Source of the DNA: a virus | Reading direction: 5' to 3' (one strand) | IMG/VR virus record: IMGVR_UViG_3300045988_183931 | Coordinates: 6,965-70,964 of that record | DNA: 64,000 nucleotides | Part shown: in pieces, positions 1-64,000 of the stretch | Numbering within the stretch: position 1 is the stretch's first letter | How the letters are laid out: each line of letters starts with the position of its first letter | Made by a program: the position numbers and the translations under genes | The notes under the pieces: generated by a model | Seen by the model: only the letters and a program-made list of their open reading frames with translations | Told to the model about the DNA's origin: nothing | The model's database searches: none

Positions 1-102
1 CCACCTATTCCAGCGGGAACAGCTCTTACAGGGTTCTTTATTCGTCGGAGTTTCCTTATTGATGCAATCAAGGCATCCACGTCCAACGTTCACGACATCC
101 AT
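1..102 (-). CDS. Hypothetical Cys-rich protein, N-terminal fragment (continues past window start)
   Basis: ATG at 102, 6 nt after the stop of the upstream gene. Reads MDVVNVGRGCLDCINKETPTNKEPCKSCSRWNRW to the window edge. Too short for the ORF track. Confidence 0.3.
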   Translation of the reverse strand, partial: MDVVNVGRGCLDCINKETPTNKEPCKSCSRWNRW

Positions 103-108
103 CGGTTA

Positions 109-687
109 TTAACCGCCGAAAAAGCCGGAACCGAAGTCGCCACAGAAGTCAGAGGGGAAATTGAAGTTACCACCATAGGGAACTTCCTTGGCGGGAGCAT
201 CAGGTGCAGGAGTGGGAGTCTCAGGAGCGAAACCACCGGTGGGGGCAGGCGCTTCGGGAGTAGCAGGCGAAAAATCCTCCTCAGGCTCAGAGACCAGAGG
301 CATGGGGATAGTAGGAGAAGCAGCGGGAGTCGTCTCAGGCGCGGGAACAGCAGGTTCAGTGGCGGGGATGTCCTCTGCGGGGGCATCGTCGGCCTCGGAT
401 GCGGTGCCGTCCACACGGCTGCGGGCAGCGGTAGCGACGAACTGGCTCAGGTCCATAGAGAACTTCCACTTCTCATGCCGGATGGAAGACACGACGATAT
501 TTGCATCCACGGGGAACAGCTTGCCGCCGTATCTGCTCTTCAGCAGCTTGGCAGCGGATGCCTCGTCCAGCACGGCGGGAAACTCGATGGGGTTCTGGTT
601 GTCAACGTTGATGACTCCATTGACGACAGATACGACGCCATAGCTGACGACGCTGACGGTGAGAGTTCTGTTGATAGAAGGTTCCAT
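109..687 (-). CDS. Hypothetical protein with a Pro/Ala/Thr/Glu-rich low-complexity C-terminal half
   Basis: 192-aa ORF with RBS AAGAAAGGAAA upstream of ATG 687. No family recognised. Confidence 0.6.
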   Translation of the reverse strand: MEPSINRTLTVSVVSYGVVSVVNGVINVDNQNPIEFPAVLDEASAAKLLKSRYGGKLFPVDANIVVSSIRHEKWKFSMDLSQFVATAARSRVDGTASEADDAPAEDIPATEPAVPAPETTPAASPTIPMPLVSEPEEDFSPATPEAPAPTGGFAPETPTPAPDAPAKEVPYGGNFNFPSDFCGDFGSGFFGG

Positions 688-774
688 ATTCTTTATTTCC
701 TTTCTTGTTTTTAAGAATTTAAGAGGAATGTTTTGTCATTTCGACAAAACGCTCCACACAGCGGAGGGAAGAAC

Positions 775-991
775 TATAATTACGAATGGTAAAACCCTGT
801 TATTTCCGGGTGGTGTATACCCAGCACAGGTATTCAGTTCCCCAAAGCGCTGGTGCCACCTCTCACGTGACTACCAGCCAACAGAGTATTCCTGCTTCCA
901 CGACGACCATGCATCTCCACAGGCGTTAATTCCGGCTATACCGTCCGTACTCGTTTTTATTTCCTTGGCAATGTGTGCAATCATTGCACAC
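775..991 (-). ncRNA. omega-RNA-like structured RNA, copy A: 5' hairpin, scaffold, terminal imperfect hairpin, putative 12-nt guide
   Basis: Starts 16 nt after the TnpB-like stop. Contains a perfect hairpin GUGUGCAAUGAUUGCACAC (991..973) and a stem-loop GUCAC-GUGAGAG-GUGGC. The U-G wobble in that stem is only possible on the minus-strand RNA. A terminal hairpin lies at 821..788, followed by UUCGUAAUUAUA (786..775). Related copies occur at 30600..31136. Confidence 0.5.
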
Positions 992-1006
992 TTTCCTCGC
1001 TCGGCT

Positions 1007-2065
1007 TTAGGCAGGCTTCTGCTCGGAAGCCATGCGCTGACCTTCGGACAGCACGACCTGTGCCAGTGCCTCATCATGCTTGGCTTCCGGTGCTACGGTG
1101 GCGGTATCTACGTCCACCAGAGTGCGTCCAGCCCAGTCCGCCTTATACTTTATCATACCGGTAAGTTCAGACCAGCCGGCATCGAGGATGCTTTTAGCCT
1201 GCTCATTGCCCTCAACTAAGGGCTTAACGGCCACCTTCTCAACGGCAATAAGCTGGTTTGCGTTGACAAGTTCACGGCTGATTTTATGCCGGTAGTCATT
1301 GCGCTGATTGGCAATATGCTCATGGACGCCGGCTACCTTGCGCCGCTGCTTCTCGTAGTTGACAGAGCCCTTCTTCTTGCGGGATAGACGCCGCTGCTCA
1401 CGTGCCAACCGCTTTGCAGACTTGCTCAGATGCTTCGGGTTCTCATAGTGAACGCCGTTGCTGTCAATAGCCAACTCCTTCAGGCCGAGACTGATTCCCA
1501 CCTCGCCGTCCACAATAGGCAGCGTGTCTCGCTCTACTTTACAGCAGACAGATGCCCAGTATTTTCCGGTAGCAGACCGAGAAATAGTGACCTCGCGGGG
1601 AGACCCTTCGATGGGGCGCCCCGTCCCTCGCCTGAGCTTGTTGATTTTCTGATACTGTCCTCCAAACGGAACCTGAATGTAATCGTCCGTCACATAGATA
1701 GTACCAGCGGTCGTAAAACTCTGTGTCGGATGGGACGCGCCCTTAAATTTGGGATAACCGGGCTTCTCCCCCGCTTTAATGCGGCGGAAGAACGCCTTTC
1801 GCGCCTCAAACAAATCAATGATGGCATATCTCTCTGCCGTACAGCCGCAGTCCGCAAGCCAAGGCCAGCGCTCCCGCATCTCCGTGAGAACCTTCATACA
1901 GTCGAAGGTCGTCATCTTCTCCTGTCGGCGCTCATAGATTTTGGAGGTTTGTTCAAGGAAATGGTTCCACACAAACCGGCAGCATTTGAAAGTCTTCTCG
2001 ATGATTTCGACCTGCTCATCAGTCGGGTAAATGCGATACTTAAACGCTTGAAATGTAGTTGGCAT
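1007..2065 (-). CDS. TnpB-like (IS200/IS605 OrfB family) protein, RuvC-inactivated and C-terminally truncated (TldR-like)
   Basis: 352 aa from ATG 2065, with RBS GAAAGGACGG. The N-terminus MPTTFQAFKYRIYPT and the motifs RRLSRKKKGS, ANQRNDYRHK and SILDAGWSEL..YKADWAGR are typical of TnpB. The RuvC-I site reads GISLG (Ser where Asp is expected). RuvC-II Glu is kept (IAVEKV). The ORF ends about 30 aa after GRTLVDVD with no CxxC zinc ribbon and no RuvC-III. The 42-aa extension in the ORF track (2066..2191) lacks an RBS. Confidence 0.8.
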   Translation of the reverse strand: MPTTFQAFKYRIYPTDEQVEIIEKTFKCCRFVWNHFLEQTSKIYERRQEKMTTFDCMKVLTEMRERWPWLADCGCTAERYAIIDLFEARKAFFRRIKAGEKPGYPKFKGASHPTQSFTTAGTIYVTDDYIQVPFGGQYQKINKLRRGTGRPIEGSPREVTISRSATGKYWASVCCKVERDTLPIVDGEVGISLGLKELAIDSNGVHYENPKHLSKSAKRLAREQRRLSRKKKGSVNYEKQRRKVAGVHEHIANQRNDYRHKISRELVNANQLIAVEKVAVKPLVEGNEQAKSILDAGWSELTGMIKYKADWAGRTLVDVDTATVAPEAKHDEALAQVVLSEGQRMASEQKPA

Positions 2066-2421
2066 AGAAATCCGTCCTTTCGCAAATAGTCGGCACCTCT
2101 CGCAGCAACCATCCAGACTGCGAGAACACCGGACCCCACGCAAACAAGCACAGCATAAAAGGCAGCACCCACGTCTGGAATACGCCAACAACCTCTGCGC
2201 TCGGCCCGCGTTTACTTATTTTTCCGGCTTCCCTTGTCCCGCGAACCATGCAGGCGTTCGCGGAGACTTTTGCTCATCTGCTTTCGGCTACTGAAAGCGC
2301 AGAGTTTCACCCTTATCACGCCACCGCCCGCAAAACAGGTACAGGCAGCTCGCTTCTCACGCTTCAGGCGACTTTTGCGCTCGCCGATGTTGTCCGAAAA
2401 ACACAGGACAAACAAGCAGAT

Positions 2422-2450
2422 AAAGAAAAAGGACACACTTTACGGTGTCC
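2422..2450 (-). terminator. Intrinsic terminator closing the tRNA operon
   Basis: Minus strand reads GGACAC-CGUAAAGU-GUGUCC followed by UUUUUCUUU, directly after tRNA-Gly. Confidence 0.6.
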
Positions 2451-2451
2451 T

Positions 2452-2528
2452 TGGAGCGGACGACGGGACTCGAACCCGCAATGACCAGCTTGGAAGGCTG
2501 GCGTCTCACCAAATTAGACGACATCCGC
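2452..2528 (-). tRNA. tRNA-Gly (anticodon UCC), CCA encoded
   Basis: Hand-folded cloverleaf. Acceptor GCGGAUG/CGUCCGC, anticodon arm CCAGC-CUUCCAA-GCUGG, T-loop GGUUCGAGUCC. Confidence 0.85.
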
Positions 2529-2564
2529 GCATATAAAAAACACCACAAAAGCACATGGTTTTAT

Positions 2565-2640
2565 TGGAGCTGATGGAGGGCCTTGAACCCCCGACCTGCG
2601 GTTTACAAATCCGCCGCTCTGCCAACTGAGCTACATCAGC
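2565..2640 (-). tRNA. tRNA-Thr (anticodon UGU), CCA encoded
   Basis: Starts GCUGAUGUAGCUCAGUUGGCAGAGC. Anticodon loop UUUGUAA, T-loop GGUUCAAGGCC, acceptor GCUGAUG/CAUCAGC. Confidence 0.8.
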
Positions 2641-2647
2641 ATAAGTC

Positions 2648-2711
2648 GTGAAGCCCCCGCACAACGAGGCTGAAAGCACTTTTCAAAAGACCTGTTACAC
2701 GGGGGCTTCAC
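2648..2711 (-). other. Long perfect hairpin between the two tRNA-Thr genes
   Basis: 12-bp perfect stem GUGAAGCCCCCG/CGGGGGCUUCAC enclosing about 40 nt. No U-tract follows. Confidence 0.5.
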
Positions 2712-2733
2712 TTGAAGGAGAATGAGTATGGAA

Positions 2734-2809
2734 TGGAGCTGACGGTGGGGGTCGAACCCACGACCTGCGCGTTACGAGTGCGCCTCTCTGCCTACTGAGC
2801 TACACCAGC
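2734..2809 (-). tRNA. tRNA-Thr (anticodon CGU), CCA encoded
   Basis: Starts GCUGGUGUAGCUCAGUAGGCAGAGA. Anticodon loop CUCGUAA, T-loop GGUUCGACCCC, acceptor GCUGGUG/CACCGUCAGC-type pairing. Confidence 0.8.
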
Positions 2810-2820
2810 ATTTTGGTGGT

Positions 2821-2874
2821 GCTGGCAGCCTCCGCTTATCGCAGGTTAATCACGTCTGCACGGAGGCCGCCAGC
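2821..2874 (-). other. Long hairpin between tRNA-Thr(CGU) and the tRNA-like element
   Basis: 14-bp stem GCUGGCGGCCUCCG/CGGAGGCUGCCAGC. Its single G-U pair exists only on the minus-strand RNA; on the plus strand it would be an A-C mismatch. Confidence 0.5.
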
Positions 2875-2916
2875 GCCGAAGAGAGTTGATGTCGGCGGGG
2901 TGGGTAGAACGCCGGC

Positions 2917-2995
2917 TGGCAATAGCGGCTGGAGTTGAACCAACATATCGTTACCTGTGAGAGAGGTACGGCATTACCAGTTATGCTACGCTATC
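2917..2995 (-). tRNA. Atypical tRNA-like gene (possible anticodon CUC, Glu), CCA encoded
   Basis: Acceptor GAUAGCG/CGCUAUU (G-U at pair 1-72), D-arm GCAU..AUGC, anticodon arm UACCU-CUCUCAC-AGGUA, T-arm GUUGG-UUCAACU-CCAGC. It has an extra nucleotide at position 26 and a 7-nt variable loop, so it needs tRNAscan-SE confirmation. Confidence 0.35.
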
Positions 2996-3305
2996 ATATT
3001 GAGAGATGTTTCCGTGTCCGCTGCTCGTTGGAAAAGACAGAGGCAAAGATAACAGCAGCGAAAACAGAAGGCGCGTCGTGCGGACTCGAACCGCCAGAAC
3101 CTCCCCGCATGGAGAACAACGCGAAAGTCGAAGCAGCTCCCGCACACTTCCCTCAGGGAGCTGACTTTATTGTGCTTATGAGTGTAATTAAAGAAAGAAG
3201 AAAACGGGACGGGCAATTTAGGCGCTTATTCTTACAATCGCAAGAATATTGTCATTTTAGGCACGAGCCCTTCGAACGAGCCTTTCTTGCCCTGTCCACG
3301 CTGTT

Positions 3306-3334
3306 ATACTAACACGAACATATAAAAATGTCAA
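3306..3334 (-). promoter_or_regulatory. Sigma-A-type promoter facing the tRNA operon
   Basis: Minus strand reads TTGACA (3334..3329), 17 nt, TAGTAT (3311..3306), with TG upstream of the -10. About 300 nt of untranslated leader precede the first tRNA-like element. Confidence 0.55.
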
Positions 3335-3495
3335 GTCTAATTATCAGTAAAAAAAGCTATACCGCGAGTTTATGCGCCGCAAATCGTGCCGCGCAAACTA
3401 AAGCAAGCTGTATTTTACGGAAAAATAGTTGGCAATAATAACGAATATGCAAAAGAAAAAAGGTTGACATCCAGTAAATTTTCTCTCTAACACAC

Positions 3496-3525
3496 TTGAC
3501 AAAATTTTATGTTCGTGTTTATAAT
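3496..3525 (+). promoter_or_regulatory. Sigma-A-type promoter of the recG operon
   Basis: TTGACA (3496-3501), 18 nt, TATAAT (3520-3525). The spacer contains TTATGTTCGTGT, which is shared with other promoters in the window. Confidence 0.6.
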
Positions 3526-3648
3526 AAGGGTGTGTAAGCCCTCTTTATAAGAAGTAAGCAAGAATCCTCGGTGATTTATTGCCGAGTAGTTCACGAAAAG
3601 CACCCCGACACCCTAACATTTTCCCACCACACGGAGGTGAGAACATAT

Positions 3649-5724
3649 ATGAAGCTATCCGTCATTGGAGTAAACGCACAAAAGGAAAAGCGTTTCGAGA
3701 AAAAAGGTATCCACTCAGCAGAAGACCTTCTGCGTTATATCCCAAAAAGCTATAAGGACTACCGGCAGCTTGCAACGCATCTCATAGATGGTGCGGAGCA
3801 GGCTTGTCTTGTGCGCGTAGACGAAGTGAAGTCCTTCGGCCAAGAACTGCGCTATAAGGGTTCTTATGTGCAGACTTCCTCCCATGTCCCTATGATTATC
3901 GCACACTGCACGGTGCTTCCGAGCGGAGAAAAACTCGTTATTACATGGTTCCGGCAAAACTACCTTTTCCGCAAGATTTCCACTTGCACAGGGCAGGAGG
4001 TTTATGTGGCCGGAAAGGTCGGATACAGCGAGAAATACAACAACTACACCATGACGGCACCGGAGATTTTCGAGCCTGCCTATGGGCAGGCACCGGGCAT
4101 TCGTCCTGTGTACGCTCAAATCGGAGGCGTGAGCGATGCCTACCTGAGAGAAAAGATTCAGGAGGCTTCCGACAGAACTATCGGGCTTATTGAAACGCTT
4201 CCCAATGATTACCTCGACAAAAAGGGTCTTTCAAGCCTTTGGACTTCACTCAAGAAGCTGCACTTCCCCGTTACCGAGCAGGATATTAAGGACGGTCAAA
4301 CCCGACTCCTTCAGGAAGACCTCGTATATTTTGCTATGGCTAACGAATGGGCCGCACGAAAGATTTCTAAGGGTAGCCAATTCTCCGTCAAGACAAACGG
4401 CTGGATTGAAAAGATTAAGAATACCCTGCCCTATTCTCTCACAAAAGACCAGATGGACGCGATTGAGAGCATGACTCAATTTGCAGCAGACGGGCACCGC
4501 ATCAACGCGCTTGTGCAGGGCGATGTCGGTTGTGGAAAGAGTATCGTTGCATTCTGCCTTATGATGACTATGGCCGAGAATGGGTATCAGGCAGCGGTGA
4601 TGGCTCCCACGCTGGTGTTGGCGCGTCAGCACTACGAGGACCTCTCCGCTCTGGCGGAACCGTTTGGCGTAAGCGTCGTTTGGCTTGGCAGCGATTTGAA
4701 GACGAGCGAAAAGAAAAAAGCCTTGGCCGTCATCAAGGAAGGCAAGGCGCAACTCATTGTTGGAACACAGTCCATCATTGGAGAAGATGTGGAGTATAAA
4801 AATCTCGCCTTAACCGTAACGGATGAGGAACACAAGTTTGGCGTTGACCAGCGTACAGCGCTCATCGAAAAGGCTTCAGGCGGTGTTCATTCTATTACTA
4901 TGTCTGCCACCCCCATCCCCCGCAGTCTGGCTCAGGTAATTTATGGGGATACCGTGCAGCTCCACACCATTAAAACGATGCCGGACGGACGTCTTCCAGT
5001 TATTACCGGTATTGCCACAAGTAAAGAAAAAATCTTTCGCTTCATTCTGCTGCAGAAACAAAAGGGGTATCAAACCTATGTTGTCTGTCCGCTTATTGAT
5101 AGAAGCGAAAAACTGGAAGGCGTACAGTCTGTCGAGGAGGTCAGCGCAGAATACCGTTCTGTTCTGGAGCCGTATGGCGTCCGCATCGAAACAGTAACAG
5201 GCAAGATGGGAAAGACAGAAACGGAGGACATTCTCTCGCGATTCAAGGATGGTCAAGTAGATGTGCTTGTCAGTACAACCGTTGTGGAGGTTGGCGTAAA
5301 TGTCCCTACCGCGACAATGATGGTCATTGTAAACGCGGACCGTTTCGGGCTTTCCAGTCTGCACCAGTTGAGAGGGCGTGTAGGGCGGAGCAGCGTACAG
5401 TCCTATTGTGTGCTGGAAGCAGGCGCGTCGCCCACGCCGGCTGCGATGGAGAGACTGAACGCCATGGTACAGACCAATAACGGGTTTGAAATTGCAGAGG
5501 CGGACCTCCGCATTAGAGGTGCCGGAGATTTCCTCGGCACAGAACAATCCGGATGGAACCGATATATGACCCTTATGATGGCATACCCCGCTGAGTACGA
5601 ACAGGCAAAGGAGGACGCAAAGACACTTTTGAACAGAGGAAAAGGTTCCTGCAAAATGGTCGATTCCATAATCGCGGGAGGTCAGGAGACCGACAATACC
5701 GCAAAGGAGGCATCAAGAAAATGA
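3649..5724 (+). CDS. recG: ATP-dependent DNA helicase RecG
   Basis: 691 aa from ATG 3649, with RBS GGAGGTG. Walker A GDVGCGKS, DEEH box, SATPIPRS and HQLRGRVGR. The N-terminal wedge-like region is typical of RecG. Confidence 0.85.
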   Translation: MKLSVIGVNAQKEKRFEKKGIHSAEDLLRYIPKSYKDYRQLATHLIDGAEQACLVRVDEVKSFGQELRYKGSYVQTSSHVPMIIAHCTVLPSGEKLVITWFRQNYLFRKISTCTGQEVYVAGKVGYSEKYNNYTMTAPEIFEPAYGQAPGIRPVYAQIGGVSDAYLREKIQEASDRTIGLIETLPNDYLDKKGLSSLWTSLKKLHFPVTEQDIKDGQTRLLQEDLVYFAMANEWAARKISKGSQFSVKTNGWIEKIKNTLPYSLTKDQMDAIESMTQFAADGHRINALVQGDVGCGKSIVAFCLMMTMAENGYQAAVMAPTLVLARQHYEDLSALAEPFGVSVVWLGSDLKTSEKKKALAVIKEGKAQLIVGTQSIIGEDVEYKNLALTVTDEEHKFGVDQRTALIEKASGGVHSITMSATPIPRSLAQVIYGDTVQLHTIKTMPDGRLPVITGIATSKEKIFRFILLQKQKGYQTYVVCPLIDRSEKLEGVQSVEEVSAEYRSVLEPYGVRIETVTGKMGKTETEDILSRFKDGQVDVLVSTTVVEVGVNVPTATMMVIVNADRFGLSSLHQLRGRVGRSSVQSYCVLEAGASPTPAAMERLNAMVQTNNGFEIAEADLRIRGAGDFLGTEQSGWNRYMTLMMAYPAEYEQAKEDAKTLLNRGKGSCKMVDSIIAGGQETDNTAKEASRK

Positions 5725-6689
5725 GTGCTATTTATAAAAGAACAAATCCTACAAAGCCGGCACGAGCTGGAGACGATATAAGGTACGGAGAAAACGTCTC
5801 AACAACTGTCTATACCTCTATAGTCCTGCTCCTCCGCAAATTAAGAATTGCGGAGGATGCAGGCAACATGGCAAGAGTAAACAACATTATCACAGACACC
5901 ACGCCATACAGGGCAGAAATGAAAAAGCTGCGGTTAGCCGAACAGCTTAATTGTCCAGAAGAAAAGCTGCCAGCCCTTTTATTTGATAAAACTCCCGTTA
6001 CAAACGGAGAAACACAGCGATTTATAGGCTGGCAGGGATTTAACTGGCAAATCGTTTTTCGGATTCTTGCCGAGTTGGACATATCTTACGAGGAAATGAT
6101 TCGATTCGGAGATAAAAACTTTCCAGCTTTCAGCAGCCTACCGCCAGATGTTCAAGAAGTCTATAATCTTGTAGATAGCTTTCCAGAAACGATAAGAGAC
6201 GGATGCATAAGAGAGTCAGCTCTCGGCATGATTGATACGATGTGGATACATCAATTCTGGGATGATAAAAAACGCAGCTTATTGCTGCGCCCTTCTGCGC
6301 GAGTACAGTACGTTTTTTCCCACAGATGTTCATTTAAGCGACAGGATATTCTCGATTTGGATGAATTGATTCAGTCCGGAAAAGGCAATTTTGAATTAGA
6401 TGATAAACAAAAGGATGTCATTCACGAGTTGGCGAATATCATGTTGGTGAGACCCTCCTGCTCCACAAGCAACGAAAGAATTCTGCCGCATATAGCGGCT
6501 GCCTTTGGCGTCTCTTTACACTGGCTCATGGGGATGCCAAGCACAATGCGACTTTATGCGAAAAACTCTACGACAGAAGATATTGTTTCCGCCTATTATT
6601 TCATGTCAACCACCTGCAAAATTGAGTTTAGAAAAGCGCTGCAAAAGTTTTCCGAAAGACTTGAACACTTTAAGGAGGAAAACAAATGA
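5721..6689 (+). CDS. Hypothetical protein
   Basis: 322-aa ORF. ATGA overlap with the recG stop suggests translational coupling. Confidence 0.6.
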   Translation: MSAIYKRTNPTKPARAGDDIRYGENVSTTVYTSIVLLLRKLRIAEDAGNMARVNNIITDTTPYRAEMKKLRLAEQLNCPEEKLPALLFDKTPVTNGETQRFIGWQGFNWQIVFRILAELDISYEEMIRFGDKNFPAFSSLPPDVQEVYNLVDSFPETIRDGCIRESALGMIDTMWIHQFWDDKKRSLLLRPSARVQYVFSHRCSFKRQDILDLDELIQSGKGNFELDDKQKDVIHELANIMLVRPSCSTSNERILPHIAAAFGVSLHWLMGMPSTMRLYAKNSTTEDIVSAYYFMSTTCKIEFRKALQKFSERLEHFKEENK

Positions 6690-7858
6690 GAAAAAAGGAT
6701 AGTGCAGTCAACGCATATATCGACTGCAATAAATGGGCGACAAAACTCAATACGCGGTTCTCTTCCGCCGAGAAGTCGGAAAAATTGAATTACAAGGAAA
6801 TGCTCGGAATATATGCCGAATTCAGCGATGAGCTCACTTTGGTACGCAGGCTTGTTTCCGCGAGAGTGTACGAAGAGCTGTTTGCCATTACCAAAATGCC
6901 ACGTGTCTATGGAGAATGGAATGTGAAGCAAATTGGCGCAGAAATCGGCATGGACGCAACTAAAATGTCGCGCCTCAAGGAGCCTGAGGACGGTGCGCTT
7001 ACCTCTGTGGGCCCGTTTGAGTTACGCATTTCGCCTCCAGCAGACGGCAAGCAGACGCGACGGCTGCCTGAAGGGTTTTATGCGTCTGTTGAAGGTCTTT
7101 ACAAAACCTCATACTTTTTCCTTGACAAGTCCTGCGAAAAAGTCTTATTCGGAGATGAGTGTGCGCCCATCCACCTCCCTCACAACTACTCCTCCCTTTT
7201 CTCCCAAATCTCAGCAGTTCCGTTTTCCGATTCCTTGCGGATACAAGTTAAGATTAAAGAAATGTGCAAGCAGTACGAGCAGTACATGGTAAGGGAAACG
7301 GCAGACGGCAAAAAGCCAGAAAACTACGTATACGCGGACAGCGCAGGTGCTCCCATTGATTTTCAGGAGCTTTATATAAAGCGGCTTAACGAGAAGATGG
7401 AAAATGACTGCTGTAATGCTTCCTCACTGTTCGGCGAAGACGCCAGTGCTCCTTTTAAGAACATGGCAATCAGATGCTTTAGCGTTCCTGTAGACACATT
7501 TGAAAAGTCAGATAGGGCAATATTCTTTGACAAGAACGGAACTCTTATGAGACCGGAGAAGAAGTCCGGAAAGAAAGAACCAATGGGAACGACCGGCAAT
7601 CTTATGATGCTGAGTATTGGACTCGACACGGCTGTGGACTATTTCATTTCCCCCGATTATACGAAATATTCGACGCTGCTTGCTCGAACAAATGTCCCAG
7701 ATAAAAGTGGAAACGAGAGGGAGTTTACGCTCGATGAAGGTATGCGGTCAGCCCTTTCTTCAATCCTGATGATTTCTGACGATAACGATAGAAGTGAGGT
7801 CGTAGCGGAAGCCCTTTGCGACTGCTGGATGGCACAATACTCCGAGGAAATAAGGTAA
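6686..7858 (+). CDS. Hypothetical protein with a possible HTH segment
   Basis: 390-aa ORF with a 4-nt overlap onto the upstream gene. The segment NVKQIGAEIGMDATKMSRLK looks HTH-like. Confidence 0.55.
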   Translation: MRKKDSAVNAYIDCNKWATKLNTRFSSAEKSEKLNYKEMLGIYAEFSDELTLVRRLVSARVYEELFAITKMPRVYGEWNVKQIGAEIGMDATKMSRLKEPEDGALTSVGPFELRISPPADGKQTRRLPEGFYASVEGLYKTSYFFLDKSCEKVLFGDECAPIHLPHNYSSLFSQISAVPFSDSLRIQVKIKEMCKQYEQYMVRETADGKKPENYVYADSAGAPIDFQELYIKRLNEKMENDCCNASSLFGEDASAPFKNMAIRCFSVPVDTFEKSDRAIFFDKNGTLMRPEKKSGKKEPMGTTGNLMMLSIGLDTAVDYFISPDYTKYSTLLARTNVPDKSGNEREFTLDEGMRSALSSILMISDDNDRSEVVAEALCDCWMAQYSEEIR

Positions 7859-7862
7859 AAAA

Positions 7863-7891
7863 AGAGGCAGGCGAAAGCCGCCTCTTTTTTC
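7863..7891 (+). terminator. Intrinsic terminator of the recG operon
   Basis: AGAGGCAGGC-GAAA-GCCGCCUCU followed by UUUUUU. Confidence 0.75.
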
Positions 7892-7901
7892 TCTGCCATT
7901 G

Positions 7902-8033
7902 TTGACATTATAAATAATTGTGGTAGTATAATAGTATAATTACGAAGATATTTTTATAAGGAGACTTATCTCCGCTTCCAGTCACACCAAGTATTCAAGA
8001 CAGTTATCCCAAGACAGGGATAGCTGTCTTTTT
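7902..8033 (+). promoter_or_regulatory. Repeated promoter-leader-terminator module, copy 1
   Basis: TTGACA at 7902-7907, then TGgTAGTATAATAGTATAAT. A 46-nt core is shared with copies 2-4. Small hairpin GGAGA-CUUA-UCUCC. 12-bp terminator stem at 7999-8028 plus a U-run. The 12-mer TATAATTACGAA lies at 7935-7946. Confidence 0.8.
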
Positions 8034-8078
8034 ATATATTTTTTTACATTACAACACAATAAGAAAGGAGAAAACATA

Positions 8079-8345
8079 ATGGCACAGGCAAAAATGGTTT
8101 TCAGCTATCTCGGACCCGTTCGTGTCTATGACGACATTACCACAAATAAGTGGGGCGGGACGACTATGGCGGTTTCTGAGAAACAGGCTCGCAACAACTT
8201 GGCTCACCAGTATCGAAAACAGCGCGGATTGCTCCAGTGTGTGCCTGTCAAAATGACGGGTGAGCTGACCAGCTACACCGCACCGATAATGCCGCCGTTC
8301 AGGTCCAAGCGGAGACCTTCATATCGCGGAGGTGAAGCGCAATGA
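8079..8345 (+). CDS. Hypothetical small protein
   Basis: 88-aa ORF with RBS AAGAAAGGAGAAAA. Confidence 0.6.
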   Translation: MAQAKMVFSYLGPVRVYDDITTNKWGGTTMAVSEKQARNNLAHQYRKQRGLLQCVPVKMTGELTSYTAPIMPPFRSKRRPSYRGGEAQ

Positions 8346-8614
8346 TATGGAATGGAAAGTGGAACGGAGCAAATGCCATCGTAGTTCACACGCCGCAGAG
8401 CTTTCGGTCGTTCAAGCGAGCTATCCGTTCTCTTGGCGATGTGTGGGCTGACTGGAATCATGTGTATTTCAGTCAGTGCAGAGATTTGTACTCCGCAGCA
8501 TACCTTCCCTGCTATCCAGACAAGAGTCCCGAAGATAGCACAATCACCTATCACTGGCTCAAGGAAACTTGGTCCAAAGAAGGTCCTCGCGCCGTAGGCA
8601 TGAACATTCAATAA
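8342..8614 (+). CDS. Hypothetical small protein
   Basis: 90-aa ORF with an ATGA overlap onto the upstream gene. Confidence 0.55.
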   Translation: MIWNGKWNGANAIVVHTPQSFRSFKRAIRSLGDVWADWNHVYFSQCRDLYSAAYLPCYPDKSPEDSTITYHWLKETWSKEGPRAVGMNIQ

Positions 8615-8630
8615 TCGAGGAGGAGAAGCT

Positions 8631-8834
8631 ATGTCTACACCGCTGTATGAGTTAATTGAGAGAGCCGAGCGTATGGATTCCGTCTACTCTGAGCGCTACG
8701 CATCTTTCTCTTCTGAACAGGATAGGCGTGCGAAGCAGTGTATTGCGGAGGCTCGCGAAGCTATCGAAGTGCAGCGAAGAAACTGCGAAAGACGACGCCA
8801 GCAGGCAGCCGTAACACTGTCTCGGAAACTTTGA
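8631..8834 (+). CDS. Hypothetical small protein
   Basis: 67-aa ORF with RBS GAGGAGGAG. Confidence 0.55.
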   Translation: MSTPLYELIERAERMDSVYSERYASFSSEQDRRAKQCIAEAREAIEVQRRNCERRRQQAAVTLSRKL

Positions 8835-8855
8835 AAAGAAAGGAGTAAATTCATT

Positions 8856-9071
8856 GTGAAAGTAAAAAAGAAAATTCGTTACGCCGGCGAATGCTGCATT
8901 TGCCACGAACCCATTGAGGTTGGCGAAGAATATGTCGAGGCACCCTACGAAAACAAACAGTGTCATATCGACTGCATGGAGACAGAGCCGCTTAAAGCGG
9001 TTCTGTCTTTTTTCGGCATTCCGTCGTGTGTAACCAATTCTGAAGGAAAGGAGACAAGAATCTATGGGTAG
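8856..9071 (+). CDS. Hypothetical small Cys-containing protein (CxC...HxxC)
   Basis: 71-aa ORF with a GTG start after AAAGGAG. Overlaps the downstream MazF-like gene by 8 nt. Confidence 0.5.
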   Translation: MKVKKKIRYAGECCICHEPIEVGEEYVEAPYENKQCHIDCMETEPLKAVLSFFGIPSCVTNSEGKETRIYG

Positions 9072-9642
9072 AAATGGAAACATCCGCAGGGGCGATGTAT
9101 TTTGGGTCAATGCGAAAGAAATCGAAATCTTTTCCCCTTGGGCCCCGGAAGGAAGTCAGTTCCGCGATAAAGACGGACATCCTTCCAATAGCTCTGTTAT
9201 CAGAGGGCATCGTCCCGCAATCGTTGTATCTTCGGATGACCTGAACCGCTACAGCAGTGTAGTGGAGGTCGTATTTACGACATCATCTCCAAAGATGCAG
9301 CAGCCCTCCCATGTACTCATCACGAGCACGAGCCGCCCCAGCACAGCACTGTGCGAGCAGCCGATGGCAGTTTCTGTCAATGAGCTGGGAGCCTATATCT
9401 GCCACCTGACTGAAGCGGAGCTGGTAGACATCGACGCCGCGCTGTACTACAGCATGGGGCTAAGTGCTCGTGTGAACGACAATGATGATAATACATGGCG
9501 TGCGCGGTATGAAACCATGCACAGGGCATATTCCGAGATGCTTGTCCATGTTATGCGAATCATGGACAGCAACAACAAACGGGCCACACCGTACCCCGCA
9601 GCCACCGTTGGAAGAAGAAAGGAGCAAGCCGAAAATGAGTAA
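9064..9642 (+). CDS. PemK/MazF-like toxin-fold protein with an insertion and a C-terminal extension
   Basis: 192 aa. IRRGDVFWVN .. RPAIVVSSD .. VEVVFTTS .. PSHVLI .. ALCEQPMAVSVNEL matches the PemK/MazF strand order. There is an extra loop of about 25 aa after beta-1 and an extra tail of about 60 aa. Confidence 0.6.
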   Translation: MGRNGNIRRGDVFWVNAKEIEIFSPWAPEGSQFRDKDGHPSNSSVIRGHRPAIVVSSDDLNRYSSVVEVVFTTSSPKMQQPSHVLITSTSRPSTALCEQPMAVSVNELGAYICHLTEAELVDIDAALYYSMGLSARVNDNDDNTWRARYETMHRAYSEMLVHVMRIMDSNNKRATPYPAATVGRRKEQAENE

Positions 9643-9907
9643 TCCTATCTTCATCGTGTTTGCCTGTGACGCTTGGAAATCAACAGACTCTATGCGTCTG
9701 GTTTCTGCGACGACTTCCCGCGCAAAACTGAAGGAGCTTGTGGCAACCTGCGTCGAGTCCGAAACGTTTGAGTACGGCGAAGACTCCGTAGAGGCCGCTG
9801 CGACGCGGCTCCGCAAGGACTTTGATAGCGGATTAAGCATCTACGACATCAACAACAGCCTCAGATTCGGCATCATAACCGCTGCTGAGGACGGTGAGAT
9901 GTTGTAA
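9635..9907 (+). CDS. Hypothetical small protein
   Basis: 90 aa from ATG 9635, with RBS AAGGAG. Overlaps the upstream stop by 8 nt. The longer ORF-track form (9482) lies inside the MazF-like gene. Confidence 0.55.
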   Translation: MSNPIFIVFACDAWKSTDSMRLVSATTSRAKLKELVATCVESETFEYGEDSVEAAATRLRKDFDSGLSIYDINNSLRFGIITAAEDGEML

Positions 9908-9928
9908 CGGAAGAAAGGAGATGTAAAA

Positions 9929-10888
9929 ATGGGATACACTATCATTGATGCCCGCTCATTCATCAAGACAACTCGTGGTATCATTCCCCTTGCCTTGGGC
10001 GGCAGCAATAACTGCTCCGAGTTTATCTACGACAGGAATTTCAAGCCGCGAGAGGTTCGCGAGCGCCACTGGTTCTTGCTGGGAGGAATCAATCTTCTGG
10101 AGCTTCCTGAGGACGAATTTGTGGCGAAGGTGAATACCACCTTCCCCGACAACGACGATGATTGCTGGATGATGAACAGCAAGTGGGTCACTTGCTCTCA
10201 GGCACGGAAATGGTTTGCTCGCGCCGCAAAGGATGCCGCCACGCTGGAGGACATCCTCGCCGCCAATCCCGGCGTCAACGACCTGAATGTAGGGCTGATG
10301 CCCTATACGTCCGGCGACCATCTGCTGTGGAGGTATGTCAGAACAACGGATGAGCTGGAAGTCTGGCTGGATGAGGCACGGGAACTGGTAAAAGAACACA
10401 AGGACCACTACATCTTCATGTCGTTCAGCGGAACACAGCGCGGCGAGCGCCTGCGACCTGCCAGAGCGCGGGATGTAAAGGGTCCGCTTGTCGTGCAAAA
10501 GCGCAACGCGGGCTATGTGCGTGCGTTTGATAATGTGAATGGAAGAATAACTGTGCATTTCACAAAGGATGTCAGAGATGCCATTCATTACCCGTCTGTG
10601 GAATCAGCTACGGCAGCGATGGGGGAGGTTATCAGCGTAATGGGACTTGAGTTCAAGACCGTAACGCGCAAGATGACGGCGCCTCGGCCCTATGTCGTTA
10701 TGTGTACGGAAAAGGCATACGCAGGGAAGTATGTGAAGAAATCCGTGAAGAACAACCTCCAGTACACGTCCTCCGTGGATGATGCTCAGAGGTTTATCAG
10801 TGAGAAAGACGCTGAGGCAAAGATTTCTTCCTTGCGAGGCAAATTTCTCAGCGCACAGTATCTCAAACCAGTTTACGTAGAAGCGTGA
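9929..10888 (+). CDS. Hypothetical protein
   Basis: 319-aa ORF with RBS GAAAGGAGA. Confidence 0.6.
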   Translation: MGYTIIDARSFIKTTRGIIPLALGGSNNCSEFIYDRNFKPREVRERHWFLLGGINLLELPEDEFVAKVNTTFPDNDDDCWMMNSKWVTCSQARKWFARAAKDAATLEDILAANPGVNDLNVGLMPYTSGDHLLWRYVRTTDELEVWLDEARELVKEHKDHYIFMSFSGTQRGERLRPARARDVKGPLVVQKRNAGYVRAFDNVNGRITVHFTKDVRDAIHYPSVESATAAMGEVISVMGLEFKTVTRKMTAPRPYVVMCTEKAYAGKYVKKSVKNNLQYTSSVDDAQRFISEKDAEAKISSLRGKFLSAQYLKPVYVEA

Positions 10889-10905
10889 ACAACAAGCCTA
10901 AAAAA

Positions 10906-10932
10906 AGAGCCGCTATGCGGCTCTTTTCTTTT
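10906..10932 (+). terminator. Intrinsic terminator
   Basis: AGAGCCGC-UAU-GCGGCUCU followed by UUUCUUUU. Confidence 0.75.
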
Positions 10933-10944
10933 GCGTCGAAACCG

Positions 10945-11077
10945 TTGACATTATAAGGAAATGTGGTAGTATAGTAGTATAATTACGAAGATATTTTTAT
11001 AAGGAGCTTTGTCTCCGTTTTCAGTCACATCATCACATTCAAGACAGTTGTTCTCTTTTGAGAACGACTGTCTTTTT
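10945..11077 (+). promoter_or_regulatory. Repeated promoter-leader-terminator module, copy 2
   Basis: TTGACA at 10945-10950. Same 46-nt core as the other copies. The 12-mer lies at 10978-10989. 13-bp terminator stem at 11043-11072 plus UUUUU. Confidence 0.8.
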
Positions 11078-11140
11078 ATATATTCACTACATTTTTGTTC
11101 CCATAAGACCTTAACACAGGCTGGGAGAAAGGAGAAAAAT

Positions 11141-11893
11141 ATGGCATATATCTGCGAAAAGCCTGCTGGTTCCTGTGCGTTATGTGAGCACTATCGTTTC
11201 GATGAGGAAAAGGGACGAAAAGTGTGCTTTGCCGCTGTGGATAAGTGCGAGGCAGAAAAAAAAGCAGCCGAGCTGAAGGTCGTTGCGTCGAAATCCGGAT
11301 GTGATAAGGCAGAGAACACCTGCACCTCCTGTGAGAAGTATGTGTGGGACGACAAAGTGGCGCGTTACGTGTGTCTCGAAGGCGAGGATGCAGCGAGAAC
11401 TGCAACCCTTCCCAGCAGAAGATACGCGATGCTTTTTGTGAACCATTCCCCTATCGACGAAGGCTCTCTTGTGGATGTGTGTGCGTTGTCCTTCGACACA
11501 CTGGATGAGGCTCGTGAGGGCGTCGAGTTGGCAAAAAACGCGCACACACACGTCAGCAACCAGCTCAGAGGCAGACGAGGTCTTTTCCCGTTTGCTGGTG
11601 AAATGCTCTCCGATGAGGAGTGCCGCCGTGTGTTCGGCGCAAAGGTTCTCTGTGCGTCTTCCCTCTACTACACGGATGAGTACGATGCAAGCGTCAAGGC
11701 GAGAGCTTTTTCCTACCTCGCGGTAGAGACCGAAAATGCGCGGGATGTTATCCGGCGTCTTCTGCATCACAATTTGGACTGTGGCACCTGCCAGACCTTC
11801 GTTGATGAGGGTTGCGAAACCTATCACGACTGCCCCTACCACGGCGAGTGCGCCAAGTTGGGCGATGTCTGGGTAGAAAGAAAGGCGGTGTAA
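11141..11893 (+). CDS. Hypothetical Cys-rich protein
   Basis: 250 aa from ATG 11141, with RBS GGGAGAAAGGAGAAAA. The ORF-track N-terminal extension from 11009 runs through the leader terminator and is rejected. Confidence 0.6.
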   Translation: MAYICEKPAGSCALCEHYRFDEEKGRKVCFAAVDKCEAEKKAAELKVVASKSGCDKAENTCTSCEKYVWDDKVARYVCLEGEDAARTATLPSRRYAMLFVNHSPIDEGSLVDVCALSFDTLDEAREGVELAKNAHTHVSNQLRGRRGLFPFAGEMLSDEECRRVFGAKVLCASSLYYTDEYDASVKARAFSYLAVETENARDVIRRLLHHNLDCGTCQTFVDEGCETYHDCPYHGECAKLGDVWVERKAV

Positions 11894-11895
11894 GA

Positions 11896-12228
11896 ATGTT
11901 GCTTTCTGTAAAGCTGAAAAACGGACTTACCTCTCTGGCAGAACAGATGGGCATGGACATTACCACGCACCTGAAGAACATCACAGTCAACGGACAGAAG
12001 CGCGGCTGCTCTGGCTTCGTGACTTGCGGAGAGAGTTGCGTCTATGTAACAACCGAGCACTCTTGCTATGGACCTATTTCCGACAAATCCATGTGCCGCT
12101 ATGCCAAGAATACAGAGGATTTCTCCAGCAACGGTCTGAAAAACGGCTATAACCAGTTTGTGGCCGACGATTTATTGGCCGCAAAAGTCATTTCCATGCT
12201 CAAAAACGGCAAAGGCATCCCCCGCTGA
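11896..12228 (+). CDS. Hypothetical protein
   Basis: 110 aa from ATG 11896, 3 nt after the upstream stop. Confidence 0.5.
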   Translation: MLLSVKLKNGLTSLAEQMGMDITTHLKNITVNGQKRGCSGFVTCGESCVYVTTEHSCYGPISDKSMCRYAKNTEDFSSNGLKNGYNQFVADDLLAAKVISMLKNGKGIPR

Positions 12229-12256
12229 GGGGGATGCCGGCAGAAAGGAGGCTCCC

Positions 12257-12808
12257 GTGAGGAAGGACTACATTAGATTTCCCGCAAGGATGAAACAGCT
12301 CGTCAGCTTCACGGGCATGACTATTGAAAACAAGGGTAACTGTTATCCTACCGACATCGACGGACTCATTGAGTATCACGACAAGGGGTATGTTTTCTTT
12401 GAGGTAAAGCATCGTAATGCCGCAATGCCTTATGGTCAGAGACTCGCGCTCCAGCGCATGGTGGAGGATGCTTCCAGAATTGGAAAGACATCTATCGCCA
12501 TCGTGTGTGAACATACGGTAGACAATCCCCTCATTCCCGTCACAGTTGCAACGTGCCGGGTCAGGGAAATCTACTATTCTAAGGAGCATCGTTGGCGGGC
12601 GCCAAAATACCCCACAATGACCGTGAGACAAGCGGTAGATGGGTTTCTCTACACGCCAAGCGTTCAGCAATACAGAACGCCCTCTGGCGGCATTAGCACC
12701 CTCGTGGTGGCTCAGGTAGCGAGAGGAGGGGCTATCCCCTTCCCTCCCGCCTACCCAGCCGCGCAGAGCTTCGGTGCCGTGCCTGATACACTGAGGCAGA
12801 GCAGTTGA
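12257..12808 (+). CDS. Putative PD-(D/E)XK-fold nuclease-like protein
   Basis: 183 aa from GTG 12257 after AAAGGAGG. The spacing DIDGLIEYHDKGYVFFEVKHRN gives a D...E-V-K arrangement like PD-(D/E)XK nucleases. Confidence 0.4.
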   Translation: MRKDYIRFPARMKQLVSFTGMTIENKGNCYPTDIDGLIEYHDKGYVFFEVKHRNAAMPYGQRLALQRMVEDASRIGKTSIAIVCEHTVDNPLIPVTVATCRVREIYYSKEHRWRAPKYPTMTVRQAVDGFLYTPSVQQYRTPSGGISTLVVAQVARGGAIPFPPAYPAAQSFGAVPDTLRQSS

Positions 12809-12838
12809 AATCCGCAAAAAAAAAGAAAGGAGAGTAAC

Positions 12839-13291
12839 ATGGGAAGAAACAAAGTTTTGTCCCGCGATGAGGTCGTAAAAAGCCTGAAGAAGCAGCTCAC
12901 CGAGTATGACATTACCGACATCCCAACGGACGCAATTCGACATTTGCAGATGGCGAGAATTATCTGCGAGTGCAATTATGTGTTCCTCGATGATGTTATC
13001 GAGACTCTGGTAAATTGGCTGAAAATGGATACCGGTGAAATTCCCAAGGGTGCGGTATCGCTCCTGCAGGATGCACTGGATGCCTGTCGCGGAACTTCAC
13101 CACATAAGCGGCGCAAAGTAAGCAAAGAAGGTTCCGGTACGCCGTCGGAAGTGTTCGACGAGTTCCTGTTCCTTGGAGATGTTACCGGATTGCTCGGCGA
13201 ATGGTTTGACATGGACACTCAGGATATTCCTGAGGCGGCGTTGGCTGCGCTGCATAAGGTCTACGACCTTTGTTGTCAGGAATATGAGTGA
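12839..13291 (+). CDS. Hypothetical protein with an internal duplication
   Basis: 150 aa with RBS GAAAGGAGAG. Two similar segments: LVNWLKMDTGEIPKGAVSLLQDALDAC and LLGEWFDMDTQDIPEAALAALHKVYDLC. Confidence 0.6.
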   Translation: MGRNKVLSRDEVVKSLKKQLTEYDITDIPTDAIRHLQMARIICECNYVFLDDVIETLVNWLKMDTGEIPKGAVSLLQDALDACRGTSPHKRRKVSKEGSGTPSEVFDEFLFLGDVTGLLGEWFDMDTQDIPEAALAALHKVYDLCCQEYE

Positions 13292-13318
13292 CCCCCCGGA
13301 AAAGAAAGGAGAAAACAT

Positions 13319-14056
13319 ATGCCCAGAAAGGAACCTTATGAGCGGCGAATCTGCCTCTCACATTGTCCTGTCAAAGAGTGCGACACAGACATCTATCGTG
13401 GCTCTCGTTGCAAGGAACTGCGCGAGAAAGCCGGCATCCATTTTGACCCCGATGCCTTTAAGGACAAAAAGCCTAAGCCCATTATTTTCAACGGAGAGAT
13501 GGTTCGAGCCATCCGGGAGGGTCGCAAGACAGTGACTCGCCGTGGTGCATTCCACTTCGCAGGAAAGAGAGCGGATGGACTGTATCGCGACGGAGACGGA
13601 CGTCTCGTGGCCGCTTTCGCTGATGAGAATACCGTCATTCGCAGCTTTCGCGCCCCGTTTGATAAGGGCGATATCCTGTATGTCCGTGAGACGACTTGTG
13701 CCTGCGATTTCAACCGCTGGCTCTACAAGGCCGATTATTCGGATGAGGATTTGAAAAATTCCCCTGAGGTGAGTTCCCTCATTCACTGGACACCGTCCAT
13801 TCATATGCCCAAAGATGCGGCACGCATTTTCCTGCGTGTGACGGATGTGCGGTTGGAACATTTGAATGACATGAAGGACGAGGACTTCACTAAGGAGGGC
13901 ATCACCTGTGACAGTACCTCCGGCGAGAACACCATGTCCCTTCAGGAGAAGTTTATCGAGCTGTGGGACAGCACGATTCCCGAACACAAGGCCCTGTCAA
14001 AGTGGGCCGGAAACCCGTGGGTATGGGTCATTGAGTTCGAGGAGGTGCAGTTCTGA
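13319..14056 (+). CDS. ASCH-domain-like protein
   Basis: 245 aa. IIFNGEMVRAIREGRKTVTRR .. GDILYVRE .. WTPSIHMP .. RIFLRVTDVRLE resembles phage/plasmid ASCH-type proteins. Confidence 0.55.
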   Translation: MPRKEPYERRICLSHCPVKECDTDIYRGSRCKELREKAGIHFDPDAFKDKKPKPIIFNGEMVRAIREGRKTVTRRGAFHFAGKRADGLYRDGDGRLVAAFADENTVIRSFRAPFDKGDILYVRETTCACDFNRWLYKADYSDEDLKNSPEVSSLIHWTPSIHMPKDAARIFLRVTDVRLEHLNDMKDEDFTKEGITCDSTSGENTMSLQEKFIELWDSTIPEHKALSKWAGNPWVWVIEFEEVQF

Positions 14057-14355
14057 TGGCGACGGATTACCATGCAGTGATTCAGGAGAATATCCAAAAG
14101 CAGAACGGCACCTACGAGTCCAATGCAAACCCGTTTGGCATCTGCGGCACTTGTGGCTACGAGCTTGAACCGAGCTACTTCGTGGATGAGGAAGAAATCA
14201 TCCAGCATGGGGTGCGTTTCAAGACCGGTCGTATTCGGCGGGCTGTGGACTGTCTCGTCTGTCCTAACTGTCTCAGAACAGAGTGTGTGGACGACAGCTT
14301 CGACGGTCCTTGGATGGATAAAGCCCAGTGGAAAAAGCTCCACGGGATACATTAA
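14056..14355 (+). CDS. Hypothetical zinc-ribbon protein
   Basis: 99 aa. The ATG overlaps the upstream TGA. CGTCG...CPNC pairs are present. Confidence 0.55.
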   Translation: MATDYHAVIQENIQKQNGTYESNANPFGICGTCGYELEPSYFVDEEEIIQHGVRFKTGRIRRAVDCLVCPNCLRTECVDDSFDGPWMDKAQWKKLHGIH

Positions 14356-14373
14356 AAAATGAAAGGAGAAAAA

Positions 14374-14877
14374 ATGAAAGAAATTTTGTTTCGCGGCCAG
14401 ATTCGGCGGCATGGCGAGAAAGTTCGCATGGCAACCGGAGCACCCCTGCCGGGAATTTGGGTTTACGGGGGCGCCGCACGTCCCCATAATAGCCCGAAGG
14501 ACTTCGCCATCATCTACACGTACTTGTCCGACACGGCTGAAAGCCGCGACGTTTGCGGTGTCTATGCGGATACCGTAACGCAGTACACCGGCATCATCGA
14601 CAAGGACGGCGCTAAGGTGTTCGAAGGAGACATCGTGGAGACCTTTGAAGGATTCCGCCCCACTCCTCTCTTCAACGAGAACACGGTTGTGTTCCGAAAT
14701 GGTTCCTTTGGACTGCTGGTTAGTGAGTCTTTGAAAACAAAAACGGCAGCAGAGCTGATGGACGAGGCTTACGACAACGGACATTTTGTTCCGTTTTGTA
14801 AGCTGCTCGGCACCGAAATCCGTGTTGTTGGCAACATCTTTGATGGTATCGCCGATAAGACTGCAAAGAACGAATAA
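14374..14877 (+). CDS. YopX-family protein
   Basis: 167 aa from ATG 14374, with RBS AAAGGAG. MKEILFRGQ .. YTGIIDKDGAKVFEGDIV .. FRNGSFG is typical of YopX. Confidence 0.7.
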   Translation: MKEILFRGQIRRHGEKVRMATGAPLPGIWVYGGAARPHNSPKDFAIIYTYLSDTAESRDVCGVYADTVTQYTGIIDKDGAKVFEGDIVETFEGFRPTPLFNENTVVFRNGSFGLLVSESLKTKTAAELMDEAYDNGHFVPFCKLLGTEIRVVGNIFDGIADKTAKNE

Positions 14878-14891
14878 CCTTAACTTAAAAA

Positions 14892-14918
14892 GAAGCTCTT
14901 TCGGGAGCTTCTTTTTTT
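14892..14918 (+). terminator. Intrinsic terminator
   Basis: GAAGCUC-loop-GAGCUUC followed by UUUUUUU. Confidence 0.75.
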
Positions 14919-14930
14919 GTACCGTTTCCG

Positions 14931-15063
14931 TTGACATTATAAAGAATTGTGGTAGTATAGTAGTATAATTACGAAGATATTTTTATAAGGAGATTTATCT
15001 CCGTTTTCAGTCACATCATCATATTCAAGACAGTTGTTCTCATTTGGGAACGACTGTCTTTTT
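14931..15063 (+). promoter_or_regulatory. Repeated promoter-leader-terminator module, copy 3
   Basis: TTGACA at 14931-14936. Same core as the other copies. The 12-mer lies at 14964-14975. Terminator stem at 15029-15058 plus a U-run. Confidence 0.8.
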
Positions 15064-15101
15064 ATATATTCAGAACAAGTAAAAACGAAAGGAGAAAACG
15101 C

Positions 15102-15278
15102 ATGAAACAAAAGGAGCTTACCAAGTACGAGTGCGATACACACCCGTCTATCCATTATACAGGCAGCGTGCGCGGTATGAAAGCAAGCGGCCTGTGGGGA
15201 AAGAACGACGAATGTGTGCGTTGTGGTAATTATATCTACAACCTGTCTATCACACTTGGGCCTTACAAGCAGAATTAG
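15102..15278 (+). CDS. Hypothetical small protein (58 aa, CxxC-containing)
   Basis: Not in the ORF track (shorter than 60 aa). RBS GAAAGGAGAAAA plus ATG 15102. Reads MKQKELTKYECDTHPSIHYTG...CVRCGNYIYN. Confidence 0.5.
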   Translation: MKQKELTKYECDTHPSIHYTGSVRGMKASGLWGKNDECVRCGNYIYNLSITLGPYKQN

Positions 15279-15293
15279 GGAAAGGAGAAAAAA

Positions 15294-15602
15294 ATGGATA
15301 CATCTTCGCTGCACTTTGTTGACAGCACATTGTCTCAGTATCGGAACGAGTTGTTGTTCCACCCTCGCAAGAAGTTGCCCGCAAAAGACGTCAACGACGC
15401 TCTGAGGCGGCTGCTGGAAATAACGGGAGTACAGGGAAAGGTCAGGGACACCCTGACTACCCACCTGAACGACAGGTGCGGATATGCCCGCGATTTGAGT
15501 AAGCCTACGCCCTCAATCGCACAGGTCATCTCCGCTATGGAATTCGCGTTGCAGTCGGCTTATGCCGACCGGCCTGTTATGGAAGGGGGTGCAAGAGCAT
15601 GA
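15294..15602 (+). CDS. Hypothetical protein
   Basis: 102 aa with RBS GAAAGGAGAAAA. Confidence 0.6.
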   Translation: MDTSSLHFVDSTLSQYRNELLFHPRKKLPAKDVNDALRRLLEITGVQGKVRDTLTTHLNDRCGYARDLSKPTPSIAQVISAMEFALQSAYADRPVMEGGARA

Positions 15603-15808
15603 GTAAGCATCGCTGGACAATCGAAGAGCTGAAGAGCGTCAATGACGCTCAGTTCGCTATGGCGATTCTGATGGAACGCCGCAGTGAGTTATCGAATCCC
15701 TACACCCCGTTCGCACAGCGCCTTACCAGCGTCATCAATACGCTGACGGACATGGCTGTGGATGGCGGGCTGACAGACGAAGAAAGGAGTAAGAACAATG
15801 GCCACTGA
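15599..15808 (+). CDS. Hypothetical small protein
   Basis: 69 aa with an ATGA overlap. Confidence 0.55.
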   Translation: MSKHRWTIEELKSVNDAQFAMAILMERRSELSNPYTPFAQRLTSVINTLTDMAVDGGLTDEERSKNNGH

Positions 15809-16166
15809 GATGAGACTCTACCGCGTACCTATTATCGGTAGTAATGCCGAACGGCGGCACGGAAAGGTGGTGGATGAGGTCACGGTCAAGGTTGGAACCA
15901 AGTGGCTGACAGACAATAGAGACTGTCGATACTACAAGGCTCCTTCCGAAGATGCGAACAGAAATCCCTACTTCCAGCAGAACTCCATGTACTGGAGTAC
16001 AGATTACCGGCTGTATCAGACGGAACAGGCTGCCAAGGACTATCACCGGCAGGCGGAATTGCTCATGGCTCTTCGCAGAGCCGTTGGCGACTTCGGCTTC
16101 AACGCCCCGTTGACCGTGTTGGAGAAGGTCATGGACATTCTCAAGGAAGGCGGGTGCCTGAAATGA
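15798..16166 (+). CDS. Hypothetical protein
   Basis: 122 aa with RBS GAAAGGAG. Confidence 0.6.
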   Translation: MATEMRLYRVPIIGSNAERRHGKVVDEVTVKVGTKWLTDNRDCRYYKAPSEDANRNPYFQQNSMYWSTDYRLYQTEQAAKDYHRQAELLMALRRAVGDFGFNAPLTVLEKVMDILKEGGCLK

Positions 16167-16942
16167 GCACAAAAATCTTTGATGCTTGGCGCATCAACTC
16201 TACCGACATCGGGGAGTTGGTCAAGCTCGGCAGTGAGATTCGGGAAGTGCAGCAGAAGTCCTTTGTGGACGCTGTCTACAACTCGCTCGATTTCTGTCAG
16301 CTCGCCATCATCTTCGCCAAGAAGTCTGTAGAGGATATTGAGGAGCTCAGACCTGTTTTTGCTTCAATCGCCGCAAACGTCGTCCATAAGTGTGTTCTGA
16401 TGTACGACTGGACGCCGTCTTTTACGATGACGGATAGCGCCAAAAGCTCTGCGGAACAGATTCTGCAGAAGGAGGCGCAGAAACGGAAGATTTCATTGAC
16501 AGTAGAGCAGAAGAGAAATCTGCTCGACGTTATCACTGAAATCTACGAAATCGTCTCCCGTGATTGGCAGGCGTCACTGCTGTTCCTCAGGGGCGATAAT
16601 GGCAGTACCTACATGAAAGGGTTCAATCTCACCAGAGAAGCGGCCCATTTCATCGACTCCCAATATCCCCGCTTTGAGTACACCGACCAGACGGAGATGA
16701 ATATTTCAGACTTCAACGAGTACACACGGCAGTACATTGGCGCTGCAAAGACGGAAGAAGAACGCTATGAGAGGCTCTTGGAGGCCCAGCACGAACGTGG
16801 AGAACTGTGGGACAAAGCATTCGCAGGCCATAGTGTATGGCGTGATGCCGGTCTCTCCATCTCCCTTGTGCCGGCACAGCTTCAGGAACAGTTCGTGGCT
16901 ATTCACTCTATCTGCAAAAAGGTGTTCGGCGCCGAAGCCTAA
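16163..16942 (+). CDS. Hypothetical protein
   Basis: 259 aa from ATG 16163, with an ATGA overlap onto the upstream stop. GTG 16154 is an alternative start. Confidence 0.6.
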   Translation: MSTKIFDAWRINSTDIGELVKLGSEIREVQQKSFVDAVYNSLDFCQLAIIFAKKSVEDIEELRPVFASIAANVVHKCVLMYDWTPSFTMTDSAKSSAEQILQKEAQKRKISLTVEQKRNLLDVITEIYEIVSRDWQASLLFLRGDNGSTYMKGFNLTREAAHFIDSQYPRFEYTDQTEMNISDFNEYTRQYIGAAKTEEERYERLLEAQHERGELWDKAFAGHSVWRDAGLSISLVPAQLQEQFVAIHSICKKVFGAEA

Positions 16943-16964
16943 CGAAAAAAGAAAGGAGAAAATC

Positions 16965-17606
16965 ATGGAGAATAACCAAAAAAACGCTGCGGAGGTCCAG
17001 ACCAGTGTTCCTGACCTGCTTCCGGCCAACTACCGCGAAAAGGCAGAAGCGTTGGGCTGGGTCATCGACGAGGACAAGGTCTGTGGTGTGTTCACGTTCA
17101 GACAGGGGTCGCCTGCCGGCGAGGACTACTCCTTCGACCTGTACGCCGACGATGATTTCGGCGATGGAGTAGCCGCTGCTGTGCGCCGCGTCTACGAGGA
17201 CTTCGACGTTGACGAGCACGTCGCTCTGTTTGCGGAGGCTTCCGTAAAGGGCACGTCAGGCGTTCCGAAACTGTCAGTGCTTGTCGAGGACGCCAAGGAA
17301 ATCAATGAGATGCTTCTCACACTCGCCGAAGCGTTTGAAGACATCGAATCTGGTGCATCAGAGCGGGAGCAGAAGGTGTATACCCGCTGCTGCCCCAACT
17401 GTGGTGGCGTATCTTTCTCTGGTCATCAGGTCCTCCGCATTGATGTGTTGGTTGACATCGAAACGGGAGATTTCCTCGGAAATATCAACGACGAAATCGA
17501 ATCTAACATCTACGAGTCGTCTGACCCCTACGGTCCATATCACTGCATGACCTGCGGATTTGAATGTGACAACCTTTCCGAGCTGGAAAAGAGCGAGGTG
17601 GAGTAA
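16965..17606 (+). CDS. Hypothetical acidic protein with a C-terminal zinc ribbon
   Basis: 213 aa from ATG 16965, with RBS GAAAGGAGAAAA. CPNCGG ... CMTCG pairs are present. The ORF-track extension from 16737 overlaps the upstream gene. Confidence 0.6.
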   Translation: MENNQKNAAEVQTSVPDLLPANYREKAEALGWVIDEDKVCGVFTFRQGSPAGEDYSFDLYADDDFGDGVAAAVRRVYEDFDVDEHVALFAEASVKGTSGVPKLSVLVEDAKEINEMLLTLAEAFEDIESGASEREQKVYTRCCPNCGGVSFSGHQVLRIDVLVDIETGDFLGNINDEIESNIYESSDPYGPYHCMTCGFECDNLSELEKSEVE

Positions 17607-17611
17607 CTCTA

Positions 17612-17773
17612 ATGTCGATTATTCTTTACTTCGCTCTGACCATTCTCGTGATGTGCGGCATATTCCTTGGCATAAGGAGACTGGACACACAGGACCTCTT
17701 GCCGCCAATCGTCTGCAGCGTTTCTGTGGGCGTTATTATGGTGGAACTGTTCGCACTTGTTCGGTGGTATTAA
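17612..17773 (+). CDS. Small membrane protein (53 aa)
   Basis: Not in the ORF track. MSIILYFALTILVMCGIFLGI...VSVGVIMVELFALV gives two hydrophobic helices. Confidence 0.4.
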   Translation: MSIILYFALTILVMCGIFLGIRRLDTQDLLPPIVCSVSVGVIMVELFALVRWY

Positions 17774-17793
17774 CGGAGAAGGACGTGTTCAAA

Positions 17794-17961
17794 ATGCTGA
17801 CGAACCCCTTGTTTATAGCCTATGTCGTTCTCATCATCGCCGCAATGGTCGTCTCAGTCATAGCCGCAAAAAAATCAGACCAGCCAGAAATGCTTCCGGC
17901 TGCCTTTGGTACTATTGCGCTCACCATTGTTTTGGTTATTGTGGCGGTCATAACCGGTTAA
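17794..17961 (+). CDS. Small membrane protein (55 aa)
   Basis: ATG 17794 after GGAGAAGG. Two predicted TM helices. Confidence 0.45.
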   Translation: MLTNPLFIAYVVLIIAAMVVSVIAAKKSDQPEMLPAAFGTIALTIVLVIVAVITG

Positions 17962-18026
17962 ATCAAAGCCAGCGGGAGAGGCACTCTGCCTCTCCCCTGC
18001 TTTCCCAAAAAAGAAAGGAGAAAAAT

Positions 18027-19064
18027 ATGAACAATGTATCTATCAAAGCCGCCGCAGCTTTCTGCGACGAGAACACGCTGGTTAAGGTCTCCCGCAACAA
18101 CCCTAAGCACGACAGATTCGAGACCACATTCGTTCCTTTCAAGGACATCCGCAAGAGCGATTCTGTGAGCGTCTTCAGCGACGGTCACGAACTGCACTTT
18201 TCCGTTCTCACAAATGCTTCTTTCGAGAAGGACGAGCGATACGGGAATGAGTGCGGCTGGTCTGTTAAGGTCACTGAGGATGCCGGCAAGACGGTATTGA
18301 TTCTCCATCCTGCAGATTTTGCGCCCTATATCATCAGCCTTTCCGTCACCGACGAAGGAGATTGGCGCGGCTGCCGGCTGCTTTTTGAGAGTGTCCTCAA
18401 CGATACTGAAGCTATCGTCAACAATATGCGGGCGAGATTCGAGCCGCGTGTGGCTCCGGAAAACACCTGCGGGCGGCATTCTGACACGGTTGCGGCCATG
18501 GCGAAGAGAGACCTTACCCGCGAGTGGACGGAGCAGTTCGGCTTCCGCCTCATTTCGGACAGCGTAAACTTCACCCAGTGCGGTGTGAAGGACATTCTCT
18601 CTGAGAAGTTCTTCAATTCCCCTGCCATGGAGCTGACGTTCTTCGCCTATTCCGACGGCGAGTATTCAGCGTCCCCCCTGTTCTTTGCCAAACTGCCCGA
18701 TTTGGGCGAACGGTACAACAAGCCTGAGGGACGTGCTGCAATCGCAGAACTGCTGCAGAAGCTGGATGAGATGTACGGCGACCTGCCTGAAGACACAACA
18801 AAATGGGCTCTGGAGTATCAGCTTTGGGCTCGTATGCTGCTGGCAGAAGGTGCGGTCATGCTGAATCCGAAGCACCTCGACCTCCCCGACTGCGCCTACG
18901 AATTCAAAACGCTGGCTTTCGGTAATAAAATGCTGAAAGACAGCGGTGACGGTATTGCGTGGGCAAAGGCTGTCAAAACACCTATCAGCGTAATCGCCGA
19001 GGCGTGGGAGAATGACATGAGTGAGTCCGGCGATGAGGCTTTTACCTGCATCGTAACTGGCTGA
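18027..19064 (+). CDS. Hypothetical protein, paralog 1 of a tandem pair
   Basis: 345 aa with RBS GAAAGGAGAAAA. The C-terminal half is about 60% identical to the next gene (e.g. SPLFFAKLP.LG, LEYQLWARMLL.EGAVMLNP.HL). Confidence 0.65.
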   Translation: MNNVSIKAAAAFCDENTLVKVSRNNPKHDRFETTFVPFKDIRKSDSVSVFSDGHELHFSVLTNASFEKDERYGNECGWSVKVTEDAGKTVLILHPADFAPYIISLSVTDEGDWRGCRLLFESVLNDTEAIVNNMRARFEPRVAPENTCGRHSDTVAAMAKRDLTREWTEQFGFRLISDSVNFTQCGVKDILSEKFFNSPAMELTFFAYSDGEYSASPLFFAKLPDLGERYNKPEGRAAIAELLQKLDEMYGDLPEDTTKWALEYQLWARMLLAEGAVMLNPKHLDLPDCAYEFKTLAFGNKMLKDSGDGIAWAKAVKTPISVIAEAWENDMSESGDEAFTCIVTG

Positions 19065-19081
19065 CGTTGAAAGGAGAAAAC

Positions 19082-20128
19082 ATGGATAATCTGATTTCGA
19101 ACAAGCGAAAGCTGCATTGCGACGAGAACGTATTGGTCCATATCGTGCGTTACTGCCGTGATACGGATGATGCAGATGGCGACGGCATTAGAGAGGTGGA
19201 AATGTATGTCCCCTTCAAGTATATCTGCAAGGGCGATGCCATTGATATTCCTGATAAGGACACCGACGATGCCTTCAGAACAACCGCCTATGCTGCGGAG
19301 GACGCTTCGTATAGCGAAGCTCGTGCGGGTGGTTGGTTTGTGCCGGTCGCCTGTACTGGGCAGAAAGAGTATGTTCTGAAGCCTGATGATTTCGCACCTT
19401 GGCTCGTGACCCTGAGTGTCGCTTTCACACACGGGTCGTCCTGCAAACTCTTTTTCGAGTGCGTGGAACGAAGCGAAGAGAAGCTGTGGGCAAACATTCA
19501 CAGAATCTTTGACGATGTGCCGACGCTGCGGCATGAGCTGGGTTTCGTTGCCCTCGTCCGACATATGGCACGGAAGTACCTCACACCTGATAGGACGGAG
19601 CCTCTTGGCTTCAGATTCCTTTCGGATGATGTTGTCTGGAGCAACTGTAAAGTGAAGGATATCCTTCCCGACCGGTTCTTCGCAGCAGCGGACATGGAGC
19701 TAACGTTTTACGCCTATGCGGAAGACGAGTATGCTGAGAGTCCCCTATTCTTCGCCAAGCTGCCGTATCTCGGTACGCATCACGGAACTCCCGCAGGCTG
19801 CGTGATTTGCGCCTCCATCCTGCGAAAGCTGGACGAGCTGTATGGCGACCTGCCGACAGAAACGTCCCGCTGGTCGCTTGAATACCAGCTCTGGGCCCGT
19901 ATGCTGCTGACGGAAGGCGCAGTCATGCTGAACCCGATGCATTTGGCACTCTATGAAGACGAGCATACCTTTAATTCGCTTGTCTTTTGCGATGATGCGC
20001 TGGAAGTCAGCGGTGATGCTATTGTATGGAAGAAGGCATCCGGCGCTCCCAGCAACAAGATTACTGAGGCATGGGAAAAAGAGACGGAAAAGTCTGGCTG
20101 CAATGACACATTTACTTGCGCCATTTAA
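19082..20128 (+). CDS. Hypothetical protein, paralog 2 of a tandem pair
   Basis: 348 aa from ATG 19082, with RBS GAAAGGAGAAAA. Confidence 0.65.
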   Translation: MDNLISNKRKLHCDENVLVHIVRYCRDTDDADGDGIREVEMYVPFKYICKGDAIDIPDKDTDDAFRTTAYAAEDASYSEARAGGWFVPVACTGQKEYVLKPDDFAPWLVTLSVAFTHGSSCKLFFECVERSEEKLWANIHRIFDDVPTLRHELGFVALVRHMARKYLTPDRTEPLGFRFLSDDVVWSNCKVKDILPDRFFAAADMELTFYAYAEDEYAESPLFFAKLPYLGTHHGTPAGCVICASILRKLDELYGDLPTETSRWSLEYQLWARMLLTEGAVMLNPMHLALYEDEHTFNSLVFCDDALEVSGDAIVWKKASGAPSNKITEAWEKETEKSGCNDTFTCAI

Positions 20129-20153
20129 GCCACGAAAGGAGGGACAAACGAAA

Positions 20154-20795
20154 ATGCTGGATACTTCCGACATTCGCCATTTTGTTATACCGAAGATAAG
20201 AGAGACCATTCTGTATATCAACCGCTATGAGAAAGCGGCTGAAGCCATTGCCGCAATCGTCGGGATGGGTGCGTCCTTACAGGTTCGTCCGAAGCTGTCT
20301 GACCTGCCGCAAGACGCGGCGGAACTGGTTCTGCGGAAGCGCGAACTGGCTGAGTTATACGGCTTCGTTGAACAGAACTACGCCCATCTCCTGATTTCCG
20401 GTATTCTGTTCCACAGCGACTGTGAGAGTAAGCAGAAATCCATCAAAGCGTACCACGAGTTGTACTTTGCGCTGTGCGAGTATATCGTCCATGTGTCACA
20501 TTGCACGGATATACTCTACAAGGCAAAAGGGCAGCATAATGACCCTTTGTGGATTTGGGATGATGATGGTACATTTACGACCGCTTGGACGGCTCAGTAC
20601 CATGATGATTTCGACAACACGCTCTCCGCAATGAGCCATCAGGAAGATGAACTGCTCCAGACCATTTCCAGAAGCGCCGCCGTACTGCGAGACGCCTTCG
20701 CAGCGTTTTCCTTGGATTATCGCAACGACGCTGATGGGTGCGGCCAAAGGGTTCTGAAGGAGTATCAGGAGCGCATGGTTAAAAGGGAATGCTAA
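20154..20795 (+). CDS. Hypothetical protein
   Basis: 213 aa from ATG 20154, with RBS GAAAGGAGGGA. Confidence 0.6.
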   Translation: MLDTSDIRHFVIPKIRETILYINRYEKAAEAIAAIVGMGASLQVRPKLSDLPQDAAELVLRKRELAELYGFVEQNYAHLLISGILFHSDCESKQKSIKAYHELYFALCEYIVHVSHCTDILYKAKGQHNDPLWIWDDDGTFTTAWTAQYHDDFDNTLSAMSHQEDELLQTISRSAAVLRDAFAAFSLDYRNDADGCGQRVLKEYQERMVKREC

Positions 20796-20824
20796 AAGCA
20801 AGATAAAAAAAACTAAATTTCAAA

Positions 20825-20852
20825 AGAAGCTCCTTCGGGAGCTTCTTTTTTT
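20825..20852 (+). terminator. Intrinsic terminator
   Basis: AGAAGCUCC-UUCG-GGAGCUUCU followed by UUUUUU. Confidence 0.8.
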
Positions 20853-20864
20853 ACGTTGCTGCTG

Positions 20865-21000
20865 TTGACAAAATAGCGAAACGTGGTAGTATAATAGTAT
20901 AATTACGAAGATATTTTTATAAGGAGTTTTATCTCCGTTTTTCAAGTCACATCATAAATTCAGACAATCACTTCCCTTTTCGGGCAGTGATTGTCTTTTT
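20865..21000 (+). promoter_or_regulatory. Repeated promoter-leader-terminator module, copy 4
   Basis: TTGACA at 20865-20870. Same core as the other copies. The 12-mer lies at 20898-20909. Terminator stem GACAAUCACU.CCC/GGG.AGUGAUUGUC at 20963-20995 plus UUUUU. Confidence 0.8.
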
Positions 21001-21068
21001 CTATATATACATTTTATTTTGGTTTCCCGTAAGTCCTTATCACAGGCTGGGAGAAAGGAGAAAACATC

Positions 21069-22934
21069 ATGGCAAACTGTGTACTCTTCCGAGGGAAGAA
21101 AGGGTTCGATATCAGCACCCTTCCGTACGGGCTGAACTCGCTTCCCAATAGAAACACAAGTACGGTGTCCAAATGGAGTGCTCCCAAGCGCCCCTCTGCA
21201 AAGGGGTATTCTACCCTTCACAACTATGCGACCAGAGCTCTTTTGGCGTATCTGGGAATTCCCAATTTTGTCGATGACTACGCTCTTTTGCAGGTTTCTG
21301 ATAACCTGTGGAGCGCGGAATATCGAGACGCCACGGAATCGAGGACGTATCTTTTCACCTACAAGACGGTCATTCAAACGAATGCGCCGGCAGTAGGTAA
21401 GCTGGCGGCTGCGTCAGCGGCACCTTCCGGACAGTGGGTGGGAACCCCGTCTATTGGCTCGGAGTCGGACACTCTCGACCTGAGCGGTGCTCTCCTTGCG
21501 ATGACCCCGTTCACCCTCGCAACGTATTACGGCGCACCTGAACTGGCTGTTGTCGCAAACAATGTGGAGCTCAAGCAGGTACAGACGGACATCCTTGACC
21601 TGAGTGCCAAGTACCCCGCCGACTGGGGCAACCATATGGATGAGATTCCTGATGCAAGAGACTTCCTCTACACATTCAGCGACATTCTCTACTACGGTTG
21701 TGAAGACGGAAAAATCCCTCTCAACATCCAGAACGGCAATCTGGATACCCTGACCCGGCAGAAGGTAAACAGTGGAGCCTTTAATGGCACCGTCATCGTT
21801 GGCTCCCCGACCATTATCGGTGGAACCATGGCCTCAAGCACCGGCTCGTCTGAAAAGAGCATGACCGTGAAGGATGCCAAACTCAGATATGCTGCATGGA
21901 CAAAAACACATACGTGGACGCAAGACGAAGAACTGCTGATTCCCACCTTTGACGACGACTTCAAGGTCCAGCCGGAGGTAATCGAAATCGCAGATAAAAT
22001 CGTCGCAACGTCTAATATGCGCGTTCCGTTCCGCAACTTCCTGTGGCGCGGCATTACCGGTTACGGCAAGTCTACCGGTACGAAGGTGTTGGCGTGCATC
22101 CTGCACACCCCCCGTTTGGAGCTGACCTGTCATACTGATATGTTGGCAAAGGACTTGATTTCCGAGTTCGTTCCCTGCAATCCTGTGGATGCGGCACGAG
22201 GAGAACTCCCCTCCTTTGAGGAAATTTCCTTCGACCCCGAATCCGCGTGGAACAACATGACAGGAGAAGATGGCACGGGCATTACCTCCGAGGAGTGCTT
22301 TGCAAAGTATTCCGAGCTGTTGGTTGCACGTGCCGGCTGCACTTCCCCCGTGAAAGTGGTTGAATCCGCTTTTGTGAAGGCTGTTTCTCGCGGATACATC
22401 TGCGAGATTCAGGAGGTCAGCCGAATCAAGGATTCCGGTGTTATGGTCGCGCTGAACCAGTACGATTTGCCGGGAGCTATGATTCCTCTGGTAGATGGTG
22501 GATTTACCTATCGGCAGAAGGACGCCGTTGTGGTATTCACAGATAACGTCGGATATGCTTCCTGCCGTCCCATTGACCAGTCGGTTCTCCGTCGCTGCCG
22601 CATGATTTTCGACAGTACGGAAATCGAGAAGAAAGCCATGCTGGAGCGCATCAAATACAACACCGGCTGGAGTCGCGATGACAGAACCCTGTACGCGCTC
22701 TACGATGTGTACGAGCAGATTCGCAGCTACTGTGCGGACAAGGAAATCACCGAGGGTTCTTGCACCATCTGTGAGCTCGAATCCCTCGTGTGCTGCGTGC
22801 AGTGTGATGACCGCTATCTGGCGAATCTTGAAAAGTATATTGACACGTGCCTCATCTCGAAATGCACGAACGACCCCGTTGAACAGAACGAAATTCGTTC
22901 CAACGCAGCACAAGTCATCAGCAAGGTGGCATAA
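21069..22934 (+). CDS. AAA+ ATPase (MoxR/CbbQ-like) with a long N-terminal extension
   Basis: 621 aa. Walker A GITGYGKSTG lies in the C-terminal half. A vWA partner follows two genes downstream. Confidence 0.6.
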   Translation: MANCVLFRGKKGFDISTLPYGLNSLPNRNTSTVSKWSAPKRPSAKGYSTLHNYATRALLAYLGIPNFVDDYALLQVSDNLWSAEYRDATESRTYLFTYKTVIQTNAPAVGKLAAASAAPSGQWVGTPSIGSESDTLDLSGALLAMTPFTLATYYGAPELAVVANNVELKQVQTDILDLSAKYPADWGNHMDEIPDARDFLYTFSDILYYGCEDGKIPLNIQNGNLDTLTRQKVNSGAFNGTVIVGSPTIIGGTMASSTGSSEKSMTVKDAKLRYAAWTKTHTWTQDEELLIPTFDDDFKVQPEVIEIADKIVATSNMRVPFRNFLWRGITGYGKSTGTKVLACILHTPRLELTCHTDMLAKDLISEFVPCNPVDAARGELPSFEEISFDPESAWNNMTGEDGTGITSEECFAKYSELLVARAGCTSPVKVVESAFVKAVSRGYICEIQEVSRIKDSGVMVALNQYDLPGAMIPLVDGGFTYRQKDAVVVFTDNVGYASCRPIDQSVLRRCRMIFDSTEIEKKAMLERIKYNTGWSRDDRTLYALYDVYEQIRSYCADKEITEGSCTICELESLVCCVQCDDRYLANLEKYIDTCLISKCTNDPVEQNEIRSNAAQVISKVA

Positions 22935-22949
22935 GGGTCCGAAAGGAGA

Positions 22950-22980
22950 AAAGAGGCATGGTGCCTCTTTTCTTTCTTTT
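22950..22980 (+). terminator. Intrinsic terminator (internal to unit 4)
   Basis: AGAGGCA-UGG-UGCCUCU followed by UUUCUUUCUUUU. Confidence 0.6.
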
Positions 22981-23010
22981 CGGATAAGAAAGAAAGGAGA
23001 AAAAAACACC

Positions 23011-23430
23011 ATGACTCAGAACTATAACAACATCAACTTTTTCAATCGTGAAAATTACAACGCGCTCTGCGCCAAGGTCGGCGAATGCGTCAAGAAGGGT
23101 ATTCCCAATGCAGATAAGCTGCTTGAGAGCCTTGAAGAGCGATGCTCTGCCTTCCTCGACTATGTGAACACAGTTGATATGGGTGAGACCCGCATCATCA
23201 TTGCTCACAACCGTCTTGAGGGCGAAGACCTCCGCGACGCATTGCAGACCATCGACAGGCTCCGTAAATGCTACCATGACGTTGCTTGCAATAGCTGCAA
23301 TGTCATTAACCGGATGGCGGCAGCAAACGGAATCAGTCCGATTTTTACCGGAGATTCCACCGACCGCCTGCAGGTGGCAGACTTCTGCCTTGAATTTACC
23401 GTTGAAATTTTCAAGAACCGGAAAAAGTAA
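23011..23430 (+). CDS. Hypothetical protein
   Basis: 139 aa from ATG 23011, with RBS GAAAGGAGAAAA. Confidence 0.6.
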   Translation: MTQNYNNINFFNRENYNALCAKVGECVKKGIPNADKLLESLEERCSAFLDYVNTVDMGETRIIIAHNRLEGEDLRDALQTIDRLRKCYHDVACNSCNVINRMAAANGISPIFTGDSTDRLQVADFCLEFTVEIFKNRKK

Positions 23431-23447
23431 GAAAGGAGAGTTGACGC

Positions 23448-25670
23448 ATGGACCAGAAATCTATCTGGAGGCAAATCCGCGTAGGCGCCAAGGAAATGAG
23501 CGAAAAACTCACAGATGCTGACATCTACACCAGTGAAGCGTTTCGGAGTCATGTGCAGGCAACGGTCGATTCGATGACGAAAGACCTTGACAAGCACATC
23601 TCCGTTTCTCTGATGCATAACCCCAAATCCGACATCACCGCCTGTACTGACGGGAATAGTCTTTGTCAGAATACGGCAAACAGTGTCATCACATGGTATA
23701 AGCTCCCCTCCTCCCGATTCGCAACGGTCATGGGTATTGTCTATCACGAGTTGGCCCACATCCGATTCCACGACTTTCGCGCCGATGCGCTGGCAGACAA
23801 GGAACTGGAAGAGAACGGCACACTCTATGGACGGATGCCTGAACCGGACGATGAGACAGAGCTGGATGAGATGAAGGAGGCGCTGAAGCATCCTGAATAC
23901 CGCAAGGTGTTCAAGTCGCTGCGAGACGAACTCGTCAACTGCATCATCGACGCACACGACGAGGAACGTATGAGCGACTACTACGGCGGCATTGTCGCTC
24001 GTGGTATTGAGATGGCAGCATCTTCCCTTCAGGGGCAGCTTCACACGCTGGAAGGCTATACGAACAACAAGAAGGAGCCGCTGTCTATTATGACAAGCCT
24101 CGTTCTCCAGTTCGCACGATTTGGTGAAATTCTCGTTGCGGATGAGCAGACGCTCTATACCAATGAGTACGCCAAAAAGCTGACAGACATCTCGCAGACC
24201 ATTGAGCTTGCCACCAACACGGATAACCCGAAGGAGCTGTATTCCCAAATCAATGTGATGCTTCTCTTTATGTGGCCTTACATTAAGGACGCGATTGAGA
24301 AGTGTGACAAGCAGCAGAGCTCTCAGGCAGGCCAAGGCCAGCAGGGGCAAGGTCAGCAGTCCGGCTCCGACCAGAACGGTCAGGGCGGGCAGCAAGGACA
24401 GCCCGCTTCCAGCGGTGGTCAAGGCAGTCAGAACCAGCAGGGCGGCGGAGGTATCTCCCAGCCCAGCGCCAATGCCATTCAGCAGGTGCTCCAGCAAATT
24501 GCTCAGGGCGCACAGAATGGAGGTGGTTCTCAGATGCCTCAGAACCAGAAGGCATCCAACGTAGCCAAGCAAGCTACCAAGGATGCCCAGTCTGCCGACA
24601 AGAAGAAGGGTAAGAAAAACGACAGCGGTAGTGGTTCCGGCGGGAATGATGCCAATAAGGGCAACATCCCCGCTGCTGTGGCCGGCAAGAGCGGCGATGG
24701 ACAGGATAAAAACGGAAAGCAGGAGCAAGCCGACAGTATGTTGGCGAATGTCCTGCAGACCATTATTTCCTCCGTTGCCGGAAACATGGCCGAAGCACAG
24801 ATGGAGCAGGATTTGAAGTCTCAAATCATCGCTGATGTTGACATCATGGACCGTAGCTCTACGCACAAGGGCCATAGCATCGACGTCAAACGCGAGGTTG
24901 AAGTAACACCTTCCAACATCAAGCTCTACGGTGAAATGATGGAGGATGTGTCGCAGTATTCCAAGCGTCTGGCAAAGTTGATGCAGCAGGAGTTGAAGGA
25001 CCTGCAGGACGGCGATGTCCGCAGAAACCGAATGTACGGTAGAGATATCGTTGCAAGCGAAATGTGGCGTCCGGATTGCCGGTTCTTCAGCGACACAAAG
25101 TTGCCGCAGGACCTGCCCGATATGGCAGTTTCCGTGCTGGTTGACCAGTCTGGCTCGATGTACGGACAGCGCATGGGCGCCGCTATGAAGGCTACCATGC
25201 TCCTGCATGACTTTGCAGAGCGTGTTCATGTTCCTGTCGCTGTGTACGGTCACAATGTGACCATGCATGGTAGGGTCAACCTGTTCGTCTACACAGACTT
25301 CCTGAAGGCCGGTAAGCGTGACAAGTACCGTCTTGCCAAGCTCTCCACTGGCGGCTGTAACCGTGACGGTGCAGCACTGGAGGTCGTTGCGAACCTGCTG
25401 AATGCGAGACCTGAGCGCACGAAGCTCCTCATTATCATTTCGGATGGTAAGCCGAATGATGATTCCTATGGTGGAGATTCTGCGGCGAAGGACATCAAAG
25501 ACATCGTAGCCCGCAATCGCCGGCGCGGTGTTGAGATTGTCGCAGCAGCTATTGGCGACGACAAAGAGTACCTCAAGAAGATTTACGGCGACCAGTTCCT
25601 TGACATTACTGACCTGTCCACCTTCCCCAAGGCAATGGTCAAAATCGTCAAGAAGCGGTTGAAGGTCTAA
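23448..25670 (+). CDS. vWA-domain protein with an N-terminal HExxH metallopeptidase-like region and a Gln/Gly-rich linker
   Basis: 740 aa. HELAH motif, a low-complexity QGQGQQGQ..GGQQ stretch, a MIDAS-like DQSGS, and IIISDGKPND. Confidence 0.7.
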   Translation: MDQKSIWRQIRVGAKEMSEKLTDADIYTSEAFRSHVQATVDSMTKDLDKHISVSLMHNPKSDITACTDGNSLCQNTANSVITWYKLPSSRFATVMGIVYHELAHIRFHDFRADALADKELEENGTLYGRMPEPDDETELDEMKEALKHPEYRKVFKSLRDELVNCIIDAHDEERMSDYYGGIVARGIEMAASSLQGQLHTLEGYTNNKKEPLSIMTSLVLQFARFGEILVADEQTLYTNEYAKKLTDISQTIELATNTDNPKELYSQINVMLLFMWPYIKDAIEKCDKQQSSQAGQGQQGQGQQSGSDQNGQGGQQGQPASSGGQGSQNQQGGGGISQPSANAIQQVLQQIAQGAQNGGGSQMPQNQKASNVAKQATKDAQSADKKKGKKNDSGSGSGGNDANKGNIPAAVAGKSGDGQDKNGKQEQADSMLANVLQTIISSVAGNMAEAQMEQDLKSQIIADVDIMDRSSTHKGHSIDVKREVEVTPSNIKLYGEMMEDVSQYSKRLAKLMQQELKDLQDGDVRRNRMYGRDIVASEMWRPDCRFFSDTKLPQDLPDMAVSVLVDQSGSMYGQRMGAAMKATMLLHDFAERVHVPVAVYGHNVTMHGRVNLFVYTDFLKAGKRDKYRLAKLSTGGCNRDGAALEVVANLLNARPERTKLLIIISDGKPNDDSYGGDSAAKDIKDIVARNRRRGVEIVAAAIGDDKEYLKKIYGDQFLDITDLSTFPKAMVKIVKKRLKV

Positions 25671-25680
25671 CAACAATTAA

Positions 25681-25709
25681 AGAGCCACCTTTCGGGGTGG
25701 CTCTCTTTG
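25681..25709 (+). terminator. Probable intrinsic terminator
   Basis: AGAGCCACC-loop-GGUGGCUCU with a weak U-tract. Confidence 0.45.
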
Positions 25710-25724
25710 AAAGGAGATAATGCT

Positions 25725-25961
25725 ATGGATTTAGGTTACATTGCTCCCTGCCCCGTGTGTGGTGGCAAAATCAAGCTGTATTCCCACTGTGGCAAGCCCG
25801 ATTGTAAGGCTGTATGTCAGAGTTGCAAAAAGGGGTTTCCGTTCCACGCAAACCTGAAGACCTATGCCGGCACAAAAATCTATGCCAGCAGTATCAGGAA
25901 GAGTGTGCGGATGTGGAATAACACGGTTTCCAAGGAAGTCATTGCCGATGAGACCCTTTGA
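25725..25961 (+). CDS. Small zinc-ribbon protein, possibly Lar-family (restriction alleviation) like
   Basis: 78 aa from ATG 25725, with RBS GAAAGGAGA. CPVCGG...C...C and a distal MWNN motif are reminiscent of Lar-family proteins. The similarity is weak. Confidence 0.35.
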   Translation: MDLGYIAPCPVCGGKIKLYSHCGKPDCKAVCQSCKKGFPFHANLKTYAGTKIYASSIRKSVRMWNNTVSKEVIADETL

Positions 25962-26049
25962 TTCTGTTTGCTGCAGAAAGGAGTTGAGTTTCTGCATATA
26001 AGAATATATAATGATATGCAAAAAGAACCCGTAGAAAGGAGAAAACATA

Positions 26050-26259
26050 ATGACTGCAAAGCTGAAAAGCGATGCGCTGAGAGTTATCAAGAAGCTCCGC
26101 TGCTACGGCACGGACGCTGAAGACAACCTCGGCTGCGGCGATAAGCGGTGCAAGTACCGTGATGTGGACGGTGCCTGTAACATCAACGACATTGAAGCGG
26201 ATGCTGCCGATGTGATAGAAAAATTATTGAAGGAGATTGAGAAGTATGAACATCACTGA
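26050..26259 (+). CDS. Hypothetical small protein
   Basis: 69 aa with RBS GAAAGGAGAAAA. Confidence 0.55.
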   Translation: MTAKLKSDALRVIKKLRCYGTDAEDNLGCGDKRCKYRDVDGACNINDIEADAADVIEKLLKEIEKYEHH

Positions 26260-27610
26260 TGTGGTGATGAAGTCCCGCAATGTTGAATCGTTCAACAACC
26301 TCCTCCCTGTTACATCTGTCACATCAGAGAAATCAAAGGCAGTTGCCAGTCGGAACGGATATATGGCGCCCTATACAGCCGATGAACTGCGGAAGAAGTT
26401 TCATCTAACCGACGACATCATTGAGAACCTCTACTACGGCTGCGGCTTTACCCCGTTTTATTACTGGGATAAGGATAAGGTCATATTCCCCTGCAACAGT
26501 CTTACAATGGCAGCCGACGGTGAAGATAAAACGCCTGAAATCCGAGGGGCTGTTGAGCAACTGAAGGAGAAAATTGCCTCCGGCAACTGTAACTTCATCA
26601 TCACGGCACTCAACGACCGGATGCGGATAGAGTATCTGAAGAAACTCGTTGATGAGGGCTTTGATGGTGCTTACAAACTGTTCTACAATGTCTACCCCTT
26701 TTCCGATTACGGATGCTCCGCACTCGGACGGGATGGTATACTGAAGCTCAAAAGCATGAAAACGCCGGAACAGGTTCAGGCAACGGAGAAGGGGCTCAGG
26801 AAGTATCCTGACACACTGACGGTTTACCGTGGCGCCGGCGATGAAAGCGCAAGTCTGGAGGAAGCGTTCTCTTGGACGCTGGACCCTGCCGTAGCCGTGT
26901 TCTTCGCCACGCGCTTTCCGTCTGACCATGCAAAGGTATATCGGGCTACAGTCGAAAAAGCCTCTGTCATTGAGTATTTCGAAGGCGTGGAGGCTGAAGT
27001 TATTGTATCTCCCGATGACATCAAGGAGGTTGAAGACTTCCCCTTCTATGGTATCGACTGGCTCAACGAGGCAGCGGATGACGGTGCGATAGACGACTTC
27101 TGGCTCTATCAGAAGACTGCTGACTATGACGCCGTTCCATTCCAGATGGCAGGCAAACTGCATGGAAAGGCTCACGCTGGCCGTGTCCTATTCATGTGTA
27201 TGCTGCTGGCATATATGAAGGGTCTGGACTTGGAAGACAAGGAAATTCTGATTGAGGCTGCACTGTATCACGACACAGGCAGGCGTAGCGATTCCGAGGA
27301 TAATACCCACGGTGGCGAGAGCGCAAGGATGCTGCAGGAAGCATATCCTGATACGGACCCCATCACTCTGTTTCTGATGGAGTATCACTGCCGCCCCGAT
27401 AAGGAAGGCTACGACTTCATCTCGGAACACTGGAGGGATAGGCAGGATGCGCTGCGCGTCAAAGCACTCTTTGATATTTTCAAAGACGCTGATGGGCTTG
27501 ACCGCGTTCGGCTCGGCAATTATGAGCTGGATATGTTCCAGCTCCGTACCGAAGAAGCTCGCAAGTTGCCGCAAATCGCAAAAATAACTGAAGAGCAACT
27601 CAAATTCTAA
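26246..27610 (+). CDS. Fusion protein: ADP-ribosyltransferase-like domain plus C-terminal HD domain
   Basis: 454 aa from ATG 26246, with RBS GAAGGAGA. An R-S-E-type triad is spelled by TVYRG / FSWTLD / EAEVIV. The HD signature is HGKAH...ALYHDTGR...D. Confidence 0.5.
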   Translation: MNITDVVMKSRNVESFNNLLPVTSVTSEKSKAVASRNGYMAPYTADELRKKFHLTDDIIENLYYGCGFTPFYYWDKDKVIFPCNSLTMAADGEDKTPEIRGAVEQLKEKIASGNCNFIITALNDRMRIEYLKKLVDEGFDGAYKLFYNVYPFSDYGCSALGRDGILKLKSMKTPEQVQATEKGLRKYPDTLTVYRGAGDESASLEEAFSWTLDPAVAVFFATRFPSDHAKVYRATVEKASVIEYFEGVEAEVIVSPDDIKEVEDFPFYGIDWLNEAADDGAIDDFWLYQKTADYDAVPFQMAGKLHGKAHAGRVLFMCMLLAYMKGLDLEDKEILIEAALYHDTGRRSDSEDNTHGGESARMLQEAYPDTDPITLFLMEYHCRPDKEGYDFISEHWRDRQDALRVKALFDIFKDADGLDRVRLGNYELDMFQLRTEEARKLPQIAKITEEQLKF

Positions 27611-27612
27611 AC

Positions 27613-27646
27613 ACAAAAGCACCTCTCTCTTGAGAGGTGCTTTTTG
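27613..27646. terminator. Bidirectional terminator between convergent units
   Basis: GCACCUCUC-UCUU-GAGAGGUGC flanked by an A-run and a U-run. Confidence 0.7.
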
Positions 27647-27743
27647 CTTATTTTTCAAGGTTGCAACCAACTTGCGACAAACCAAACTAAATTTCAAGGA
27701 AAAAGCTAAGAGATTGGGTGAATAAGCAAAGAGATAAGCAAAC

Positions 27744-27953
27744 TCAAGTTTGCGTTTTCTTTGCAGCTCCGAGAGGTTCAATGAAGCGAGTTGCCCAGTC
27801 TTCCTTACCACAGCGCGGACAAGGGCGGTGCCAATCGTACATAAGATGGCCGTCAACATCAACCTTGTCAGTTAAGGGAGCAGTCTGCCCGCAGGCACTG
27901 CAAAACACGACGTATTTGAGAATTCCGGAACTGTTCTTCTTTACCGCAGACAT
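27744..27953 (-). CDS. Small zinc-ribbon protein
   Basis: 69 aa with CSACG ... CPRCG. Its ATG directly abuts the upstream stop (TAAATG). RBS GAGGTGAGGTG. Confidence 0.6.
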   Translation of the reverse strand: MSAVKKNSSGILKYVVFCSACGQTAPLTDKVDVDGHLMYDWHRPCPRCGKEDWATRFIEPLGAAKKTQT

Positions 27954-30143
27954 TTACACCTCACCTCTTTCCGCTTTCTCAGCAAACCATTTTAAGAATC
28001 TCGATACATTGCGGGAATGGAGGCTATGGACATCTTCGGCGAGCTTCCATTCTGACAGGTCTACCATCCAAGAAGGGTACTTCTCCGTAAAGCCGGGGCA
28101 AGAGCGGTCAAGGTGCTCTTTCTCGGATGCCTCGCGCTGGCGGATGTGCTGCAGTGCCACATTCAGGTACTTGATACCGTAGGCGTAATCCACGCACTTA
28201 CCGCCGATAATCCATCCACCGAGGTTCTTGGTATTGATGGCGTAAGTCAGCCACTCGGAGTTCATAAAAGCGAGGTTGATATATTCGTCGCGGAACACCT
28301 CGAAGTTGGAACGGGCGCATTTCTTGCCCTCGTCAGCATACCAACGGCGGTTTATGGACTCGCCTTTCTCCACAGATACGAAGAAATGCGGCTTAGTCTC
28401 CATAACGGTTTCGATGATTTCAGCGTCATCGCCGAGATTACTGCCATCGCCATATGTGGAGTAGCGAATGCCATTAAAGAGATAATAGGTGCGCTGCTCC
28501 GGTGCGTCATACTCCACCAGATTGATGGGATAGATGGCGCAGTCATCAACGGAACAGTCATGGGTACGGTTGCGGTCTCCCCTGCCACGGTCATTCCAGT
28601 AAGGCCTATACCTGTATTCTCTCCCCGGAGTCAAAGAAAGGACGGTCAAGATACTATCACCTTTCTTTGCATCAGGCTTATTGCATCGCTTCACGATGTC
28701 TACAAAGCTGCCATAACGGTTGTCGGTCAACCAGCGGTCAGCCATGGAAAACACGACATATTCGGAGGACTTGGAGATTTTGACACCATCCGGCAGAGAA
28801 AGGATGTTGGAGCTATCCACCACACCCTGCAGGATATTGAACAGGAAAATTCTGGAAACCATTTCCACGACCATACTTCGCGCCTGTGAACGCTCCTCTT
28901 TGACACGCTGCTTCCGCTGGTATTCATCCTCCTGCCCGATATACTCCGTATTGACGCGGAAATCCTTGGGATTTACTTCCATAATGAAGTCATCTGTCAC
29001 ATGGACTTCCTCCGGGTCAGTCCAACCGATATAGACATTTTCTCCGTTTCGGATAATGATACCAATGGTGTTCCCGTGGTAGATATTATAGCTGTCCAGC
29101 ATATTGCTCCACATCTCATGCCCAAAGAAATGTTTGCCGGTCTTGCTGAGACGAACCAGTGCCACGCACTTCTCACTGGGAGCAAAGGTATCCAGCGCAA
29201 CAGGAGACGCTGCGAGAAACTCCTCGAAATACTTCAGCTTGCTTTCTTTCATGTTGTAAATGGAAGCAAGACGCCCCATCTCTTCATCGAGAAAACGGAG
29301 CTTCTGGAACAGGACAACCGGCTCCTTTTCCGGTGCGTTCCGGCCAGTGCGGATACGGGTAAAGTTGATTGTCTCACCCATGTAGCAGCGGATAGCATAA
29401 ATCTGAGATTCCAACAGGTAAATCTGATTGTTCATCATTTCTACCTGTTCCTCCAGAGCCTCGCGTTTGGCGGACAGCTCTGCCATCAGTTTGTCCTTTT
29501 TCTTCTCCAAGGCGGCCATGGCACGCTCGACCTCTTCCTTGAGGGCGCGGAGTTCATCACTGGTTCCGTTCTTGGTATCTTCGATATTGGCTTTGAGGGC
29601 GTTCAGCTCCGCCTCACGGTCGGACAGACCTTCGCGCACCTGAGAGACCGATAGAGACTCAGGCACGGATGCCGGCAGCGTCGATGAAGCGCCGTGCGTT
29701 GCGAGGGCTCGCATCTCGCCCACGGACATTGCGGAATAGTCCTTGACCGGCACATACTCCGCCACCAGAGAGTCCGGCTGGTAGAGAAAGAACCTACGAC
29801 TGCCGAGGCCGACGACCATACCAATGCCCTCATAAATGCTATATACGTTGGCAGGCTGCTCATAGGTCTTACAGTAGTCGATGAACTCAGAAAGGTTCTT
29901 GAGGTAGTCCTCAATGCGTTTCCGCCACCATCTCTCATTGGTGTCACTATTATCTCGCGAGAGACTGGACAGGTCTGTGAGTCCAGAAAAGAGCGTTGCA
30001 TCGTCTCTGTCATTCTCCCTGATAATGTGGGTTTCCTCCTGTCGGGCTTTTTCAAAGCGCCATTCACGGCTTCTCGCCGCCCACTCATTCTTGTATGCCT
30101 CGATGTCATTAAAGCGCACCGTCCCCAATATGGTGTTCTTCAT
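27954..30143 (-). CDS. Large hypothetical protein with a central coiled coil
   Basis: 729 aa with RBS GAGGTGAAAGGA. Heptad-rich segment EAELNALKANIEDTK...EEQVEMMNNQIYLLESQIYAI. No catalytic motif recognised. Confidence 0.65.
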   Translation of the reverse strand: MKNTILGTVRFNDIEAYKNEWAARSREWRFEKARQEETHIIRENDRDDATLFSGLTDLSSLSRDNSDTNERWWRKRIEDYLKNLSEFIDYCKTYEQPANVYSIYEGIGMVVGLGSRRFFLYQPDSLVAEYVPVKDYSAMSVGEMRALATHGASSTLPASVPESLSVSQVREGLSDREAELNALKANIEDTKNGTSDELRALKEEVERAMAALEKKKDKLMAELSAKREALEEQVEMMNNQIYLLESQIYAIRCYMGETINFTRIRTGRNAPEKEPVVLFQKLRFLDEEMGRLASIYNMKESKLKYFEEFLAASPVALDTFAPSEKCVALVRLSKTGKHFFGHEMWSNMLDSYNIYHGNTIGIIIRNGENVYIGWTDPEEVHVTDDFIMEVNPKDFRVNTEYIGQEDEYQRKQRVKEERSQARSMVVEMVSRIFLFNILQGVVDSSNILSLPDGVKISKSSEYVVFSMADRWLTDNRYGSFVDIVKRCNKPDAKKGDSILTVLSLTPGREYRYRPYWNDRGRGDRNRTHDCSVDDCAIYPINLVEYDAPEQRTYYLFNGIRYSTYGDGSNLGDDAEIIETVMETKPHFFVSVEKGESINRRWYADEGKKCARSNFEVFRDEYINLAFMNSEWLTYAINTKNLGGWIIGGKCVDYAYGIKYLNVALQHIRQREASEKEHLDRSCPGFTEKYPSWMVDLSEWKLAEDVHSLHSRNVSRFLKWFAEKAERGEV

Positions 30144-30165
30144 GTCCTTTCACCTCGCCCAAAAT

Positions 30166-30576
30166 TCAAGTTTTACAGTAGCGGATAAAGTCCTGTGCCG
30201 AGAACGGCAGATTATCGTATCCGCAGTCCTTCAAATAACGGGAGACAACAGCAGAACTCATACTGATACGTCCATCTCCCGATGCCTTCATATGCTGTAA
30301 GCAGATGTCAGCATAACCATCTACCACATCAAGGTGTTCCAGACACCACTTCTCAACGCGGCGTTTGCGGGCCGCCAGAGACCGCTGTTCGGGATGCGGC
30401 ATCTTCTTGTAGGTGTATGCCTTTGCCGCCTTCTCGCGGCTCGTGTAGCCGAAACCTTGGGCATCATCCAATACCGCACCAGTCTTGGGCTGTATGACAA
30501 TGTAACGCGGTTCATATTCTGAGGAGAGCTCCCGCGAATATACGACTTTGAAGTAATCAGCCATACAAACAATCAT
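30166..30576 (-). CDS. Hypothetical protein
   Basis: 136 aa from ATG 30576 (MIVCMADYFKV). RBS GGTGGAAGG lies close upstream. ATG 30564 is an alternative start. Confidence 0.5.
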   Translation of the reverse strand: MIVCMADYFKVVYSRELSSEYEPRYIVIQPKTGAVLDDAQGFGYTSREKAAKAYTYKKMPHPEQRSLAARKRRVEKWCLEHLDVVDGYADICLQHMKASGDGRISMSSAVVSRYLKDCGYDNLPFSAQDFIRYCKT

Positions 30577-30599
30577 CGCCCTTCCACCGATTTTGATAC

Positions 30600-30765
30600 T
30601 CAAGCTGTTCCCCAAGGTGCTCTCACCTCGGTGCTGTACCGCCTCTCACGCGGTGTTCAGCCATGGGAAGTTCCTGCTTCTACGACGGAGTTCGTCTCCA
30701 CAGGCGTAAATTCCGGCTGTACCATCCGTACGTCTTTAAGTGTGCAATCATTGCACACTTTCCTT
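30600..30765 (-). ncRNA. omega-RNA-like element, copy C (divergent, no adjacent tnpB, no terminal hairpin)
   Basis: Same 5' hairpin GUGUGCAAUGAUUGCACAC (30758..30740) and GUACGGAUGGUACAGCCGGAAUUUACGCCUGUGGAGA. Stem-loop ACCGC-GUGAGAG-GCGGU is compensatory relative to copies A and B. UUGGGGAAC is conserved. It ends about 25 nt before the start of the 30576 gene. Confidence 0.45.
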
Positions 30766-30803
30766 GGATAATGAGCTTCCTTCGGATATAATCGTCATAC
30801 CGA

Positions 30804-30997
30804 GGTATACAACCCTGTTATTTCGGGGTGGTGTATACCCCTAACCGTGACATATCCTTTACGATAACGGGTATATGCCAGTGTGCAATGAGATGGTATA
30901 GTACCCTGTTTTTTTCTGGGTGGTGTATACCGCCACTCAAATTCAACGTGCGGCATCTTGTGGTATAGTACCCTGCTATTTCTGGGTGGTGTATACC
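30804..30997 (-). repeat. Three tandem imperfect-hairpin repeats (36-37 nt) separated by 55 and 30 nt
   Basis: Repeats at 30804-30839, 30895-30931 and 30962-30997. Consensus on the minus strand: GGUAUACACCACCC-N10-GGGU(NN)UAUACC. The same hairpin type ends copy A (788-821). Confidence 0.7.
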
Positions 30998-31136
30998 CAG
31001 CACAGGTATTCAGTCCCCCAATGCGTTGGTCGTCACCTCTCACGTGACTACCAGCCAACAGAGTATTCCTGCTTCCACGACGACCATGCATCTCCACAGG
31101 CGTTAATTCCGGTTATACCATCCGTACTTGTTTTTT
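30998..31136 (-). ncRNA. omega-RNA-like element, copy B (scaffold abutting the tRNA-Ser 3' end)
   Basis: About 90% identical to copy A over roughly 170 nt including hairpin repeat 3. It starts with an A7 run immediately after the tRNA CCA. It lacks the 5' hairpin. Confidence 0.45.
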
Positions 31137-31224
31137 TGGCGGAGAGAGTGGGAGTCGAACCCACGGATGCTTTCGCATCGCCGGTTTTCAAGACCGGTGC
31201 CTTCAACCACTCGGCCACCTCTCC
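31137..31224 (-). tRNA. tRNA-Ser (anticodon UGA), long variable arm, CCA encoded
   Basis: Starts GGAGAGGUGGCCGAGUGGUUGAAGGCA. Anticodon arm CCGGU-CUUGAAA-ACCGG, variable arm GAUGC-GAAA-GCAUC, T-loop GGUUCGACUCC. Confidence 0.85.
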
Positions 31225-31267
31225 GTATTCCCCGCCGCAGGGAGTGCCTACGGTGGGGTAATTGTTT

Positions 31268-32704
31268 TTACTCGGCTTCGCCCTCAGTGACGGCGGTAGG
31301 CTCAACACTGGGAGCAGATGCGGGAACTGCGACCTTGCCTCCGACAAAGCCGGCCAGCAGGCTCCGCAGGTCGATGCCCAAACCGTTCAGCATACCGTTG
31401 GAAACCTGAGTGGTAGAAGAAACGATGTCCTCAATCAGCTTCGTACTGTTACCCTCGCCGTACATGGTGATGGAATCCACATTAGTGAGAGGCGCGGCCA
31501 CGTTCTTGGCAATTTCGGGCAGTGCGTTCATAATCATCTCGACCACTGCGGCTTCACCGTACTTTTTCATGGCCTCAGCCTTACGGTCGATACCTTCCGC
31601 TTCGGCCAGAGCCTTGGCCTTGATAGCCTCGGCTTCTGCGGCACCGACGGCCTTGATACCTTCGGCAATCTGCTCCTGCTCGAAGCGCTTGGCCTCGGCT
31701 TCCTGCTTGCGGGCGTACAGCTCTGCTTCGGCCTTCTTTTCGGCAGCGTACTTATCGGCATCTGCCTTCTTGCGAATATCAGCATCCAACCGACGCTCCT
31801 GCAGCGTGATTTCACGCTCTGCCAGTTCTGCTTCCTTCTCGCGCTTCGCAATGTCGGCATCGGTAGATGCAATATCGAGGCTCCGGCGCTGCTTCTGTTC
31901 CTCAATCTTATAGGCAGCATCGGCAGCAGCCTTCTTGATGTCGGAGGTTTCCTTCAGCTCGGCCTGCTTCACGGCCAGTTCGGTCTTACGAATAGAAATC
32001 TGTGTATCGGATGCGACCTGAGCCTCGTTCGCCTGACGAGCCGCCTCCGCCTGAGCAATCTGGATATCGCGCTCCGCTTCGGCCTTGGCGATAGAAGCAT
32101 TTTTCTGGATTTGACTCATATTATCCTGACCCAGAGCATTGATAAGGCCCTTCTCGTCGGTCACGCGCTGGATATTACAGGAGATAATCTCGATACCCAA
32201 CGCATTCATGTCAACCTGCGCCTTTGACTGGATTTCATCACCGAATTTCTTACGGTCATTGCAGATTTCCTTGAGCGTTATAGTCCCGATAATCTCTCTC
32301 ATGTTTCCCTGCAGAGAGTCCGAAATCGCCTGCTCAAAGCCACGGGCATCAGTGATGTTCAGGAAGTTCCGCATAGCCAGCTTAATGCCCTCGTCATCTG
32401 TCCTGACACGGACCTTGGCAACGGCATCCACATCAACGCCGATGAAGTCCAGTGTGGGAATGTAGCCATCGGATTTGATGTCCACGGAAATCTGACGGAC
32501 AATTAGCTTATCGACGCGCTCCAGAAACGGAACGCGAACGCCGGCACGACCAATGAGGATTTTGGGCTTCTTGCGAAGACCGGAGATGATATACGCCATA
32601 TCGGGCGGCGCCTTGATATACCCCAAAATACAGATGATGAGGACCGCAATCACGATAATTGCGGGGACGAGAACGGCCTTGTTCCCAAAGAGCAGGTCAA
32701 ACAT
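31268..32704 (-). CDS. Flotillin-family protein (SPFH/Band 7 domain, FloT/YuaG-like)
   Basis: 478 aa. An N-terminal TM helix is followed by an SPFH core and a long Ala/Glu/Lys-rich coiled coil (AEAERDIQIAQAEAARQANEAQ...). Confidence 0.8.
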   Translation of the reverse strand: MFDLLFGNKAVLVPAIIVIAVLIICILGYIKAPPDMAYIISGLRKKPKILIGRAGVRVPFLERVDKLIVRQISVDIKSDGYIPTLDFIGVDVDAVAKVRVRTDDEGIKLAMRNFLNITDARGFEQAISDSLQGNMREIIGTITLKEICNDRKKFGDEIQSKAQVDMNALGIEIISCNIQRVTDEKGLINALGQDNMSQIQKNASIAKAEAERDIQIAQAEAARQANEAQVASDTQISIRKTELAVKQAELKETSDIKKAAADAAYKIEEQKQRRSLDIASTDADIAKREKEAELAEREITLQERRLDADIRKKADADKYAAEKKAEAELYARKQEAEAKRFEQEQIAEGIKAVGAAEAEAIKAKALAEAEGIDRKAEAMKKYGEAAVVEMIMNALPEIAKNVAAPLTNVDSITMYGEGNSTKLIEDIVSSTTQVSNGMLNGLGIDLRSLLAGFVGGKVAVPASAPSVEPTAVTEGEAE

Positions 32705-32731
32705 AGTTCTTTCTCCTTTATTCTTTCTTAT

Positions 32732-33523
32732 TTAGTTTTCAGCGGAGTATTCCGCGTCCGCCCAGTTGAGGCCGGTGCCGTAATCAATCTTGACACCGGG
32801 CTGCACATTATAGCAAAACACACAGAACTCAATGGTATCATCTTCCACAGAAAGGGCTTCCATCAAGACACCGTTCGCTACAAGGTTGTCGCCTTCAAAA
32901 ACGGGAGTCACACGATACAGAACGTGGTTGTTTGTCTCGTGAACATAATCAGCAATCTCGTTCTCAAACGGCAGCATACCAGTTACATTGAGGTAGCGAG
33001 TTCCGGTGATGAGGTTCTTGACATTGGCGTTCTCGCCTGTAAGCTGATAGCCCAGCAGATGACAACGATTGTAGAGGTACTTGCCATCCACGCAGTCGTA
33101 TTTGTTCAGGTGCCAGCCTGACGGCTTCACGGAACCGATAGACCCTCGTTCTTCCGTAGGCATCAGCTCTTGGCACACATTTGCGTAGGCAGTCCCGCAG
33201 CGTCCAAGGTCATCCAACTCGGAAAACAATTCGAACGGCTCTGTGGTCATATCAACTTCTGTAAAGAAAGGAACATTACCGTTTACAACGACATATGGCT
33301 CCCCTTCAAACGGAACAATGTCATCTAACGAAAACCAGCTCTTATAACTCTCCTCGTAGACGTCAGACGCTTCTGTATACGACGGATGGTTGTCGGGGCC
33401 AAGGTTCTCTGTGAGCTGCGGAATGAGCTCTACTCCGAGAAACACAGCAAGGGCAACAAGGAAAGCGAGGAGCCCTCGCAAGGCATTCGTGCCGTTGTTT
33501 TTCTTGTTATTATTCTTTACCAT
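32732..33523 (-). CDS. Membrane-anchored DNA/RNA non-specific endonuclease (NucA/EndA-like DNA-entry nuclease)
   Basis: 263 aa with an N-terminal TM anchor. GRCGTAYA .. YLYNRCHLLGYQLTGENAN.KNLITGTRYLN resembles the NucA/EndA family. Confidence 0.65.
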   Translation of the reverse strand: MVKNNNKKNNGTNALRGLLAFLVALAVFLGVELIPQLTENLGPDNHPSYTEASDVYEESYKSWFSLDDIVPFEGEPYVVVNGNVPFFTEVDMTTEPFELFSELDDLGRCGTAYANVCQELMPTEERGSIGSVKPSGWHLNKYDCVDGKYLYNRCHLLGYQLTGENANVKNLITGTRYLNVTGMLPFENEIADYVHETNNHVLYRVTPVFEGDNLVANGVLMEALSVEDDTIEFCVFCYNVQPGVKIDYGTGLNWADAEYSAEN

Positions 33524-33565
33524 AACGCTTTCCTTTCGAGTCTTTTATGTTTCTATCGTAATTCG

Positions 33566-33594
33566 ACTATAACACGAATATAAAATAATGTCAA
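33566..33594 (-). promoter_or_regulatory. Promoter for the nuclease/flotillin unit
   Basis: Minus strand reads TTGACA, 17 nt, TATAGT, with TG at -16. Confidence 0.55.
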
Positions 33595-33614
33595 GTCTAC
33601 ATGGTGCTTTTCGC

Positions 33615-33642
33615 TTGACATTATGTTCGAATATGGTAATAT
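33615..33642 (+). promoter_or_regulatory. Divergent promoter for the 33.7-37.6 kb unit
   Basis: TTGACA, 16 nt, TAATAT. The spacer contains TTATGTTCGA. Confidence 0.5.
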
Positions 33643-33721
33643 AGAAAATGTAGAAAAGCAAGTCCCGCCACGGTCTTTAGGGAATGTGGCTGTGGCGGGA
33701 ACCTGCCAACGGAGGTATTTT

Positions 33722-33955
33722 ATGCTTGAAAAACTTGTCAATATTTTTGAACGTATCAAAGTTTGGGTATTGACCCTTACCCCCGCACAAATCGCGAGTC
33801 TGCTGATTCTCATTGCCGCACTGTATGCGGCGCGGAAAGTAGTGAAAAAGGGACTGTCTGTTGTATTGACCATTCTGGCTGTTCTGGCCGGACTCTATTT
33901 CCTCGTACCGAACATCTTCTACACTGTTCTCGGTTGGCTCACGAGCATCATTTAA
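33722..33955 (+). CDS. Small membrane protein
   Basis: 77 aa from ATG 33722, with RBS GGAGG. Two TM helices. Confidence 0.55.
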   Translation: MLEKLVNIFERIKVWVLTLTPAQIASLLILIAALYAARKVVKKGLSVVLTILAVLAGLYFLVPNIFYTVLGWLTSII

Positions 33956-34010
33956 CCTACTAAACCCACTGAGGCTATCAACTACGCCTCCACACTGAAA
34001 GGACAAAACT

Positions 34011-34442
34011 ATGAATCACTATGAAACTCTTCGCCTGCTTTGGATTGTAGGCCGAACCGTTGCCACCTGCATACTTCTTGCCTTTATTCTTAAAAAGGCC
34101 AAGTATCCCATTTGGGCGGGGCTTATCCCCGTGTATAACATCATTTGCCTATTCTATTCCGTTTTTGGGAACCTTCGCTATATATGGCTGATGCTCATAC
34201 CGGGTGTAAACCTCATCATGTGGATTATCATATGGGTGAAGTTCATACCTATGCTTGGCGTCGAATATCAAGGTCGCACCAGCTACCACACCCCTAAACT
34301 TTTTATTTGGATGATTTTCTTCCAGCTCATCGTCCTTGCAATTCTGGCTTTTGACGCCACAGAGTACAAGGGCGAATTTCCCGGACCGAACCCATTCTTA
34401 AAAAAACCTGTTTCAGCCAAGGCTGATGAGACTGTAGGTTGA
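34011..34442 (+). CDS. Hypothetical multi-pass membrane protein
   Basis: 143 aa with several hydrophobic helices. Confidence 0.6.
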   Translation: MNHYETLRLLWIVGRTVATCILLAFILKKAKYPIWAGLIPVYNIICLFYSVFGNLRYIWLMLIPGVNLIMWIIIWVKFIPMLGVEYQGRTSYHTPKLFIWMIFFQLIVLAILAFDATEYKGEFPGPNPFLKKPVSAKADETVG

Positions 34443-34460
34443 TAGAATTGGGAGAGTTGT

Positions 34461-34916
34461 ATGAACAATCAAATTGGACTCAAAGAAGCGTGGGAACAGT
34501 TGCTGGCGTATGACCCTGCTGTCTGGATAGGAGTTTTTACTGCTATCGTTGTTTTTGCTATTGAAATCGTTTTATACAAAAAGGGAATCATTTTTTCGAG
34601 CGGCGAGAAAAAAATAGCGAAGGCAAAAGAAAGCGGGCATATGCTTTCTGCAACACAGGTAAAATGTCGTTATTATGAAAAAAGCTCTGGTGCAAGAAAT
34701 TATGTAGCCACATACGAATATGAGCTTAATGGATTGCACACAAAAAAGGTTGTAACCTCAAATAGTATGCCACCTTTGAAAATCACTCTTTACCACGATA
34801 ACGGCAGAGTTTTTTCGGAGGCTGATGTAAGTTCAAGCCCATCAAAACTTCTTATGTATATTATCCCAATTATCGCTGCAATAGCGGTGATGAAAGCATT
34901 GGGATTTGAGGGCTAA
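34461..34916 (+). CDS. Hypothetical membrane protein
   Basis: 151 aa with N- and C-terminal TM helices. Confidence 0.55.
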   Translation: MNNQIGLKEAWEQLLAYDPAVWIGVFTAIVVFAIEIVLYKKGIIFSSGEKKIAKAKESGHMLSATQVKCRYYEKSSGARNYVATYEYELNGLHTKKVVTSNSMPPLKITLYHDNGRVFSEADVSSSPSKLLMYIIPIIAAIAVMKALGFEG

Positions 34917-34938
34917 ACAGAAAGGAAGATGATGCCCT

Positions 34939-36432
34939 ATGGCGAGAGATAACACATGGACTTTCACTGCTGAGGAAGTCGCACAAATCAAAAAGCTGCC
35001 TAAGCGCCAGTTTAAGCTGGGTGCTGGGAATATCTGTACCGGATATTTCGATGACGCCAATAGTCGCTTCTACGAGTGCAGGGAGGACGGAGAGCTGACT
35101 GGCCGCGTTGGTAGCGCAAAGAAGCAGACGACTATCGTTGTTCCCGCTGCAAACGGCGGCGATGACGCGCCCCCTTCCGCACCTGAAAAGAGGGAAGCAT
35201 CTCGGAGTCCGGAATCCCCCATTCACAGCACTGACACGCCCAGCTCAGGCACGACAGAAACCCCCGACTGGCGCGAACTCAAGCGGCAGGAGGAAGAACG
35301 GCTGAAGGCCGAGAGGCTGCGGGAAAAGGAGCAGAAAAAGCAACAGAAGCGCAAACCGGCGGAAAAGAACGTATCCGCAAGTGATGCGGCAGGAACGAGC
35401 ATGGTCCCTGTAAGTAAAAGGAAGCGGTTTCTGAAAAAGGTCGTTTATCCTGCTGCAGCTATCATTGCCGGTGCCGCTATTGTCTTCTGCGTCTACACCA
35501 CGCTGGCCAACCGCTCTGCACCTATCGGGTTTCAGTACCCCACGACGCTCCAGCGTTCTGATGGAACGACAGTTTCCACGTCCTACGTTCATGGAGATAG
35601 CGTACAGGTGATTCAGGTCACAGACGATATACTGCCGGGAACGCAGTTCTCTAAGGATAATCTTGCCGTAGCAACCATTCCTGCCGACGTCTACAACTGC
35701 GCTGTGGCCATTGGCTCCAAGCTGTGTAATGTGGACATGGCATCCACTGTGGTGGGGAAATACGCGACTGAATATATCGGCGCCGGTCAAATTCTCCGCA
35801 TCGACCAGTTCAGTGTAAACAGCACAGGAGGAACATCAGTTGCCGTCAACCCTTGGCTGGCCGCTGATGAGGAAGATGTGCGAGATTATCTGTGGGAAAC
35901 GGATACCAGCTTCCTCATGTTTGGACGCGAGGCTGTCATTACCATCAATCGCACAGTGGACGACAACAACCCCGCGTTGCGCGAGGAACTCTATGCGGAT
36001 GACCCCACTATCGAGTACACCATCAGCGATAAGGACGAGCATAACCGGAGGCATGAAACCATTAAGCTGAATGCGGTGGTAAGTGACCTCCTGAACGCCG
36101 ACGGAACGCTGCTGTTTGATGTCTATGCCAAGCTGGGAGCAATCCCGCAGGGCGAGTTGACACAGTATGTGAAGAACCATGTTAGCATCGCAAAAATGGT
36201 TCCCTCCATTGTAAGATTCCGTATGACAGAAAAGGCTGCAACCGTGTATGACGCAGCCATGGTCACTGGTGCAGATGCAACACTTACCAGCGGTACGGTT
36301 ACGACCGTGGAGCTGCTGGAGGAGCTGGAAGCAAACACTCCCGAACGCGCCGCACAGCTCAACATCTGCCAATTTGTAGACCGTGTGCTCTGCGGTGATA
36401 CCGCACCTCAGAACACGAACCCCGTACAGTAA
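34939..36432 (+). CDS. Hypothetical membrane-anchored protein with a charged low-complexity N-terminal region
   Basis: 497 aa with one TM helix (VVYPAAAIIAGAAIVFCVY). The segment after the TM helix looks weakly SAF/CpaB-like; this is unverified. Confidence 0.55.
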   Translation: MARDNTWTFTAEEVAQIKKLPKRQFKLGAGNICTGYFDDANSRFYECREDGELTGRVGSAKKQTTIVVPAANGGDDAPPSAPEKREASRSPESPIHSTDTPSSGTTETPDWRELKRQEEERLKAERLREKEQKKQQKRKPAEKNVSASDAAGTSMVPVSKRKRFLKKVVYPAAAIIAGAAIVFCVYTTLANRSAPIGFQYPTTLQRSDGTTVSTSYVHGDSVQVIQVTDDILPGTQFSKDNLAVATIPADVYNCAVAIGSKLCNVDMASTVVGKYATEYIGAGQILRIDQFSVNSTGGTSVAVNPWLAADEEDVRDYLWETDTSFLMFGREAVITINRTVDDNNPALREELYADDPTIEYTISDKDEHNRRHETIKLNAVVSDLLNADGTLLFDVYAKLGAIPQGELTQYVKNHVSIAKMVPSIVRFRMTEKAATVYDAAMVTGADATLTSGTVTTVELLEELEANTPERAAQLNICQFVDRVLCGDTAPQNTNPVQ

Positions 36433-36455
36433 AAATCCGTAAGGAGGAATCCCAT

Positions 36456-37142
36456 ATGAAGAAGTTCATCGCATTGACTCTGGCCGTGCTTATGGCACTG
36501 ACCATTGTGGGCTGTGGAAAGAAAGATAAAGATGAGGACACCGGCGAACCTCAGTACAACCTCGAAAATCCCGAACCCATCCCCGACGGTGAAGAGGACT
36601 CCCAAGGATATATCGGGGATGGCAAGTACCGCAACGACATCAAGTTGAGCTGTACGCTGGAATCCGGCTATGAGGTCACGCTGGGTATGGGCGACAAGGA
36701 TGCCGGCGTCAACGCCATCTACTTGAATCCCACCTGCAACGACCCCAACGGTGCGGCGTTCTATATCAAGTGCGAGCGTACGACATATCCCCTATACTTT
36801 ATGCCGGAAGAATACGCAACGGTCAAGCGGCAAGATTTTTACACAATGGATACCAACAGTATTGCAGCCTTTACTTGGTATGACGATGTGCTGGGAATTG
36901 ACGCGACCTACCGCGATGTAAACAAATTCGGTGTTGCGTGGCAGGACTCCATTCTTGTAGATGGATATAACGGCAATGAAACGCTGACAATCCGCGTATG
37001 TGATAAGGCTACGGGCGAAGACCTTGGCAGCTTTATCGCACACATCAACTACGACAAGGCAGCGGATGTTTACTACCTCGCAGATATGAGCGCGGTCATC
37101 GAAGGCGCCGATACTGAGACAGATACCGCACTCGCTAACTAA
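36456..37142 (+). CDS. Lipoprotein
   Basis: 228 aa. Signal peptide with lipobox LTIVGC. RBS AAGGAGGA. Confidence 0.7.
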   Translation: MKKFIALTLAVLMALTIVGCGKKDKDEDTGEPQYNLENPEPIPDGEEDSQGYIGDGKYRNDIKLSCTLESGYEVTLGMGDKDAGVNAIYLNPTCNDPNGAAFYIKCERTTYPLYFMPEEYATVKRQDFYTMDTNSIAAFTWYDDVLGIDATYRDVNKFGVAWQDSILVDGYNGNETLTIRVCDKATGEDLGSFIAHINYDKAADVYYLADMSAVIEGADTETDTALAN

Positions 37143-37165
37143 AAAAAGAAAAGGAGAGAAAAACC

Positions 37166-37612
37166 ATGCCCGCAATTATCAGTGACTCAAAGCAGCAGCA
37201 GGCACTCCAGCAGGTCTCAGACGGACTGAAAGCAGTCGCAGACATCAATACGATGTTAGATATCGCTGCGAAGGATAACGCCTTTACGGTATCGGCAAAA
37301 AGCCGTAAAAAGCCTGCTATCGTTGTAGATGAACAGGCTGCGACACGCATCCAGTCCGCCATGAAAAACTTCCGCGAAAAAATGGTCAAGAAAATCCGCG
37401 ATACCGCTGAAAGGCAGCGTATTGCACTGTCCGAGGAGGATGAGGCTATTCTCAACTGGGGCGTGACCCCTGTTGCAGCGGAAGCCACAGAAGACGAGGA
37501 CAGCGATGATGGCCTTGTGAACGAGGCCAATACGCCGGAAAACGCCTTTACTCCGGAAGAGTCTGAACCTCAGGAGGATGCAGAAATCGGAAGGCCCTTC
37601 TTTTTCAATTAA
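37166..37612 (+). CDS. Hypothetical acidic protein
   Basis: 148 aa with RBS AAAGGAGAG. Confidence 0.55.
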   Translation: MPAIISDSKQQQALQQVSDGLKAVADINTMLDIAAKDNAFTVSAKSRKKPAIVVDEQAATRIQSAMKNFREKMVKKIRDTAERQRIALSEEDEAILNWGVTPVAAEATEDEDSDDGLVNEANTPENAFTPEESEPQEDAEIGRPFFFN

Positions 37613-37663
37613 CTCTCACAACACGAAAGAGGTCTTGCCACAAGGCAAGGCCTCTTCTAAACG

Positions 37664-37695
37664 CAAAAAAACCGGCCCGTAGGCCGGCTTTTTTC
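37664..37695. terminator. Bidirectional terminator
   Basis: A-run, CCGGCC-CGUA-GGCCGG, U-run. It is preceded by a second hairpin at 37628-37655. Confidence 0.7.
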
Positions 37696-38227
37696 ACTTT
37701 TCCGAAGAAAGCTCCGACTTGACCTCTTCTGTGTCCTTCGCATCGGAAGGCACATAGATTTCTTTGTAGGCCAAGAGATGAGTATTATCTCTTGCACGAA
37801 CATAGATGGTGTACTTAAAGCCGGGATACAGGTCTTTGTTCTTGCGGTCAGGAAGATTAAACACATGAGCCTCTTGACCTTCGTCTTCCCCTGTTACAAA
37901 AACCACCTCTTTGCTGTCCCGTGGCCATGACCGAGACCGCACAGAGCGGCACAAAGCAATATGACACACGATGTCCCCATTCTGCCATTCTGTTCGCAAG
38001 TGTAGGGCAGAATAGACAACATATCCTGCCAGCAAGAGGATAACGCCGGCAAAGGGAAGCATTGCCTTCAATTCGGACTTCTGCAGGCAAAGCGTTGCAA
38101 TGAGGATAACCACAATGGCCCCGGCCATCAAGAGTCCCTTCATCGTGAGGCGCTGCAGAGCCTCTGGATAATCGCGAGTATCGGCGACGATATCGCTCTG
38201 GAGGTCCGGTCCAGATTTATTCACCAC
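37694..38227 (-). CDS. Hypothetical membrane protein
   Basis: GTG 38227 follows GGAGGTG by 8 nt and overlaps the upstream stop. ATG 38143 is an alternative start. Two TM helices. Confidence 0.45.
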   Translation of the reverse strand: MVNKSGPDLQSDIVADTRDYPEALQRLTMKGLLMAGAIVVILIATLCLQKSELKAMLPFAGVILLLAGYVVYSALHLRTEWQNGDIVCHIALCRSVRSRSWPRDSKEVVFVTGEDEGQEAHVFNLPDRKNKDLYPGFKYTIYVRARDNTHLLAYKEIYVPSDAKDTEEVKSELSSEK

Positions 38228-38927
38228 AAGAACCACCTCCAGTTGCAGAGAAAGAAGGTTTGATACGGCGTCCACGGAAAAAGAGCCGTGAGTTCGCTTC
38301 GCGTCCGGTTACTGAGCCGATGACCAATGCCATTTCATCCGATGTTGCCACACCGGTGGCCATATTTCCGGACGCAACAGCCACCTCCATCAGCTTGTCT
38401 GCGGGAACGTCAATTACTGCGGCTACCGCAGCAGCACGAGCCTTCGGCATCTCCTTGTAAGGGTATGTGGAAAAAATATACTGTGCGAGTCCCTGAACGC
38501 CAGCCATCTGTTCCAGATAATCAAGCGTAACTCCCTCCCTGTTCAGATAATCCGCAATGAGAGGATAACCCTCGCTGAAATACCACGAATGAGCACCACG
38601 GATATTGTTGCAAAGCATCACAACATCCGCAACAGGAATGCCCGTTGTCTCTGAAGCGGCGGATATGGGCGCGTCCTTATTCGCGACAAAAAAACCGACC
38701 ACAGACCTTACCTGCTCTTCATTCAGTGCGGGACGAGGATACCTTTTGGCCTTATCATTAGGAAAAGGAATCTTCTGCAGATGCAGATACACCTGCTGCC
38801 GGGAAATGCCAAAGGTATCAGCAATTTCCTGCACAGAGTAGCCGTTCCACCGCATCAGCGCAATATACGTCGCCATGCGCTCACCCCATTGTGCGTTTTC
38901 AGACTTTGTTGTTGTAGCGTCAAACAA
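38217..38927 (-). CDS. HTH-containing putative transcriptional regulator
   Basis: 236 aa with a TTG start after AAAGGAGG. The N-terminal GYSVQEIADTFGISRQQVYLHLQK is a classic HTH. Confidence 0.55.
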   Translation of the reverse strand: MFDATTTKSENAQWGERMATYIALMRWNGYSVQEIADTFGISRQQVYLHLQKIPFPNDKAKRYPRPALNEEQVRSVVGFFVANKDAPISAASETTGIPVADVVMLCNNIRGAHSWYFSEGYPLIADYLNREGVTLDYLEQMAGVQGLAQYIFSTYPYKEMPKARAAAVAAVIDVPADKLMEVAVASGNMATGVATSDEMALVIGSVTGREANSRLFFRGRRIKPSFSATGGGSCGE

Positions 38928-39468
38928 ACCAAATCGCCTCCTTTAAGTAGTCGCCGGCTTCGTAGAAGAAATTGATGGTACAAAGAACTGCGACACACGC
39001 CAAGACAAAAGAAAATGCGTGACCAGCAGCACTGTCCGTCTTTATACCAAATATCCAGAAGCGATGGGATATCGGCCAAAGCAAAGGAACGCCGGCTTTA
39101 TTGAAAAGGTCGAGCAAAATATGAGTTGCTCCACCAATCACAAACGCAAGGATATAGGTCAACCATTCAGCACCCAAAAGCAGCTTCAAGGCCGCGTACA
39201 GTGCCGCCCAAATGAAGGGCGCATGGGTAATACCCCTATGCCCAAAAAGAGCATTTACGGCAGCGGACACGGGTCTATTGCGTCGTCCCGCTCTGCTGCG
39301 CGGAAGGTCTATGTCAGGCGCGAGGGAGCCCGCCATGGACAGTCCAACCATTCCGACACACGGAAGAATGCCGTCCGGCGCCGGAAGTCCAAATGCTCCG
39401 AAGATTTGTGCCTGCACAAGAAGTAATCCTGCCGTGTATCCGGCAAAAGTATGGGTTCGCCCGTCCAA
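38920..39468 (-). CDS. YdjM-like membrane-bound metal-dependent hydrolase (DUF457 family)
   Basis: 182 aa from TTG 39468 after AGGAGGTG. DGRTHTFAG .. APDIDL .. GHRGITH .. GATHILLD are family hallmarks. Confidence 0.65.
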   Translation of the reverse strand: MDGRTHTFAGYTAGLLLVQAQIFGAFGLPAPDGILPCVGMVGLSMAGSLAPDIDLPRSRAGRRNRPVSAAVNALFGHRGITHAPFIWAALYAALKLLLGAEWLTYILAFVIGGATHILLDLFNKAGVPLLWPISHRFWIFGIKTDSAAGHAFSFVLACVAVLCTINFFYEAGDYLKEAIWFV

Positions 39469-39561
39469 TGGTTCACCTCCTAATGTTTTGAACGGGGTAT
39501 AGCACAATAACAAGTTTCTTGTTATTTATCTCGGAAATCACAGGTAAATAACAAGCATCTT

Positions 39562-39573
39562 GAACAAATGTTC
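39562..39573. promoter_or_regulatory. LexA (Cheo/SOS) box-like palindrome GAACAAATGTTC in the ydjM-like leader
   Basis: Perfect GAAC-N4-GTTC. A second, weaker box GAACACTTGTAC (39594-39605) overlaps the -10 of the minus-strand promoter. Confidence 0.5.
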
Positions 39574-39603
39574 TGGTACATCTTTGTTAAATAGAACACT
39601 TGT

Positions 39604-39633
39604 ACTATACCATAGACTATGTTAAAATGTCAA
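39604..39633 (-). promoter_or_regulatory. Promoter of the ydjM-like operon
   Basis: Minus strand reads TTGACA (39633..39628), 18 nt, TATAGT (39609..39604). Confidence 0.5.
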
Positions 39634-39646
39634 CTATGATGCACCA

Positions 39647-41962
39647 TCACCGACGTCCAGAGCGCCGACTCCGCGAAGAACCACGCGACGTACTGCGACT
39701 ACCGGAACGACCACCACCAGAGCGCGAGGAGGCTCCTGCGGGTTTGGTGCTGTTGAACTGAAGCGTAAAGTTCGGGCCCCAATCACTGCGCTGACTGTCA
39801 TCCATCACAAGGTCTGCCGCAAATGTACCGCCGTCCTTCTTGGTCAGCTTCGTCTTATGGACAGGCTTTCCAGCGAGAAAGTTTTTGACATCCTTCTCTG
39901 TGAATGTGATGTGCTGGAACAGAGTCGGTTTTGGCTTTTTCCAGATGGTAAACTTACATCCATTCTTCCAGTTGGAACAACCAAAGCCCATTTTCCCCTC
40001 TATGATGTTCCCACCACAGCGAGGACAGACTCCTATCGGCGTGAATCCCTTCCTTGTCGGGACAATGTTGGGGTCCACTTTAGGATGCGGTTGCTGCAGG
40101 AAATCTTTGAGCATAGCCAGAACGTTTTGTTCCAGCTTCTCCGGCGTCGCCTTCCCCTCATGTATCTCCTCTTGAATGACCCACCACAAGGCGGTGAGGT
40201 CCGGTCCACGAAGGGAATCGGGGAGAATGCGATACAACTCGCGTCCAAGCGGAGTGGAAATAAGGGACTTCCCCTTTTCCTGCAAGAACCCTCTTGAAAT
40301 GAGACCGGAGATTATCTGGTCCCGTGTTGCGCTGGTGCCGATAGCCCCGTTATTCTCCTCCACGTCGGCATCTTTCTTCAGCAGAGTGCTCTTGATGAAT
40401 GGGTCCGTAACGTACTTGGCAATACGGCTCATATCCTTCGCCAGCGTGTACTGTGTGTAACGAGGAGGGGGATTTGTTTCCTTCTCTAAGACCTGAGCGT
40501 CGGAAACAAAGGCATCGTAGCTGCCGGCGGGTATCATACTCAACGCTGTGGGCGTATCTACACCTTCGCGCATCATCACGAGATAACCGGGTTTCAGCAC
40601 ACCAGTGCTGGACGCCTCTAAAGTGGCGCCGTCCGGCAGCGGGACGACCAGCCTTGTTGTTTCCTTCTCAGCGGGCGGAAAGAACTGGATAAGATAATAC
40701 TTACAAATGGCAAGATATACGTTTCGTTCCCGCTCTGTCATCTTGTTGAGGTCGAGACTCACATTTTGAGGAATGATGCCAAAATGGGCTTCAATTTTAG
40801 AATCGTCGAAGCACCGCCCCTTCGTCTTGAAGTCCATACCAAGAATAGGGTTGAAATTTCCTTTTCCTACCGTGTTTATGTTTGCGATAACAGTCCGGGA
40901 GGTGGCGGGAGCTTCCGCAAAGTAGTTTTCGGGGAGATATCGCACCTGAGTACGGTTATATGTAATGGCGTTGTAGTTATCGCGTAAAGACTGCGTGATT
41001 TCCATGGTGTCGTCCAGCTTGTAGCCGAAACTCTTCAAACAGTAGCCCTGCAATTCCAGCATATCAAACGGCAAAGGCGGTTGTTCTTTGGAAATCTTTT
41101 TTGTAACGGCAGCCCCAGAGAACTGTTTTCCGGAAATCATCGCAGACTTGCTCTCCGCGTAAGGTCTTTCCAAGATAAGCCCATCAGTCAGATGAGGGTC
41201 ATCTTTCTTCGGCCTGTACTTCGTCTCAACGACCTTACCCTCAACAGAAGTCTTCGCTGAGACCTCATAGTATTTAGTTTTTACGTGGTTTTCGATAAGC
41301 ATATCACGCTCGACCACAAGCCCAAGGGTAGGAGACTGCACACGTCCAACTGTCAGCGAAGCATTGTTTACCAGCGAATAATACCGGCTCATATTCACAC
41401 CAACCATAAGGTCGGCAACGCTCCGTGCGTAAGCAGACCACCCCATGTTCTCAAAGAGACGGTTATCCTTGAGGTTGTTGAGCGCACGCTGCAGCGCAGG
41501 GATAGAGGTGTCGCCCGTCGCCAAACGGTAAACGGGGCCACGATAACCGTGCCAGCGAAGCAGCTCGTCAATAAGAAGCTGCCCCTCTTCATCAGGGTCT
41601 CCTGCGTGGATTACACAGGAACACTGTTTCAGCAGCTCGCCGATGCGGGCAACGCGCTCATTGGGGTTCACTCCCCTGCCATTGTATTCTTTGATTTTGG
41701 TCTGCCAGTTAGGGAAGTAAATGGGTAGTGCAGACAAATCCCACTTACCAAGAGCGGCATCGTAATCCTCAGGTTCTTTCAAAGACAAAAGGTGTCCCTG
41801 TGAACACACGATGACGTAATCGCCCTTTACGGTCGCTCCACGGTCAGAACGTGCCGTGCCGGGGATAGCTTGAGCAATCAAATCGCCAAGCTGTTTTTTC
41901 TCAGCAAGTATTAGTTTAATGTGGAAACACGACCTTTCACAGCAGGTGTTAAAAGCTCCCAA
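39647..41962 (-). CDS. topB: Type IA DNA topoisomerase (topoisomerase III-like) with C-terminal zinc ribbons and an Arg/Ser/Gly tail
   Basis: About 770 aa. Toprim signatures ILAEK and GDPDEEGQ. CPRCGG...GCSNWKNGC zinc ribbons. The start is uncertain: the ORF track uses TTG 41962, and the conserved N-terminus begins at IKLILAEK. Confidence 0.8.
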   Translation of the reverse strand: MGAFNTCCERSCFHIKLILAEKKQLGDLIAQAIPGTARSDRGATVKGDYVIVCSQGHLLSLKEPEDYDAALGKWDLSALPIYFPNWQTKIKEYNGRGVNPNERVARIGELLKQCSCVIHAGDPDEEGQLLIDELLRWHGYRGPVYRLATGDTSIPALQRALNNLKDNRLFENMGWSAYARSVADLMVGVNMSRYYSLVNNASLTVGRVQSPTLGLVVERDMLIENHVKTKYYEVSAKTSVEGKVVETKYRPKKDDPHLTDGLILERPYAESKSAMISGKQFSGAAVTKKISKEQPPLPFDMLELQGYCLKSFGYKLDDTMEITQSLRDNYNAITYNRTQVRYLPENYFAEAPATSRTVIANINTVGKGNFNPILGMDFKTKGRCFDDSKIEAHFGIIPQNVSLDLNKMTERERNVYLAICKYYLIQFFPPAEKETTRLVVPLPDGATLEASSTGVLKPGYLVMMREGVDTPTALSMIPAGSYDAFVSDAQVLEKETNPPPRYTQYTLAKDMSRIAKYVTDPFIKSTLLKKDADVEENNGAIGTSATRDQIISGLISRGFLQEKGKSLISTPLGRELYRILPDSLRGPDLTALWWVIQEEIHEGKATPEKLEQNVLAMLKDFLQQPHPKVDPNIVPTRKGFTPIGVCPRCGGNIIEGKMGFGCSNWKNGCKFTIWKKPKPTLFQHITFTEKDVKNFLAGKPVHKTKLTKKDGGTFAADLVMDDSQRSDWGPNFTLQFNSTKPAGASSRSGGGRSGSRSTSRGSSRSRRSGRR

Positions 41963-41984
41963 AAGGGCTTATTTCTTCGATTTC

Positions 41985-42013
41985 ATATTAGCACGAACAT
42001 ATAATAATGTCAA
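41985..42013 (-). promoter_or_regulatory. Promoter of the topoisomerase gene
   Basis: Minus strand reads TTGACA, 17 nt, TAATAT. The spacer contains TATATGTTCGTG. Confidence 0.55.
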
Positions 42014-42263
42014 GTACGCGGAGCGTAAAAAGGGTGGCTCATGTGCCAAAATCATTCAAGTCGTAAGGGAGAAAAGCAAAACGTCTAAAAACGTAAAATT
42101 TGGTAAGAATATCTACATTTAGCACAAAAATGAGCAGAATCCTTTAACAAATGATTAAAAGATGTTACACGAAACTGTAACATCCCACAAATTAACACAG
42201 CTTATATTAGGAATAATGTCAACACAAAAGACATGATTGTTCCATTTTTCACAAGTCGTAAAC

Positions 42264-42292
42264 TTGACAAAATTATGTAATCGTGGTAGAGT
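42264..42292 (+). promoter_or_regulatory. Promoter upstream of the 42520 gene, with a leader of about 225 nt
   Basis: TTGACA, 17 nt, TAGAGT, with TGg at -16. Confidence 0.5.
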
Positions 42293-42519
42293 GATATTGA
42301 ATATGGAACATAAGCGCTGGCAGACGACTTTCACTGCCGCAGGAAGCATTTACTCCACTTTTGCGGCACAGAAGCAGCGGCTTGTCAGCGCTATTTCCAT
42401 GTACTCTTGCCAGCCCAATACGCGGGAGCAATATCTCGAATGGCGAACAAAACACGCCACTGTCATCGTTTTCAAAGGAAGAAAGGAAAAAGTAGCAGCG
42501 TAGAAGGAGGTCACGGGAA

Positions 42520-43086
42520 ATGCAGCGAAAACAGAACAGTAGAATCTATGAGCACGGAACCAGCAACGAAGAAAAACAGAACAAAAAAGATAATGACGAC
42601 CTCATTGATGACGTTTGCCAATTCACAGGCAGCACAAGCGACGCTGTCCGGAAGTCTGTAGAAATGGCAGTCAACGACCCTCTTTCCCTTATGGATGTGA
42701 TGATATCCATTATGGAGTTTGGAGGGGACGACCCCGAAACAGCGAAACGGCTTCTCGACATGGCAGAGCTTCGCCTCAAGACCCTTGTGAAGCAGCACGA
42801 AATTTACGGCACCCGTGCGCCGCACGACCTTGTCCCCGAAGAGCAGAGTCTCTGTCGGGCTTTCTCTCCCCGCGAGGTGCTGCGGATGTGGTTGTTTAGG
42901 CGCGAAAATGTCATTGTTACCCCTATCGCCAGTATCTACGAATCCATGTCCGACATGATTACGGACATCTGTGATGAGAATAAGTGGGGCAGGGCAAAGG
43001 GAGAGGAATTCATCCAGCGTGAATATGCGAACCACTATCAGTTTATTGATAGTATCGGACTTATCGTGTACGAGCTGGATGCATAG
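42520..43086 (+). CDS. Hypothetical protein
   Basis: 188 aa with RBS GAAGGAGG. Confidence 0.6.
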   Translation: MQRKQNSRIYEHGTSNEEKQNKKDNDDLIDDVCQFTGSTSDAVRKSVEMAVNDPLSLMDVMISIMEFGGDDPETAKRLLDMAELRLKTLVKQHEIYGTRAPHDLVPEEQSLCRAFSPREVLRMWLFRRENVIVTPIASIYESMSDMITDICDENKWGRAKGEEFIQREYANHYQFIDSIGLIVYELDA

Positions 43087-43147
43087 CAACCTGCAAAGAC
43101 AAATACATTTCAAAATTAAATGTTCGATACTTACGGAAGTATTTCTC

Positions 43148-43179
43148 AGGAAGCAGCCCAATGGTTGCTTCCTTTTTTT
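43148..43179 (+). terminator. Intrinsic terminator
   Basis: AGGAAGCA-loop-UGCUUCCU followed by UUUUUU. Confidence 0.7.
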
Positions 43180-43183
43180 GAAC

Positions 43184-43218
43184 AAAAAGACCGATGGACG
43201 CACCACCGGTCTTTTTAT
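43184..43218 (-). terminator. Intrinsic terminator for the minus-strand 2-gene island
   Basis: AGACCG-loop-CGGUCU flanked by A and U runs. Confidence 0.55.
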
Positions 43219-43219
43219 C

Positions 43220-43690
43220 TTATCCATTTGTGTTCTCAGCGTCCTTTTGCTTCAAGCGAAGGACTCTGCGGATGAATGGCTTTACATAGGTTTCGTCAGG
43301 CGCGAGGGAGTACCCAAGAGCCTCCGCGTACTCCACCGCCTCACGGGACGGCGTTCTCCCCTCGCCCACCTTTCGGATAAAGCCCTGAATGGCTCTGGGA
43401 GCCTCCTCATAGGCTTCGTCGCCCTTACGGGTGTATCCACCCTTCCCTGCCGCTTCCGCGCCGTCGTAGACGTTCCTGAGGCGTCCTCCGCGACCGTAGT
43501 AGCTCATGGATACCTCATCGAATTTCCGGACGCCCTTATTGTCGAGGGACAGATACTTGACATGGCTGCTTAGTTGCGACAGCAGTTCTGGGCCTTTGCG
43601 CGTTACGGCACAGGCGTAGAGCGTTATCCATATAGTTTTAATAATAAGTTTTTCTACAGTCTTGCAAAAGTTATAGTGAAAAGCGGACAT
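43220..43690 (-). CDS. Hypothetical protein
   Basis: 156 aa. Overlaps the upstream gene by 20 nt. Base composition shifts from AT-rich (5' part) to GC-rich (3' part). Confidence 0.45.
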   Translation of the reverse strand: MSAFHYNFCKTVEKLIIKTIWITLYACAVTRKGPELLSQLSSHVKYLSLDNKGVRKFDEVSMSYYGRGGRLRNVYDGAEAAGKGGYTRKGDEAYEEAPRAIQGFIRKVGEGRTPSREAVEYAEALGYSLAPDETYVKPFIRRVLRLKQKDAENTNG

Positions 43691-44579
43691 CGAAACTCGT
43701 CCTTGTTGATTGAAAAGGATATGTCTTAACTGTGACCGGAATCATTTTAAGCATATGTGGAATTTCTGTCGTTTTTATTATCTCAATCCCTCCTCCCAAG
43801 CACCCCGAACCAACAAAAACAACAAACTTCACCGCTTTGCAATTTTCGTAAATCCAAAGAAGAAGTTCCGCATCATAGCATAACCGGTAAGAACGAAGAT
43901 GAATAGGGGGAGTCATGTTGTAGTCAAACCTTTTCTCGTCGGTGTGCCGCAAAGATTCAAATTCCTCGTCGTACCGCCCCGAAATGTCGGTGAGCGTCTG
44001 AGTGTCCTCGTTAAAACTCATGTGCCTGTTTTCACTACTGCCGCTATAAACCTCTGCCATTCCGAGAGCGCTATCCTGATATTCCACGACAAACACTGTT
44101 GAATCCGAAGAAGTTCTTCCAAGTTTTTTATTATATTGAGCGAGGCTCAAAAGATGCTGGCGGCAGTTCTTCTCAAAAGACTTTTTAAGAAGTTCGTGAC
44201 TATGCTCTTGATTCGGGGCTTTCCCTGTAAGCACAATCACATCTCCAATTTTTTCAGTTGATTGACTTATAGCTTCTTCAATTTCCATGATTTTTTGCTC
44301 TCTTGTTCTCTTAAATATAGCATCATCTCTCTTTTGTCGTGATTCTTTCCTTCGAGTTTCTTCAGACGAAGTTATCTCGAAATGTTCAATTATAGCGTTA
44401 TCGCTGGTAAAATCAGGAAATTCGCTCGGTGAAAGATTAGCCTTTGCTCTATCAAAAAGTTCGGAAACGTCAACAACATCATCTTCCGAACATCCGAACC
44501 AATAAAGGCAACTACGCCTGCTGTCATTAAGCACACTCCTAATCAAATCTATTACATTCTGCTCTTGGTGCCCTCTCAT
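43671..44579 (-). CDS. Hypothetical protein in a low-GC island
   Basis: 302 aa with RBS GAAGGAGGAAA. It is visibly AT-richer than the flanks. No motif assigned. Confidence 0.6.
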   Translation of the reverse strand: MRGHQEQNVIDLIRSVLNDSRRSCLYWFGCSEDDVVDVSELFDRAKANLSPSEFPDFTSDNAIIEHFEITSSEETRRKESRQKRDDAIFKRTREQKIMEIEEAISQSTEKIGDVIVLTGKAPNQEHSHELLKKSFEKNCRQHLLSLAQYNKKLGRTSSDSTVFVVEYQDSALGMAEVYSGSSENRHMSFNEDTQTLTDISGRYDEEFESLRHTDEKRFDYNMTPPIHLRSYRLCYDAELLLWIYENCKAVKFVVFVGSGCLGGGIEIIKTTEIPHMLKMIPVTVKTYPFQSTRTSFDVRFSL

Positions 44580-44837
44580 AATCCATTTCCTCCTTCTATT
44601 TGCAAGATTACGACTCTAACCCTTCCCAGACAAGTATGTGGTTATATTTATTCTTATTTTGGTGTCGGATTCTTTCAGGTCGGGGGCATCACGTAGGCGT
44701 TCCTGCCGGCAACAACAACATTCTCTGGGCGTTTGGGGTTCCAGCATCATTGTGATTGTCCTCCATACACCAAAACCTCCTTCAAAAAACAGGGGAAAAG
44801 ATTTTATCTTTTCCCCTGCAGATATTTATTTTTCAGG

Positions 44838-45149
44838 TTAGTTACACCATCCACCAACTACACTGGAAATCAGTGCGCCGGAAAGGATGGTGCCAAGGAT
44901 GCTCAGACCGACTGCCACACAGAATCCAATCAGTGCCCACTTCCCTACCGCCTTCGCCTTAATGGGGGTCGAATTCTGCCACGACAGGTACAGAATCAGG
45001 CCAACCAGCGGGATGAGGAACGACAGGATGTTCAGACCGGTAGAAGGCTTGTCCACCTCGACATTCTTGCTCGCCACGGCGCAGCCGCAGAAAGGACAGA
45101 CAACAGCGTTATCAGAGACCTCTTTGCCACAATTATTACAGTATTTCAT
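44838..45149 (-). CDS. Zinc-ribbon plus two-TM membrane protein
   Basis: 103 aa from ATG 45149. MKYCNNCGKEV..CPFCG followed by hydrophobic helices. Confidence 0.6.
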   Translation of the reverse strand: MKYCNNCGKEVSDNAVVCPFCGCAVASKNVEVDKPSTGLNILSFLIPLVGLILYLSWQNSTPIKAKAVGKWALIGFCVAVGLSILGTILSGALISSVVGGWCN

Positions 45150-45275
45150 TTCCTTTTCTCTCTTTCCGGGGAGGTGCTCTCCCCTACTGTTATATTTGTA
45201 AATGCAGGAGACGCAGGCACAAGGTCTGCGCCCCCTGCATTCACTTTGGGGTTTACTCACCACATGGTGAGCTGC

Positions 45276-48200
45276 TTACTCGGCGCCATACTCCTTCTTG
45301 CGGCGGAACATGAACACCGCAGTGCCGCAGCAAGCAATGGCACTGAACGTACCCAGCATGGCCCACAGGCCGATGCCCTCATCGCCAGTCTGGACACTGT
45401 CGCGGAAATACACCGTCTGAGCACCGTCCATCAGGTCGTTGTGGGTAGCAATGACATTACCCGCCTCAGCACGACCCTCATACAGAGTCTCGAACACCAC
45501 GAGCGCATGGTCCTTCAGCTTGGATGCGTCGAACTTGAACGTAACATTCACAGCACCGTTGGAGGACTTGGGCGTAAAGGTCGTAGTAGCAGTTACCAGA
45601 TTACCCTTATTGTCCTTGAGGGCAACACCGGAATCCTTATCCATCAGCGTACCAACCAGTACGTAGGTCTTGCCCACAGTCAGGCCGGTATAGTTGACGG
45701 TGTCCACGATTTTTACGTTCTTACCAGCAACGGAGTTCTTCTTCTCCTTGCCATCGAAGGTAGCGGTGGTGGAAATGTTCGGACCGGAATAGGTCGGGAT
45801 GCGCTTGATGGTCACAGTCTGGTCAACATCGTTGATGTCGGCGTGAGTTGCGACCGTAGTGCCATTGCGGGTCAGGGTCTCGAACACGACCAGCGTCTTA
45901 CCGCCCAGAATGGATGCATCGAACACGAAACTCACATCCACAGTACCGTCAGAGGATTTGGCCTCGAACTCGGTAGTGGCGGTGATTTCCTTGTTGTTGC
46001 GGCCCAGAACAGGCTCACCTGTCGCCTTGTCCATCAGCTTACCGATTACGGTGTACTTATTGCCGGCAATCAGGCCCTTATAGGACACGGTATCGACCAG
46101 CTCGACCTTGCTGTAGGCCCAGAATTCCTTCTTGCCATCAGCAGCGTTCTTAGCGGTGGTCTTGATTTCAGGGCTGTTGACAGTCACAGTCTGGTCAACA
46201 TCGTTGATGTCGGCATGAACTGCGATTTCAATGTCCTTGTACTGCAGGGACTCGAATACAACGATAGACTGGCCACGCAGCAGAGATGCATCGAGCACGA
46301 AGAACACGTCAACGGTGCCATTGGACGCCTCAGCGGTGAAGGTAACGGAGGAGGTAATTTCCTTTCCGTCCTTATCCTTCAGGGGCTCGTTGGTGGCCTT
46401 GTTCATCAGCTTACCGGAGACAGTGTACTTCTCTCCAGCAATCAGGCCCTTATAGGACACGGTATCCTTGATTTCAGCGCGGGCTTCGGGGTCGAGGGTC
46501 TTGCCATTGGTGGCGTTGTTCACGGCCTTTGTACCGATTTCGGGAACGCCGATGGTGACGGTCTGCCCCTCATCGTTGATATCCTCGTGACTCACAAACA
46601 CGGGTTTATTGGAGTCGCCGGGAACAATCTCGTTGCCCAGATACACACGCTCGAATACCACCAGAGACTTGCCGGCCAGCTTGGAAGCGTCAAAGACGAA
46701 CTTCACATCCACCGTACCAGTGGCAGCTTCGGGAGTGAACACCTTGTAAGAGGTAACGGGGTCGCCGTTGGCATCGGTAACGGGCTTGCCGGTGGCCTTA
46801 TCCATCAGCGTACCGATAGCGATGAACTCCTTACCCACGGGCATATTCTCGTAGGAGATGGTATCCACCAGAATCACATCAGCCAGAGGCATGAACTCCT
46901 TGCCGCCAACAGCGTTCTTGGCCGTGGTGCCAATCTTGGGGTTCAGGATTACAACGGTCTGGTCAACATCGTTGATGTCAGCATGGGTAGCAACGACACG
47001 GTTTCCGCGCTTCAGGTCCTCGAAAACAACGATGGACTCGCTACCCAGCAGAGACGCATCAAAGGTGAACTCCAGCTCCACAAAGCCAGTGAAGTCGGCC
47101 TCAGCCTTGAAGGTCTTAGAGGCGGTAATGCGATTACCCTCGGCGTCCAGCAGAGGCTCGCCGGTGGACTTAACCACCAGATATCCCTCGACCGTATAGG
47201 TCTTGTTGGGGATAACATCGGTGCATTCCACCTTATCGACGATAGTGACAGTGGTGGCCGGAACGATTTCCTTGTTTCCTTCCTTGTCGGTTGCAGTAGT
47301 CTTGACCTTGGGAGTCACCGCCTCGTCCTCGGCGATGATATTCACAGTCACCAGACCGGTCTCGGCATCCAGAGAAATGGTATCGGGCGTAACGCTGAAG
47401 GTAATCGGGGTATCCATCAGCTCATAACCCTTCGGGGGTACGATTTCGACCAGATGATAGTTCTCGCCGTAAGGCAGAACCAGCGGGGTCACAAAATAAC
47501 CCTCATCATTTGTCTCGAATGTATCAATATAAGTTACCGTGGGGTAAGTGACCTTCTGGGACACCTTGTTCCCGTCAGGGTCGTAAATCTGGAACTTTGC
47601 ACCACCCCAAGGAATGACCTCGCCGTCAAGCTCATCGACCTTCACAACGCGCAGATACGCGGTAATAGGTCCGTTGTTGACAGCCAAGTCGTGATGGTCG
47701 TGGTCAACCTCGCCAACCAAAACGGTGAACTCAGGCGCGAGCCCCGCACCCTTATCGCCGGCCTTGGTCTGATGCACCACATAGGTGCCGTAGGGCAACT
47801 CGATGGACTTGCCGCTGTAACCCAAGTCGTTGGTCGTCAGGATGCCGCGCTCGTCATCCTTAGCGTTCTCGTAAGAGCCGGCGGACTGCAGCCAATACTT
47901 GAACTCTGCACCGCCCTCGAACTTAGCGGGACCGGAGGTGCCGTCGGAGATGAACTTGGTAATGGCGAATGTGCCGCGATTGATGACCTCGACAGAGGTA
48001 ATCTGGGGAGCAACGTTGTGTTCGATACGGTAATTCTCCGGCTCGGAGCCAACGCGATACACGCCCTCATCAATCTGATAGCCAGTGGGGGCCTTGATTT
48101 CACGGATGGTGTAATCATAGCCGCAGATGTACTCGTCAGTGGTGAACTTGCCATCGCTGCCGATAACGTACTCCTTCACCAGCTCGTCACCCTTATAGAG

Positions 48201-50942
48201 ACCGTACACAGCACCCTCAAAGACACCATCGCCGCGAGGGATGTTGCCAGTCTCGGCGTCCGTCTTCTCCACAGTGACCTTCCACTTCTTCAGTACGTTG
48301 GTCACAGCGGTGTCGGTAACTTTCTGGAACTCCACAACGAGACCTGTCTGCACGGCAGGAATAACATACTTCACCGCCGTATCGACTTCCTCCAGCGTGT
48401 AGTTGTTGCCAATCAGGACATCCTTGAAGATGGCAATACCGTCAGCGTTGGTGGTAGCAGTCAGGTCAACAGCATCGCCGGAGATGGCAGTGCCATGCAG
48501 CCGGAAGGTGATGCCCTCGACCATGCCGTCCTCAGAGGTCTTGGTAACGCGCAGGTCGCCGCGCTTGAGCTTGTTGTAGACATTCACGGGGGTGGTGTTA
48601 TCCAGAGTAACCTTCACACCGTTTGTCACAGCGGGAACGATATACTTGGCAGCCGTGTTCACTTCCTCAACGCTGTAGTTGTTGCCAATCAGAACGTTGT
48701 TGAAGGTGGCAACTCCGGCGTCATTGGTCACGGCGGTCATATCCACCGTCTCGCCGTTGATAGCAGTACCGGACAGGCGGAACGTGATACCAGCGACCTT
48801 GCCGTCCTCGGAGGTCTTCTTAACCTCAACGGCGCCGCGAGCCAGCTTATTGTGGAAGTTCAAGCTGGTGGTGTTGTTGAGCGTGACGGTCACATTGCTC
48901 TGGACAGCGGGAACAACGTACCGCTCGGCGGTGTTGATTTCCTGCACGGTATAGTTATTACCGATAAGGATTTCTCTGAACATGACGACGCCGTTCTCGT
49001 CGGTAGAAGCAGTTTCATTGACTGCTGCTCCGGAGATAGACGTACCGGTCAGCCGGAAGGTCATGCCTGCCACGAAGCCGTCCTCGGATGTCTTCGTGAT
49101 TTTCAGATTGCCGCGAGCCAGCTTGTTCTCGAACTGAGCAGGGGTGCTGGTGTTGTACTCAACCACCACGCCAGCCTGCACCGCAGGAACAACATACTTC
49201 GCGGCGGTGTTGATTTCCTCCAGCTTATAGTTGTTGCCCACAGGAACATTATTGAAGGTAGCCACGCCGTTGGCATCCGTCACAGCCGTCATGTTGACAG
49301 CCGTACCTGCTGCGGAAGTGCCGGACAGCCGGAAGGTGTGTCCAGCAATCTGACCATCCTCAGAGGTCTTAGTAACCTTCACAACGCCCTTCTTCAGTAC
49401 GTTGCTGAAGTTCACTGTCTTGAAATCGCCGATAGCGATGGTCACAGTTTGAGGCTGCGTCGGGATGTAGTTGTTAGGTGTATTCTCCGTTACTGTGTAA
49501 GTACCGGGCTGCAAATCGGTAATGGCAATCTTACCGTTCGCACCAGTGGTCACAGTCTTGCTGTAACCGTTAGGACCCGTGACCGTGAAGCTCACGCCGC
49601 CAACCTTGCCATCCTCTGAAGTCTTGGCAATGTTCAAATCGCCGGTAGTCTTTGTGACCTTGGCGCGGACGTAGGCAGTAACGGGGTCAGGTGTACCGTT
49701 AAGAGCAACGCAATCCTGCTTACTGCCGCCGGCAACAAGCAGATAGGCATTGACGCTATCAGGGTCAATCACATTGCCCTCAGAAGCATACGACGCAATG
49801 CCGTTCAGCATACTCTTCGCGGCTTCCGGAGTGGCTGTAATCGTAAGATTGTTTCCACTCTGGAAGGTGCTCACACCGGGCAGGCTGAACTCGAAGTCGT
49901 CAAAATTTCTCAGGACTCTGTAGGTGTCGGTTCTTGTCAGAGACCAAGAAGTACCATCCCAAGCCAGTTCGAAGTCGTTTCTCGTATCACGCGGACTCCT
50001 TACGGCAAAACTCGGTATAACGGTCTGCTGGTTAATCTTCTCCCAGATATAATCGTGTGCCGCCTTGATGGGCACAGCAACTTCAGGGTCATACTGATGA
50101 CCGGGACCCACAAACAGGTCACTCAGGTCACTGTAGCCGCCGACGATTTCCCAGATAACTTCCTGTGTGGCGCACCAAGCATAGGTGCCGTTGCCAGCAT
50201 ACCAGAGCAACGTTGAGTCATCTGCCCCACCGTAGCCATAGGCAAGCGCGAGGCGAACCCGCTGGTCTCCCCAATACGCGCTGGCATCAACGGAAGTTCC
50301 CGCGCCGGGGGAATCCTTGTGGGGTTCAATACAGTACGCCGGCTGGCCGTTGAAATATTTTACAACGGCACTGGAATAGGGTGCGAACTCAGCCATCCAC
50401 TTGCTGTTATAGCCCATGTCGTCACCGGTCGTAATGGTGCCCGATGCGCGAGCGGGAGCCCTCATTGCACTGATAGCTTTGGGGGCGTTCTGTGTAGACC
50501 CGTACAGGAAGGAAACGTTCACGGGAGTATTCTCTCCAGCGTAGGGGTCCTGAAGTCCCTCCTCCGTCACGGAAGATTTGACAGACTCATCCTTACCAGC
50601 CTCAGATTTAGCTTCACCCGGAGCAGCCTGCCCGTTTTCAGAGGAGCTCTCTTTGGAGGTGTCCTTCTTATCGGCACCGCCCTTAACATCATCCTCAACC
50701 ACGGAAGAATCGGACTTCTTACCGTCATCGGGATTCTTCGTGTCTTCTGTGGCGTTGTAGACCAAATCGCCGTCGCCAGAACCAGTATTTCCAACCTTCA
50801 CAGGGTCAGAAACACTTCCGATAACGACCGAATCGCCGCCGCCATCCGCGTCCGACGCATACACGGATGTCGGGAGCATTCCGACCACCATCACCAGCGT
50901 CAGCAGCATAGCAACAACGCCACGCATTTTCTTGTGTTTCAT
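45276..50942 (-). CDS. Giant cell-wall-anchored adhesin: signal peptide, thioester (TQXA-type) domain, CnaB-like repeats, ester-bond-type Ig-like repeats, SVQTG sorting signal
   Basis: 1888 aa from ATG 50942, with RBS GAAAGGAGA. Thioester-domain signatures are QPAYCIEP and CATQEVIW. KTSEDG repeats occur 5 times and H.DI.D..QTV repeats 5 times. The C-terminus has SVQTGD, a TM helix and an RRKKE tail. Confidence 0.85.
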   Translation of the reverse strand: MKHKKMRGVVAMLLTLVMVVGMLPTSVYASDADGGGDSVVIGSVSDPVKVGNTGSGDGDLVYNATEDTKNPDDGKKSDSSVVEDDVKGGADKKDTSKESSSENGQAAPGEAKSEAGKDESVKSSVTEEGLQDPYAGENTPVNVSFLYGSTQNAPKAISAMRAPARASGTITTGDDMGYNSKWMAEFAPYSSAVVKYFNGQPAYCIEPHKDSPGAGTSVDASAYWGDQRVRLALAYGYGGADDSTLLWYAGNGTYAWCATQEVIWEIVGGYSDLSDLFVGPGHQYDPEVAVPIKAAHDYIWEKINQQTVIPSFAVRSPRDTRNDFELAWDGTSWSLTRTDTYRVLRNFDDFEFSLPGVSTFQSGNNLTITATPEAAKSMLNGIASYASEGNVIDPDSVNAYLLVAGGSKQDCVALNGTPDPVTAYVRAKVTKTTGDLNIAKTSEDGKVGGVSFTVTGPNGYSKTVTTGANGKIAITDLQPGTYTVTENTPNNYIPTQPQTVTIAIGDFKTVNFSNVLKKGVVKVTKTSEDGQIAGHTFRLSGTSAAGTAVNMTAVTDANGVATFNNVPVGNNYKLEEINTAAKYVVPAVQAGVVVEYNTSTPAQFENKLARGNLKITKTSEDGFVAGMTFRLTGTSISGAAVNETASTDENGVVMFREILIGNNYTVQEINTAERYVVPAVQSNVTVTLNNTTSLNFHNKLARGAVEVKKTSEDGKVAGITFRLSGTAINGETVDMTAVTNDAGVATFNNVLIGNNYSVEEVNTAAKYIVPAVTNGVKVTLDNTTPVNVYNKLKRGDLRVTKTSEDGMVEGITFRLHGTAISGDAVDLTATTNADGIAIFKDVLIGNNYTLEEVDTAVKYVIPAVQTGLVVEFQKVTDTAVTNVLKKWKVTVEKTDAETGNIPRGDGVFEGAVYGLYKGDELVKEYVIGSDGKFTTDEYICGYDYTIREIKAPTGYQIDEGVYRVGSEPENYRIEHNVAPQITSVEVINRGTFAITKFISDGTSGPAKFEGGAEFKYWLQSAGSYENAKDDERGILTTNDLGYSGKSIELPYGTYVVHQTKAGDKGAGLAPEFTVLVGEVDHDHHDLAVNNGPITAYLRVVKVDELDGEVIPWGGAKFQIYDPDGNKVSQKVTYPTVTYIDTFETNDEGYFVTPLVLPYGENYHLVEIVPPKGYELMDTPITFSVTPDTISLDAETGLVTVNIIAEDEAVTPKVKTTATDKEGNKEIVPATTVTIVDKVECTDVIPNKTYTVEGYLVVKSTGEPLLDAEGNRITASKTFKAEADFTGFVELEFTFDASLLGSESIVVFEDLKRGNRVVATHADINDVDQTVVILNPKIGTTAKNAVGGKEFMPLADVILVDTISYENMPVGKEFIAIGTLMDKATGKPVTDANGDPVTSYKVFTPEAATGTVDVKFVFDASKLAGKSLVVFERVYLGNEIVPGDSNKPVFVSHEDINDEGQTVTIGVPEIGTKAVNNATNGKTLDPEARAEIKDTVSYKGLIAGEKYTVSGKLMNKATNEPLKDKDGKEITSSVTFTAEASNGTVDVFFVLDASLLRGQSIVVFESLQYKDIEIAVHADINDVDQTVTVNSPEIKTTAKNAADGKKEFWAYSKVELVDTVSYKGLIAGNKYTVIGKLMDKATGEPVLGRNNKEITATTEFEAKSSDGTVDVSFVFDASILGGKTLVVFETLTRNGTTVATHADINDVDQTVTIKRIPTYSGPNISTTATFDGKEKKNSVAGKNVKIVDTVNYTGLTVGKTYVLVGTLMDKDSGVALKDNKGNLVTATTTFTPKSSNGAVNVTFKFDASKLKDHALVVFETLYEGRAEAGNVIATHNDLMDGAQTVYFRDSVQTGDEGIGLWAMLGTFSAIACCGTAVFMFRRKKEYGAE
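45400..47320 (-). repeat. 5 tandem domain repeats of about 128 aa (about 384 nt) within adhesin 1
   Basis: Each ends with the recurrent H(A/E/N)D(I/L)xDxxQTV. The periodicity is also visible as periodic shadow ORFs on the plus strand. Confidence 0.7.
48290..49660 (-). repeat. 5 tandem CnaB-like repeats of about 95 aa within adhesin 1
   Basis: Recurrent (V/I)(T/K)KTSEDG..(A/V)G..F.L.GT...G. Confidence 0.7.
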
Positions 50943-51479
50943 GGTATTTTTGTCTCCTTTCAATGAATGTAATTTAGAGAAAACCAGCCTTCTTATATTT
51001 ATCGGTTTCTTGTTATTGCCAATTTTGAAACTGATATTACAAGGAGGCGGATTGCCCTCCATGTTTTTATGGTAGCATAATCGCGCATATTGTCAACACA
51101 TCCAAGAACACAATTTGCAAAACGAATAAAACACATTGTTCAAGGCAAAAAAAGGAACAACAACAGAAGAACAGCGACCTAAGTCGCTGTTCTTCTGTTT
51201 TAGCAAATAGCTTACGCTGCGAAATAAACATAGAATTCGTGATGACCAGCCGAGGCATTCCATCTCGCAACACAGTTTACTGTAGCAGCTCACCCCTCAA
51301 CCTCCGGAGTCCATCGTCCGTTTTCAAAATGAGAGCGTAGGAAGCCGTTCATATTTCAAACACAAAAAAGCCGAGACACCACCTCGTTTCTGAAATGGCA
51401 TCTCGGCTCTTTGAAGTTTTGAGTTTTTTAGAAAATGACATCTACTCCCTTAGTCGAGGAAAACAACATAAGTCAGGAG

Positions 51480-52646
51480 TTAGAAGTACCAGACATACAG
51501 GACATGAAGACCATCAGAATCCACTTCAACAGCGCACTTAATTCCACTCGCAAAGGGCTGCCCATCAGCGCCAATTACGCCCTCGTCCATGTGAGTAAAT
51601 CCATTAGCCTTCACCAGTGCGGCTTTCGTATCATCAATCATAGACTTCATAACATTGATAGCACTGTCCTGTGTAGGTGGGTACTTATAAAGAAGGGATT
51701 CGTTTTCAAAAATGGCGGGAGGAAAATGACTGCGGCACTCTTCGGGATGACTCAAATCAAATCCCACACTCTTACCATACTCATTGCCGGCTGCAATTAC
51801 AGCGTTCCAATCAATGTTTGTTGCGGGTGTGGGGACAGAAGGAGCGGTAGGAGTCGTGGAGCCACCGCCCGTGGAACCAGTGCTTCCGGTGTTACCGGTG
51901 TTACCAGTGTTCCCAGCGTTGCCGCCAGAAGGAGCTTCGGGGGTGGTAATCTGCTTGTTGCTCTGGTAGTATGCCCACGCCTCATCAGCGGTGCGCCCAC
52001 CGGCGGCCTTCTTGGAGCCTGCACCCCACTGACCGTCCGCGCTTACGCCGTACCAGCGCTGGAGCTCCTTCACCTGTGCGGTGGTCAGAGAACCGTTATC
52101 GTAGCTGGGCGTTGCGGGTTTCTGGGGCTCCGGCTTAACCTCAGGCTTCGTTTCAGGCTTCGTCTCAGGCTTCGTGGTGTCCTGCTTGTTGTCAGCGGGC
52201 TTCTGAGTCTCCTGCTTGGCGTCGTCCTTCTTGGTCTCGTCCTTCTTAGTGTTATCCACCTTGGCGTCCGTCTTCTGGGCGTCGGACTTGTTTTCGCCAT
52301 CGGGCTTCGCAGCATCCTCAGACTTCTGAGTATCTGCCTCGGATGCGTCGGTCTTGTTCTCCGCATCCTTTTCCTCGGACTTCTCGTAAGCCGTGATGTC
52401 CGCCGCCTTGACGACCACCACGCCCTGCGTGTCCACCACATTGCCTTCGTCGTCCAGCGTGTAGTCGGTCACGGCGTTGCCGTCCTTATCCACCAGAACC
52501 TTCTCACCGGACTCGGTGGTCTGCACGTAACAGCCGATATCCTCTCCGGTCTTGGTCTCCTCGTCAGTCTTGTTGCCGCAGGCCATCAAACTCATGGTCA
52601 TCACCAGAGCCAGCAGCAGGGCGATAAAATTCTTCATCTTTTTCAT
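51480..52646 (-). CDS. Lipoprotein with low-complexity linkers
   Basis: 388 aa from ATG 52646. Lipobox SLMACG. PETKPETKPEVKPE and GNTGNTGNTGSTGSTGG tracts. RBS GAAAGGAC. Confidence 0.7.
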   Translation of the reverse strand: MKKMKNFIALLLALVMTMSLMACGNKTDEETKTGEDIGCYVQTTESGEKVLVDKDGNAVTDYTLDDEGNVVDTQGVVVVKAADITAYEKSEEKDAENKTDASEADTQKSEDAAKPDGENKSDAQKTDAKVDNTKKDETKKDDAKQETQKPADNKQDTTKPETKPETKPEVKPEPQKPATPSYDNGSLTTAQVKELQRWYGVSADGQWGAGSKKAAGGRTADEAWAYYQSNKQITTPEAPSGGNAGNTGNTGNTGSTGSTGGGSTTPTAPSVPTPATNIDWNAVIAAGNEYGKSVGFDLSHPEECRSHFPPAIFENESLLYKYPPTQDSAINVMKSMIDDTKAALVKANGFTHMDEGVIGADGQPFASGIKCAVEVDSDGLHVLYVWYF

Positions 52647-52755
52647 AGTTCTTGTCCTTTCATTCATTTCAAAATTTGCTCAGGGAATGTAATTAAATAA
52701 TAGACCGTGACGAGGTTTAAGCTGTGGAAAACTTGACATTATTTTTGATGTGCTT

Positions 52756-52784
52756 ACAATAGCACGATTATAAAAAAATGTCAA
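52756..52784 (-). promoter_or_regulatory. Promoter for the lipoprotein / adhesin-1 unit
   Basis: Minus strand reads TTGACA, 17 nt, TATTGT, with TG at -16. Confidence 0.45.
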
Positions 52785-52913
52785 GTGTGGTTTTTGGGAA
52801 ATTTTTCGTTTTCTCTTCTTAAACCACAAAGTCTTGTGCCTCGCAAAGTCGGAAACCCCTTATGTTGCAACGGGTTTGCACGCTTTCCTTCCTTCTGTTT
52901 TCAATCAAATAAT

Positions 52914-52953
52914 TTTTTCAAAAAAAATAGACCGGAGCCAAAACTCCGGTCTA
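52914..52953 (-). terminator. Intrinsic terminator after adhesin 2
   Basis: UAGACCGGAG-UUUUGG-CUCCGGUCUA followed by UUUUUUUU on the minus strand. Confidence 0.75.
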
Positions 52954-52975
52954 TTTAATACCTTTGGTCCTACGT

Positions 52976-55900
52976 TTACTTATTTTTCTTTCTTCTCTTG
53001 ACGTTGCTCACTACAACGACAATAATTGCAGTTCCCAAGGCAATCGAGCCCAAAGAGACATATTTGCCGACGCCATCGTCTCCAGTCTTGGGAGACGCGG
53101 TAACAGTCACAGTCTGTCCAGCATCATTGATGTCAGTATGGCTCAGGTACGGAGTCCCGTCCACACTTCCTCCGACATACACCTCCTCAAACACGACAAT
53201 CTTCGCACCCTTGATGTTCGACGCAGCGAAGGAGAATTTCATGTCGATGGAGCCATCGGAGGCCTTCGGGGTAAATGTCAGCTTGGAGGTTACTTCCCTG
53301 CCGCCCGCATCGCGCAGAGCCTCCCCCGTCTGAGCATCCATCAACCTGCCAACCAAGGTGTAATTCTGACCAACAGCCAACCCAGAATAACTCACGGTAT
53401 CAACGACCACAAGGCGAGAGGCGTAACCGCTGGACTTCGAGCCATTGGCAAATGTCGCCGTAGTTCCCATAGCAGGCCCGCTATAATGGATGCGGTCAAC
53501 AGTAACCGTTTGTTTCTCGTCCATTATGTCAGCGTGAGTAGTGACACTCATGTTGTTGTAGAGGAGCTCCTCGTACACAACGAGAGTTTTCCCCGCAACG
53601 GAACGAGCACCAAACACAAAGGAAACCGTCGTTGTTCCTTCGGCCTTTTCAGGAGTAAAGGTCGCAGTAGCGGTCAAGGGCTTTTTGTCCTTGTCCATGA
53701 CGGGTTTACCTTCGACCCAATTCTCACCAGATTTAACCTTTTCTACCAGAGTCCCGACCAAGGTGTACTCGTGACCGGGGATAAGTCCCTCATAGGTCAC
53801 AGTGTCCACCAGCTCGGCTTTCTCATACGGAGAGAAAGTCTTCTTCCCCGTAGAAGCATTGGCAGCAGAGGTCTTGATAGTGGGATTCAAAAAGGCAACG
53901 GTCTGCGCGGCGTCTTCCAAATCTTCATGGGTTGCCAGAGCCGCTTCATCGTCCTTGTTGTAATAGAGGTACTCAAACACAACAATATCCTTACCTGCGA
54001 GTGCCCTTCCGTCGAACTCAAACACGACATCAATAGAACCGGAGAGTTTGTCAGGCGTAAAGGCGGTGGTTGCAATAATAAAGTTGCCATCCTTATCCAT
54101 CACAGGTTTTCCAGTAGCCTTATACATCAGCTTACCAACAAGTGTGTACTTGTGGGCAGTAGAGAGGTGGTCGTATTTTACAGTATCAGTCAAAACAACC
54201 TTCTCCGTGGGGTCAACCAGCTTTTTCCCATCGACTTTGTTTGTTGCGATGGTTTCAACAATGACGGGCTTCTTAATCTCGACAGACTGGTTTTCATCGT
54301 TGATATCACGGTGAGAGGCGACGACCGTCTCTCCGTAGTACAAGTCCTCAAAAACGACCAGAGTGCGCCCAAAGAAATCTCGTGCATCGAATTTGAACTC
54401 GACAACCACAGAGCCGTTCTCGCTCTCTGGCGCGAACACTTTTTCAGCAGTGATGGACTTCCCCGCTGAATCCTCCACAGGTTTGCCCGTGGACTTATCC
54501 ATCAGAGTGCCAACGACCTTGTACGTATGTCCAGCAATGATGCCTTCGTAGTCCACAGTATCCTTCAGGATAACCTCGCTGGCGGGCTCAAACACCTTCG
54601 TGCCGTCAGCAGCATTTTCAGCGCAGGTCTTGATGGAAGATTTTACCACGGTCACAGTTTGGTCAGCATCCTCAATATCCTTGTGCGCCGCCACAGGTGC
54701 CTCGTCACCAGCAGTAAAGAACAGTTCCTCGAACACCACGATATCGCGTCCCTTCACGGCAGAAGCGTCGAAAGCGATAGCCGCAACAGCCGAGCCAGCA
54801 GTGCTTTCAGGCGTGAACTGCATCTCCGAAACGACGGGTATGCCGTTATTCAGAACAGGCTCGCCGGTAGTTTTATCAACCAAGCTGCTTCTTAGTGTGT
54901 AGGTGTGTCCAGTAGACAGGTGACGATATACCACAGTATCATTGATGGTAGAAGTTTCAGAGGCATCAATGAGCTTTCCTCCATCCACCGCGCTCAAAGC
55001 AACAGTCCGTACGATTTCAGGGTTGTGAACCGTAGTAGTCTGCTCCTCATCATTGATATCCTCATGGGACGCAATGACAGTTCCGTTGAAGAGTAGCTTC
55101 TCGAACGCCACGATGGTTTTGCCATACAACTCAGTTGCAGCGAAGGGGAATTCAACATCCACCGTGCCGCAGGGAGCATCAGGAGTAAACTCCACAGAAG
55201 AAGCCACGATGCTTCCCGCAGTATCCTTGATGGGCTTGCCGGTTCCCTTATCCATCAGAGTTCCGGTCACGGTGTATCTATGTCCCACAATGAGATTGTT
55301 GTAAAACACGGTATCCTTCAGCGTAACCGTCTGGTCCGGTTCAAAGACCTTGCCATTATCTTCTTTGTTCACGGCAACAGTCCTTACTTCAGGGCTTGTT
55401 ACAGAAACGGTCTGTTTTCCATCGTCGATATCCCTATGGACGGCGACCGGTTCAGTATCTTCGGAGTTGAAATAAATTTCCTCAAACACAACAATGTCTT
55501 TGCCCTTCAAGAAGGAAGCAGTGAAAACAAACTGCATATCCACAGAACCGCTTGCTTCCACAGGCGTAAAAGTCTGTTCAACTACAACTTCTGTGCCACC
55601 ATTTTTGATAGGTTCACCCGTTTCCTTGTTCATTAACGTACCGCGCAAGGTGTATTCGTGGCCAGCAGACAGATGCTCATACATAACAGTGTCGGTGATT
55701 TTCACATTGGCTGCGGGGTCAATCAGCTTACCGCCTCCAAGAGTTCCAACCGCCGTTGTGCCAGTGATGTTAGGCGCATAAACCGTCACCGTCTGTTCCC
55801 TGTCGTTGATATTTTCGTGAGAAGCAATCTCAGTGTCATTACAGAAAATTTTCTCGAAAACAACAATGTCTTTCCCGTACAACTCTGTGGCCGCAAAGGT

Positions 55901-58900
55901 AAACTCAACATCAACACTTCCGCCAGCAGCCTTCGCCTTAAAGGTCTTTTCAGCGGTAATCGTCTCGCCACTTTCATCGACCACAGGATTGCCAGTTGCC
56001 TTATCCATCAGCGTCCCGGAAACCTTATAAGTGTGACCCTCAATCAGTCCAGAGAAAGAAACTGTATCGAGGATTGTAACTCTCTTATCCGGCTCAAGCA
56101 TCTTACTTCCATCGACCTTATTGGAGGCAACAGTCTTCACCTTAGGATTGGAAACAGTAACAGTCTGGCCGACGTCTCCAAGGTCTTTATGCACTGCCGC
56201 AGCAATCGTTTGATTTTCGTAAAACAACTCTTCGAAAACAACAATTTTCTTTCCCTGCAGCCCAGATGCATCGAAGACGAATTCCATGTCGATAGAGCCT
56301 TCCGCTTTCTTCGCTGTGAAGGATTTTTCAACCACAATAGGTTTATCGTTTAGCAAAACGGGTTCTCCGGAGGACTGGAAAACAAGTGTTCCACGCAACT
56401 TGAAATCGTGTTTTATCGGTAGATGTGCATACTTTACAGTATCCTTGATAACCACATTTCTGGCTGCATCAATGTACTTACTGCCGCCCTCACCGTTCAC
56501 GGCGGTCGTATTGGTCAGCTCAGGATTATAGAATGTTGCCGACTGGTCAACATCGTTAATGTCCTCATGCTTGGCAATAATGTGACCGCCGTAGGAAACG
56601 GTTTCAAAGGCTACGACCGTTTTACCGAACAGCTCAGAAGAGTCGAATGTGAAATAGACATCCACAGACCCGTCCATGGACTTGGGAACGAATACTGTTC
56701 TCCCTGAAATCTCGCCATTTCCGCCAACAAGAACACGTCCAGTAGCTTTGTCCATCAAGCGCCCCTCGGCGACATAGGTGTGACCGGGAATGAGGTTGTG
56801 ATAAGTAACGGTATCTACCAAAACCGTAGACAGAGAGGAAACAAAGAACTGGTTCTTATCAGGACTTGCCTTCATGGTAGTTCCGATGCTCGGCTCCATT
56901 ACCGTAACGGTTTGAGCTTCGTCACGAAGGTCTTTGTGTGTCGCACAAGGAGCAGCGTCCGTTTCGTTAAAGAACAGTTCCTCAAACACAACTACATTTT
57001 TACCAGCAAGGAGAGATGCATCCAATGCGAAAGTCACGTCCACATCACCAGACGTACGCTTCGGAGTGAATTTCACCCGTGTTGCAGTGCCGGGAATTTC
57101 CTCACCAGTTCCTCCATTCATCAATCGCCCCACTAAGGTGTACTCGTGACCGGGAGTTACATGGGAATAGGAAACGGTGTCTGTTATAGAGGTTTCCTTC
57201 GCCGCATCAAGCATCTTACCCTTGCCATCCGTATTCACAGCCCTTGTCGAGATGCTGGGAACATTGATTGTTACGGTCTGACTTCTGTCGTCAAGGTCCC
57301 TATGCTCCGCAATTACCGTTCCGTTAAACACGAGTTCCTCAAACACAACCAGAGATTTTCCGTAGAGCTGCGAAGCGTCAAAAACAAACTCCACCTTAAC
57401 CTTGCCGGCAGCGCTGCGAGCTGTAAATGATGTTGTTCCGGTAACGGGGTTGCCATCCGTATTCAGAACCGGCGTACCGGTCTTTTTATCCATCAGGACA
57501 CCATTTACCGTGTACTCATGTCCCTTGCACAGACCCTCATAACTCACGGTATCTACCAGTCTTACAGCGCTCTTAGGGTCAAAGAACTTGGAGTTATCTT
57601 CCACATTCTTCGCACTGGTCTTAATAGCTGGTGTGTTGAAGGTCAGGCTCTGTTTCAGGTCGGAAATGTCCGTATGCGTTCCTGCGGGAGTTTCATCGCC
57701 CTCGTTGAAGTACAGATACTCAAAAACAACGAGCGTCTTCCCTGCCATATTGCTGGCGTCAAATGTAAACTCAACGTTGACCGCCCCCGCGACCCGCTGC
57801 GGCGTGAATACGGTTTTGCCGGTAATCTCGTCACCCTTCGCATCCAGCAAAGGAAGCCCTGTCATTTTATCCATCAGCTTACCTACAACGGTATATTCAT
57901 GGTCAGGGGTTAAGTGGCGATAATAAACAGTGTCCACAATATGCGTTCCCTTGGCAGGGTCAATCAGGTTTGTATCGCCGTCATTATTCAGAGCCTTTGT
58001 ACTCAGCGCAGGAGCGAAGAACACAGCCTCCTGTTTCTCGTCAGCGAGGTCTTTGTGCTCGGCAATAACTGTGTTGTGGTAATACAGGGACTCGAAGGCA
58101 ATGACACTCTGACCATACAGGATAGAGGCGTTTAGCGTGAATTTCACATCAACATTTCCATCCTTGGTCGTCGGAACGAAGTCTGCCTCACCGGACACCA
58201 AATTTCCATTACCGTCGCGGATAACATCGCCGGTGTCTTTGGAAACGAGATTGCCCTTCACCTTGTACCTGTGACCGGGTACGAGGTCTGTATAGGTCAC
58301 AGTATCCGTAATGGTAATTTCATTCAGCGGCTCGAAATAGTTATTCAGAGAGATGCTCTCATTGATGGTCGTGTGAATTGTAGGAGTGTTCACGACAACT
58401 GTCTGCCCTTCATCGCCGATATCCTTATGGATGGCACAAGGTGTGCTGTCAGATGCACGGAAATACAGCTCTTCGTACACAACAAGGGAATCTCCATCAA
58501 GACCAGAAGCATCAAATGTAAAGACCATTTCGGTGCTGCCCTTAGACGCAGACGGCGTAAATGTGTTCGTCACCGTTACAGTGCGTCCACCAGAAACAAC
58601 AGCCTCACCTGTTCGCTTATTCATCACTGTACCGATGATAGTGTACTCCTGCCCTATGGTAAGATGTTCGTAAGCAATCGTATCCTTAATGACAACATTT
58701 TTCGCAGGGTCAATAAACTTACCCGTACCCTCACCATCAATAGCGGTAGTGCCAATCTTCGGGCTGTAGACATTCACGGTCTGCTCGGCATCTGCTTCAT
58801 CTTCGTGGACGGTTAAGACAACACCCCTGTAAGACAGTTTTTCAAACACGACCAGCGTATGTCCATACAGTTCCGAAGCATCAAAAACGAACTCGACATC

Positions 58901-61900
58901 CACAGTACCGGCCTTCGCCGTGGGCGTAAATCTTGTTGTGCCGGTAATTTCATTTCCGGCAGCATCCTTCACAAACTCGCCTGTCGTTTTATCAAACACC
59001 TTTCCGGTCAACAGATAAGTGTGCCCCTCAACGACCTTTTCATACGCAACAGAGTCCCTGACCTTCACCATGTACTGCGGGTCAAGGAATTTAGTTCCGG
59101 CTTTGGCGTTGGTTGCATGAGTGGTAATCTCAGGTGCCTCGACTGTTACAGTCTGTTCCGCATCCTCAATGTCCTCGTGCGTTGCAACGGGGATATCGCT
59201 GCTGATGGCAACATGGTAGAGTTTCTCGAACGCGACAAGCTGCACACCCGCAATCTCAGTTGCATCGAAGGTGAAGGTCACATCTACCGAGCCTTCCGTT
59301 GTCGCCGGAGTAAAGTTTGTCGTTCCGACAATGTATATTCCGTTATCGTCCTTTGCCGGCTGCTGCGTGTCTCTATCCATCATCTGCCCCTTCAGAACGT
59401 ACTTATGTCCGGGAGTGAGATGCTTATAGGACACCGTATCCACGATAGATACTCCGATGGAGGGGTCAACAACCTTCACATTTCCATCAGGGTTGACGGC
59501 GGAAGTTTTAATTTCGGGTGCGAAGAAGGATACGGTCTGGTCTGCGTCCGAAATGCTCTTGTGGGTTGCCACCTCTACGCCGTCACGATGCAGCGTATCA
59601 TATACAACTACAGCATCTCCAGCAATAAGAGAAGCATCGAATGTAAAGGACAGCACGGTGGACCCCTCAAAGTTGTTGCCGCCAACAAAGGTATTCGTAG
59701 CAGTTATCCTGTGACCGGCGCCATCCAGAAGAGGCTCGCCAGTAGACTTCAAAACCAGATAACCATTCACCGTATAGGTTTTGCCGGGAATGACATCGGT
59801 ACAGGACACCGTATCCTTAATTGTCACAGATGTCAGGGGTTCCATGGTTTTCTCCCCCGCCTCGCCCTTAGCTACAGTCTTGATTTGAGGCGTTACAGGC
59901 ACATCTGTCATCTTCACGACAACGACCTTTTCCCCGTCATTCATGGTTGTACTTTCAAAATCAACATTGAATATAACGGGAGTGGAGTTCAAGCGATAGC
60001 CACGAGGAGCTTTGGTTTCCACCAGCTTATAGCCGCGACCAAAAGGAAGTTCTTCGGGGGTTATCAAATTTCCGTCATTATCCGTCCTAAATGTATCAAT
60101 GTTTTTAGCACCAGCCTTGAGGGACACAAGAGTTCCATCTGGGTCGTATATCTGGAACTCAGCTCCGCTGTAAGGGATTTGAACATTGTCCATTGCGTCC
60201 TGTTTTACCACTCGAACAGAAGCATAATAAGGACGGTCATTAAGCACATAGAAATAAGTTTTCCCATTCTCGGAAATAGTCACCTCAAAGCCAGAAAGCA
60301 TATCTGCGTGTTCAAAATGCTTTGTCTGCTCGATAACATATGTGCCGTAAGGCAGCGCCTTGGTTGTCGCATACCCGTCCTCGTCCACAACAATGTGGTC
60401 TCTATCGGTGGTCTTCGCAGCAGCGTAGCTTCCTGCCGCCTTCAGGTAGACATCGAACTCAGCGCCAACTTCGGGTGTGACCTTTCCGGTCGGGAGGGAT
60501 TCCTCGACGCCGGTAGGACCGACATCCGAGTGCTTGAAAATCTTAATGTAGCCCTTGATGACCTTTTCTGTTACGCCCAAATCGGGGGCTGCATTGATTT
60601 CGATGACGTAGTTCTTCGCCTCAGCGCCTACTTGATATACACTGTCATCCAGCAGATAGCCGACGGACGGAACAATTTCCTTGATGGTCCAATTATCGCC
60701 GCAAACATAGACGTCCGTAGCAAACTTTCCGTTCGCATCAGTGGTGTACTGTTTCACCAGTTCATCGCCATTATACAGACCATAAACGGCTCCCTGCAAG
60801 GTGGCGTTGCCCTGCGCTGTCGTCGTCTCGATATCGCGCTTTGTAACGGTCACAGACCACTTCTTCAGCACATTATGAACAGAAACAGTTGTGGTCTTAT
60901 CCAGCTTTACATTGATGCCGCCCTTTACTGCAGGAATGACATACCGTGCAGCGGTGTCAACTTCCTCCAGCGTGTAGTTGTAACCCACAAGAACATTATC
61001 GAAGGTTGCAATGCCGGAAGCGTTCGTCACAGCCATCATGTCTACGCGCTGACCCTGTGCAGAAGTACCTGTCAGGTGGAACTTGATGCCCTCAACGATA
61101 CCGTCTTCAGAGGTCTTGGTCACACTCACTGTACCGCGAGCCAACTTATTATGCACATTGGCGTTCGTAGTTCTATTCAGCGTTACATTTATGCCAGAAA
61201 CGACATCCGGTGTGATATACTTTTCGGCGGTGCCAACTTCCTGAACGGAATAGTTCTCGCCAATCAGGACGTCAGAGAAGGTTGCCACGCCTTTGGCGTT
61301 GGTGGTAGCGGTCATATCCACCGCGTCACCATTACCTGCCGTGCCGGTCAATCGGAACTTGATGCCGGAAACCAGCCCGTCCTCAGCAGTCTTCGTAACA
61401 GTAACCGTTCCGCGAGCCAGCTTGTTGTAAACCGAAGCCTCCGTGGTTTTCCCCACAGTGATTGTAATACCGTTCTGCACCGCAGGGACAACATAGCGGG
61501 CAGCCGTATCAACCTCCGTCAGAACGTAGCTGCTGCCCACCAGCACATTCTTGAACTCAGCAATGCCCGCTGCATTGGTAGTCGCATCCAGAGACACCGC
61601 AGCTCCAGATGTAGAGGTGCCTTCCAGATGGAACTTCACGCCGGACACGAATCCGTCTTCAGACGTCTTGGTAACGCGAAGACTTCCACGCGCAAGGTCA
61701 TTGTGGAAGGACAGCTTCGTAGTGTCGTTGACCCTCACGGTAACGCCATCCTGCACATCCGGAACAACGTAACGGGTAGGGGTGCTGGACTCCTGTACTG
61801 TGTACCTTGTCCCAATGGGCACATTGGAGAAGGTCGCAACGCCCTGAGCGTCCGTCTTTGCCGTCATGCTGACGGTCGTCCCCGCGTCAGAAGTACCTGT

Positions 61901-63991
61901 CAGCGTAAATGAAAGATTGTTCACAACGCCGTCCTCGGAGGTCTTCGTCACCTGAACGGCACCTACCTTGAGCCTATTCTGGACAGATACAGAGGACTTA
62001 CGATTGATGGTCACTGTAACATTGACGGGATTCACGACCTGATAATAGGCCGGCACGTTGACTTCCGATACTGTGTAGCTTCCAATGAGGACGTTCGAGA
62101 ATGTTGCAACACCGGAGGCATTGGTCGCAGCATACAGGTCAACAGCGGTGCCATCAATGGATGTTCCCTGCAAGCGGAACTTTACATTGGCAACTTTCCC
62201 GTCCTCAGAAGACTTCGTAACTTGAACCGAACCACGCGCCAACTTGTTGCTGACATTCGCCCGCGCAGTCGAGTTATACTGCACCGTGACATTCTGCGCG
62301 GACACGGGGGCGTACTGCCTACCTGTATTTACTTCCGTCAGCGCATATGTACCGACAAGCACATTGGAGAACGTGGCCACGCCGCTGGCGTTGGTTGTTT
62401 CAGTAAGGTTTACTGTCTGGCCAGACAAAGATGTGCCCTTCAGATTAAACTGAACTCCGCTTACTTTTCCATCTTCGGAGGTCTTTGTGACAGTCACGTT
62501 GCCGCGAGCCAATTTATTTTCGAATGTTTTGGTTACAGACGTATTAGGCGTCGAAAGCGTAAACGTCTGGCTGGCAGGGGCTACATATCTTCTGGGTGTA
62601 TTTACCTCGGCAAGAACATAGTTAGAACCCAAGGGGACATTGGAGAACGTAGCCTTGCCGTTCGCATCTGTGGTCGCAGACAGATTCACAGCATCTCCCG
62701 CGTAAGACGTTCCCTTCAGTGTAAAGATGAACCCTTGCAGAACTCCGTCTTCCGATGTCTTCGTTACCTGCACGGTACACCGAGACACCTTGTTCTGGAA
62801 GGAGACACTTGCCGTGCCTCCAATCGTAACTGTCGCAGTCTGAACCCGATTCACAGCATAGTATCCTAACGGTGAAGTTTCTGTAATCGTATAAGCTCCG
62901 GGCTGCAGGTCTGTAATGCTAATTTTGCCGGATGCATTTGTCTTAAAGAGCCGGTTATATCCGTTTGGTCCGGTTACAGTAAAGCTGACGCCAGAAATGT
63001 TTTTCCCGTTTTCTGATGTCTTAGTGATGTTTAGATTGCCGGTTGTTTGCGTCACCTTCGCCCGCACATAACAAGTAACGGGGTCAGGCGTACCGTTAAG
63101 GGCAACACAATTCTGCTTGCTGCCACCCGCTACGAGAAGGTAAGCGTTGACGCTATCGGGGTCAATCACATTGCCCTCGATGGGGTACGATACAATGCCG
63201 TTCAACATACTCTTAGCGGCTTCCGGCGTGGCTGTAATTGTTAGATTATTCCCGCTCCGGGATGTGCTTACACCAGACAGAGAAAATTTGAAGCGTCCAA
63301 AATTTCTCAGGACTCTGTTGGTGTCGGTTCTTGTCAGAGACCAAGAAGTACCATCCCAAGCCAGTTCGAAGTCGTTTCTCGTATCACGCGGACTCCGCAC
63401 GGCAAAACTCGGTATAACGGTCTGCTGGTTAATCATGTCCCAGATATAATCGTGTGCCGCCTTGATGGGCACAGCAACTTCAGGGTCATAAGCATGACCG
63501 GGACCCACAAACAGGTCACTCAGGTCACTGTAGCCGCCAACAATTTCCCAGATAACCTCCTGCGTAGCACACCACGCATAGGTGCCGTTGCCAGCATACC
63601 AGAGCAACGTCGAGTCATCTGCGCCACCCCAGCCATAAGCCAAAGCAAGACGAACCCGCTGGTCTCCCCAATACGCGCTGGCGTCAACGGAAGTTCCCGC
63701 GCCGGGGGCACCCTTGTGGGGTTCAATGCAGTACGCCGGCTGGCCATTGAAGAATTTCTCAACAGCACTGGAATAGGGGGCAAACTCAGCCATCCACTTC
63801 CTGTTATAACCCATATCGAGGCCGGTCGTAATGGTTCCTGATGCACGAGCGGGAGCCCTCCTCGGACCAGAAGAGTTTTGCGGTGAGCCATACAAAGGCG
63901 TAACGCTCACGGGAGTATCTTCACCGGCATAGGGGTCCGAAAGACCTTCTTCTTCATCAAAACTCTCTCCATCAGGAATAGATACTTCCAA
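52976..63991 (-). CDS. Giant cell-wall-anchored adhesin 2 (N-terminus beyond window): thioester domain, 8 CnaB-like repeats, 18 ester-bond-type repeats, SPKTG sorting signal
   Basis: More than 3671 aa, open to the window edge. QPAYCIEP and CATQEVIW as in adhesin 1. The C-terminus has SPKTGDD, a TM helix and a KRRKKNK tail. Confidence 0.85.
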   Translation of the reverse strand: MEVSIPDGESFDEEEGLSDPYAGEDTPVSVTPLYGSPQNSSGPRRAPARASGTITTGLDMGYNRKWMAEFAPYSSAVEKFFNGQPAYCIEPHKGAPGAGTSVDASAYWGDQRVRLALAYGWGGADDSTLLWYAGNGTYAWCATQEVIWEIVGGYSDLSDLFVGPGHAYDPEVAVPIKAAHDYIWDMINQQTVIPSFAVRSPRDTRNDFELAWDGTSWSLTRTDTNRVLRNFGRFKFSLSGVSTSRSGNNLTITATPEAAKSMLNGIVSYPIEGNVIDPDSVNAYLLVAGGSKQNCVALNGTPDPVTCYVRAKVTQTTGNLNITKTSENGKNISGVSFTVTGPNGYNRLFKTNASGKISITDLQPGAYTITETSPLGYYAVNRVQTATVTIGGTASVSFQNKVSRCTVQVTKTSEDGVLQGFIFTLKGTSYAGDAVNLSATTDANGKATFSNVPLGSNYVLAEVNTPRRYVAPASQTFTLSTPNTSVTKTFENKLARGNVTVTKTSEDGKVSGVQFNLKGTSLSGQTVNLTETTNASGVATFSNVLVGTYALTEVNTGRQYAPVSAQNVTVQYNSTARANVSNKLARGSVQVTKSSEDGKVANVKFRLQGTSIDGTAVDLYAATNASGVATFSNVLIGSYTVSEVNVPAYYQVVNPVNVTVTINRKSSVSVQNRLKVGAVQVTKTSEDGVVNNLSFTLTGTSDAGTTVSMTAKTDAQGVATFSNVPIGTRYTVQESSTPTRYVVPDVQDGVTVRVNDTTKLSFHNDLARGSLRVTKTSEDGFVSGVKFHLEGTSTSGAAVSLDATTNAAGIAEFKNVLVGSSYVLTEVDTAARYVVPAVQNGITITVGKTTEASVYNKLARGTVTVTKTAEDGLVSGIKFRLTGTAGNGDAVDMTATTNAKGVATFSDVLIGENYSVQEVGTAEKYITPDVVSGINVTLNRTTNANVHNKLARGTVSVTKTSEDGIVEGIKFHLTGTSAQGQRVDMMAVTNASGIATFDNVLVGYNYTLEEVDTAARYVIPAVKGGINVKLDKTTTVSVHNVLKKWSVTVTKRDIETTTAQGNATLQGAVYGLYNGDELVKQYTTDANGKFATDVYVCGDNWTIKEIVPSVGYLLDDSVYQVGAEAKNYVIEINAAPDLGVTEKVIKGYIKIFKHSDVGPTGVEESLPTGKVTPEVGAEFDVYLKAAGSYAAAKTTDRDHIVVDEDGYATTKALPYGTYVIEQTKHFEHADMLSGFEVTISENGKTYFYVLNDRPYYASVRVVKQDAMDNVQIPYSGAEFQIYDPDGTLVSLKAGAKNIDTFRTDNDGNLITPEELPFGRGYKLVETKAPRGYRLNSTPVIFNVDFESTTMNDGEKVVVVKMTDVPVTPQIKTVAKGEAGEKTMEPLTSVTIKDTVSCTDVIPGKTYTVNGYLVLKSTGEPLLDGAGHRITATNTFVGGNNFEGSTVLSFTFDASLIAGDAVVVYDTLHRDGVEVATHKSISDADQTVSFFAPEIKTSAVNPDGNVKVVDPSIGVSIVDTVSYKHLTPGHKYVLKGQMMDRDTQQPAKDDNGIYIVGTTNFTPATTEGSVDVTFTFDATEIAGVQLVAFEKLYHVAISSDIPVATHEDIEDAEQTVTVEAPEITTHATNAKAGTKFLDPQYMVKVRDSVAYEKVVEGHTYLLTGKVFDKTTGEFVKDAAGNEITGTTRFTPTAKAGTVDVEFVFDASELYGHTLVVFEKLSYRGVVLTVHEDEADAEQTVNVYSPKIGTTAIDGEGTGKFIDPAKNVVIKDTIAYEHLTIGQEYTIIGTVMNKRTGEAVVSGGRTVTVTNTFTPSASKGSTEMVFTFDASGLDGDSLVVYEELYFRASDSTPCAIHKDIGDEGQTVVVNTPTIHTTINESISLNNYFEPLNEITITDTVTYTDLVPGHRYKVKGNLVSKDTGDVIRDGNGNLVSGEADFVPTTKDGNVDVKFTLNASILYGQSVIAFESLYYHNTVIAEHKDLADEKQEAVFFAPALSTKALNNDGDTNLIDPAKGTHIVDTVYYRHLTPDHEYTVVGKLMDKMTGLPLLDAKGDEITGKTVFTPQRVAGAVNVEFTFDASNMAGKTLVVFEYLYFNEGDETPAGTHTDISDLKQSLTFNTPAIKTSAKNVEDNSKFFDPKSAVRLVDTVSYEGLCKGHEYTVNGVLMDKKTGTPVLNTDGNPVTGTTSFTARSAAGKVKVEFVFDASQLYGKSLVVFEELVFNGTVIAEHRDLDDRSQTVTINVPSISTRAVNTDGKGKMLDAAKETSITDTVSYSHVTPGHEYTLVGRLMNGGTGEEIPGTATRVKFTPKRTSGDVDVTFALDASLLAGKNVVVFEELFFNETDAAPCATHKDLRDEAQTVTVMEPSIGTTMKASPDKNQFFVSSLSTVLVDTVTYHNLIPGHTYVAEGRLMDKATGRVLVGGNGEISGRTVFVPKSMDGSVDVYFTFDSSELFGKTVVAFETVSYGGHIIAKHEDINDVDQSATFYNPELTNTTAVNGEGGSKYIDAARNVVIKDTVKYAHLPIKHDFKLRGTLVFQSSGEPVLLNDKPIVVEKSFTAKKAEGSIDMEFVFDASGLQGKKIVVFEELFYENQTIAAAVHKDLGDVGQTVTVSNPKVKTVASNKVDGSKMLEPDKRVTILDTVSFSGLIEGHTYKVSGTLMDKATGNPVVDESGETITAEKTFKAKAAGGSVDVEFTFAATELYGKDIVVFEKIFCNDTEIASHENINDREQTVTVYAPNITGTTAVGTLGGGKLIDPAANVKITDTVMYEHLSAGHEYTLRGTLMNKETGEPIKNGGTEVVVEQTFTPVEASGSVDMQFVFTASFLKGKDIVVFEEIYFNSEDTEPVAVHRDIDDGKQTVSVTSPEVRTVAVNKEDNGKVFEPDQTVTLKDTVFYNNLIVGHRYTVTGTLMDKGTGKPIKDTAGSIVASSVEFTPDAPCGTVDVEFPFAATELYGKTIVAFEKLLFNGTVIASHEDINDEEQTTTVHNPEIVRTVALSAVDGGKLIDASETSTINDTVVYRHLSTGHTYTLRSSLVDKTTGEPVLNNGIPVVSEMQFTPESTAGSAVAAIAFDASAVKGRDIVVFEELFFTAGDEAPVAAHKDIEDADQTVTVVKSSIKTCAENAADGTKVFEPASEVILKDTVDYEGIIAGHTYKVVGTLMDKSTGKPVEDSAGKSITAEKVFAPESENGSVVVEFKFDARDFFGRTLVVFEDLYYGETVVASHRDINDENQSVEIKKPVIVETIATNKVDGKKLVDPTEKVVLTDTVKYDHLSTAHKYTLVGKLMYKATGKPVMDKDGNFIIATTAFTPDKLSGSIDVVFEFDGRALAGKDIVVFEYLYYNKDDEAALATHEDLEDAAQTVAFLNPTIKTSAANASTGKKTFSPYEKAELVDTVTYEGLIPGHEYTLVGTLVEKVKSGENWVEGKPVMDKDKKPLTATATFTPEKAEGTTTVSFVFGARSVAGKTLVVYEELLYNNMSVTTHADIMDEKQTVTVDRIHYSGPAMGTTATFANGSKSSGYASRLVVVDTVSYSGLAVGQNYTLVGRLMDAQTGEALRDAGGREVTSKLTFTPKASDGSIDMKFSFAASNIKGAKIVVFEEVYVGGSVDGTPYLSHTDINDAGQTVTVTASPKTGDDGVGKYVSLGSIALGTAIIVVVVSNVKRRKKNK
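53100..59900 (-). repeat. About 18 tandem domain repeats of about 125-130 aa within adhesin 2
   Basis: I counted 18 occurrences of the (H/K/R/E)D(I/L)xDxxQ(T/S)(V/L/A) signature. Confidence 0.7.
60870..63040 (-). repeat. 8 tandem CnaB-like repeats within adhesin 2
   Basis: Recurrent VTKTSEDG motif at a spacing of about 95 aa. Confidence 0.7.
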
Positions 63992-64000
63992 TGAGGATTC

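Follow-up and report, generated by a model that had tools for sequence, protein, structure and literature searches.

In a mobile element of ~175-190 kb from the human gut, a 352-aa protein that is, judged by its residues, almost certainly a domesticated and nuclease-inactive TnpB is encoded beside a guide-RNA scaffold that leads CRISPR-like arrays in related elements, and the 12-nt guide that drew attention to the locus is the last, truncated spacer of such an array, collapsed in this lineage. On the sequences compared here, we lean towards element-borne, CRISPRi-like silencing by a dead TnpB with arrays, in which the pairing of one guide with the element's own promoters would be a lineage-specific add-on; on the best reading, that pairing is not what the system has been conserved for. 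TldRs are known to act as transcription factors with one guide, and Cas12 arrays are thought to arise by duplication of the omega-RNA 3' segment. Here the single-guide TldR trait and omega-RNA-derived arrays come together at one locus, where a full scaffold leads arrays for a dead, TnpB-sized effector. The analysis covers a 64-kb stretch of viral DNA in full (the window; Table 1), compared with related sequences at 27 IMG/VR loci and on 61 gut-metagenome contigs.

Table 1. Features at the locus and elsewhere in the window, numbered from the first nucleotide of the window.
Feature	Position	Strand	Remarks
tldR-like gene	1007..2065	-	352-aa TnpB homologue; S192 at the RuvC-I Asp, E276, D331; zinc finger deleted in frame
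Palindromic hairpin GTGTGCAATGATTGCACAC	973..991	-	Between the stop codon and the conserved scaffold
Conserved omega-RNA-like scaffold core	822..958	-	GTACGGACGGTA...GCCTGTGGAG...GAAGCAGGAA...GGGGAACTGAATACCTGTGCTG
Terminal hairpin GGGTTTTACC	788..821	-	Degenerate copy of the 36-nt array repeat GGTATACACCACCCGGAAATAACAGGGTTGTATACC
Truncated terminal spacer ("guide")	770..787	-	A-TTCGTAATTATA-GTTCT; 786..775 exact at the four promoter modules
Two terminator-like hairpins	730..766	-	Directly 3' of the guide
Promoter-leader module 1	7902..8040	+	TTGACA 7902-7907; TG-TAGTAT ending at 7929; target 7935-7946; small hairpin; terminator hairpin 7997-8030
Promoter-leader module 2	10945..11084	+	Target 12-mer 10978-10989; terminator 11041-11074
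Promoter-leader module 3	14931..15070	+	Target 12-mer 14964-14975; terminator 15027-15060
Promoter-leader module 4	20865..21001	+	Target 12-mer 20898-20909; terminator hairpin ~20964-20996
Third scaffold-like sequence, diverged	30590..30764	-	76% identity over ~110 nt; no terminal repeat
Orphan array, three repeats	30804..30997	-	Repeats 30997-30962, 30930-30895 and 30839-30804; truncated remnant ~30878-30869
Second scaffold copy, gene-less	30998..31135	-	Begins right after tRNA-Ser (31224..31137)
Partial protospacer of a spacer from the sister element L017	51086..51103	+	18/18 at the seed end

The proposed TnpB homology of the 352-aa ORF held throughout. Pfam returned OrfB_IS605 (6.9e-25) and HTH_OrfB_IS605 (3.9e-18); its TNB domain is matched at positions 1-24 of 60 only, with a score under cutoff. 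The alignment with ISDra2 TnpB covers residues 6-322 (E 4e-49). The AF2 model (pLDDT 87.8) has a TnpB fold, its best Foldseek match being ISDra2 TnpB (8exa_A; TMq 0.83, 3e-27), with Cas12m much weaker (TMq 0.61-0.68, E 1e-8 to 7e-7); similarity to LaTranC is limited to residues 241-320 (E 7.5e-12). Two of the three catalytic losses claimed by the sequence-only reading stand in the ISDra2 alignment that it had suggested as a check. The RuvC-I motif GVDVG of ISDra2 TnpB reads GISLG here, placing S192 at the Asp position, and the alignment of relatives has Ser there clade-wide; both CxxC pairs of the zinc ribbon are gone as well. The third claim, loss of the RuvC-III Asp, falls because D331 occupies that nearly invariant column, so the RuvC-II Glu (E276, in IAVEKV) is retained without being the only residue left; the NAA motif is lost. 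Nor does the ORF simply stop after GRTLVDVD. Relative to active relatives, it carries an in-frame gap of ~28 aa, past which the C-terminal tail KHDEALAQVVLSEGQRM can still be aligned with DRDENAAKNILTEGLRM, which rules out a simple C-terminal truncation.

The gene evolves under strong purifying selection (dN/dS 0.07-0.08 at dS ~1.1), is single-copy in the 64-kb window, where no second TnpB-like ORF was found, and lies in fixed synteny in 27 loci of one clade of large elements. Its neighbours are the same in L001 and L002, the contigs with called genes, whose gene lists hold no transposase, and the IMG/VR loci repeat both the downstream gene and the promoter modules upstream; GTDB genomes yielded no close homologue of the protein. 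The label "TldR-like" is supported by the TnpB homology and fold, the RuvC substitution, the degraded zinc-finger region, the adjacent omega-RNA-derived scaffold and the signs of immobilisation, namely a single copy in a fixed context with no TnpA in the gene lists. The intact D-E-D triad and zinc finger of an active IS200/IS605 TnpB are missing, and so is the multi-copy mobility of such elements.

The structured stretch next to the gene, with its hairpin at 821..788, is present as had been described, and its omega-RNA-like core is conserved: GCCTGTGGAG/GAAGCRGRAA is common to the scaffold and to the omega-RNAs of active TnpB relatives, and the scaffold at 822..958 shares 94% identity with the copy at 31135..30998. 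A consensus fold from 45 distinct scaffold copies contains 49 pairs; compensatory changes occur at three of these and one-sided changes at many. Structural support for the scaffold rests on this alignment, as the single-sequence fold of the flagged RNA was no better than those of shuffled sequences (z -0.42); in that fold the guide tail pairs with the scaffold 5' end, which could sequester the tail. The palindromic hairpin that follows the stop codon is missing from gene-less scaffold copies, and the terminal repeat in the window lacks 2 nt of its stem and forms a weakened hairpin. Rfam at gathering thresholds reported tRNAs only.

In the relatives, the terminal hairpin takes the form of a 36-nt repeat, behind which arrays with 30-nt spacers follow. 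The family holds 96 distinct spacers, 60 of them exactly 30 nt long, and turnover occurs at the scaffold-proximal end, where spacers differ between elements; distal spacers are common to them and lie between degenerate repeats, cut down in other arrays to 16-21 nt per spacer. Uniform repeats and spacers, seen in the relatives and in the orphan array, together with this polarised turnover, are what characterises a CRISPR array. Each element has several scaffold-led arrays. Most of the arrays examined begin with an omega-RNA-like scaffold, and the first always adjoins the tldR-like gene. In one clade, array size ranges from eight units to a single guide, and at the flagged site one degenerate repeat is left. 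The orphan array of the window carries the spacers ACAAGATGCCGCACGTTGAATTTGAGTGGC (30961-30931) and GTTATCGTAAAGGATATGTCACGGTTAGG (30868-30840). In the active relatives L060 and L062 (51-53% identity), as in a second dead clade, P0026 (45%), the scaffold is single and no array follows, so that the array is specific to the tldR-like clade. Among the 43 window ORFs, PADLOC found no match to cas1, cas2 or cas4, and Pfam, PHROGs and PADLOC together no cas genes, the functions of these ORFs being mostly unknown.

Foreign DNA is among the targets, which were identified for only 2 of the 96 spacers. The orphan-array spacer GTTATCGTAAAGGATATGTCACGGTTAGG matches serine-recombinase genes at 29/29 nt in four unrelated viral contigs and in MT839899. 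A spacer of the sister element L017 matches the L025 and L009 contigs at 28/30, just downstream of a -10 element, and its partial protospacer in the window lies just 3' of the -10-like TGGTAGCATAAT; the tested 18-nt seed of this spacer has no copy outside the array on the contig that bears it. Searches of INPHARED phages gave one true protospacer, nothing for a second spacer batch and, for a third, only the array copy MT835962.1; PLSDB plasmids gave no spacer match, and four IMG/VR scans with other spacers returned the arrays themselves only. The 5' flanks are CTACT/CTACC/GAACG at the serine-recombinase protospacers, TCGCG/TCAAG at the start-site protospacers in kin elements and ATAGC/ATATC at the promoter targets, with no consistent TAM across these few protospacers. 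ATATC, proposed as a candidate TAM, does flank all four guide targets, where the guide locus has TACCA, but the other protospacer flanks differ from it.

The guide 12-mer TTCGTAATTATA directly follows the hairpin. Its recurrence at the four promoters proved exact: TATAATTACGAA is found at 775, 7935, 10978, 14964 and 20898, and an exhaustive count allowing up to one mismatch turned up no other site in the window. With 0.12 matches expected, five were reached in none of 100 shuffles, and only 0.5% of composition-matched shuffled 12-mers have a copy in the window. Among the other array tails (about 30) and other short spacers (14) of the family, anchored matches to the window reach no more than 8-10 nt, which makes this guide an outlier against all of them. 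Each module promoter has the form TTGACA-16-TGnTAGTAT with the 12-mer target at ~-1..+11, and immediately upstream of the four sites lie the region's best sigma-70-like promoters (TTGACA-16-TAGTAT with an upstream TG). The targets had been assigned to the TATAAT/start-site region; the start-site position is borne out, whereas the spacing in the modules fits another -10 than TATAAT.

Identity between the guide and the element's own promoters ends at 12 nt, as had been noted, and A787, the first spacer base under the standard repeat boundary, mismatches them. The abrupt end does not extend to the kin promoter variants of sister elements, which match the guide (786..770) at 16/17 (TTCGTAATTATA-N-TTCT). 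The earlier exclusion of a duplicated flank was thus half right: the 16/17 match suggests that the spacer was taken from one of the family's promoter modules, in our judgement its most likely source. A 12-nt seed-proximal match lies within the 9-16-nt range of TldR guides, for which a seed of ~6 nt is reported (10.1101/2023.11.30.569447). Degenerate distal repeats with spacers partly complementary to promoters are likewise a known regulatory design (10.1101/2023.03.03.530964), and the degenerate repeat at 821..788 with its promoter match has the same arrangement in sequence.

The promoter-matching tail is confined to one lineage. Sister lineages with the same promoter core lack the guide and end in other tails (AGACCTTTTATG..., GTTTGCAAATGAG...) with no promoter match, and the core is equally conserved across lineages with or without it. 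The first 11 nt of the guide are the same in 19/19 array copies, which is weak evidence because those elements are ~99% identical. Co-variation of guide and promoter, suggested earlier as a check, is not seen: module 2 of L011 reads TATGATTACGAA with an unchanged guide, and the guides of L004 and L023 read TTCGTAATTATG, mismatched at position 12, with both promoters of L023, the one of the two elements whose modules could be compared, unchanged. The place given to a fixed omega-RNA guide is therefore held by the truncated last spacer of an array that varies in relatives, rather than by a single guide conserved with a TAM-flanked promoter.

Taken as a mechanism, the reading we favour would work as follows. 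The guide-RNA gene has become CRISPR-like, with a ~140-nt omega-RNA scaffold whose final hairpin doubles as the 36-nt repeat; array transcripts would then yield scaffold-plus-guide or repeat-plus-guide RNAs that load the dead protein. The RNA-protein complex would bind complementary DNA without cutting it and block transcription in CRISPRi style, its putative targets being other mobile elements and, in kin elements, regions close to start sites. Where the flagged guide lies, collapse of the array has left the degenerate last repeat and a truncated spacer of 12-17 nt. Because 12 contiguous seed-proximal bases still pair at ~-1..+11, this guide probably brings the protein to the four own promoter modules, damping those operons or the ones of incoming kin.

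A related account, possible and deserving of serious consideration though we would not stake the case on it, is that of an independently evolved, element-borne adaptive CRISPRi system at the TnpB-to-CRISPR transition, whose arrays are still acquiring spacers and which, in one lineage, has come to target the four promoter modules of its own element. The complete omega-RNA would here serve as leader and first repeat of the arrays, with no cas1/cas2 in cis, and the promoters of competing and kin elements would be silenced by the 352-aa, zinc-finger-less dead TnpB.

The tail could also be a remnant of an old spacer against kin promoters that lies idle at the element's own promoters and is not made, not loaded or not TAM-compatible in this element, the other arrays doing the work. 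We regard this as rather doubtful. It would account for the better match to kin variants (16/17) than to own promoters (12 nt), the terminal repeat that has lost two stem nucleotides, the distal spacers cut to 16-21 nt in other arrays, and the lineage-specific tail that is already mismatched at position 12 in L004 and L023. Against it, terminators immediately 3' of the guide are what a transcribed unit would have, a ~6-nt seed with a TAM suffices for TldR binding, and the identical 11 nt of the 19 array copies count a little the other way, weakly given how similar the elements are.

The sequence-only reading itself had proposed a classical TldR, with one fixed omega-RNA guide that represses four modules from a TAM ATATC as master regulator of a ~20-kb block. 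Much of the idea of a TldR-like RNA-guided repressor survives, including a dead, domesticated TnpB under selection, an omega-RNA-like RNA and the position of the guide; the 12/12 match at four start sites is improbable by chance, and short guides are known to function in TldRs. The fixed-guide master regulator is not supported, and we consider the classical form unlikely: the guide stands behind the degenerate last repeat of an array variable in relatives, same-core lineages carry other tails without a promoter match, guide and promoters change independently with the core conserved whatever the guide, and ATATC is not common to the other protospacer flanks.

It seems very unlikely that the arrays work with a different effector, be it an intact Cas12 or TnpB encoded elsewhere in the element or the CRISPR-Cas system of a host, and that the dead TnpB is unrelated or a decoy. 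The window has no adaptation genes and covers 64 kb of the ~180-kb element, and uniform 30-nt spacers suggest a Cas1-Cas2 ruler; yet most arrays are led by the scaffold closest to the omega-RNAs of the protein's active homologues, the first array always abuts the gene, no second TnpB-like ORF occurs in the window and the protein is under strong selection. There is little to recommend reading 775-786 as a fifth promoter copy, a TATAAT-plus-start-region element acting as a plus-strand antisense promoter or pause site: a sigma-70-like TCCACA-16-TATAAT (10/12) does lie at 753-780 on the plus strand, but the module promoter (TTGACA...TGGTAGTAT) and leader are missing, the identity begins exactly at the repeat junction and, as stated, TATAAT is not the -10 of the modules. 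An ordinary IS200/IS605 tnpB transposon or pseudogene, whose "guide" would be an insertion flank as the guide of TnpB elements is by construction, is refuted by the single copy in fixed synteny in 27 loci with no TnpA in the gene lists, by dN/dS of 0.08, by the clade-wide loss of the RuvC-I Asp and by the foreign-spacer arrays that follow the gene.

If the arrays are functional, the system preferred here would rank as the smallest programmable DNA-binding module with multiplexed guides found in nature, would offer a natural setting in which to study array formation and spacer acquisition without local Cas1-Cas2, and would add a new party to the conflicts that large mobile elements wage in the human gut. 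The locus also illustrates how the eroding end of an array may give rise to a "fixed" regulatory guide.

Among known systems, the TldRs of the fliCP- and oppF-associated clades (Wiegand et al., 10.1101/2023.11.30.569447) resemble it in a TnpB-sized protein with RuvC substitutions and a lost zinc finger, and in being immobilised and element-borne with an adjacent omega-RNA-derived guide RNA whose short guide addresses a promoter or start-site region. They carry one fixed guide conserved with target and TAM, whereas here scaffold-led multi-spacer arrays turn over; unlike them, the present elements have several arrays per genome, mobile-element targets and a lineage-specific promoter guide, with no partner gene such as fliCP or oppF evident. 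Type V-M Cas12m (PMC10442227) shares a TnpB-derived effector that does not cut dsDNA, an array without adjacent cas1/cas2 and, as we infer for the present case, the targeting of mobile elements by transcription block. Cas12m has ~600 aa, a REC expansion and a separate crRNA, whereas the protein here has 352 aa and its array is joined to a complete omega-RNA scaffold; the size and a closest fold of TnpB rather than Cas12m place the protein outside Type V-M.

Type IV-A3 systems of conjugative plasmids (10.1101/2023.06.23.546257) are likewise element-borne and nuclease-free, lack an adaptation module of their own and direct spacers against competing elements, with silencing proposed rather than cleavage. 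Their class 1 multi-subunit effector with DinG is evolutionarily unrelated to the 352-aa protein, and they have been shown to acquire spacers in trans with the host's Cas1-Cas2, a route that is conjecture for the present arrays. TranC, Cas12f and the V-U groups (PMC10691335; LaTranC 9jfo, 9jfq) also have arrays 3' of a TnpB-like gene and repeats derived from the omega-RNA 3' end, some V-U groups with non-canonical RuvC sites; those described in detail are active nucleases or use a split tracrRNA/crRNA, and the present clade is set apart by those descriptions only.

Regulatory mini-arrays and cr-like RNAs (scaRNA, tracr-L, type I and V-A standalone repeats; 10.1101/2023.03.03.530964) share with the flagged locus a degenerate distal repeat and a spacer partly and seed-proximally complementary to a promoter, which there gives binding without cleavage. 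They work with nuclease-competent effectors and mostly on cas or cargo genes of the same locus, in contrast to a dead effector and four dispersed promoters here. Cas12r of Thermus Lalka phages (10.64898/2026.04.20.719267), carried like the present protein by a virus or mobile element and equipped with spacers against integrative elements, is an active nuclease with a conventional array, where the effector described here is dead.

In relatives of this element, the stretch behind the tldR-like stop codon leads into arrays and not into a lone guide. Their repeat, GGTATACACCACCCGGAAATAACAGGGTTGTATACC, is the terminal hairpin itself, 36 nt long, and the arrays comprise one to eight repeat-spacer units with spacers of about 30 nt. 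A metagenome scan with this repeat as query recovered 61 human-gut contigs, and of 96 distinct spacers overall, 60 are exactly 30 nt long. The scaffold-proximal spacers differ between elements whose proteins are 99% identical, while they have the distal ones in common; these are shorter, at 16-21 nt, with degenerate repeats on either side. Every element has additional arrays led by a scaffold in the 5 kb downstream of the tldR-like gene, and those of the window's own lineage fall just beyond window coordinate 1 (12515-12862 and about 14000-14240 in the related contig L025). A gene-less second scaffold with its array lies within the window, and the whole unit (30804-31135, minus strand) abuts the 3' end of tRNA-Ser (31137-31224), which suggests that it is transcribed together with the tRNA and freed by tRNA-processing enzymes. 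A third, scaffold-like sequence extends into the start of ORF 30615..30166; it may represent either a unit in decay or some other RNA.

The scaffold core, GCCTGTGGAG...GAAGCRGRAA, is common to the omega-RNAs of active TnpB relatives, at which arrays are absent, as they are in another dead clade, whose identity is 45%. The consensus fold of 19 scaffold variants keeps 49 pairs, three with compensatory and many with one-sided changes. Beyond the left edge of the window lies a third array (L025 14096-14240, L019 16101-16245, L007 14391-14535), whose short spacers ACAGAATAACTGCGGCAGC and GCATAAAAAAGGCTAT do not change between lineages with proteins 13% apart; these spacers could be fixed regulatory guides, and no target for them was found in the element sequences examined. 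MT835962.1 (INPHARED), an unannotated "Bacteriophage sp." from human faeces, has an array at about 1747-1971 with three spacers also present in metagenome copies, so that GenBank already contains an undescribed relative of the element.

Downstream of the tldR-like ORF in the window come, in order, a palindromic hairpin (991..973), a non-coding stretch, an imperfect hairpin (821..788), A787 and TTCGTAATTATA (786..775), directly followed by two terminator-like hairpins (766..752 and 750..730). The sequence-only reading took the 12-mer for the single fixed guide of a master regulator, but it lies in the tail behind the degenerate last repeat of an array that varies in relatives. The window shares with L011, L013-15 and L025 a minimal form consisting of this repeat and tail only, in which the last repeat, GGGTTTTACC, has lost two stem bases; L002, L004, L005, L006 and L023 carry one or two ordinary units before the same tail. 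Arrays of other lineages end in unrelated tails, yet their modules have the same promoter core, GTGGTAGTATAG-N-A-N-TATAATTACGAAG, which is kept in every lineage with or without a matching guide. Nor do guide and promoter co-vary: module 2 of L011 reads TATGATTACGAA with the guide unchanged, and the guides of L004 and L023 read TTCGTAATTATG with both L023 promoters unchanged (the L004 locus has no module). In sister elements, the tail matches the promoter variants (…ATAGC|TTCGTAATTATA-A/C-TTCT…) at 16 of 17 positions. The other family tails and short spacers matched nothing in the window beyond 8-10 nt. The simplest history would be capture of a spacer from one of the family's promoter modules, followed by its truncation where the array decays. 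A less likely alternative is that the flagged guide is a non-functional relic.

The match to the element's own promoters is as the sequence-only reading described it. An exhaustive search of the window placed TATAATTACGAA on the plus strand at 775, 7935, 10978, 14964 and 20898, and at no further site even with one mismatch, against a chance expectation of 0.12; five matches arose in 0 of 100 shuffles, and composition-matched shuffles of the 12-mer were found in the window in 0.5% of trials. Reckoned from the -10 end, the 12-mer spans about -1 to +11 in all four modules, that is, the start-site region. A second, perfect -10-like TATAAT lies at about +1 to +6 in each module, directly after the real extended -10. 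A further, very unlikely rival reading takes the 12-mer at the guide locus (775-786) for an antisense promoter. The small hairpin and strong intrinsic terminator follow about 60-100 nt downstream (z -4.9 for module 3), and the modules resemble sites where sigma-dependent pausing is coupled to control by antitermination, or else a small-RNA gene present four times. In a single-sequence fold, the tail ACCAUUCGUA (775-790) pairs with the scaffold 5' end UACGGACGGU (940-952, both minus strand) at 10 of 11 positions, which could sequester the guide, the whole fold being no better than that of shuffled sequences.

Features of the window and their coordinates
Feature	Coordinates	Strand	Remarks
tRNA cluster promoter	3306-3334	-	TTGACA-17-TG-TAGTAT, same type as modules
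tRNA genes (Glu, Thr, Thr, Gly)	2452-2995	-	clustered upstream of tldR-like gene
Terminator-like hairpin	2452-2429		separates tRNA cluster from tldR-like gene
tldR-like ORF	2065-1007	-	352 aa
Promoter modules 1-4, near-identical	7902-8040, 10945-11084, 14931-15070, 20865-21001	+	upstream terminator, TTGACA, 16 nt, TG-n-TAGTAT, AGTATAATTACGAAGATATTTTTATAAGGAG, small hairpin, strong terminator hairpin
Module -10 ends	7929, 10972, 14958, 20892	+	
MazF/PemK-type toxin gene	9064-9642	+	downstream of module 1
Second scaffold, gene-less	31135..30998	-	94% identical to first; directly after tRNA-Ser
Three-repeat array of second scaffold	30997..30804	-	
Third, diverged scaffold-like sequence	30764..30590	-	76% identical over ~110 nt; without terminal repeat
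Topoisomerase III	39650-41962	-	
Giant surface-adhesin-like ORFs	45279-51062, 52979-63991	-	1,928 and 3,671 aa; TED, SpaA and TQ domains

The protein matches Pfam OrfB_IS605 (6.9e-25) and HTH_OrfB_IS605 (3.9e-18), and, below threshold, the Cas12f1-like TNB domain, of whose 60 positions only the first 24 are covered. Its residues 6-322 align with ISDra2 TnpB (8h1j, 8exa; E 4e-49), with GISLG in place of GVDVG and the RuvC-II Glu retained (IAVEKV). Two of the three catalytic losses previously proposed hold: the RuvC-I Asp is S192 in all three clade representatives (352 or 348 aa; 99, 87 and 79% identity), and the zinc finger is gone. The RuvC-III Asp is not lost, D331 occupying that nearly invariant column, while the NAA motif is. 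Nor is the C-terminus simply truncated; compared with active relatives at 51-53% identity (alignments of 11 and 47 sequences), about 28 residues with both CxxC pairs are absent in frame, and the tail KHDEALAQVVLSEGQRM still aligns to their DRDENAAKNILTEGLRM. The Asp-to-Ser change and the zinc-finger deletion thus predict a protein without nuclease activity. For an AlphaFold2 model (pLDDT 87.8, pTM 0.76), the nearest structure is 8exa_A, the ternary complex of ISDra2 TnpB (TMq 0.83, E 3e-27), with Cas12f, Cas12m and Cas12k structures far more distant. Between lineages at dS of about 1.1, dN/dS is 0.07-0.08; the protein is therefore maintained and not the product of a decaying pseudogene.

Some spacers match foreign DNA. 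The window spacer GTTATCGTAAAGGATATGTCACGGTTAGG (30868..30840) is identical over 29 of 29 nt to serine-recombinase genes (…VIVKDMSRLGRN…) in one gut "Bacteriophage sp." record and four unrelated IMG/VR contigs. A spacer of the sister element L017 matches the kin contigs L025 and L009 at 28 of 30 positions, just downstream of the -10-like TGGTAGCATAAT, and the window at 18 of 18 at the seed end (51086..51103); searched with it, the L017 contig itself gave the array copy only. The window departs from L025 and L009 exactly after protospacer nucleotide 18 (region 51040-51110, plus strand), which could reflect escape from targeting. The spacer CTTCGTCAATGA[G/T]GGCATTTCCACAGGCGT of the L009 and L023 arrays resembles, in reverse complement, the scaffold core ACGCCTGTGGAGATGC, and on this likeness some spacers may target guide-RNA genes of related systems. 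The remaining spacer searches returned array copies or no match. The 5' flanks of the few targets placed (CTACT/CTACC/GAACG, TCGCG/TCAAG) have no motif in common with those of the promoters (ATATC or ATAGC), and no consistent TAM emerged from them.

We propose an element-borne CRISPRi-like system, in which the dead TnpB, loaded with scaffold-derived guides, would bind complementary DNA without cutting and block transcription, with other elements and kin as its general targets. In this lineage, the 12-17-nt guide that survives would additionally pair with about -1 to +11 of the element's own four modules, probably damping them, as would fit temporal shut-off or immunity to incoming kin. Spacers are perhaps acquired in trans via host Cas1-Cas2, as in type IV-A3 (10.1101/2023.06.23.546257); no cas1, cas2 or cas4 was found in the window. 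We infer how the RNA is processed, how units lacking the scaffold are loaded, that the complex binds and represses, and how spacers are acquired; arrays serving another effector would be an unlikely rival arrangement.

TldRs use guides of 9-16 nt with a seed of about 6 nt (10.1101/2023.11.30.569447), a range that includes the 12-nt pairing at the modules. The system agrees with TldRs in protein, context and scaffold, but differs in having no lone, fixed guide that is conserved along with its target. Regulatory mini-arrays likewise combine a degenerate distal repeat with partial promoter complementarity (10.1101/2023.03.03.530964), and the proposed mode of action would resemble that of Cas12m and type IV-A silencing systems. 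Repeat and spacer regularity, foreign matches and polarity are those of a CRISPR array, whereas local adaptation genes and a defined TAM are missing. V-U groups that combine arrays with altered RuvC sites appear in surveys (PMC10691335), and the present clade may be one of them; among the papers mentioning TldR that we consulted, none describes a TldR-like protein associated with spacer arrays. The interest of the system is mainly in features beyond the sequence-only reading.

The one-genome-per-species GTDB holds no close relative of the protein (best 38%), which is present in 25 IMG/VR contigs (31-192 kb) and two ENA contigs. Around its gene, the synteny of a tRNA cluster, a RecG-like helicase and the promoter modules is constant in all of them, an arrangement to be set against a plain IS, the weakest rival. 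Other window genes encode a CobS/CobT-like pair, a MazF/PemK toxin, flotillin, a non-specific endonuclease and topoisomerase III; no virion genes were found in the window, and we therefore call the entity that carries it a large mobile element (phage, plasmid or hybrid). Giant adhesins and topoisomerase III are typical of Gram-positive conjugative elements, though IMG/VR bins the contigs as viral.

Follow-up and report, generated by a model that had tools for sequence, protein, structure and literature searches.

The window, a 64,000 nt stretch of a viral record in IMG/VR (IMGVR_UViG_3300045988_183931), carries on its + strand four copies of a repeated module, each at the head of an operon (B to E) and followed by a ribosome-binding site (RBS). 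The modules, their operons and the associated elements are, in order:

7857–7890 (+), operon-end terminator before module 1 (A-run, hairpin, T-run)
7902–7929 (+), module 1 promoter: TTGACA, 16 bp with TGTGn, TAGTAT
7935–8036 (+), module 1 leader (covariance model and fold, 108 bits): second TATAAT 7935–7940; invariant core ends at 7963; small hairpin 7960–7973; terminator 7997–8030 plus T5
8079–10888 (+), operon B: seven ORFs, including a MazF-like protein at 9064–9642
10903–10933 (+), operon-end terminator before module 2
10945–10972 (+), module 2 promoter
10978–11080 (+), module 2 leader (114 bits): small hairpin 11003–11016; terminator hairpin 11041–11074 plus T5
11098–11134 (+), conserved 5′-UTR element of copy 2 (UUCCC..CCU..AGG..GGGAG), adjoining an AAAGGAG RBS
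11141–14877 (+), operon C: seven ORFs, YopX-like at 14374–14877
14886–14918 (+), operon-end terminator before module 3
14931–14958 (+), module 3 promoter
14964–15066 (+), module 3 leader (117 bits): small hairpin 14989–15002; terminator hairpin 15027–15060 plus T5
15102–20795 (+), operon D: ~10 ORFs, most without known function
20822–20852 (+), operon-end terminator before module 4
20865–20892 (+), module 4 promoter
20898–21003 (+), module 4 leader (104 bits): small hairpin 20923–20936; terminator hairpin 20962–20996 plus T5
21024–21060 (+), conserved 5′-UTR element of copy 4
21069–27610 (+), operon E: AAA-like (621 aa), VWA/CobT-like (740 aa), Lar-like and HD-domain proteins
33615–33642 (+), promoter of module design (TTGACA, 16 bp, TGn, TAATAT), a natural control

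Promoter and core of the modules

A sequence-only reading of this DNA had placed four modules here, and the anatomy it gave them, of promoter, conserved leader and terminator before the RBS, is correct, the terminator being intrinsic and covarying. The 44-nt core GTGGTAGTATA(R)TAGTATAATTACGAAGATATTTTTATAAGGAG, in which the same reading had noted a single variable position, is found exactly four times in the window, with TTGACA in each copy (7920, 10963, 14949 and 20883), all on the + strand, and was matched in 0 of 100 shuffles. The leaders were folded and the window was searched with a covariance model; the four modules are its only matches (104–117 bits), the next best, at 24 bits, being the reverse strand of a terminator. 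The strong terminator said to close the unit before each module was also found, as a terminator-like hairpin with T-run 10–20 nt upstream of TTGACA at all four window copies, and is absent before some copies in relatives. The four repeats are genuine copies of a start-of-operon cassette consisting of a host-type promoter, an invariant leader and a built-in terminator.

In all module copies the promoter is of the sigma-A type and close to consensus (TTGACA, 16 bp, TGn, TAGTAT). In nearly all of them a consensus TATAAT follows 5 nt past the −10, at about −1 to +5 and thus at the predicted start site, inside an almost invariant ~32-nt initial transcribed region; both −10 hexamers are conserved at a constant spacing of 5 nt, with a variable linker between them. 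The promoter at 33615–33642 has neither second TATAAT, leader core nor terminator and heads an operon starting at 33722; as it exists leaderless, the leader is an add-on that the promoter does not need.

Leader structure and read-through

Module variants were compared in three sets, 118 distinct variants for the terminator, 137 for the downstream context and 82 for the UTR. An intrinsic terminator is retained in 118/118 (T5–8, hairpins of −16 to −24 kcal/mol), with its predicted end ~100 nt past the second TATAAT, and the window terminators fold with z-scores of −5.0 to −6.6. The window stems are 14–15 bp rather than the 12–13 bp first described, copy 4 consisting of 11+3 bp with one internal mismatch; compensatory changes are seen at 8 of 14 stem pairs. 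The leader is conserved in its 5′ part and at the base of its terminator stem, the stem top being variable. The small GGAGA/UCUCC hairpin does, as had been claimed, pair the SD-like AAGGAG, which sits 25 nt into the leader, but its stem is only 4–5 bp and covariation analysis gave it no support. Similarly, the middle segment described as conserved is exact (CAGUCACAUCAUCA) in copies 2 and 3 only and differs in copy 1 (CAGUCACACCAAG) and copy 4 (CAAGUCACAUCAUAA), this single-stranded stretch being the least conserved part of the leader.

Searches with Rfam covariance models returned no leader family, only tRNAs exceeding gathering thresholds, and at E ≤ 1 added sub-threshold, chance-like matches, among them one to GcvB on the reverse strand; riboswitch, T-box, put, EAR and the other known families of cis-regulatory RNA were rejected on this ground. 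A riboswitch-type attenuator was also rejected: MFE, centroid and consensus folds contained no antiterminator helix competing with the 5′ arm of the terminator or other alternative pairing, and the upper stem varies among copies whilst the upstream leader is constant.

The first ATGs (8079, 11141, 15102 and 21069) lie 37–67 nt past the T-runs, with only 37–44 nt separating terminator and start codon in copies 1 and 3. A co-oriented RBS and start codon occur 30–100 nt past the terminator in 137/137 variants, and in 122 of these the interval from terminator to start codon contains no sigma-70-like promoter. The earlier statement that this interval holds no promoter is sustained to that extent, although weak promoter-like matches (9/12 positions) do occur there in the window copies. 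No leader ORF was found. Because leader ORF and Rfam match are absent and the stretch from terminator to RBS mostly holds no promoter, the downstream operons very probably depend on read-through, and the suggestion that about 30 genes would need it is a reasonable one given the universal terminator, the promoterless variants and the short intervals in copies 1 and 3. Some UTRs carry a further element past the terminator, present in 55 of 82 variants and absent from 27 and from window copies 1 and 3, the stems of which are invariant and without covariation.

Module copies in related phages

Comparison with IMG/VR contigs of related phages (130–190 kb) found 10–13 module copies in each genome, on one strand and in a single arc of 65–90 kb, the window itself holding only four. 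Within one genome the core is 93–100% identical among paralogues, yet only 84% identical to the positional orthologue in a second phage group, whereas the terminator half is closest to its orthologue (84% vs. 65–76% for paralogues). By sequence identity, the core evidently evolves in concert in each genome and the terminator tracks its locus, a pattern suggestive of either gene conversion or a trans-acting reader common to the copies; the concerted core could reflect short-tract conversion instead of co-evolution with a factor. The two groups also differ by 1 nt gained before GGAG and 1 nt lost in the hairpin loop, and leader length is preserved between them because the insertion is offset by the deletion.

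Contig 182106 is without window positions 11087–14927 (operon C) and has a single hybrid module at the junction, which shows that the modules are homologous recombination sites and that operon C was lost there via module–module recombination. PeSL (promoter-early stem-loop) cassettes of T4-type phages, in which a stem-loop/terminator accompanies an SD and an early promoter close to the sigma-70 consensus, are multi-copy, concentrated in plastic, ORFan-rich regions, and recombine with one another to give insertions and deletions (PMC2839356, PMC4122927). The modules are likewise multi-copy, with a hairpin upstream of a sigma-70-like promoter in 4/4 window copies, and coincide with indels, a hybrid module marking the loss of operon C. 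However, the PeSL stem-loop is upstream of the promoter, with SD and start codon directly next, whereas in 118/118 variants the modules place a ~100-nt invariant leader and a second, strong intrinsic terminator before the RBS.

We put at about an even chance the account in which every module serves as the standard cassette for starting transcription in one arm of the genome of a large, uncultivated phage. Host sigma-A RNA polymerase would initiate at TTGACA-16-TGn-TAGTAT, and, as initiation is expected ~7 nt downstream of the −10, would start at or inside the second TATAAT. Having transcribed the ~100-nt leader with its nearly invariant first ~32 nt, it would reach a strong intrinsic terminator, seen as hairpin and U-run with a stem backed by covariation, so that a short RNA would be made by default and the operon expressed through read-through only. 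From the concerted core we think that all copies answer to one trans-acting factor, which would read the core and set read-through either by loading where the second TATAAT causes a sigma-dependent pause close to the promoter, as lambda Q does, or by binding leader RNA. Through the homologous recombination shown above, the cassettes also allow operons to be gained and lost.

The late unit of lambda, PR′-qut-tR′, combines a strong promoter, a −10-like pause element and a near terminator, and yields a short RNA without Q. The modules share the strong promoter and the predicted terminator shortly downstream, and have a −10-like hexamer early in the predicted transcribed region. Lambda, however, has one such unit per genome and its Q-modified polymerase ignores terminators, whereas the modules number 10–13 per genome, their operons end in terminators and their putative pause is predicted from sequence; in the scanned window ORFs there was no Pfam or PHROG match to the Q family, nor to N, NusG/LoaP or any other antiterminator. 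An end terminator on every operon is a poor fit to fully processive antitermination. In lambda N/nut and HK022 put, promoter-proximal leader RNA elements make polymerase resist downstream terminators; the modules similarly have a small hairpin and a single-stranded box in the promoter-proximal leader, but differ in having no sequence or Rfam similarity to these elements, a hairpin without covariation and no identified N-like gene. The host-takeover module of SPO1, a large Firmicute phage, has many near-identical strong sigma-A early promoters at the head of short operons with small ORFs, and 5′ stabilisers (SP82, cryIIIA STAB-SD) have an SD-like purine run without start codon near the mRNA 5′ end; repeated sigma-A promoters, small-ORF operons and an SD-like run near the 5′ end are all found here. 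We know of no leader terminator in SPO1 early units or SP82/cryIIIA stabilisers, and, unlike in STAB-SD, the module AAGGAG is paired.

An unlikely alternative is a passive cassette, a constitutive leaky attenuator or insulator which holds very strong promoters to a low, fixed output; gene conversion between mobile cassettes like PeSLs, with no dedicated trans-acting factor, would then account for the nearly identical cores. The demonstrated recombination between modules, a homogenisation confined to the 5′ ~60 bp (which fits short conversion tracts), the negative antiterminator search of the scanned window ORFs and the separate promoter and end terminator of every operon all agree with it; however, a perfect 14–15 bp stem with U5–8 is predicted to terminate efficiently, and coupling promoters close to consensus to strong terminators, 10–13 times over, would be a wasteful route to low expression. 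Moreover, the hexamers are fixed whilst their 5-nt linker drifts, which argues for selection on specific elements and not blanket conversion, and the balanced 1-nt changes between groups kept the leader length.

Somewhat less probable again is a family of paralogous ~100-nt sRNAs acting in trans, for example as a decoy or sponge that takes up either the guide RNA or an RNA-binding protein of host or phage, with the operons on other, non-sigma-70 promoters. Such a family would explain why the unit carries its own strong promoter and terminator and why the 5′ part and stem base are conserved and the stem top is not, and the post-terminator element (55/82 UTR variants) could then be a phage-specific promoter. 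That element is missing, however, from 27/82 variants and from copies 1 and 3, where 37–44 nt are all that is left ahead of the start codon; a co-oriented RBS and ORF follow every copy within 30–100 nt, an Rfam family is absent, and the single-stranded middle is the least conserved part. Ribosome-dependent attenuation, in which AAGGAG, 25 nt into the leader, starts a leader peptide and the ribosome disrupts the terminator, is very improbable: the first-gene frame happens to be open back through the terminator in copies 1–3, but no conserved start codon lies at a usable distance from AAGGAG, and the reading is contradicted by a stop between terminator and start codon in 73/137 variants and inside leader or terminator in 14 more.

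A nuclease-dead TnpB-like protein and its candidate guides

Besides the start-of-operon cassettes with their predicted read-through, the window holds the parts of a TldR-like system:

775–786 (−), candidate guide TTCGTAATTATA, reverse-complementary to TATAATTACGAA
787–1006 (−), omega-RNA-like scaffold, ending in a degenerate 36-nt repeat copy
1007–2065 (−), TnpB-like nuclease-dead protein (TldR-like), 352 aa (Pfam OrfB_IS605, HTH_OrfB_IS605)
30671–31135 (−), second guide-RNA locus without adjacent effector gene, directly after tRNA-Ser

Relative to TnpB relatives at 32–39% identity, the RuvC D-E-D of the protein is S-E-A (S replaces the D of RuvC-I and A that of RuvC-III, with the E of RuvC-II kept) and its zinc finger is deleted. 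The scaffold is kept in relatives and duplicated at 30970–31135; the second locus combines three spacer-bearing repeats and an extra scaffold-like unit with a scaffold that shares 94% identity with the first. A putative TldR target in the modules had been remarked on before, and here the protein is nuclease-dead and its 12-nt guide does match TATAATTACGAA in every module, at about −1 to +11 (the predicted start site), but the guide (11–12 nt) is found in only 9/17 TldR loci in the closest phage group and in 0/9 in the second. In three contigs of the second group, an unrelated spacer matches the leader at 19/20 positions. The guide–target statistics are modest (two spacers with 5′-anchored 11-mers, p ~0.035 vs. 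shuffles), and guide 10-mers gave no significance against shuffles. The target of the window guide has the 5′ flank ATATC(T), that of the leader spacer TTATC(T) and an inferred target TTATC, whereas other spacers gave CAGCG, TCGCG and TCAAG; with the repeat boundary ambiguous by 1–2 nt, no consistent TAM was derivable from these flanks.

TldR-gRNA is known to repress promoters (fliC, oppA) with guides of 9–16 nt, and the fliC system is likewise phage-encoded (PMC10705468; 10.64898/2026.09.22.753285). The window similarly has a nuclease-dead TnpB homologue with adjacent scaffold RNA, and a 12-nt candidate guide complementary to a site overlapping the −10-like element or predicted start. In contrast to the single host genes addressed by the fliC and oppA systems, the candidate target is the phage's own promoter regulon of 10–13 copies, and the last hairpin of the scaffold is reiterated in relatives as CRISPR-like repeat–spacer mini-arrays.

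Module DNA may be a target of the phage's own RNA-guided nuclease-dead TnpB, and RNA-guided control of the modules is plausible; in the cassette account given above, and independently of read-through, TldR-like complexes would probably bind module DNA and shut the promoters off. A fuller version, which we hold tentatively and at somewhat below an even chance, is that the modules are the regulon of a nuclease-dead TnpB with CRISPR-like mini-arrays, whose guides would hit the start-site core (window type) or leader DNA (second group) and switch 10–13 operons off together, other spacers addressing single promoters and gene starts. Its possible origin is a TnpB insertion into one module, where a guide derived from the flank would match all paralogues, and this, we propose, would select for loss of the nuclease.

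Beyond the four modules first described, the present analysis adds a regulon of 10–13 copies, a concerted core, recombination sites and a leaderless promoter of the same design. If the RNA-guided reading is true, 10–13 operons, ~45% of the phage genome, would be silenced together by an RNA-guided system.

Anatomy and distribution of the module

The window contains four copies of a promoter-leader-terminator module, all on the plus strand, as a sequence-only reading had proposed, and in every case a hairpin and T-run end the preceding ORF block. The copies, the operons behind them and the recognisable module-driven genes are:

7902-8036 (+): module copy 1, heading operon B (8079-10888)
10945-11080 (+): module copy 2, heading operon C (11141-14877)
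14931-15066 (+): module copy 3, heading operon D (15102-20795)
20865-21003 (+): module copy 4, heading operon E (21069-27610)
9064-9642 (+): MazF/PemK-like protein in a module-driven operon
21069-25670 (+): AAA-like and VWA/CobT-like pair in a module-driven operon
25725-25961 (+): Lar-like restriction-alleviation protein in a module-driven operon

The 44-nt core occurs exactly four times in the window and not once in 100 shuffles. A covariance model, a check that the same reading had suggested, was built from 30 diverse members of the module family; run with filters off over the 64-kb window, it recovered the four copies at 104-117 bits, with the next best hit at 24 bits and no further diverged copies.

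The promoter consists of TTGACA, a 16-bp spacer that ends in TGTGn, an extended -10 of Gram-positive type, and TAGTAT, with a consensus TATAAT 5 nt past the latter. As the usual gap between a -10 and the start site is ~7 nt, this second TATAAT probably covers about -1 to +5. From here ~32 nt (TATAATTACGAAGATATTTTTATAAGGAG) are nearly invariant, and are followed by GGAGA-UUUA-UCUCC, a less conserved C/A-rich segment, the terminator and U5-8. The small hairpin predicted from GGAGA-UUUA-UCUCC comprises only 4-5 bp and has no covariation, its positions being invariant or changed on one side only. The terminator stems, put at 12-13 bp in the sequence-only reading, measure 14-15 bp (fold z-scores -5.0 to -6.6), and the segment CAGUCACAUCAUCA, which had been described as conserved, matches exactly in copies 2 and 3 only. 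A search for known RNA families of the Rfam type gave no match to the leader. In the window copies, an RBS (AAAGGAG) and ATG lie 37-67 nt beyond the terminator; in copies 2 and 4 the RBS is adjoined by a further element of ~37 nt (11098-11134 and 21024-21060; consensus UUCCCRUAAGNCCUUAUCACAGGCNGGGAG), found in 55 of 82 UTR variants of the family. Its predicted fold is a small helix whose stems do not vary, so that covariation speaks neither for nor against a structure; the element may be a short structured UTR segment or a promoter of a non-sigma-70 kind.

Beyond the window, the 32-nt core was found in 76 stretches from ~20 IMG/VR contigs, and a variant core (TATAATTACGAAGCTATTTTTATAAAGGAG) in 66 stretches of a second phage group, whose proteins are ~85-88% identical. 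Two ~191-kb contigs carry 13 and 12 module copies and a 130-kb contig carries 10, in each contig on a single strand and within one arc of 65-90 kb, which the window covers only in part. The module-driven genes are mostly small ORFs of unrecognised function, and besides the genes listed they include a YopX protein; the MazF, AAA/VWA and Lar-like cargo suggests host takeover or anti-defence.

No close relatives were found among GenBank phages or PLSDB plasmids, and the core is absent from 185,579 reference bacterial and archaeal genomes, and thus gives no link to a host or a prophage. Other genes of the window are tRNAs, a topoisomerase III (phage relatives ≤30% identical) and two giant thioester/TQ adhesin-like genes, with no recognisable structural genes, and we accept the IMG/VR call of a virus with some reserve. 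The giant ORFs (45276-50942 (-), 1,888 aa; 52976-63793 (-), 3,605 aa) are built from thioester and SpaA domains and as many as 18 TQ ester-bond domains, in the manner of surface adhesins of Gram-positive bacteria. For a phage such cargo is unusual, and the element might instead be a phage-plasmid or a conjugative element.

Constraint and recombination

Each of the 118 distinct variants retains a hairpin (-16 to -24 kcal/mol) with T5-8 behind it at a fixed distance. In a 30-sequence alignment, 8 of its 14 pairs exhibited two-sided changes that preserve pairing, which shows that it is the hairpin structure that counts; at the base of the stem the sequence itself (AGACAG/CUGUCU) is conserved. Conservation also extends to both -10-like hexamers and their fixed 5-nt spacing, with a linker that drifts. 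Core identity reaches 93-100% among paralogues in one genome, yet the core of copy 4 shares only 84% with its positional orthologue in the second group, whereas its terminator half shares 84% with that orthologue and 65-76% with its paralogues. The core thus evolves in concert. The two groups differ by a 1-nt insertion ahead of GGAG that is accompanied by a 1-nt loop deletion, so that length is preserved.

A promoter at 33615-33642 (+) has the same design of -35, spacer and -10 but lacks the second TATAAT, the core and the terminator, and the leader is therefore an add-on rather than a promoter requirement. Its 5' UTR (33615-33730 (+)) contains a GC-rich hairpin of 10 bp that no U-run follows, and the first gene of the operon that it heads encodes a small hydrophobic protein.

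The modules also recombine with one another. Contig 3300045988_182106 (L052, a relative at 98% identity) aligns to 4628-11086 and to 14928-22572, the two alignments overlapping in one 145-nt module. The contig lacks operon C (11087-14927), and its module at the junction joins the 5' part of copy 2 to the 3' part of copy 3; this is a deletion or insertion by module-to-module recombination. Recombination of this kind has been described for the PeSL cassettes of T4-type phages (PMC2839356, PMC4122927), and the cassettes account for modular operon gain and loss in this phage group.

Probable passage through the leader terminator

With terminators on both sides of the promoter, expression of each operon very probably requires passing the leader terminator. 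Between this terminator and the start codon, no sigma-70-like promoter was found in 122 of 137 variants, and in copies 1 and 3 the interval is only 37-44 nt. No pairing alternative to the terminator was found in the leader. Ribosome-coupled attenuation through a leader peptide was rejected, as 73 of the 137 variants contain stops between the terminator and the start codon and there is no conserved start codon; on these sequences a leader peptide would be impossible as a general feature. Few intervening promoters, short intervals, no competing pairing and no leader peptide together lead us to favour read-through by a factor that would act via the invariant core.

The most specific mechanistic lead comes by analogy. 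In lambda PR', polymerase pauses in a sigma-dependent manner at a -10-like hexamer and is there loaded with Q, and the second TATAAT of the modules is placed as that pause hexamer is. Among the scanned window ORFs there were no Q-, N- or NusG-like genes, nor other antiterminator or sigma genes, and the only HTH protein is at 38217-38927 (-). Since each operon has its own end terminator, the effect of such a factor would be local or short-lived rather than fully processive antitermination.

Two other explanations address the same leader. It could be a passively leaky attenuator, its copies kept alike by gene conversion; concerted evolution of the core and the hybrid module of contig 182106 sit comfortably with this, and we regard the passive reading as unlikely. 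The modules could also be a family of trans-acting 100-nt RNAs; this we hold to be somewhat less probable again.

A dead TnpB, its candidate guides and the phage regulon

A TnpB-like protein at 1007-2065 (-) has its RuvC triad changed from D-E-D to S-E-A, and its zinc finger is deleted compared with TnpB relatives of 32-39% identity. These changes follow the pattern of TldR proteins (PMC10705468). Downstream of the gene, an omega-RNA-like scaffold (787-1006 (-)) ends in a 36-nt hairpin unit and is followed by a candidate guide, TTCGTAATTATA (775-786 (-)), the reverse complement of -1 to +11 in every module; for TldRs, guides of no more than 9-11 nt have been reported, with target sites overlapping promoter elements (PMC10705468). 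Four tRNA genes (Gly-tcc, Thr-tgt, Thr-cgt and Glu-ctc; 2452-2995 (-)) lie between a divergent promoter region at ~3300-3530 and the TldR-like gene, and a single minus-strand transcription unit may comprise these tRNAs together with the TldR gene and the guide.

In relatives with a 99%-identical protein, repeated copies of the 36-nt unit alternate with 16-32 nt spacers to give CRISPR-like mini-arrays; several effector-plus-array units occur in tandem, and further scaffold-plus-array units stand alone. The window has one such additional locus:

30671-31135 (-): second guide-RNA locus, directly after tRNA-Ser (31137-31224), without an adjacent effector gene

Its scaffold is 94% identical to the first and is followed by three repeats with spacers and then a scaffold-like unit of a diverged type. 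One spacer is conserved in relatives and resembles a gene start (ACAAG ATG CCG CAC...).

Further spacers point towards leaders, promoters and gene starts. A spacer in three second-group contigs (TCGTTTTCAAGTAACCACAT) matches that group's leader at 19 of 20 positions in sense orientation, with a chance probability of 1e-3 or less by an analytic, not simulated, estimate; a search of more genomes for this array unit returned the same three contigs only. A 30-nt second-group spacer has its match in the promoter of the gene for the 1,888-aa adhesin-like protein (-), over the -35 and the promoter spacer, with 18 nt matching at window 51086-51103 (+) and 27-28 of 30 in two close relatives (L208, L031). 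Two pairs of spacers from different phages (L053/L081 with L078; L079/L080 with L090) have overlapping 5' ends and lie on opposite strands of one inferred target per pair, an RBS or ATG region. This implies a preference for gene starts, and the opposite strands point to targeting of DNA rather than RNA. Target sequences of the two pairs were not found; when metagenomes were scanned for the target that two overlapping spacers would share, the only match was one of 21 nt, which has non-matching flanks and is compatible with chance.

Within the module set, two spacers have 5'-anchored 11-mers at p ~0.035 against shuffles; the leader match at 19 of 20 positions is far stronger. A third guide match (spacer TATTCCTTCA... 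to one terminator stem) is put down to chance, 5'-anchored 10-mers being not significant against shuffles. Of 17 TldR loci in the closest group only 9 have the 12-nt guide, and the second group lacks it altogether; no single TAM motif fits all flanks. Beyond the guide, and suitably spaced from it, the DNA has a -35-like TCGACAAAA, so the guide region may be a decayed module copy, similar by descent; a decayed module beside the guide would also be expected as the remnant of a TnpB insertion into a module. Taken together, RNA-guided control of the modules is a tentative proposition, with a chance somewhat short of even.

The module resembles PeSL in being a multi-copy, recombinogenic unit of terminator and early promoter, lambda PR'-tR' in its -10-like start region and nearby terminator, and also a TldR target. 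It belongs to none of the three classes, as each has a defining feature that the module lacks or may lack, and we class it as an attenuator or antitermination leader used as a genome-wide cassette.

Nearly half of the 190-kb genome seems to owe its transcription to this one cassette, which by default would yield a terminated 100-nt RNA. In that case one factor, whether by controlling read-through or by blocking the core common to all copies, would determine the whole early programme of the phage. To our knowledge no Q- or N-like system is established in a Firmicute-type phage, and the cassette would offer a compact system in which to study global antitermination in such a phage. The guide matches suggest that the phage may regulate its own transcription by means of a transposon nuclease that has been domesticated and given a multi-guide array; in the searchable literature we met no account of a phage with its own promoter regulon addressed by a dead TnpB array. 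If true, TldR biology, so far a matter of single host genes, would come to include viral regulons, and the evolution of TnpB, TldR and type V arrays would be linked in one locus. What makes the system noteworthy is the size of the regulon, a core that evolves in concert and the possible RNA-guided layer.

Follow-up and report, generated by a model that had tools for sequence, protein, structure and literature searches.

Two scaffold RNAs, A and B, probably head small CRISPR-like guide arrays that serve an adjacent, apparently nuclease-dead TnpB-like protein (dTnpB) and would silence a rival integrated element, with a third, diverged scaffold, C, persisting as a repeat-less leader or relic. These assignments come from comparing the 64-kb stretch of phage DNA analysed here (the window) with related phages and with the integrated elements that their spacers match.

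Scaffolds A, B and C and the arrays behind A and B

The original prediction described three related minus-strand elements, and an nhmmer search of the whole window with a profile of 72 scaffold sequences returned exactly three copies, all on the minus strand and all in the expected places, with matches at 951..838 (A), 31128..31014 (B) and 30731..30610 (C) (Table 1). A and B are 90.3% identical over 176 alignment columns, in agreement with the roughly 90% over about 170 nt claimed for them, and C, described as much more diverged, is 64–67% identical to A or B. The palindromic hairpin GTGTGCAATGATTGCACAC, which C was said to keep from A, indeed precedes both, as it does many scaffolds of related phages, and is absent before B. 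The stems quoted for the GUGAGAG loop were also read correctly: GUCAC/GUGGC in A, GUCAC/GUGAC in B and ACCGC/GCGGU in C.

Table 1. Positions of the features discussed, in window coordinates
Feature	Position	Strand	Basis
Scaffold A, omega-RNA-derived by comparison, 3′ end UUGGGGAAC	837..951	-	nhmmer E 2.6e-36 and alignments
Scaffold B, array head	31013..31128	-	nhmmer E 1.1e-34; 90% identity to A
Scaffold C, diverged copy without repeat	30607..30731	-	nhmmer E 1.1e-21
Additions in scaffold C: extra hairpin CCGAGGUGAGAGCACCUUGG and altered anti-repeat segment	within 30607..30731	-	
Palindromic hairpin 5′ of scaffold A	973..991	-	
Palindromic hairpin 5′ of scaffold C	30740..30758	-	
tRNA-Ser(UGA), immediately 5′ of scaffold B	31137..31224	-	ARAGORN and Rfam
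Linker (31012..30999) and repeat 1 (30998..30962) behind B	30962..31012	-	
Spacer S1, ACAAGATGCCGCACGTTGAATTTGAGTGG	30933..30961	-	island match
Repeat 2 of the B array	30895..30932	-	
Irregular interval in the B array	30841..30894	-	compared with L085
Repeat 3, terminal, of the B array	30804..30840	-	
Linker TGAATACCTGTGCT and single, slightly truncated repeat (822..788) after A	788..836	-	repeat model hit 822..791
5′ UTR and 136-aa gene (MADYFKVVYS...), first of a three-gene operon	30166..30606	-	UTR continues scaffold C
dTnpB gene, 352 aa	1007..2065	-	Pfam and ISDra2 TnpB alignment
Site matching a sister phage's spacer	51086..51114	+	G before it

The compensatory base changes on which the prediction leaned persist once homologues are added. 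Across 72 distinct scaffold copies 97.3% of base-pair cells are paired, and double-sided changes occur at 10 pairs and in 51 cells, compared with 4.5 and 6.9 in shuffles; none of 500 shuffles reached the observed double-change value, and slid controls gave 4–6 pairs. In the GUGAGAG stem, each of the four pairs covaries. Frequent G-U pairs are compatible with a minus-strand transcript only, which agrees with the earlier argument from U-G pairing. Sequence comparison and covariation support the view that the three scaffolds are homologous, act as functional RNAs and are transcribed codirectionally with the tnpB-like gene. ROOL, GOLLD and IS605-orfB had been named as known families to be considered, and no such model matched: at the gathering cut-off Rfam returned tRNAs only for the whole window, and for the related locus L010, including its intact omega-RNA, no match beyond tRNAs; at E ≤ 10 the interval 30400..31300 gave nothing relevant.

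Scaffold B follows the tRNA-Ser gene as had been noticed; it starts 9 nt past the CCA end, and this tRNA-scaffold junction is repeated in more than 10 related loci. B is not the stand-alone or orphan copy that was first proposed, since it heads a repeat-spacer array whose first spacer, S1, has an external target matching at 28–29 of 29 positions. Between B and C lie three copies of a 37-nt structured repeat that the original prediction had overlooked, and a fourth copy follows A. In the B array, the irregular interval between the second and third repeats consists of a short, 15-nt spacer-like stretch (ATCTCATTGCACACT) and a degenerate repeat remnant (GGCATATACC...), and it also contains 12 nt that match the palindromic hairpin. 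No spacer follows the single repeat behind A, where sister phages have 2–6 repeats at the same position; the A locus is a collapsed array. The window's own arrays are minimal, with a single good spacer between them, that of B, and the B array is short as well as partly irregular. Reading the stretch directly after UUGGGGAAC as a guide gave no target in the window for A/B or C, and comparison shows that this stretch is a conserved linker in A and B and homologous 5′ UTR in C.

A survey of about 25 related IMG/VR phage contigs places these minimal arrays in a larger set. The 382 repeat matches fall into 124 arrays, of which 108 follow a scaffold directly, and the arrays are dispersed over the genome, with at least 10 per phage. 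As in CRISPR arrays, the direct repeats (1–7 per array) are of constant length, the spacers are unique and near-constant in length (29 nt is the commonest, in 118 of 258), and spacer turnover is polarised: in a qualitative comparison of L053, L065, L010, L025 and L079, distal spacers are common to sister phages and scaffold-proximal ones differ. RNAalifold predicts an 8-bp helix between ACUCUGUU in the scaffold and AACAGGGU in the repeat (93% paired); it varies almost solely on one side, and because it is nearly invariant, covariation is no test of this anti-repeat pairing. No adaptation genes (cas1/cas2/cas4) were found among the few neighbouring ORFs scanned, and many V-U and TranC loci likewise lack them.

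Scaffold C has neither repeat nor guide, so that leader and relic are options for C only; beyond its GGGGAAC lies homologous 5′ UTR sequence rather than an exchanged guide, and its anti-repeat segment is no longer complementary to the repeats. The operon downstream gave no informative family or structure match, and its 136-aa first gene no family match. Within the C lineage alone, double changes occur at 3 pairs in 5 variants, including a switch from GACG/CGTC to GACA/TGTC and, within the extra hairpin, one from U-A to C-G; such changes speak for ongoing selection to keep the fold. C probably serves as a structured leader or is a leftover protein-binding site rather than a guide. The more specific suggestion that it acts in cis, as a dTnpB-binding scaffold in the 5′ UTR that would couple expression or stability of the operon to dTnpB occupancy, we consider possible though rather unlikely. 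By analogy, a truncated mini-scaffold lies directly 5′ of the dTnpB start codon in L003 and L004, with GGGGAAC about 30 nt from the start codon there as in C; besides the compensatory changes in its fold, C is linked to the same gene family throughout and directly follows tRNA-Ser in several phages. However, in some sister phages the same gene stands behind a C that is 5′-truncated (L085) or 3′-truncated (L086/L087), or behind none (L090), and possible pairing of C with the downstream ribosome-binding site showed no clean covariation on inspection.

The TnpB-like protein and the probable ancestry of the repeat

The original prediction called the partner protein dead, and by its sequence dTnpB is indeed nuclease-dead: the RuvC-I aspartate D191 is replaced by serine (GISLGL), and the sequence stops short of RuvC-III (D361 of ISDra2 TnpB) and the zinc finger, leaving no intact D-E-D triad. 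Its family is clear from Pfam matches to HTH_OrfB_IS605 and OrfB_IS605 (E 4e-18 and 7e-25), with the TNB domain present as a sub-threshold fragment only, and from an alignment to residues 7–326 of ISDra2 TnpB (8h1j; E 4e-49). The top PADLOC matches are Cas12f and V-U4 (Cas12u4) models, and there is no Cas12m model among the 13 PADLOC models listed for this protein; UnCas12m4a matched the intact TnpB of related loci weakly (9e-9) and dTnpB not at all. Likeness to LaTranC (9jfo/9jfq) is confined to the RuvC region (E 7e-12). The dTnpB clade is narrow, with clusters at 99%, 87% and 79% identity holding 370, 147 and 1 members, and its nearest relatives outside the clade are intact TnpBs at 51–53% identity. 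It is the sole TnpB/Cas12-like ORF in the 64-kb window, where no second tnpB copy was found.

The gene is full-length and syntenic in 26 loci, with a scaffold directly 3′ of it in 26 of 26. It is under strong purifying selection (dN/dS 0.075 at dS 1.1), and the nucleotide sequence of the ORF's final 130 nt is hyperconserved. The putative partnership of dTnpB with the arrays is drawn from adjacency and co-occurrence.

An intact 372-aa TnpB, with DED triad and zinc finger, is found in 5–6 related loci and offers a view of where scaffold and repeat came from. A relation to omega-RNA had been proposed, and the 5′ half of the scaffold proves homologous to the omega-RNA of the intact TnpB in sister phages, as seen in L010; the 3′ end of that omega-RNA (GGTTGAATATCC, directly before the guide) resembles the linker and the 3′ end of the repeat. 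Downstream of scaffold A lies a repeat or array, not flanking DNA as in OMEGA elements. Most likely, judging from these alignments, the 37-nt repeat represents the 3′, guide-proximal module of an ancestral omega-RNA.

Spacer targets and a model of silencing

Twenty-two spacers, six of them perfectly, match one family of integrated elements of about 6 kb, represented by six island variants that adjoin ychF and encode XRE, HUH-SF3 Rep, FtsK, Xis and integrase proteins. S1 of the window matches island variant L096 at 28 of 29 positions and L081 at 27 of 29, and the S1 variant of sister phages matches L081 at 29 of 29; the S1 protospacer is preceded by G and has no flanking repeats. The base before the protospacer is G in 22 of 22 cases, a flanking motif absent from the repeat, which ends in C. 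Most protospacers lie inside ORFs of the mobile element, and 21 of the 22 are on the coding strand. Shuffled 29-mers reached at most 69% identity to the islands. About 75% of spacers had no match. In a BLAST search of 75 spacers against INPHARED phages, the sole match was another array (MT835962); PLSDB plasmids yielded no match, and exact 20-mers of S1 and of a second spacer occurred in IMG/VR in arrays only. Matches to L080 (an Acetobacteraceae MAG) and the metagenome L082 cover just the first 20 nt of S1 and were set aside, about one such match being expected by chance. Two spacers that seemed to derive from opposite strands of one target proved to be an artefact of a near-palindromic repeat matched on both strands, and the shared target predicted for two overlapping opposite-strand spacers (GGAGACGCCATGAATTCCGT) was absent from IMG/VR.

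The island is possibly a rival, phage-parasitic or satellite-like element. It has a promoter-leader-terminator cassette and a portion of a lipoprotein gene in common with the phage, and this copying of the phage promoter-leader cassette suggests a satellite, though a search of IMG/VR for the island Rep found nothing and so gave no sign of packaging. The one-base TAM, far below the 5-nt TAMs of ISDra2-like TnpBs, could reflect a bias in spacer acquisition rather than recognition by the effector, and the coding-strand bias could stem from single-stranded intermediates formed as the target replicates by rolling circle or is transferred.

Under the silencing model with which we opened, A and B would provide the 5′ handle of guide RNAs used by the adjacent dTnpB, each consisting of an omega-RNA-derived scaffold followed in cis by linker and 37-nt repeat, and the addition of repeat-spacer units behind scaffold and repeat would have produced the CRISPR-like mini-arrays. 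B would be transcribed behind tRNA-Ser and its 5′ end set by tRNA 3′ processing, because a RuvC-dead protein cannot process its own RNA. B would then supply one clear 29-nt guide, S1, and A would be a scaffold with one repeat and no spacer. The dTnpB-guide complex would bind the template strand of the island's rep-ftsK operon and block transcription instead of cutting, thereby suppressing a rival, possibly phage-parasitic, element during infection; C would be a diverged paralogue fixed in the 5′ UTR of the next operon. A dCas12a roadblock is effective when the guide pairs with the template strand, and the orientation here is the same. From the dead active site and the 21:1 coding-strand bias together we infer that the complex binds DNA under RNA guidance and represses without cutting. 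A more ambitious version, which we advance tentatively and hold to be somewhat doubtful, is that this gut-phage family carries a self-contained, nuclease-free, adaptive-looking system that combines a dead TnpB-sized effector, at least 10 dispersed scaffold-in-cis mini-arrays, some of them tRNA-matured, a one-base motif and spacers renewed without recognisable Cas1-Cas2, and that silences the replication-transfer operon of a suspected satellite.

It is improbable, in our view, that the arrays instead serve a nuclease-competent effector and direct DNA cleavage, leaving the dead TnpB some other role. Candidates for such an effector would be the intact TnpB of sister phages, a phage protein outside the window, which covers 64 kb of a roughly 190-kb genome, or a host Cas12 or TranC. 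The intact TnpB has in its favour an omega-RNA that shares the scaffold's 5′ half, but the protein is absent from the window and from most loci, and the 3′ half of its omega-RNA differs and has no repeat. The constant position of a scaffold behind the dead gene and the purifying selection on that gene also speak against this reading, and a 21:1 coding-strand bias is not expected of a double-strand DNA nuclease.

The earlier alternative, that these copies are orphan omega-RNAs or decayed IS200/IS605 right ends with no present function, fits neither A nor B and is, for B and C together, very improbable. As decayed IS ends, A and B would sit poorly with their syntenic positions, with spacer gain and loss and with the selection on their partner protein; B, moreover, heads an array with a matching spacer, and its tRNA-Ser junction is conserved and its stems covary. 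Decay has a case for C, given its missing repeat and guide, its truncation or absence in the sister phages named above and its lost anti-repeat complementarity. Set against this are the compensatory double changes within the C lineage and positions that are syntenic, not scattered; nor was any TnpA or left end noticed. Both decay and a cis-acting leader, as first proposed, are thus readings for C.

That the guides mainly regulate genes of the phage itself or of its siblings, in a TldR-like programme or for superinfection exclusion, is highly improbable: one sister phage's spacer does fall on a −35 region (18/18 from its first base in the window, 27/29 in phages L075 and L077), overlapping a minus-strand TTGACA box just upstream of a 1928-aa ORF, and TGTCAA is mildly enriched in spacers (3 observed vs 0.5 expected, p about 0.014; other promoter motifs not significant), but this is 1 of 108 spacers to match the window or about 0.5 Mb of related phage loci, against 22 on the island family, and the window's own guides match nothing in the window.

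Implications and comparison with known systems

If the silencing model is correct, the system would be a sequence-resolved case with the CRISPR repeat visible as a duplicated omega-RNA 3′ module, and it would join two recently described branches of TnpB domestication, the dead single-guide repressors (TldR) and the array-using intermediates (TranC). In the more ambitious version it would further be a living intermediate in which CRISPR arrays grow out of omega-RNA, and would give a phage a natural CRISPRi weapon to turn on its parasite. Abundant human-gut phages may fight small integrative elements by RNA-guided silencing, in parallel to ICP1 and PLE and without DNA cutting. How spacers are acquired without Cas1-Cas2 is a question that it raises. 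A putative programmable DNA binder of 352 aa, maybe with a one-base requirement, would be attractive for compact CRISPRi and epigenome tools, and the natural tRNA-guide fusion resembles the synthetic tRNA-gRNA arrays of genome engineering.

Vibrio phage ICP1 reportedly carries a complete, nuclease-active type I-F CRISPR-Cas system with adaptation genes, aimed at the PLE satellite. Viral mini-arrays target related viruses and borrow host repeats and host Cas proteins (PMC11656645). The present arrays resemble these cases in that phage spacers are directed against a small integrated host element or sibling viruses, whereas the repeat here is tied to the phage's own dead TnpB scaffold. The RpoE-linked arrays of inactivated TnpB/Cas12f proteins likewise pair a TnpB-family protein that has lost its activity with guide units in multiple copies, which presumably arose when omega-RNA segments were duplicated (PMC10691335; PMC13472631). 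In those, however, duplication takes in the entire omega-RNA, repeats are longer than 60 bp, and the protein and a sigma factor drive transcription, whereas here the 37-nt 3′ module alone has been multiplied, with one scaffold in front.

Cas12m (type V-M) and Cas12c share with our system arrays and an effector that does not cut its target DNA, and they too are borne on mobile elements and interfere with rival mobile elements by blocking transcription (PMC11656645; PMC13565253); dTnpB differs in its lineage, its small size (352 aa), its cis-fused scaffold and its carrier, a large phage rather than a plasmid. TranCs pair a TnpB-like effector with a CRISPR array and a tracr-like RNA from a split omega-RNA, have no cas1/cas2 nearby, repeats of 32–38 bp, short arrays and a compact PAM, and some occur in Caudoviricetes and in Oscillospiraceae/Ruminococcaceae (10.64898/2026.03.27.714800; PMC13565253). 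The TranCs tested cut DNA, with a PAM found for clades 3, 9, 11 and 20 (10.64898/2026.03.27.714800; PMC13565253), whereas the effector here is dead by sequence and aligns far better with ISDra2 TnpB than with LaTranC, and each of the dispersed arrays has its own scaffold in cis.

TldRs are like dTnpB in being TnpB-sized, with a degraded RuvC and a shortened C-terminus, under selection and adjacent to an omega-RNA-derived guide RNA; some are phage-borne, and their presumed action is a steric block of RNA polymerase. They rely on a single, unchanging short guide aimed at a host promoter (fliC, oppA, csrA-linked), and the papers describing them mention no arrays (10.1101/2023.11.30.569447; 10.64898/2026.09.22.753285). 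Here, by contrast, there are many scaffold-headed arrays of up to 7 repeats, 29-nt spacers that turn over, targets mostly inside mobile-element genes and a one-base flanking motif. Most likely, then, the system combines features of TldR with those of TranC and Cas12m.

Scaffold copies and the arrays behind them

With a profile of 72 homologues, the window yields exactly three copies of the omega-RNA-like scaffold, in agreement with the original prediction of three related elements, whose quoted stem sequences are also correct: A and B are 90.3% identical, and C is ~65% identical to either. The Rfam search proposed with that prediction returned no family for the scaffolds: neither the whole window, searched at gathering scores, nor the scaffold region, searched at E ≤ 10, gave one. 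Scaffold A lies beside the gene for dTnpB, a nuclease-dead TnpB-like protein, ~30 kb in window coordinates from the region that holds tRNA-Ser, B and C. Read from tRNA-Ser on the minus strand, the order there is scaffold B, an interval of ~270 nt, a palindromic hairpin (GTGTGCAATGATTGCACAC, which precedes both A and C), scaffold C and the downstream gene. Within the interval, a 37-nt structured repeat, GGGTATACACCACCC.GAAA.A.CAGGGT..TATACC, occurs three times; it had been overlooked, and B is therefore not the stand-alone copy it was taken for; a fourth repeat directly follows scaffold A. The short spacer-like stretch after repeat 2, ATCTCATTGCACACT, includes a perfect 12-nt match to the palindromic hairpin; coincidence, a scar left by recombination or a short guide directed at the phage itself could each account for it.

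Features of the window and of the targeted island (L081)
Feature	Location	Strand	Remark
TnpB-like ORF, 352 aa	2065..1007	-	followed by palindromic hairpin and scaffold A
tRNA genes Gly-UCC, Thr-UGU, Thr-CGU, Glu-CUC	2452-2995	-	immediately 5′ of dTnpB gene
Scaffold A	951..838	-	72-homologue profile match
Flotillin/SPFH-domain protein and secreted-type non-specific DNA/RNA endonuclease	31268-33523	-	just 5′ of tRNA-Ser
tRNA-Ser	31224..31137	-	5′ of scaffold B
Scaffold B	31128..31014	-	72-homologue profile match
12-nt hairpin match	30880-30891		after repeat 2; hairpin partner 30748-30759
Scaffold C	30731..30610	-	72-homologue profile match
Gene downstream of scaffold C	start 30576	-	last in B-to-C order
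Promoter-leader-terminator cassettes	7921-8043, 10958-11028, 14950-15068, 20884-21005	+	sequence conservation
Cassette, island copy	L081 3522-3650		5′ of rep operon
Giant ORF, 1928 aa	45276-51062	-	almost without family match
Giant ORF, 3671 aa	52976-63991	-	

The invariant scaffold core, CCGGAATTWACGCCTGTGGAGA, occurs 128 times, as 87 distinct sequences, in the window and 74 IMG/VR loci (derived from ~25 phage contigs of up to 192 kb), often in many copies on one phage contig. With a repeat profile we collected 382 repeats into 124 arrays of 1–7 repeats, 108 of them directly behind a scaffold; among 258 spacers, 29 nt is the most frequent length (118). What precedes the scaffold differs between loci: the CCA end of tRNA-Ser is directly 5′ in more than 10, and elsewhere the neighbor is the dTnpB stop codon with the hairpin, a hairpin resembling a terminator, or the end of some unrelated gene. 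Orthologous arrays of sister phages (L079 included) have distal spacers in common and different scaffold-proximal ones, which, as read from the sequences, is the pattern of polarised spacer turnover.

Element C retains the P1 helices and the GUGAGAG stem-loop, with the stem fully exchanged and one hairpin added; its anti-repeat segment is altered, and no repeat lies behind it. It is intact in several sister phages (directly after tRNA-Ser in some), truncated 5′ in L085 and 3′ in L086 and L087, and missing from L090, whose last repeat runs directly into the same 5′ UTR. We rejected an exchanged guide after GGGGAAC in C, as this stretch is a homologous UTR across sister phages. Because it is UTR and not guide, and because the C lineage shows double compensatory changes at three pairs, C is probably a structured leader or a residual protein-binding site, and may be either functional or a relic.

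RNA structure and a possible origin of the repeat

For covariation we used 72 distinct sequences spanning scaffold and first repeat, in which the RNAalifold structure is 97.3% paired. Changes on both sides occur at 10 pairs, in 51 cells, versus 4.5 and 6.9 in column shuffles (0 of 500 reach the observed level), and slid controls give 4–6 such pairs. Covariation extends to all four pairs of the GUGAGAG stem, so what was first noted among A, B and C holds with more homologues; the remaining helices hardly vary and cannot inform on this point. G-U pairs compatible only with a minus-strand transcript are abundant, as the U-G pair in A had implied. The original observation of three scaffolds, their stems and minus-strand covariation stands as a whole. 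Its interpretation holds in part: the minus-strand scaffold RNAs survive, and the isolation of B is given up.

RNAalifold also pairs scaffold ACUCUGUU with repeat AACAGGGU, with variation almost only on one side, and this predicted pairing looks like an anti-repeat:repeat helix. In sister phages, the omega-RNA of an intact TnpB has its 5′ half in common with the scaffold and ends ..GGTTGAATATCC before the guide. Since the scaffold linker GGGGAACTGAATATGCC and the 3′ end of the repeat, CAGGGTTGTATACC, both resemble this guide-proximal end, the 37-nt repeat looks like a duplicated guide-proximal module of omega-RNA. Such duplication is the proposed origin of type V arrays (PMC10691335), and the same origin has been proposed for TranC (PMC13565253).

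dTnpB and its intact relatives

The only TnpB/Cas12-like ORF in the window, dTnpB has HTH_OrfB and OrfB_IS605 domains and a sub-threshold stub of the TNB domain. It aligns with ISDra2 TnpB at E 4e-49; in ISDra2 TnpB numbering, S replaces D191 in RuvC-I, E278 is retained, and the C-terminus stops before D361 and the zinc finger. The protein is full-length in 26 loci (87–99% identity), with a dN/dS of 0.075 at dS ~1.1. Its clade is narrow, consisting of three clusters at 99%, 87% and 79% identity (370, 147 and 1 member sequences), and the closest proteins outside it are intact TnpBs at 51–53%. An intact 372-aa TnpB with DED triad, zinc finger and its own omega-RNA (L010 2442-3800; also L021, L027, L044 and L053) is limited to 5–6 loci; in some sister phages its place is on the far side of the tRNA cluster, and the window has no copy. 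It is probably a live IS605-family element from the source lineage of dTnpB.

The last ~130 nt of the dTnpB ORF (window 1007-1140, minus strand) are ~95% identical between lineages at the nucleotide level, versus ~78% for the rest of the gene, and the 36 C-terminal residues are invariant. The conservation points to an additional, overlapping constraint at the level of RNA or DNA; the guide RNA may extend 5′ into this stretch. In L003 (112-196) and L004 (1168-1252), though not in the window, a truncated mini-scaffold (P1 region and UUUUGGGGAC only) lies directly 5′ of the dTnpB gene, ending ~30 nt before the ATG; it may be an autoregulatory leader.

Island targets and a proposed silencing mechanism

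The window itself contains no match to any of its candidate guides. In a metagenome scan designed to leave out array copies, we used S1, a 29-nt spacer of the B array (30933..30961, minus strand): a protospacer in L081, lacking flanking repeats, matches a sister-phage variant of S1 at 29/29 and the window's S1 at 27/29. The contig L081 is bacterial chromosomal DNA (sufC/sufBD ... ychF) with a ~6 kb island. Along this island come genes for a lipoprotein and an XRE regulator, the small ORF in which the protospacer lies, and genes for a 340-aa protein, an FtsK-like translocase and a tyrosine integrase. By eye, HUH-type motifs (FAVLNNP, HIHMV, YIEK) and a Walker A motif are present in the 340-aa protein. 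Five more variants, retrieved via Rep homologues, keep this gene order and add a Tn916-type Xis; wherever the flanking sequence continues past the integrase, it is ychF. A SprT-like protein and small ORFs are additional cargo of the islands in L102 (2762-3415) and L103 (756-1409); they separate the XRE gene from the rep operon, in a region that varies between islands and could accommodate anti-phage functions.

Across the six variants, 22 spacers from many arrays and phages find matches, six of them perfect, and the window's S1 reaches 28/29; shuffled 29-mers reach at most 69% identity. A G directly precedes the protospacer in 22/22, whereas the repeat's last base is C. All but one of the 22 protospacers lie on the coding strand of the orf-rep-ftsK-xis-int operon.

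At the level of sequence, the anatomy (scaffold-headed arrays and an adjoining conserved dTnpB) and the island targets are well supported, and from them we infer a silencing mechanism. dTnpB would load scaffold/array RNAs, the first repeat-spacer unit acting in cis with its own scaffold and later units pairing in trans with free scaffolds such as the spacer-less A; the 5′ end of B would be made by tRNA processing. Binding to the template strand would then block transcription of the element's replication and transfer genes, and dCas12a roadblocks are effective in this orientation. Alternatively, the guides may be directed at single-stranded rolling-circle intermediates, or the targets may be cleaved by another effector.

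Phage and island also have sequence in common. Some 290–490 nt of the island lipoprotein gene (L081 2084-3046) are shared with phage at 81–87% identity; window positions 51836..52234 are 87% identical to its 3′ part, and the stretch likewise occurs in L075, L077 and L078, which indicates gene exchange between phage and targeted element. The window has at least four copies of a promoter-leader-terminator cassette, and the island has one. The cassette starts with TTGACA, which 17 nt separate from an extended -10 box (TGGTAGTATA.TAGTATAAT); then come a small hairpin, GGAGAT..ATCTCC, and a second hairpin that resembles an intrinsic terminator. It looks like a phage promoter with an attenuating leader, copied by the island. 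One sister-phage spacer matches the -35 region 5′ of the 1928-aa ORF, at 27/29 in two other sister phages and at 18/18 from its first base in the window (51086..51103). The window site (51086-51114, plus strand) has G at its 5′ side and overlaps a TTGACA box facing that ORF; it may reflect sibling-phage targeting or self-regulation.

In the searchable literature, the TranC Cell paper and the full V-U list excepted, we found no account of phages that combine a dead ISDra2-like TnpB with dispersed, scaffold-headed arrays; an earlier description may exist. We regard the system as a variant of known RNA-guided systems, and a more interesting one than first proposed. It resembles TldR in its protein and TranC in its RNA architecture, but the single fixed guide of TldR is absent, as is the active nuclease of TranC and Cas12. 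With Cas12m/Cas12c and type IV it would share interference between mobile elements, a mode deduced here from sequence, although by sequence membership, with no Cas12m among the 13 PADLOC models listed, the phage effector falls outside Cas12m.
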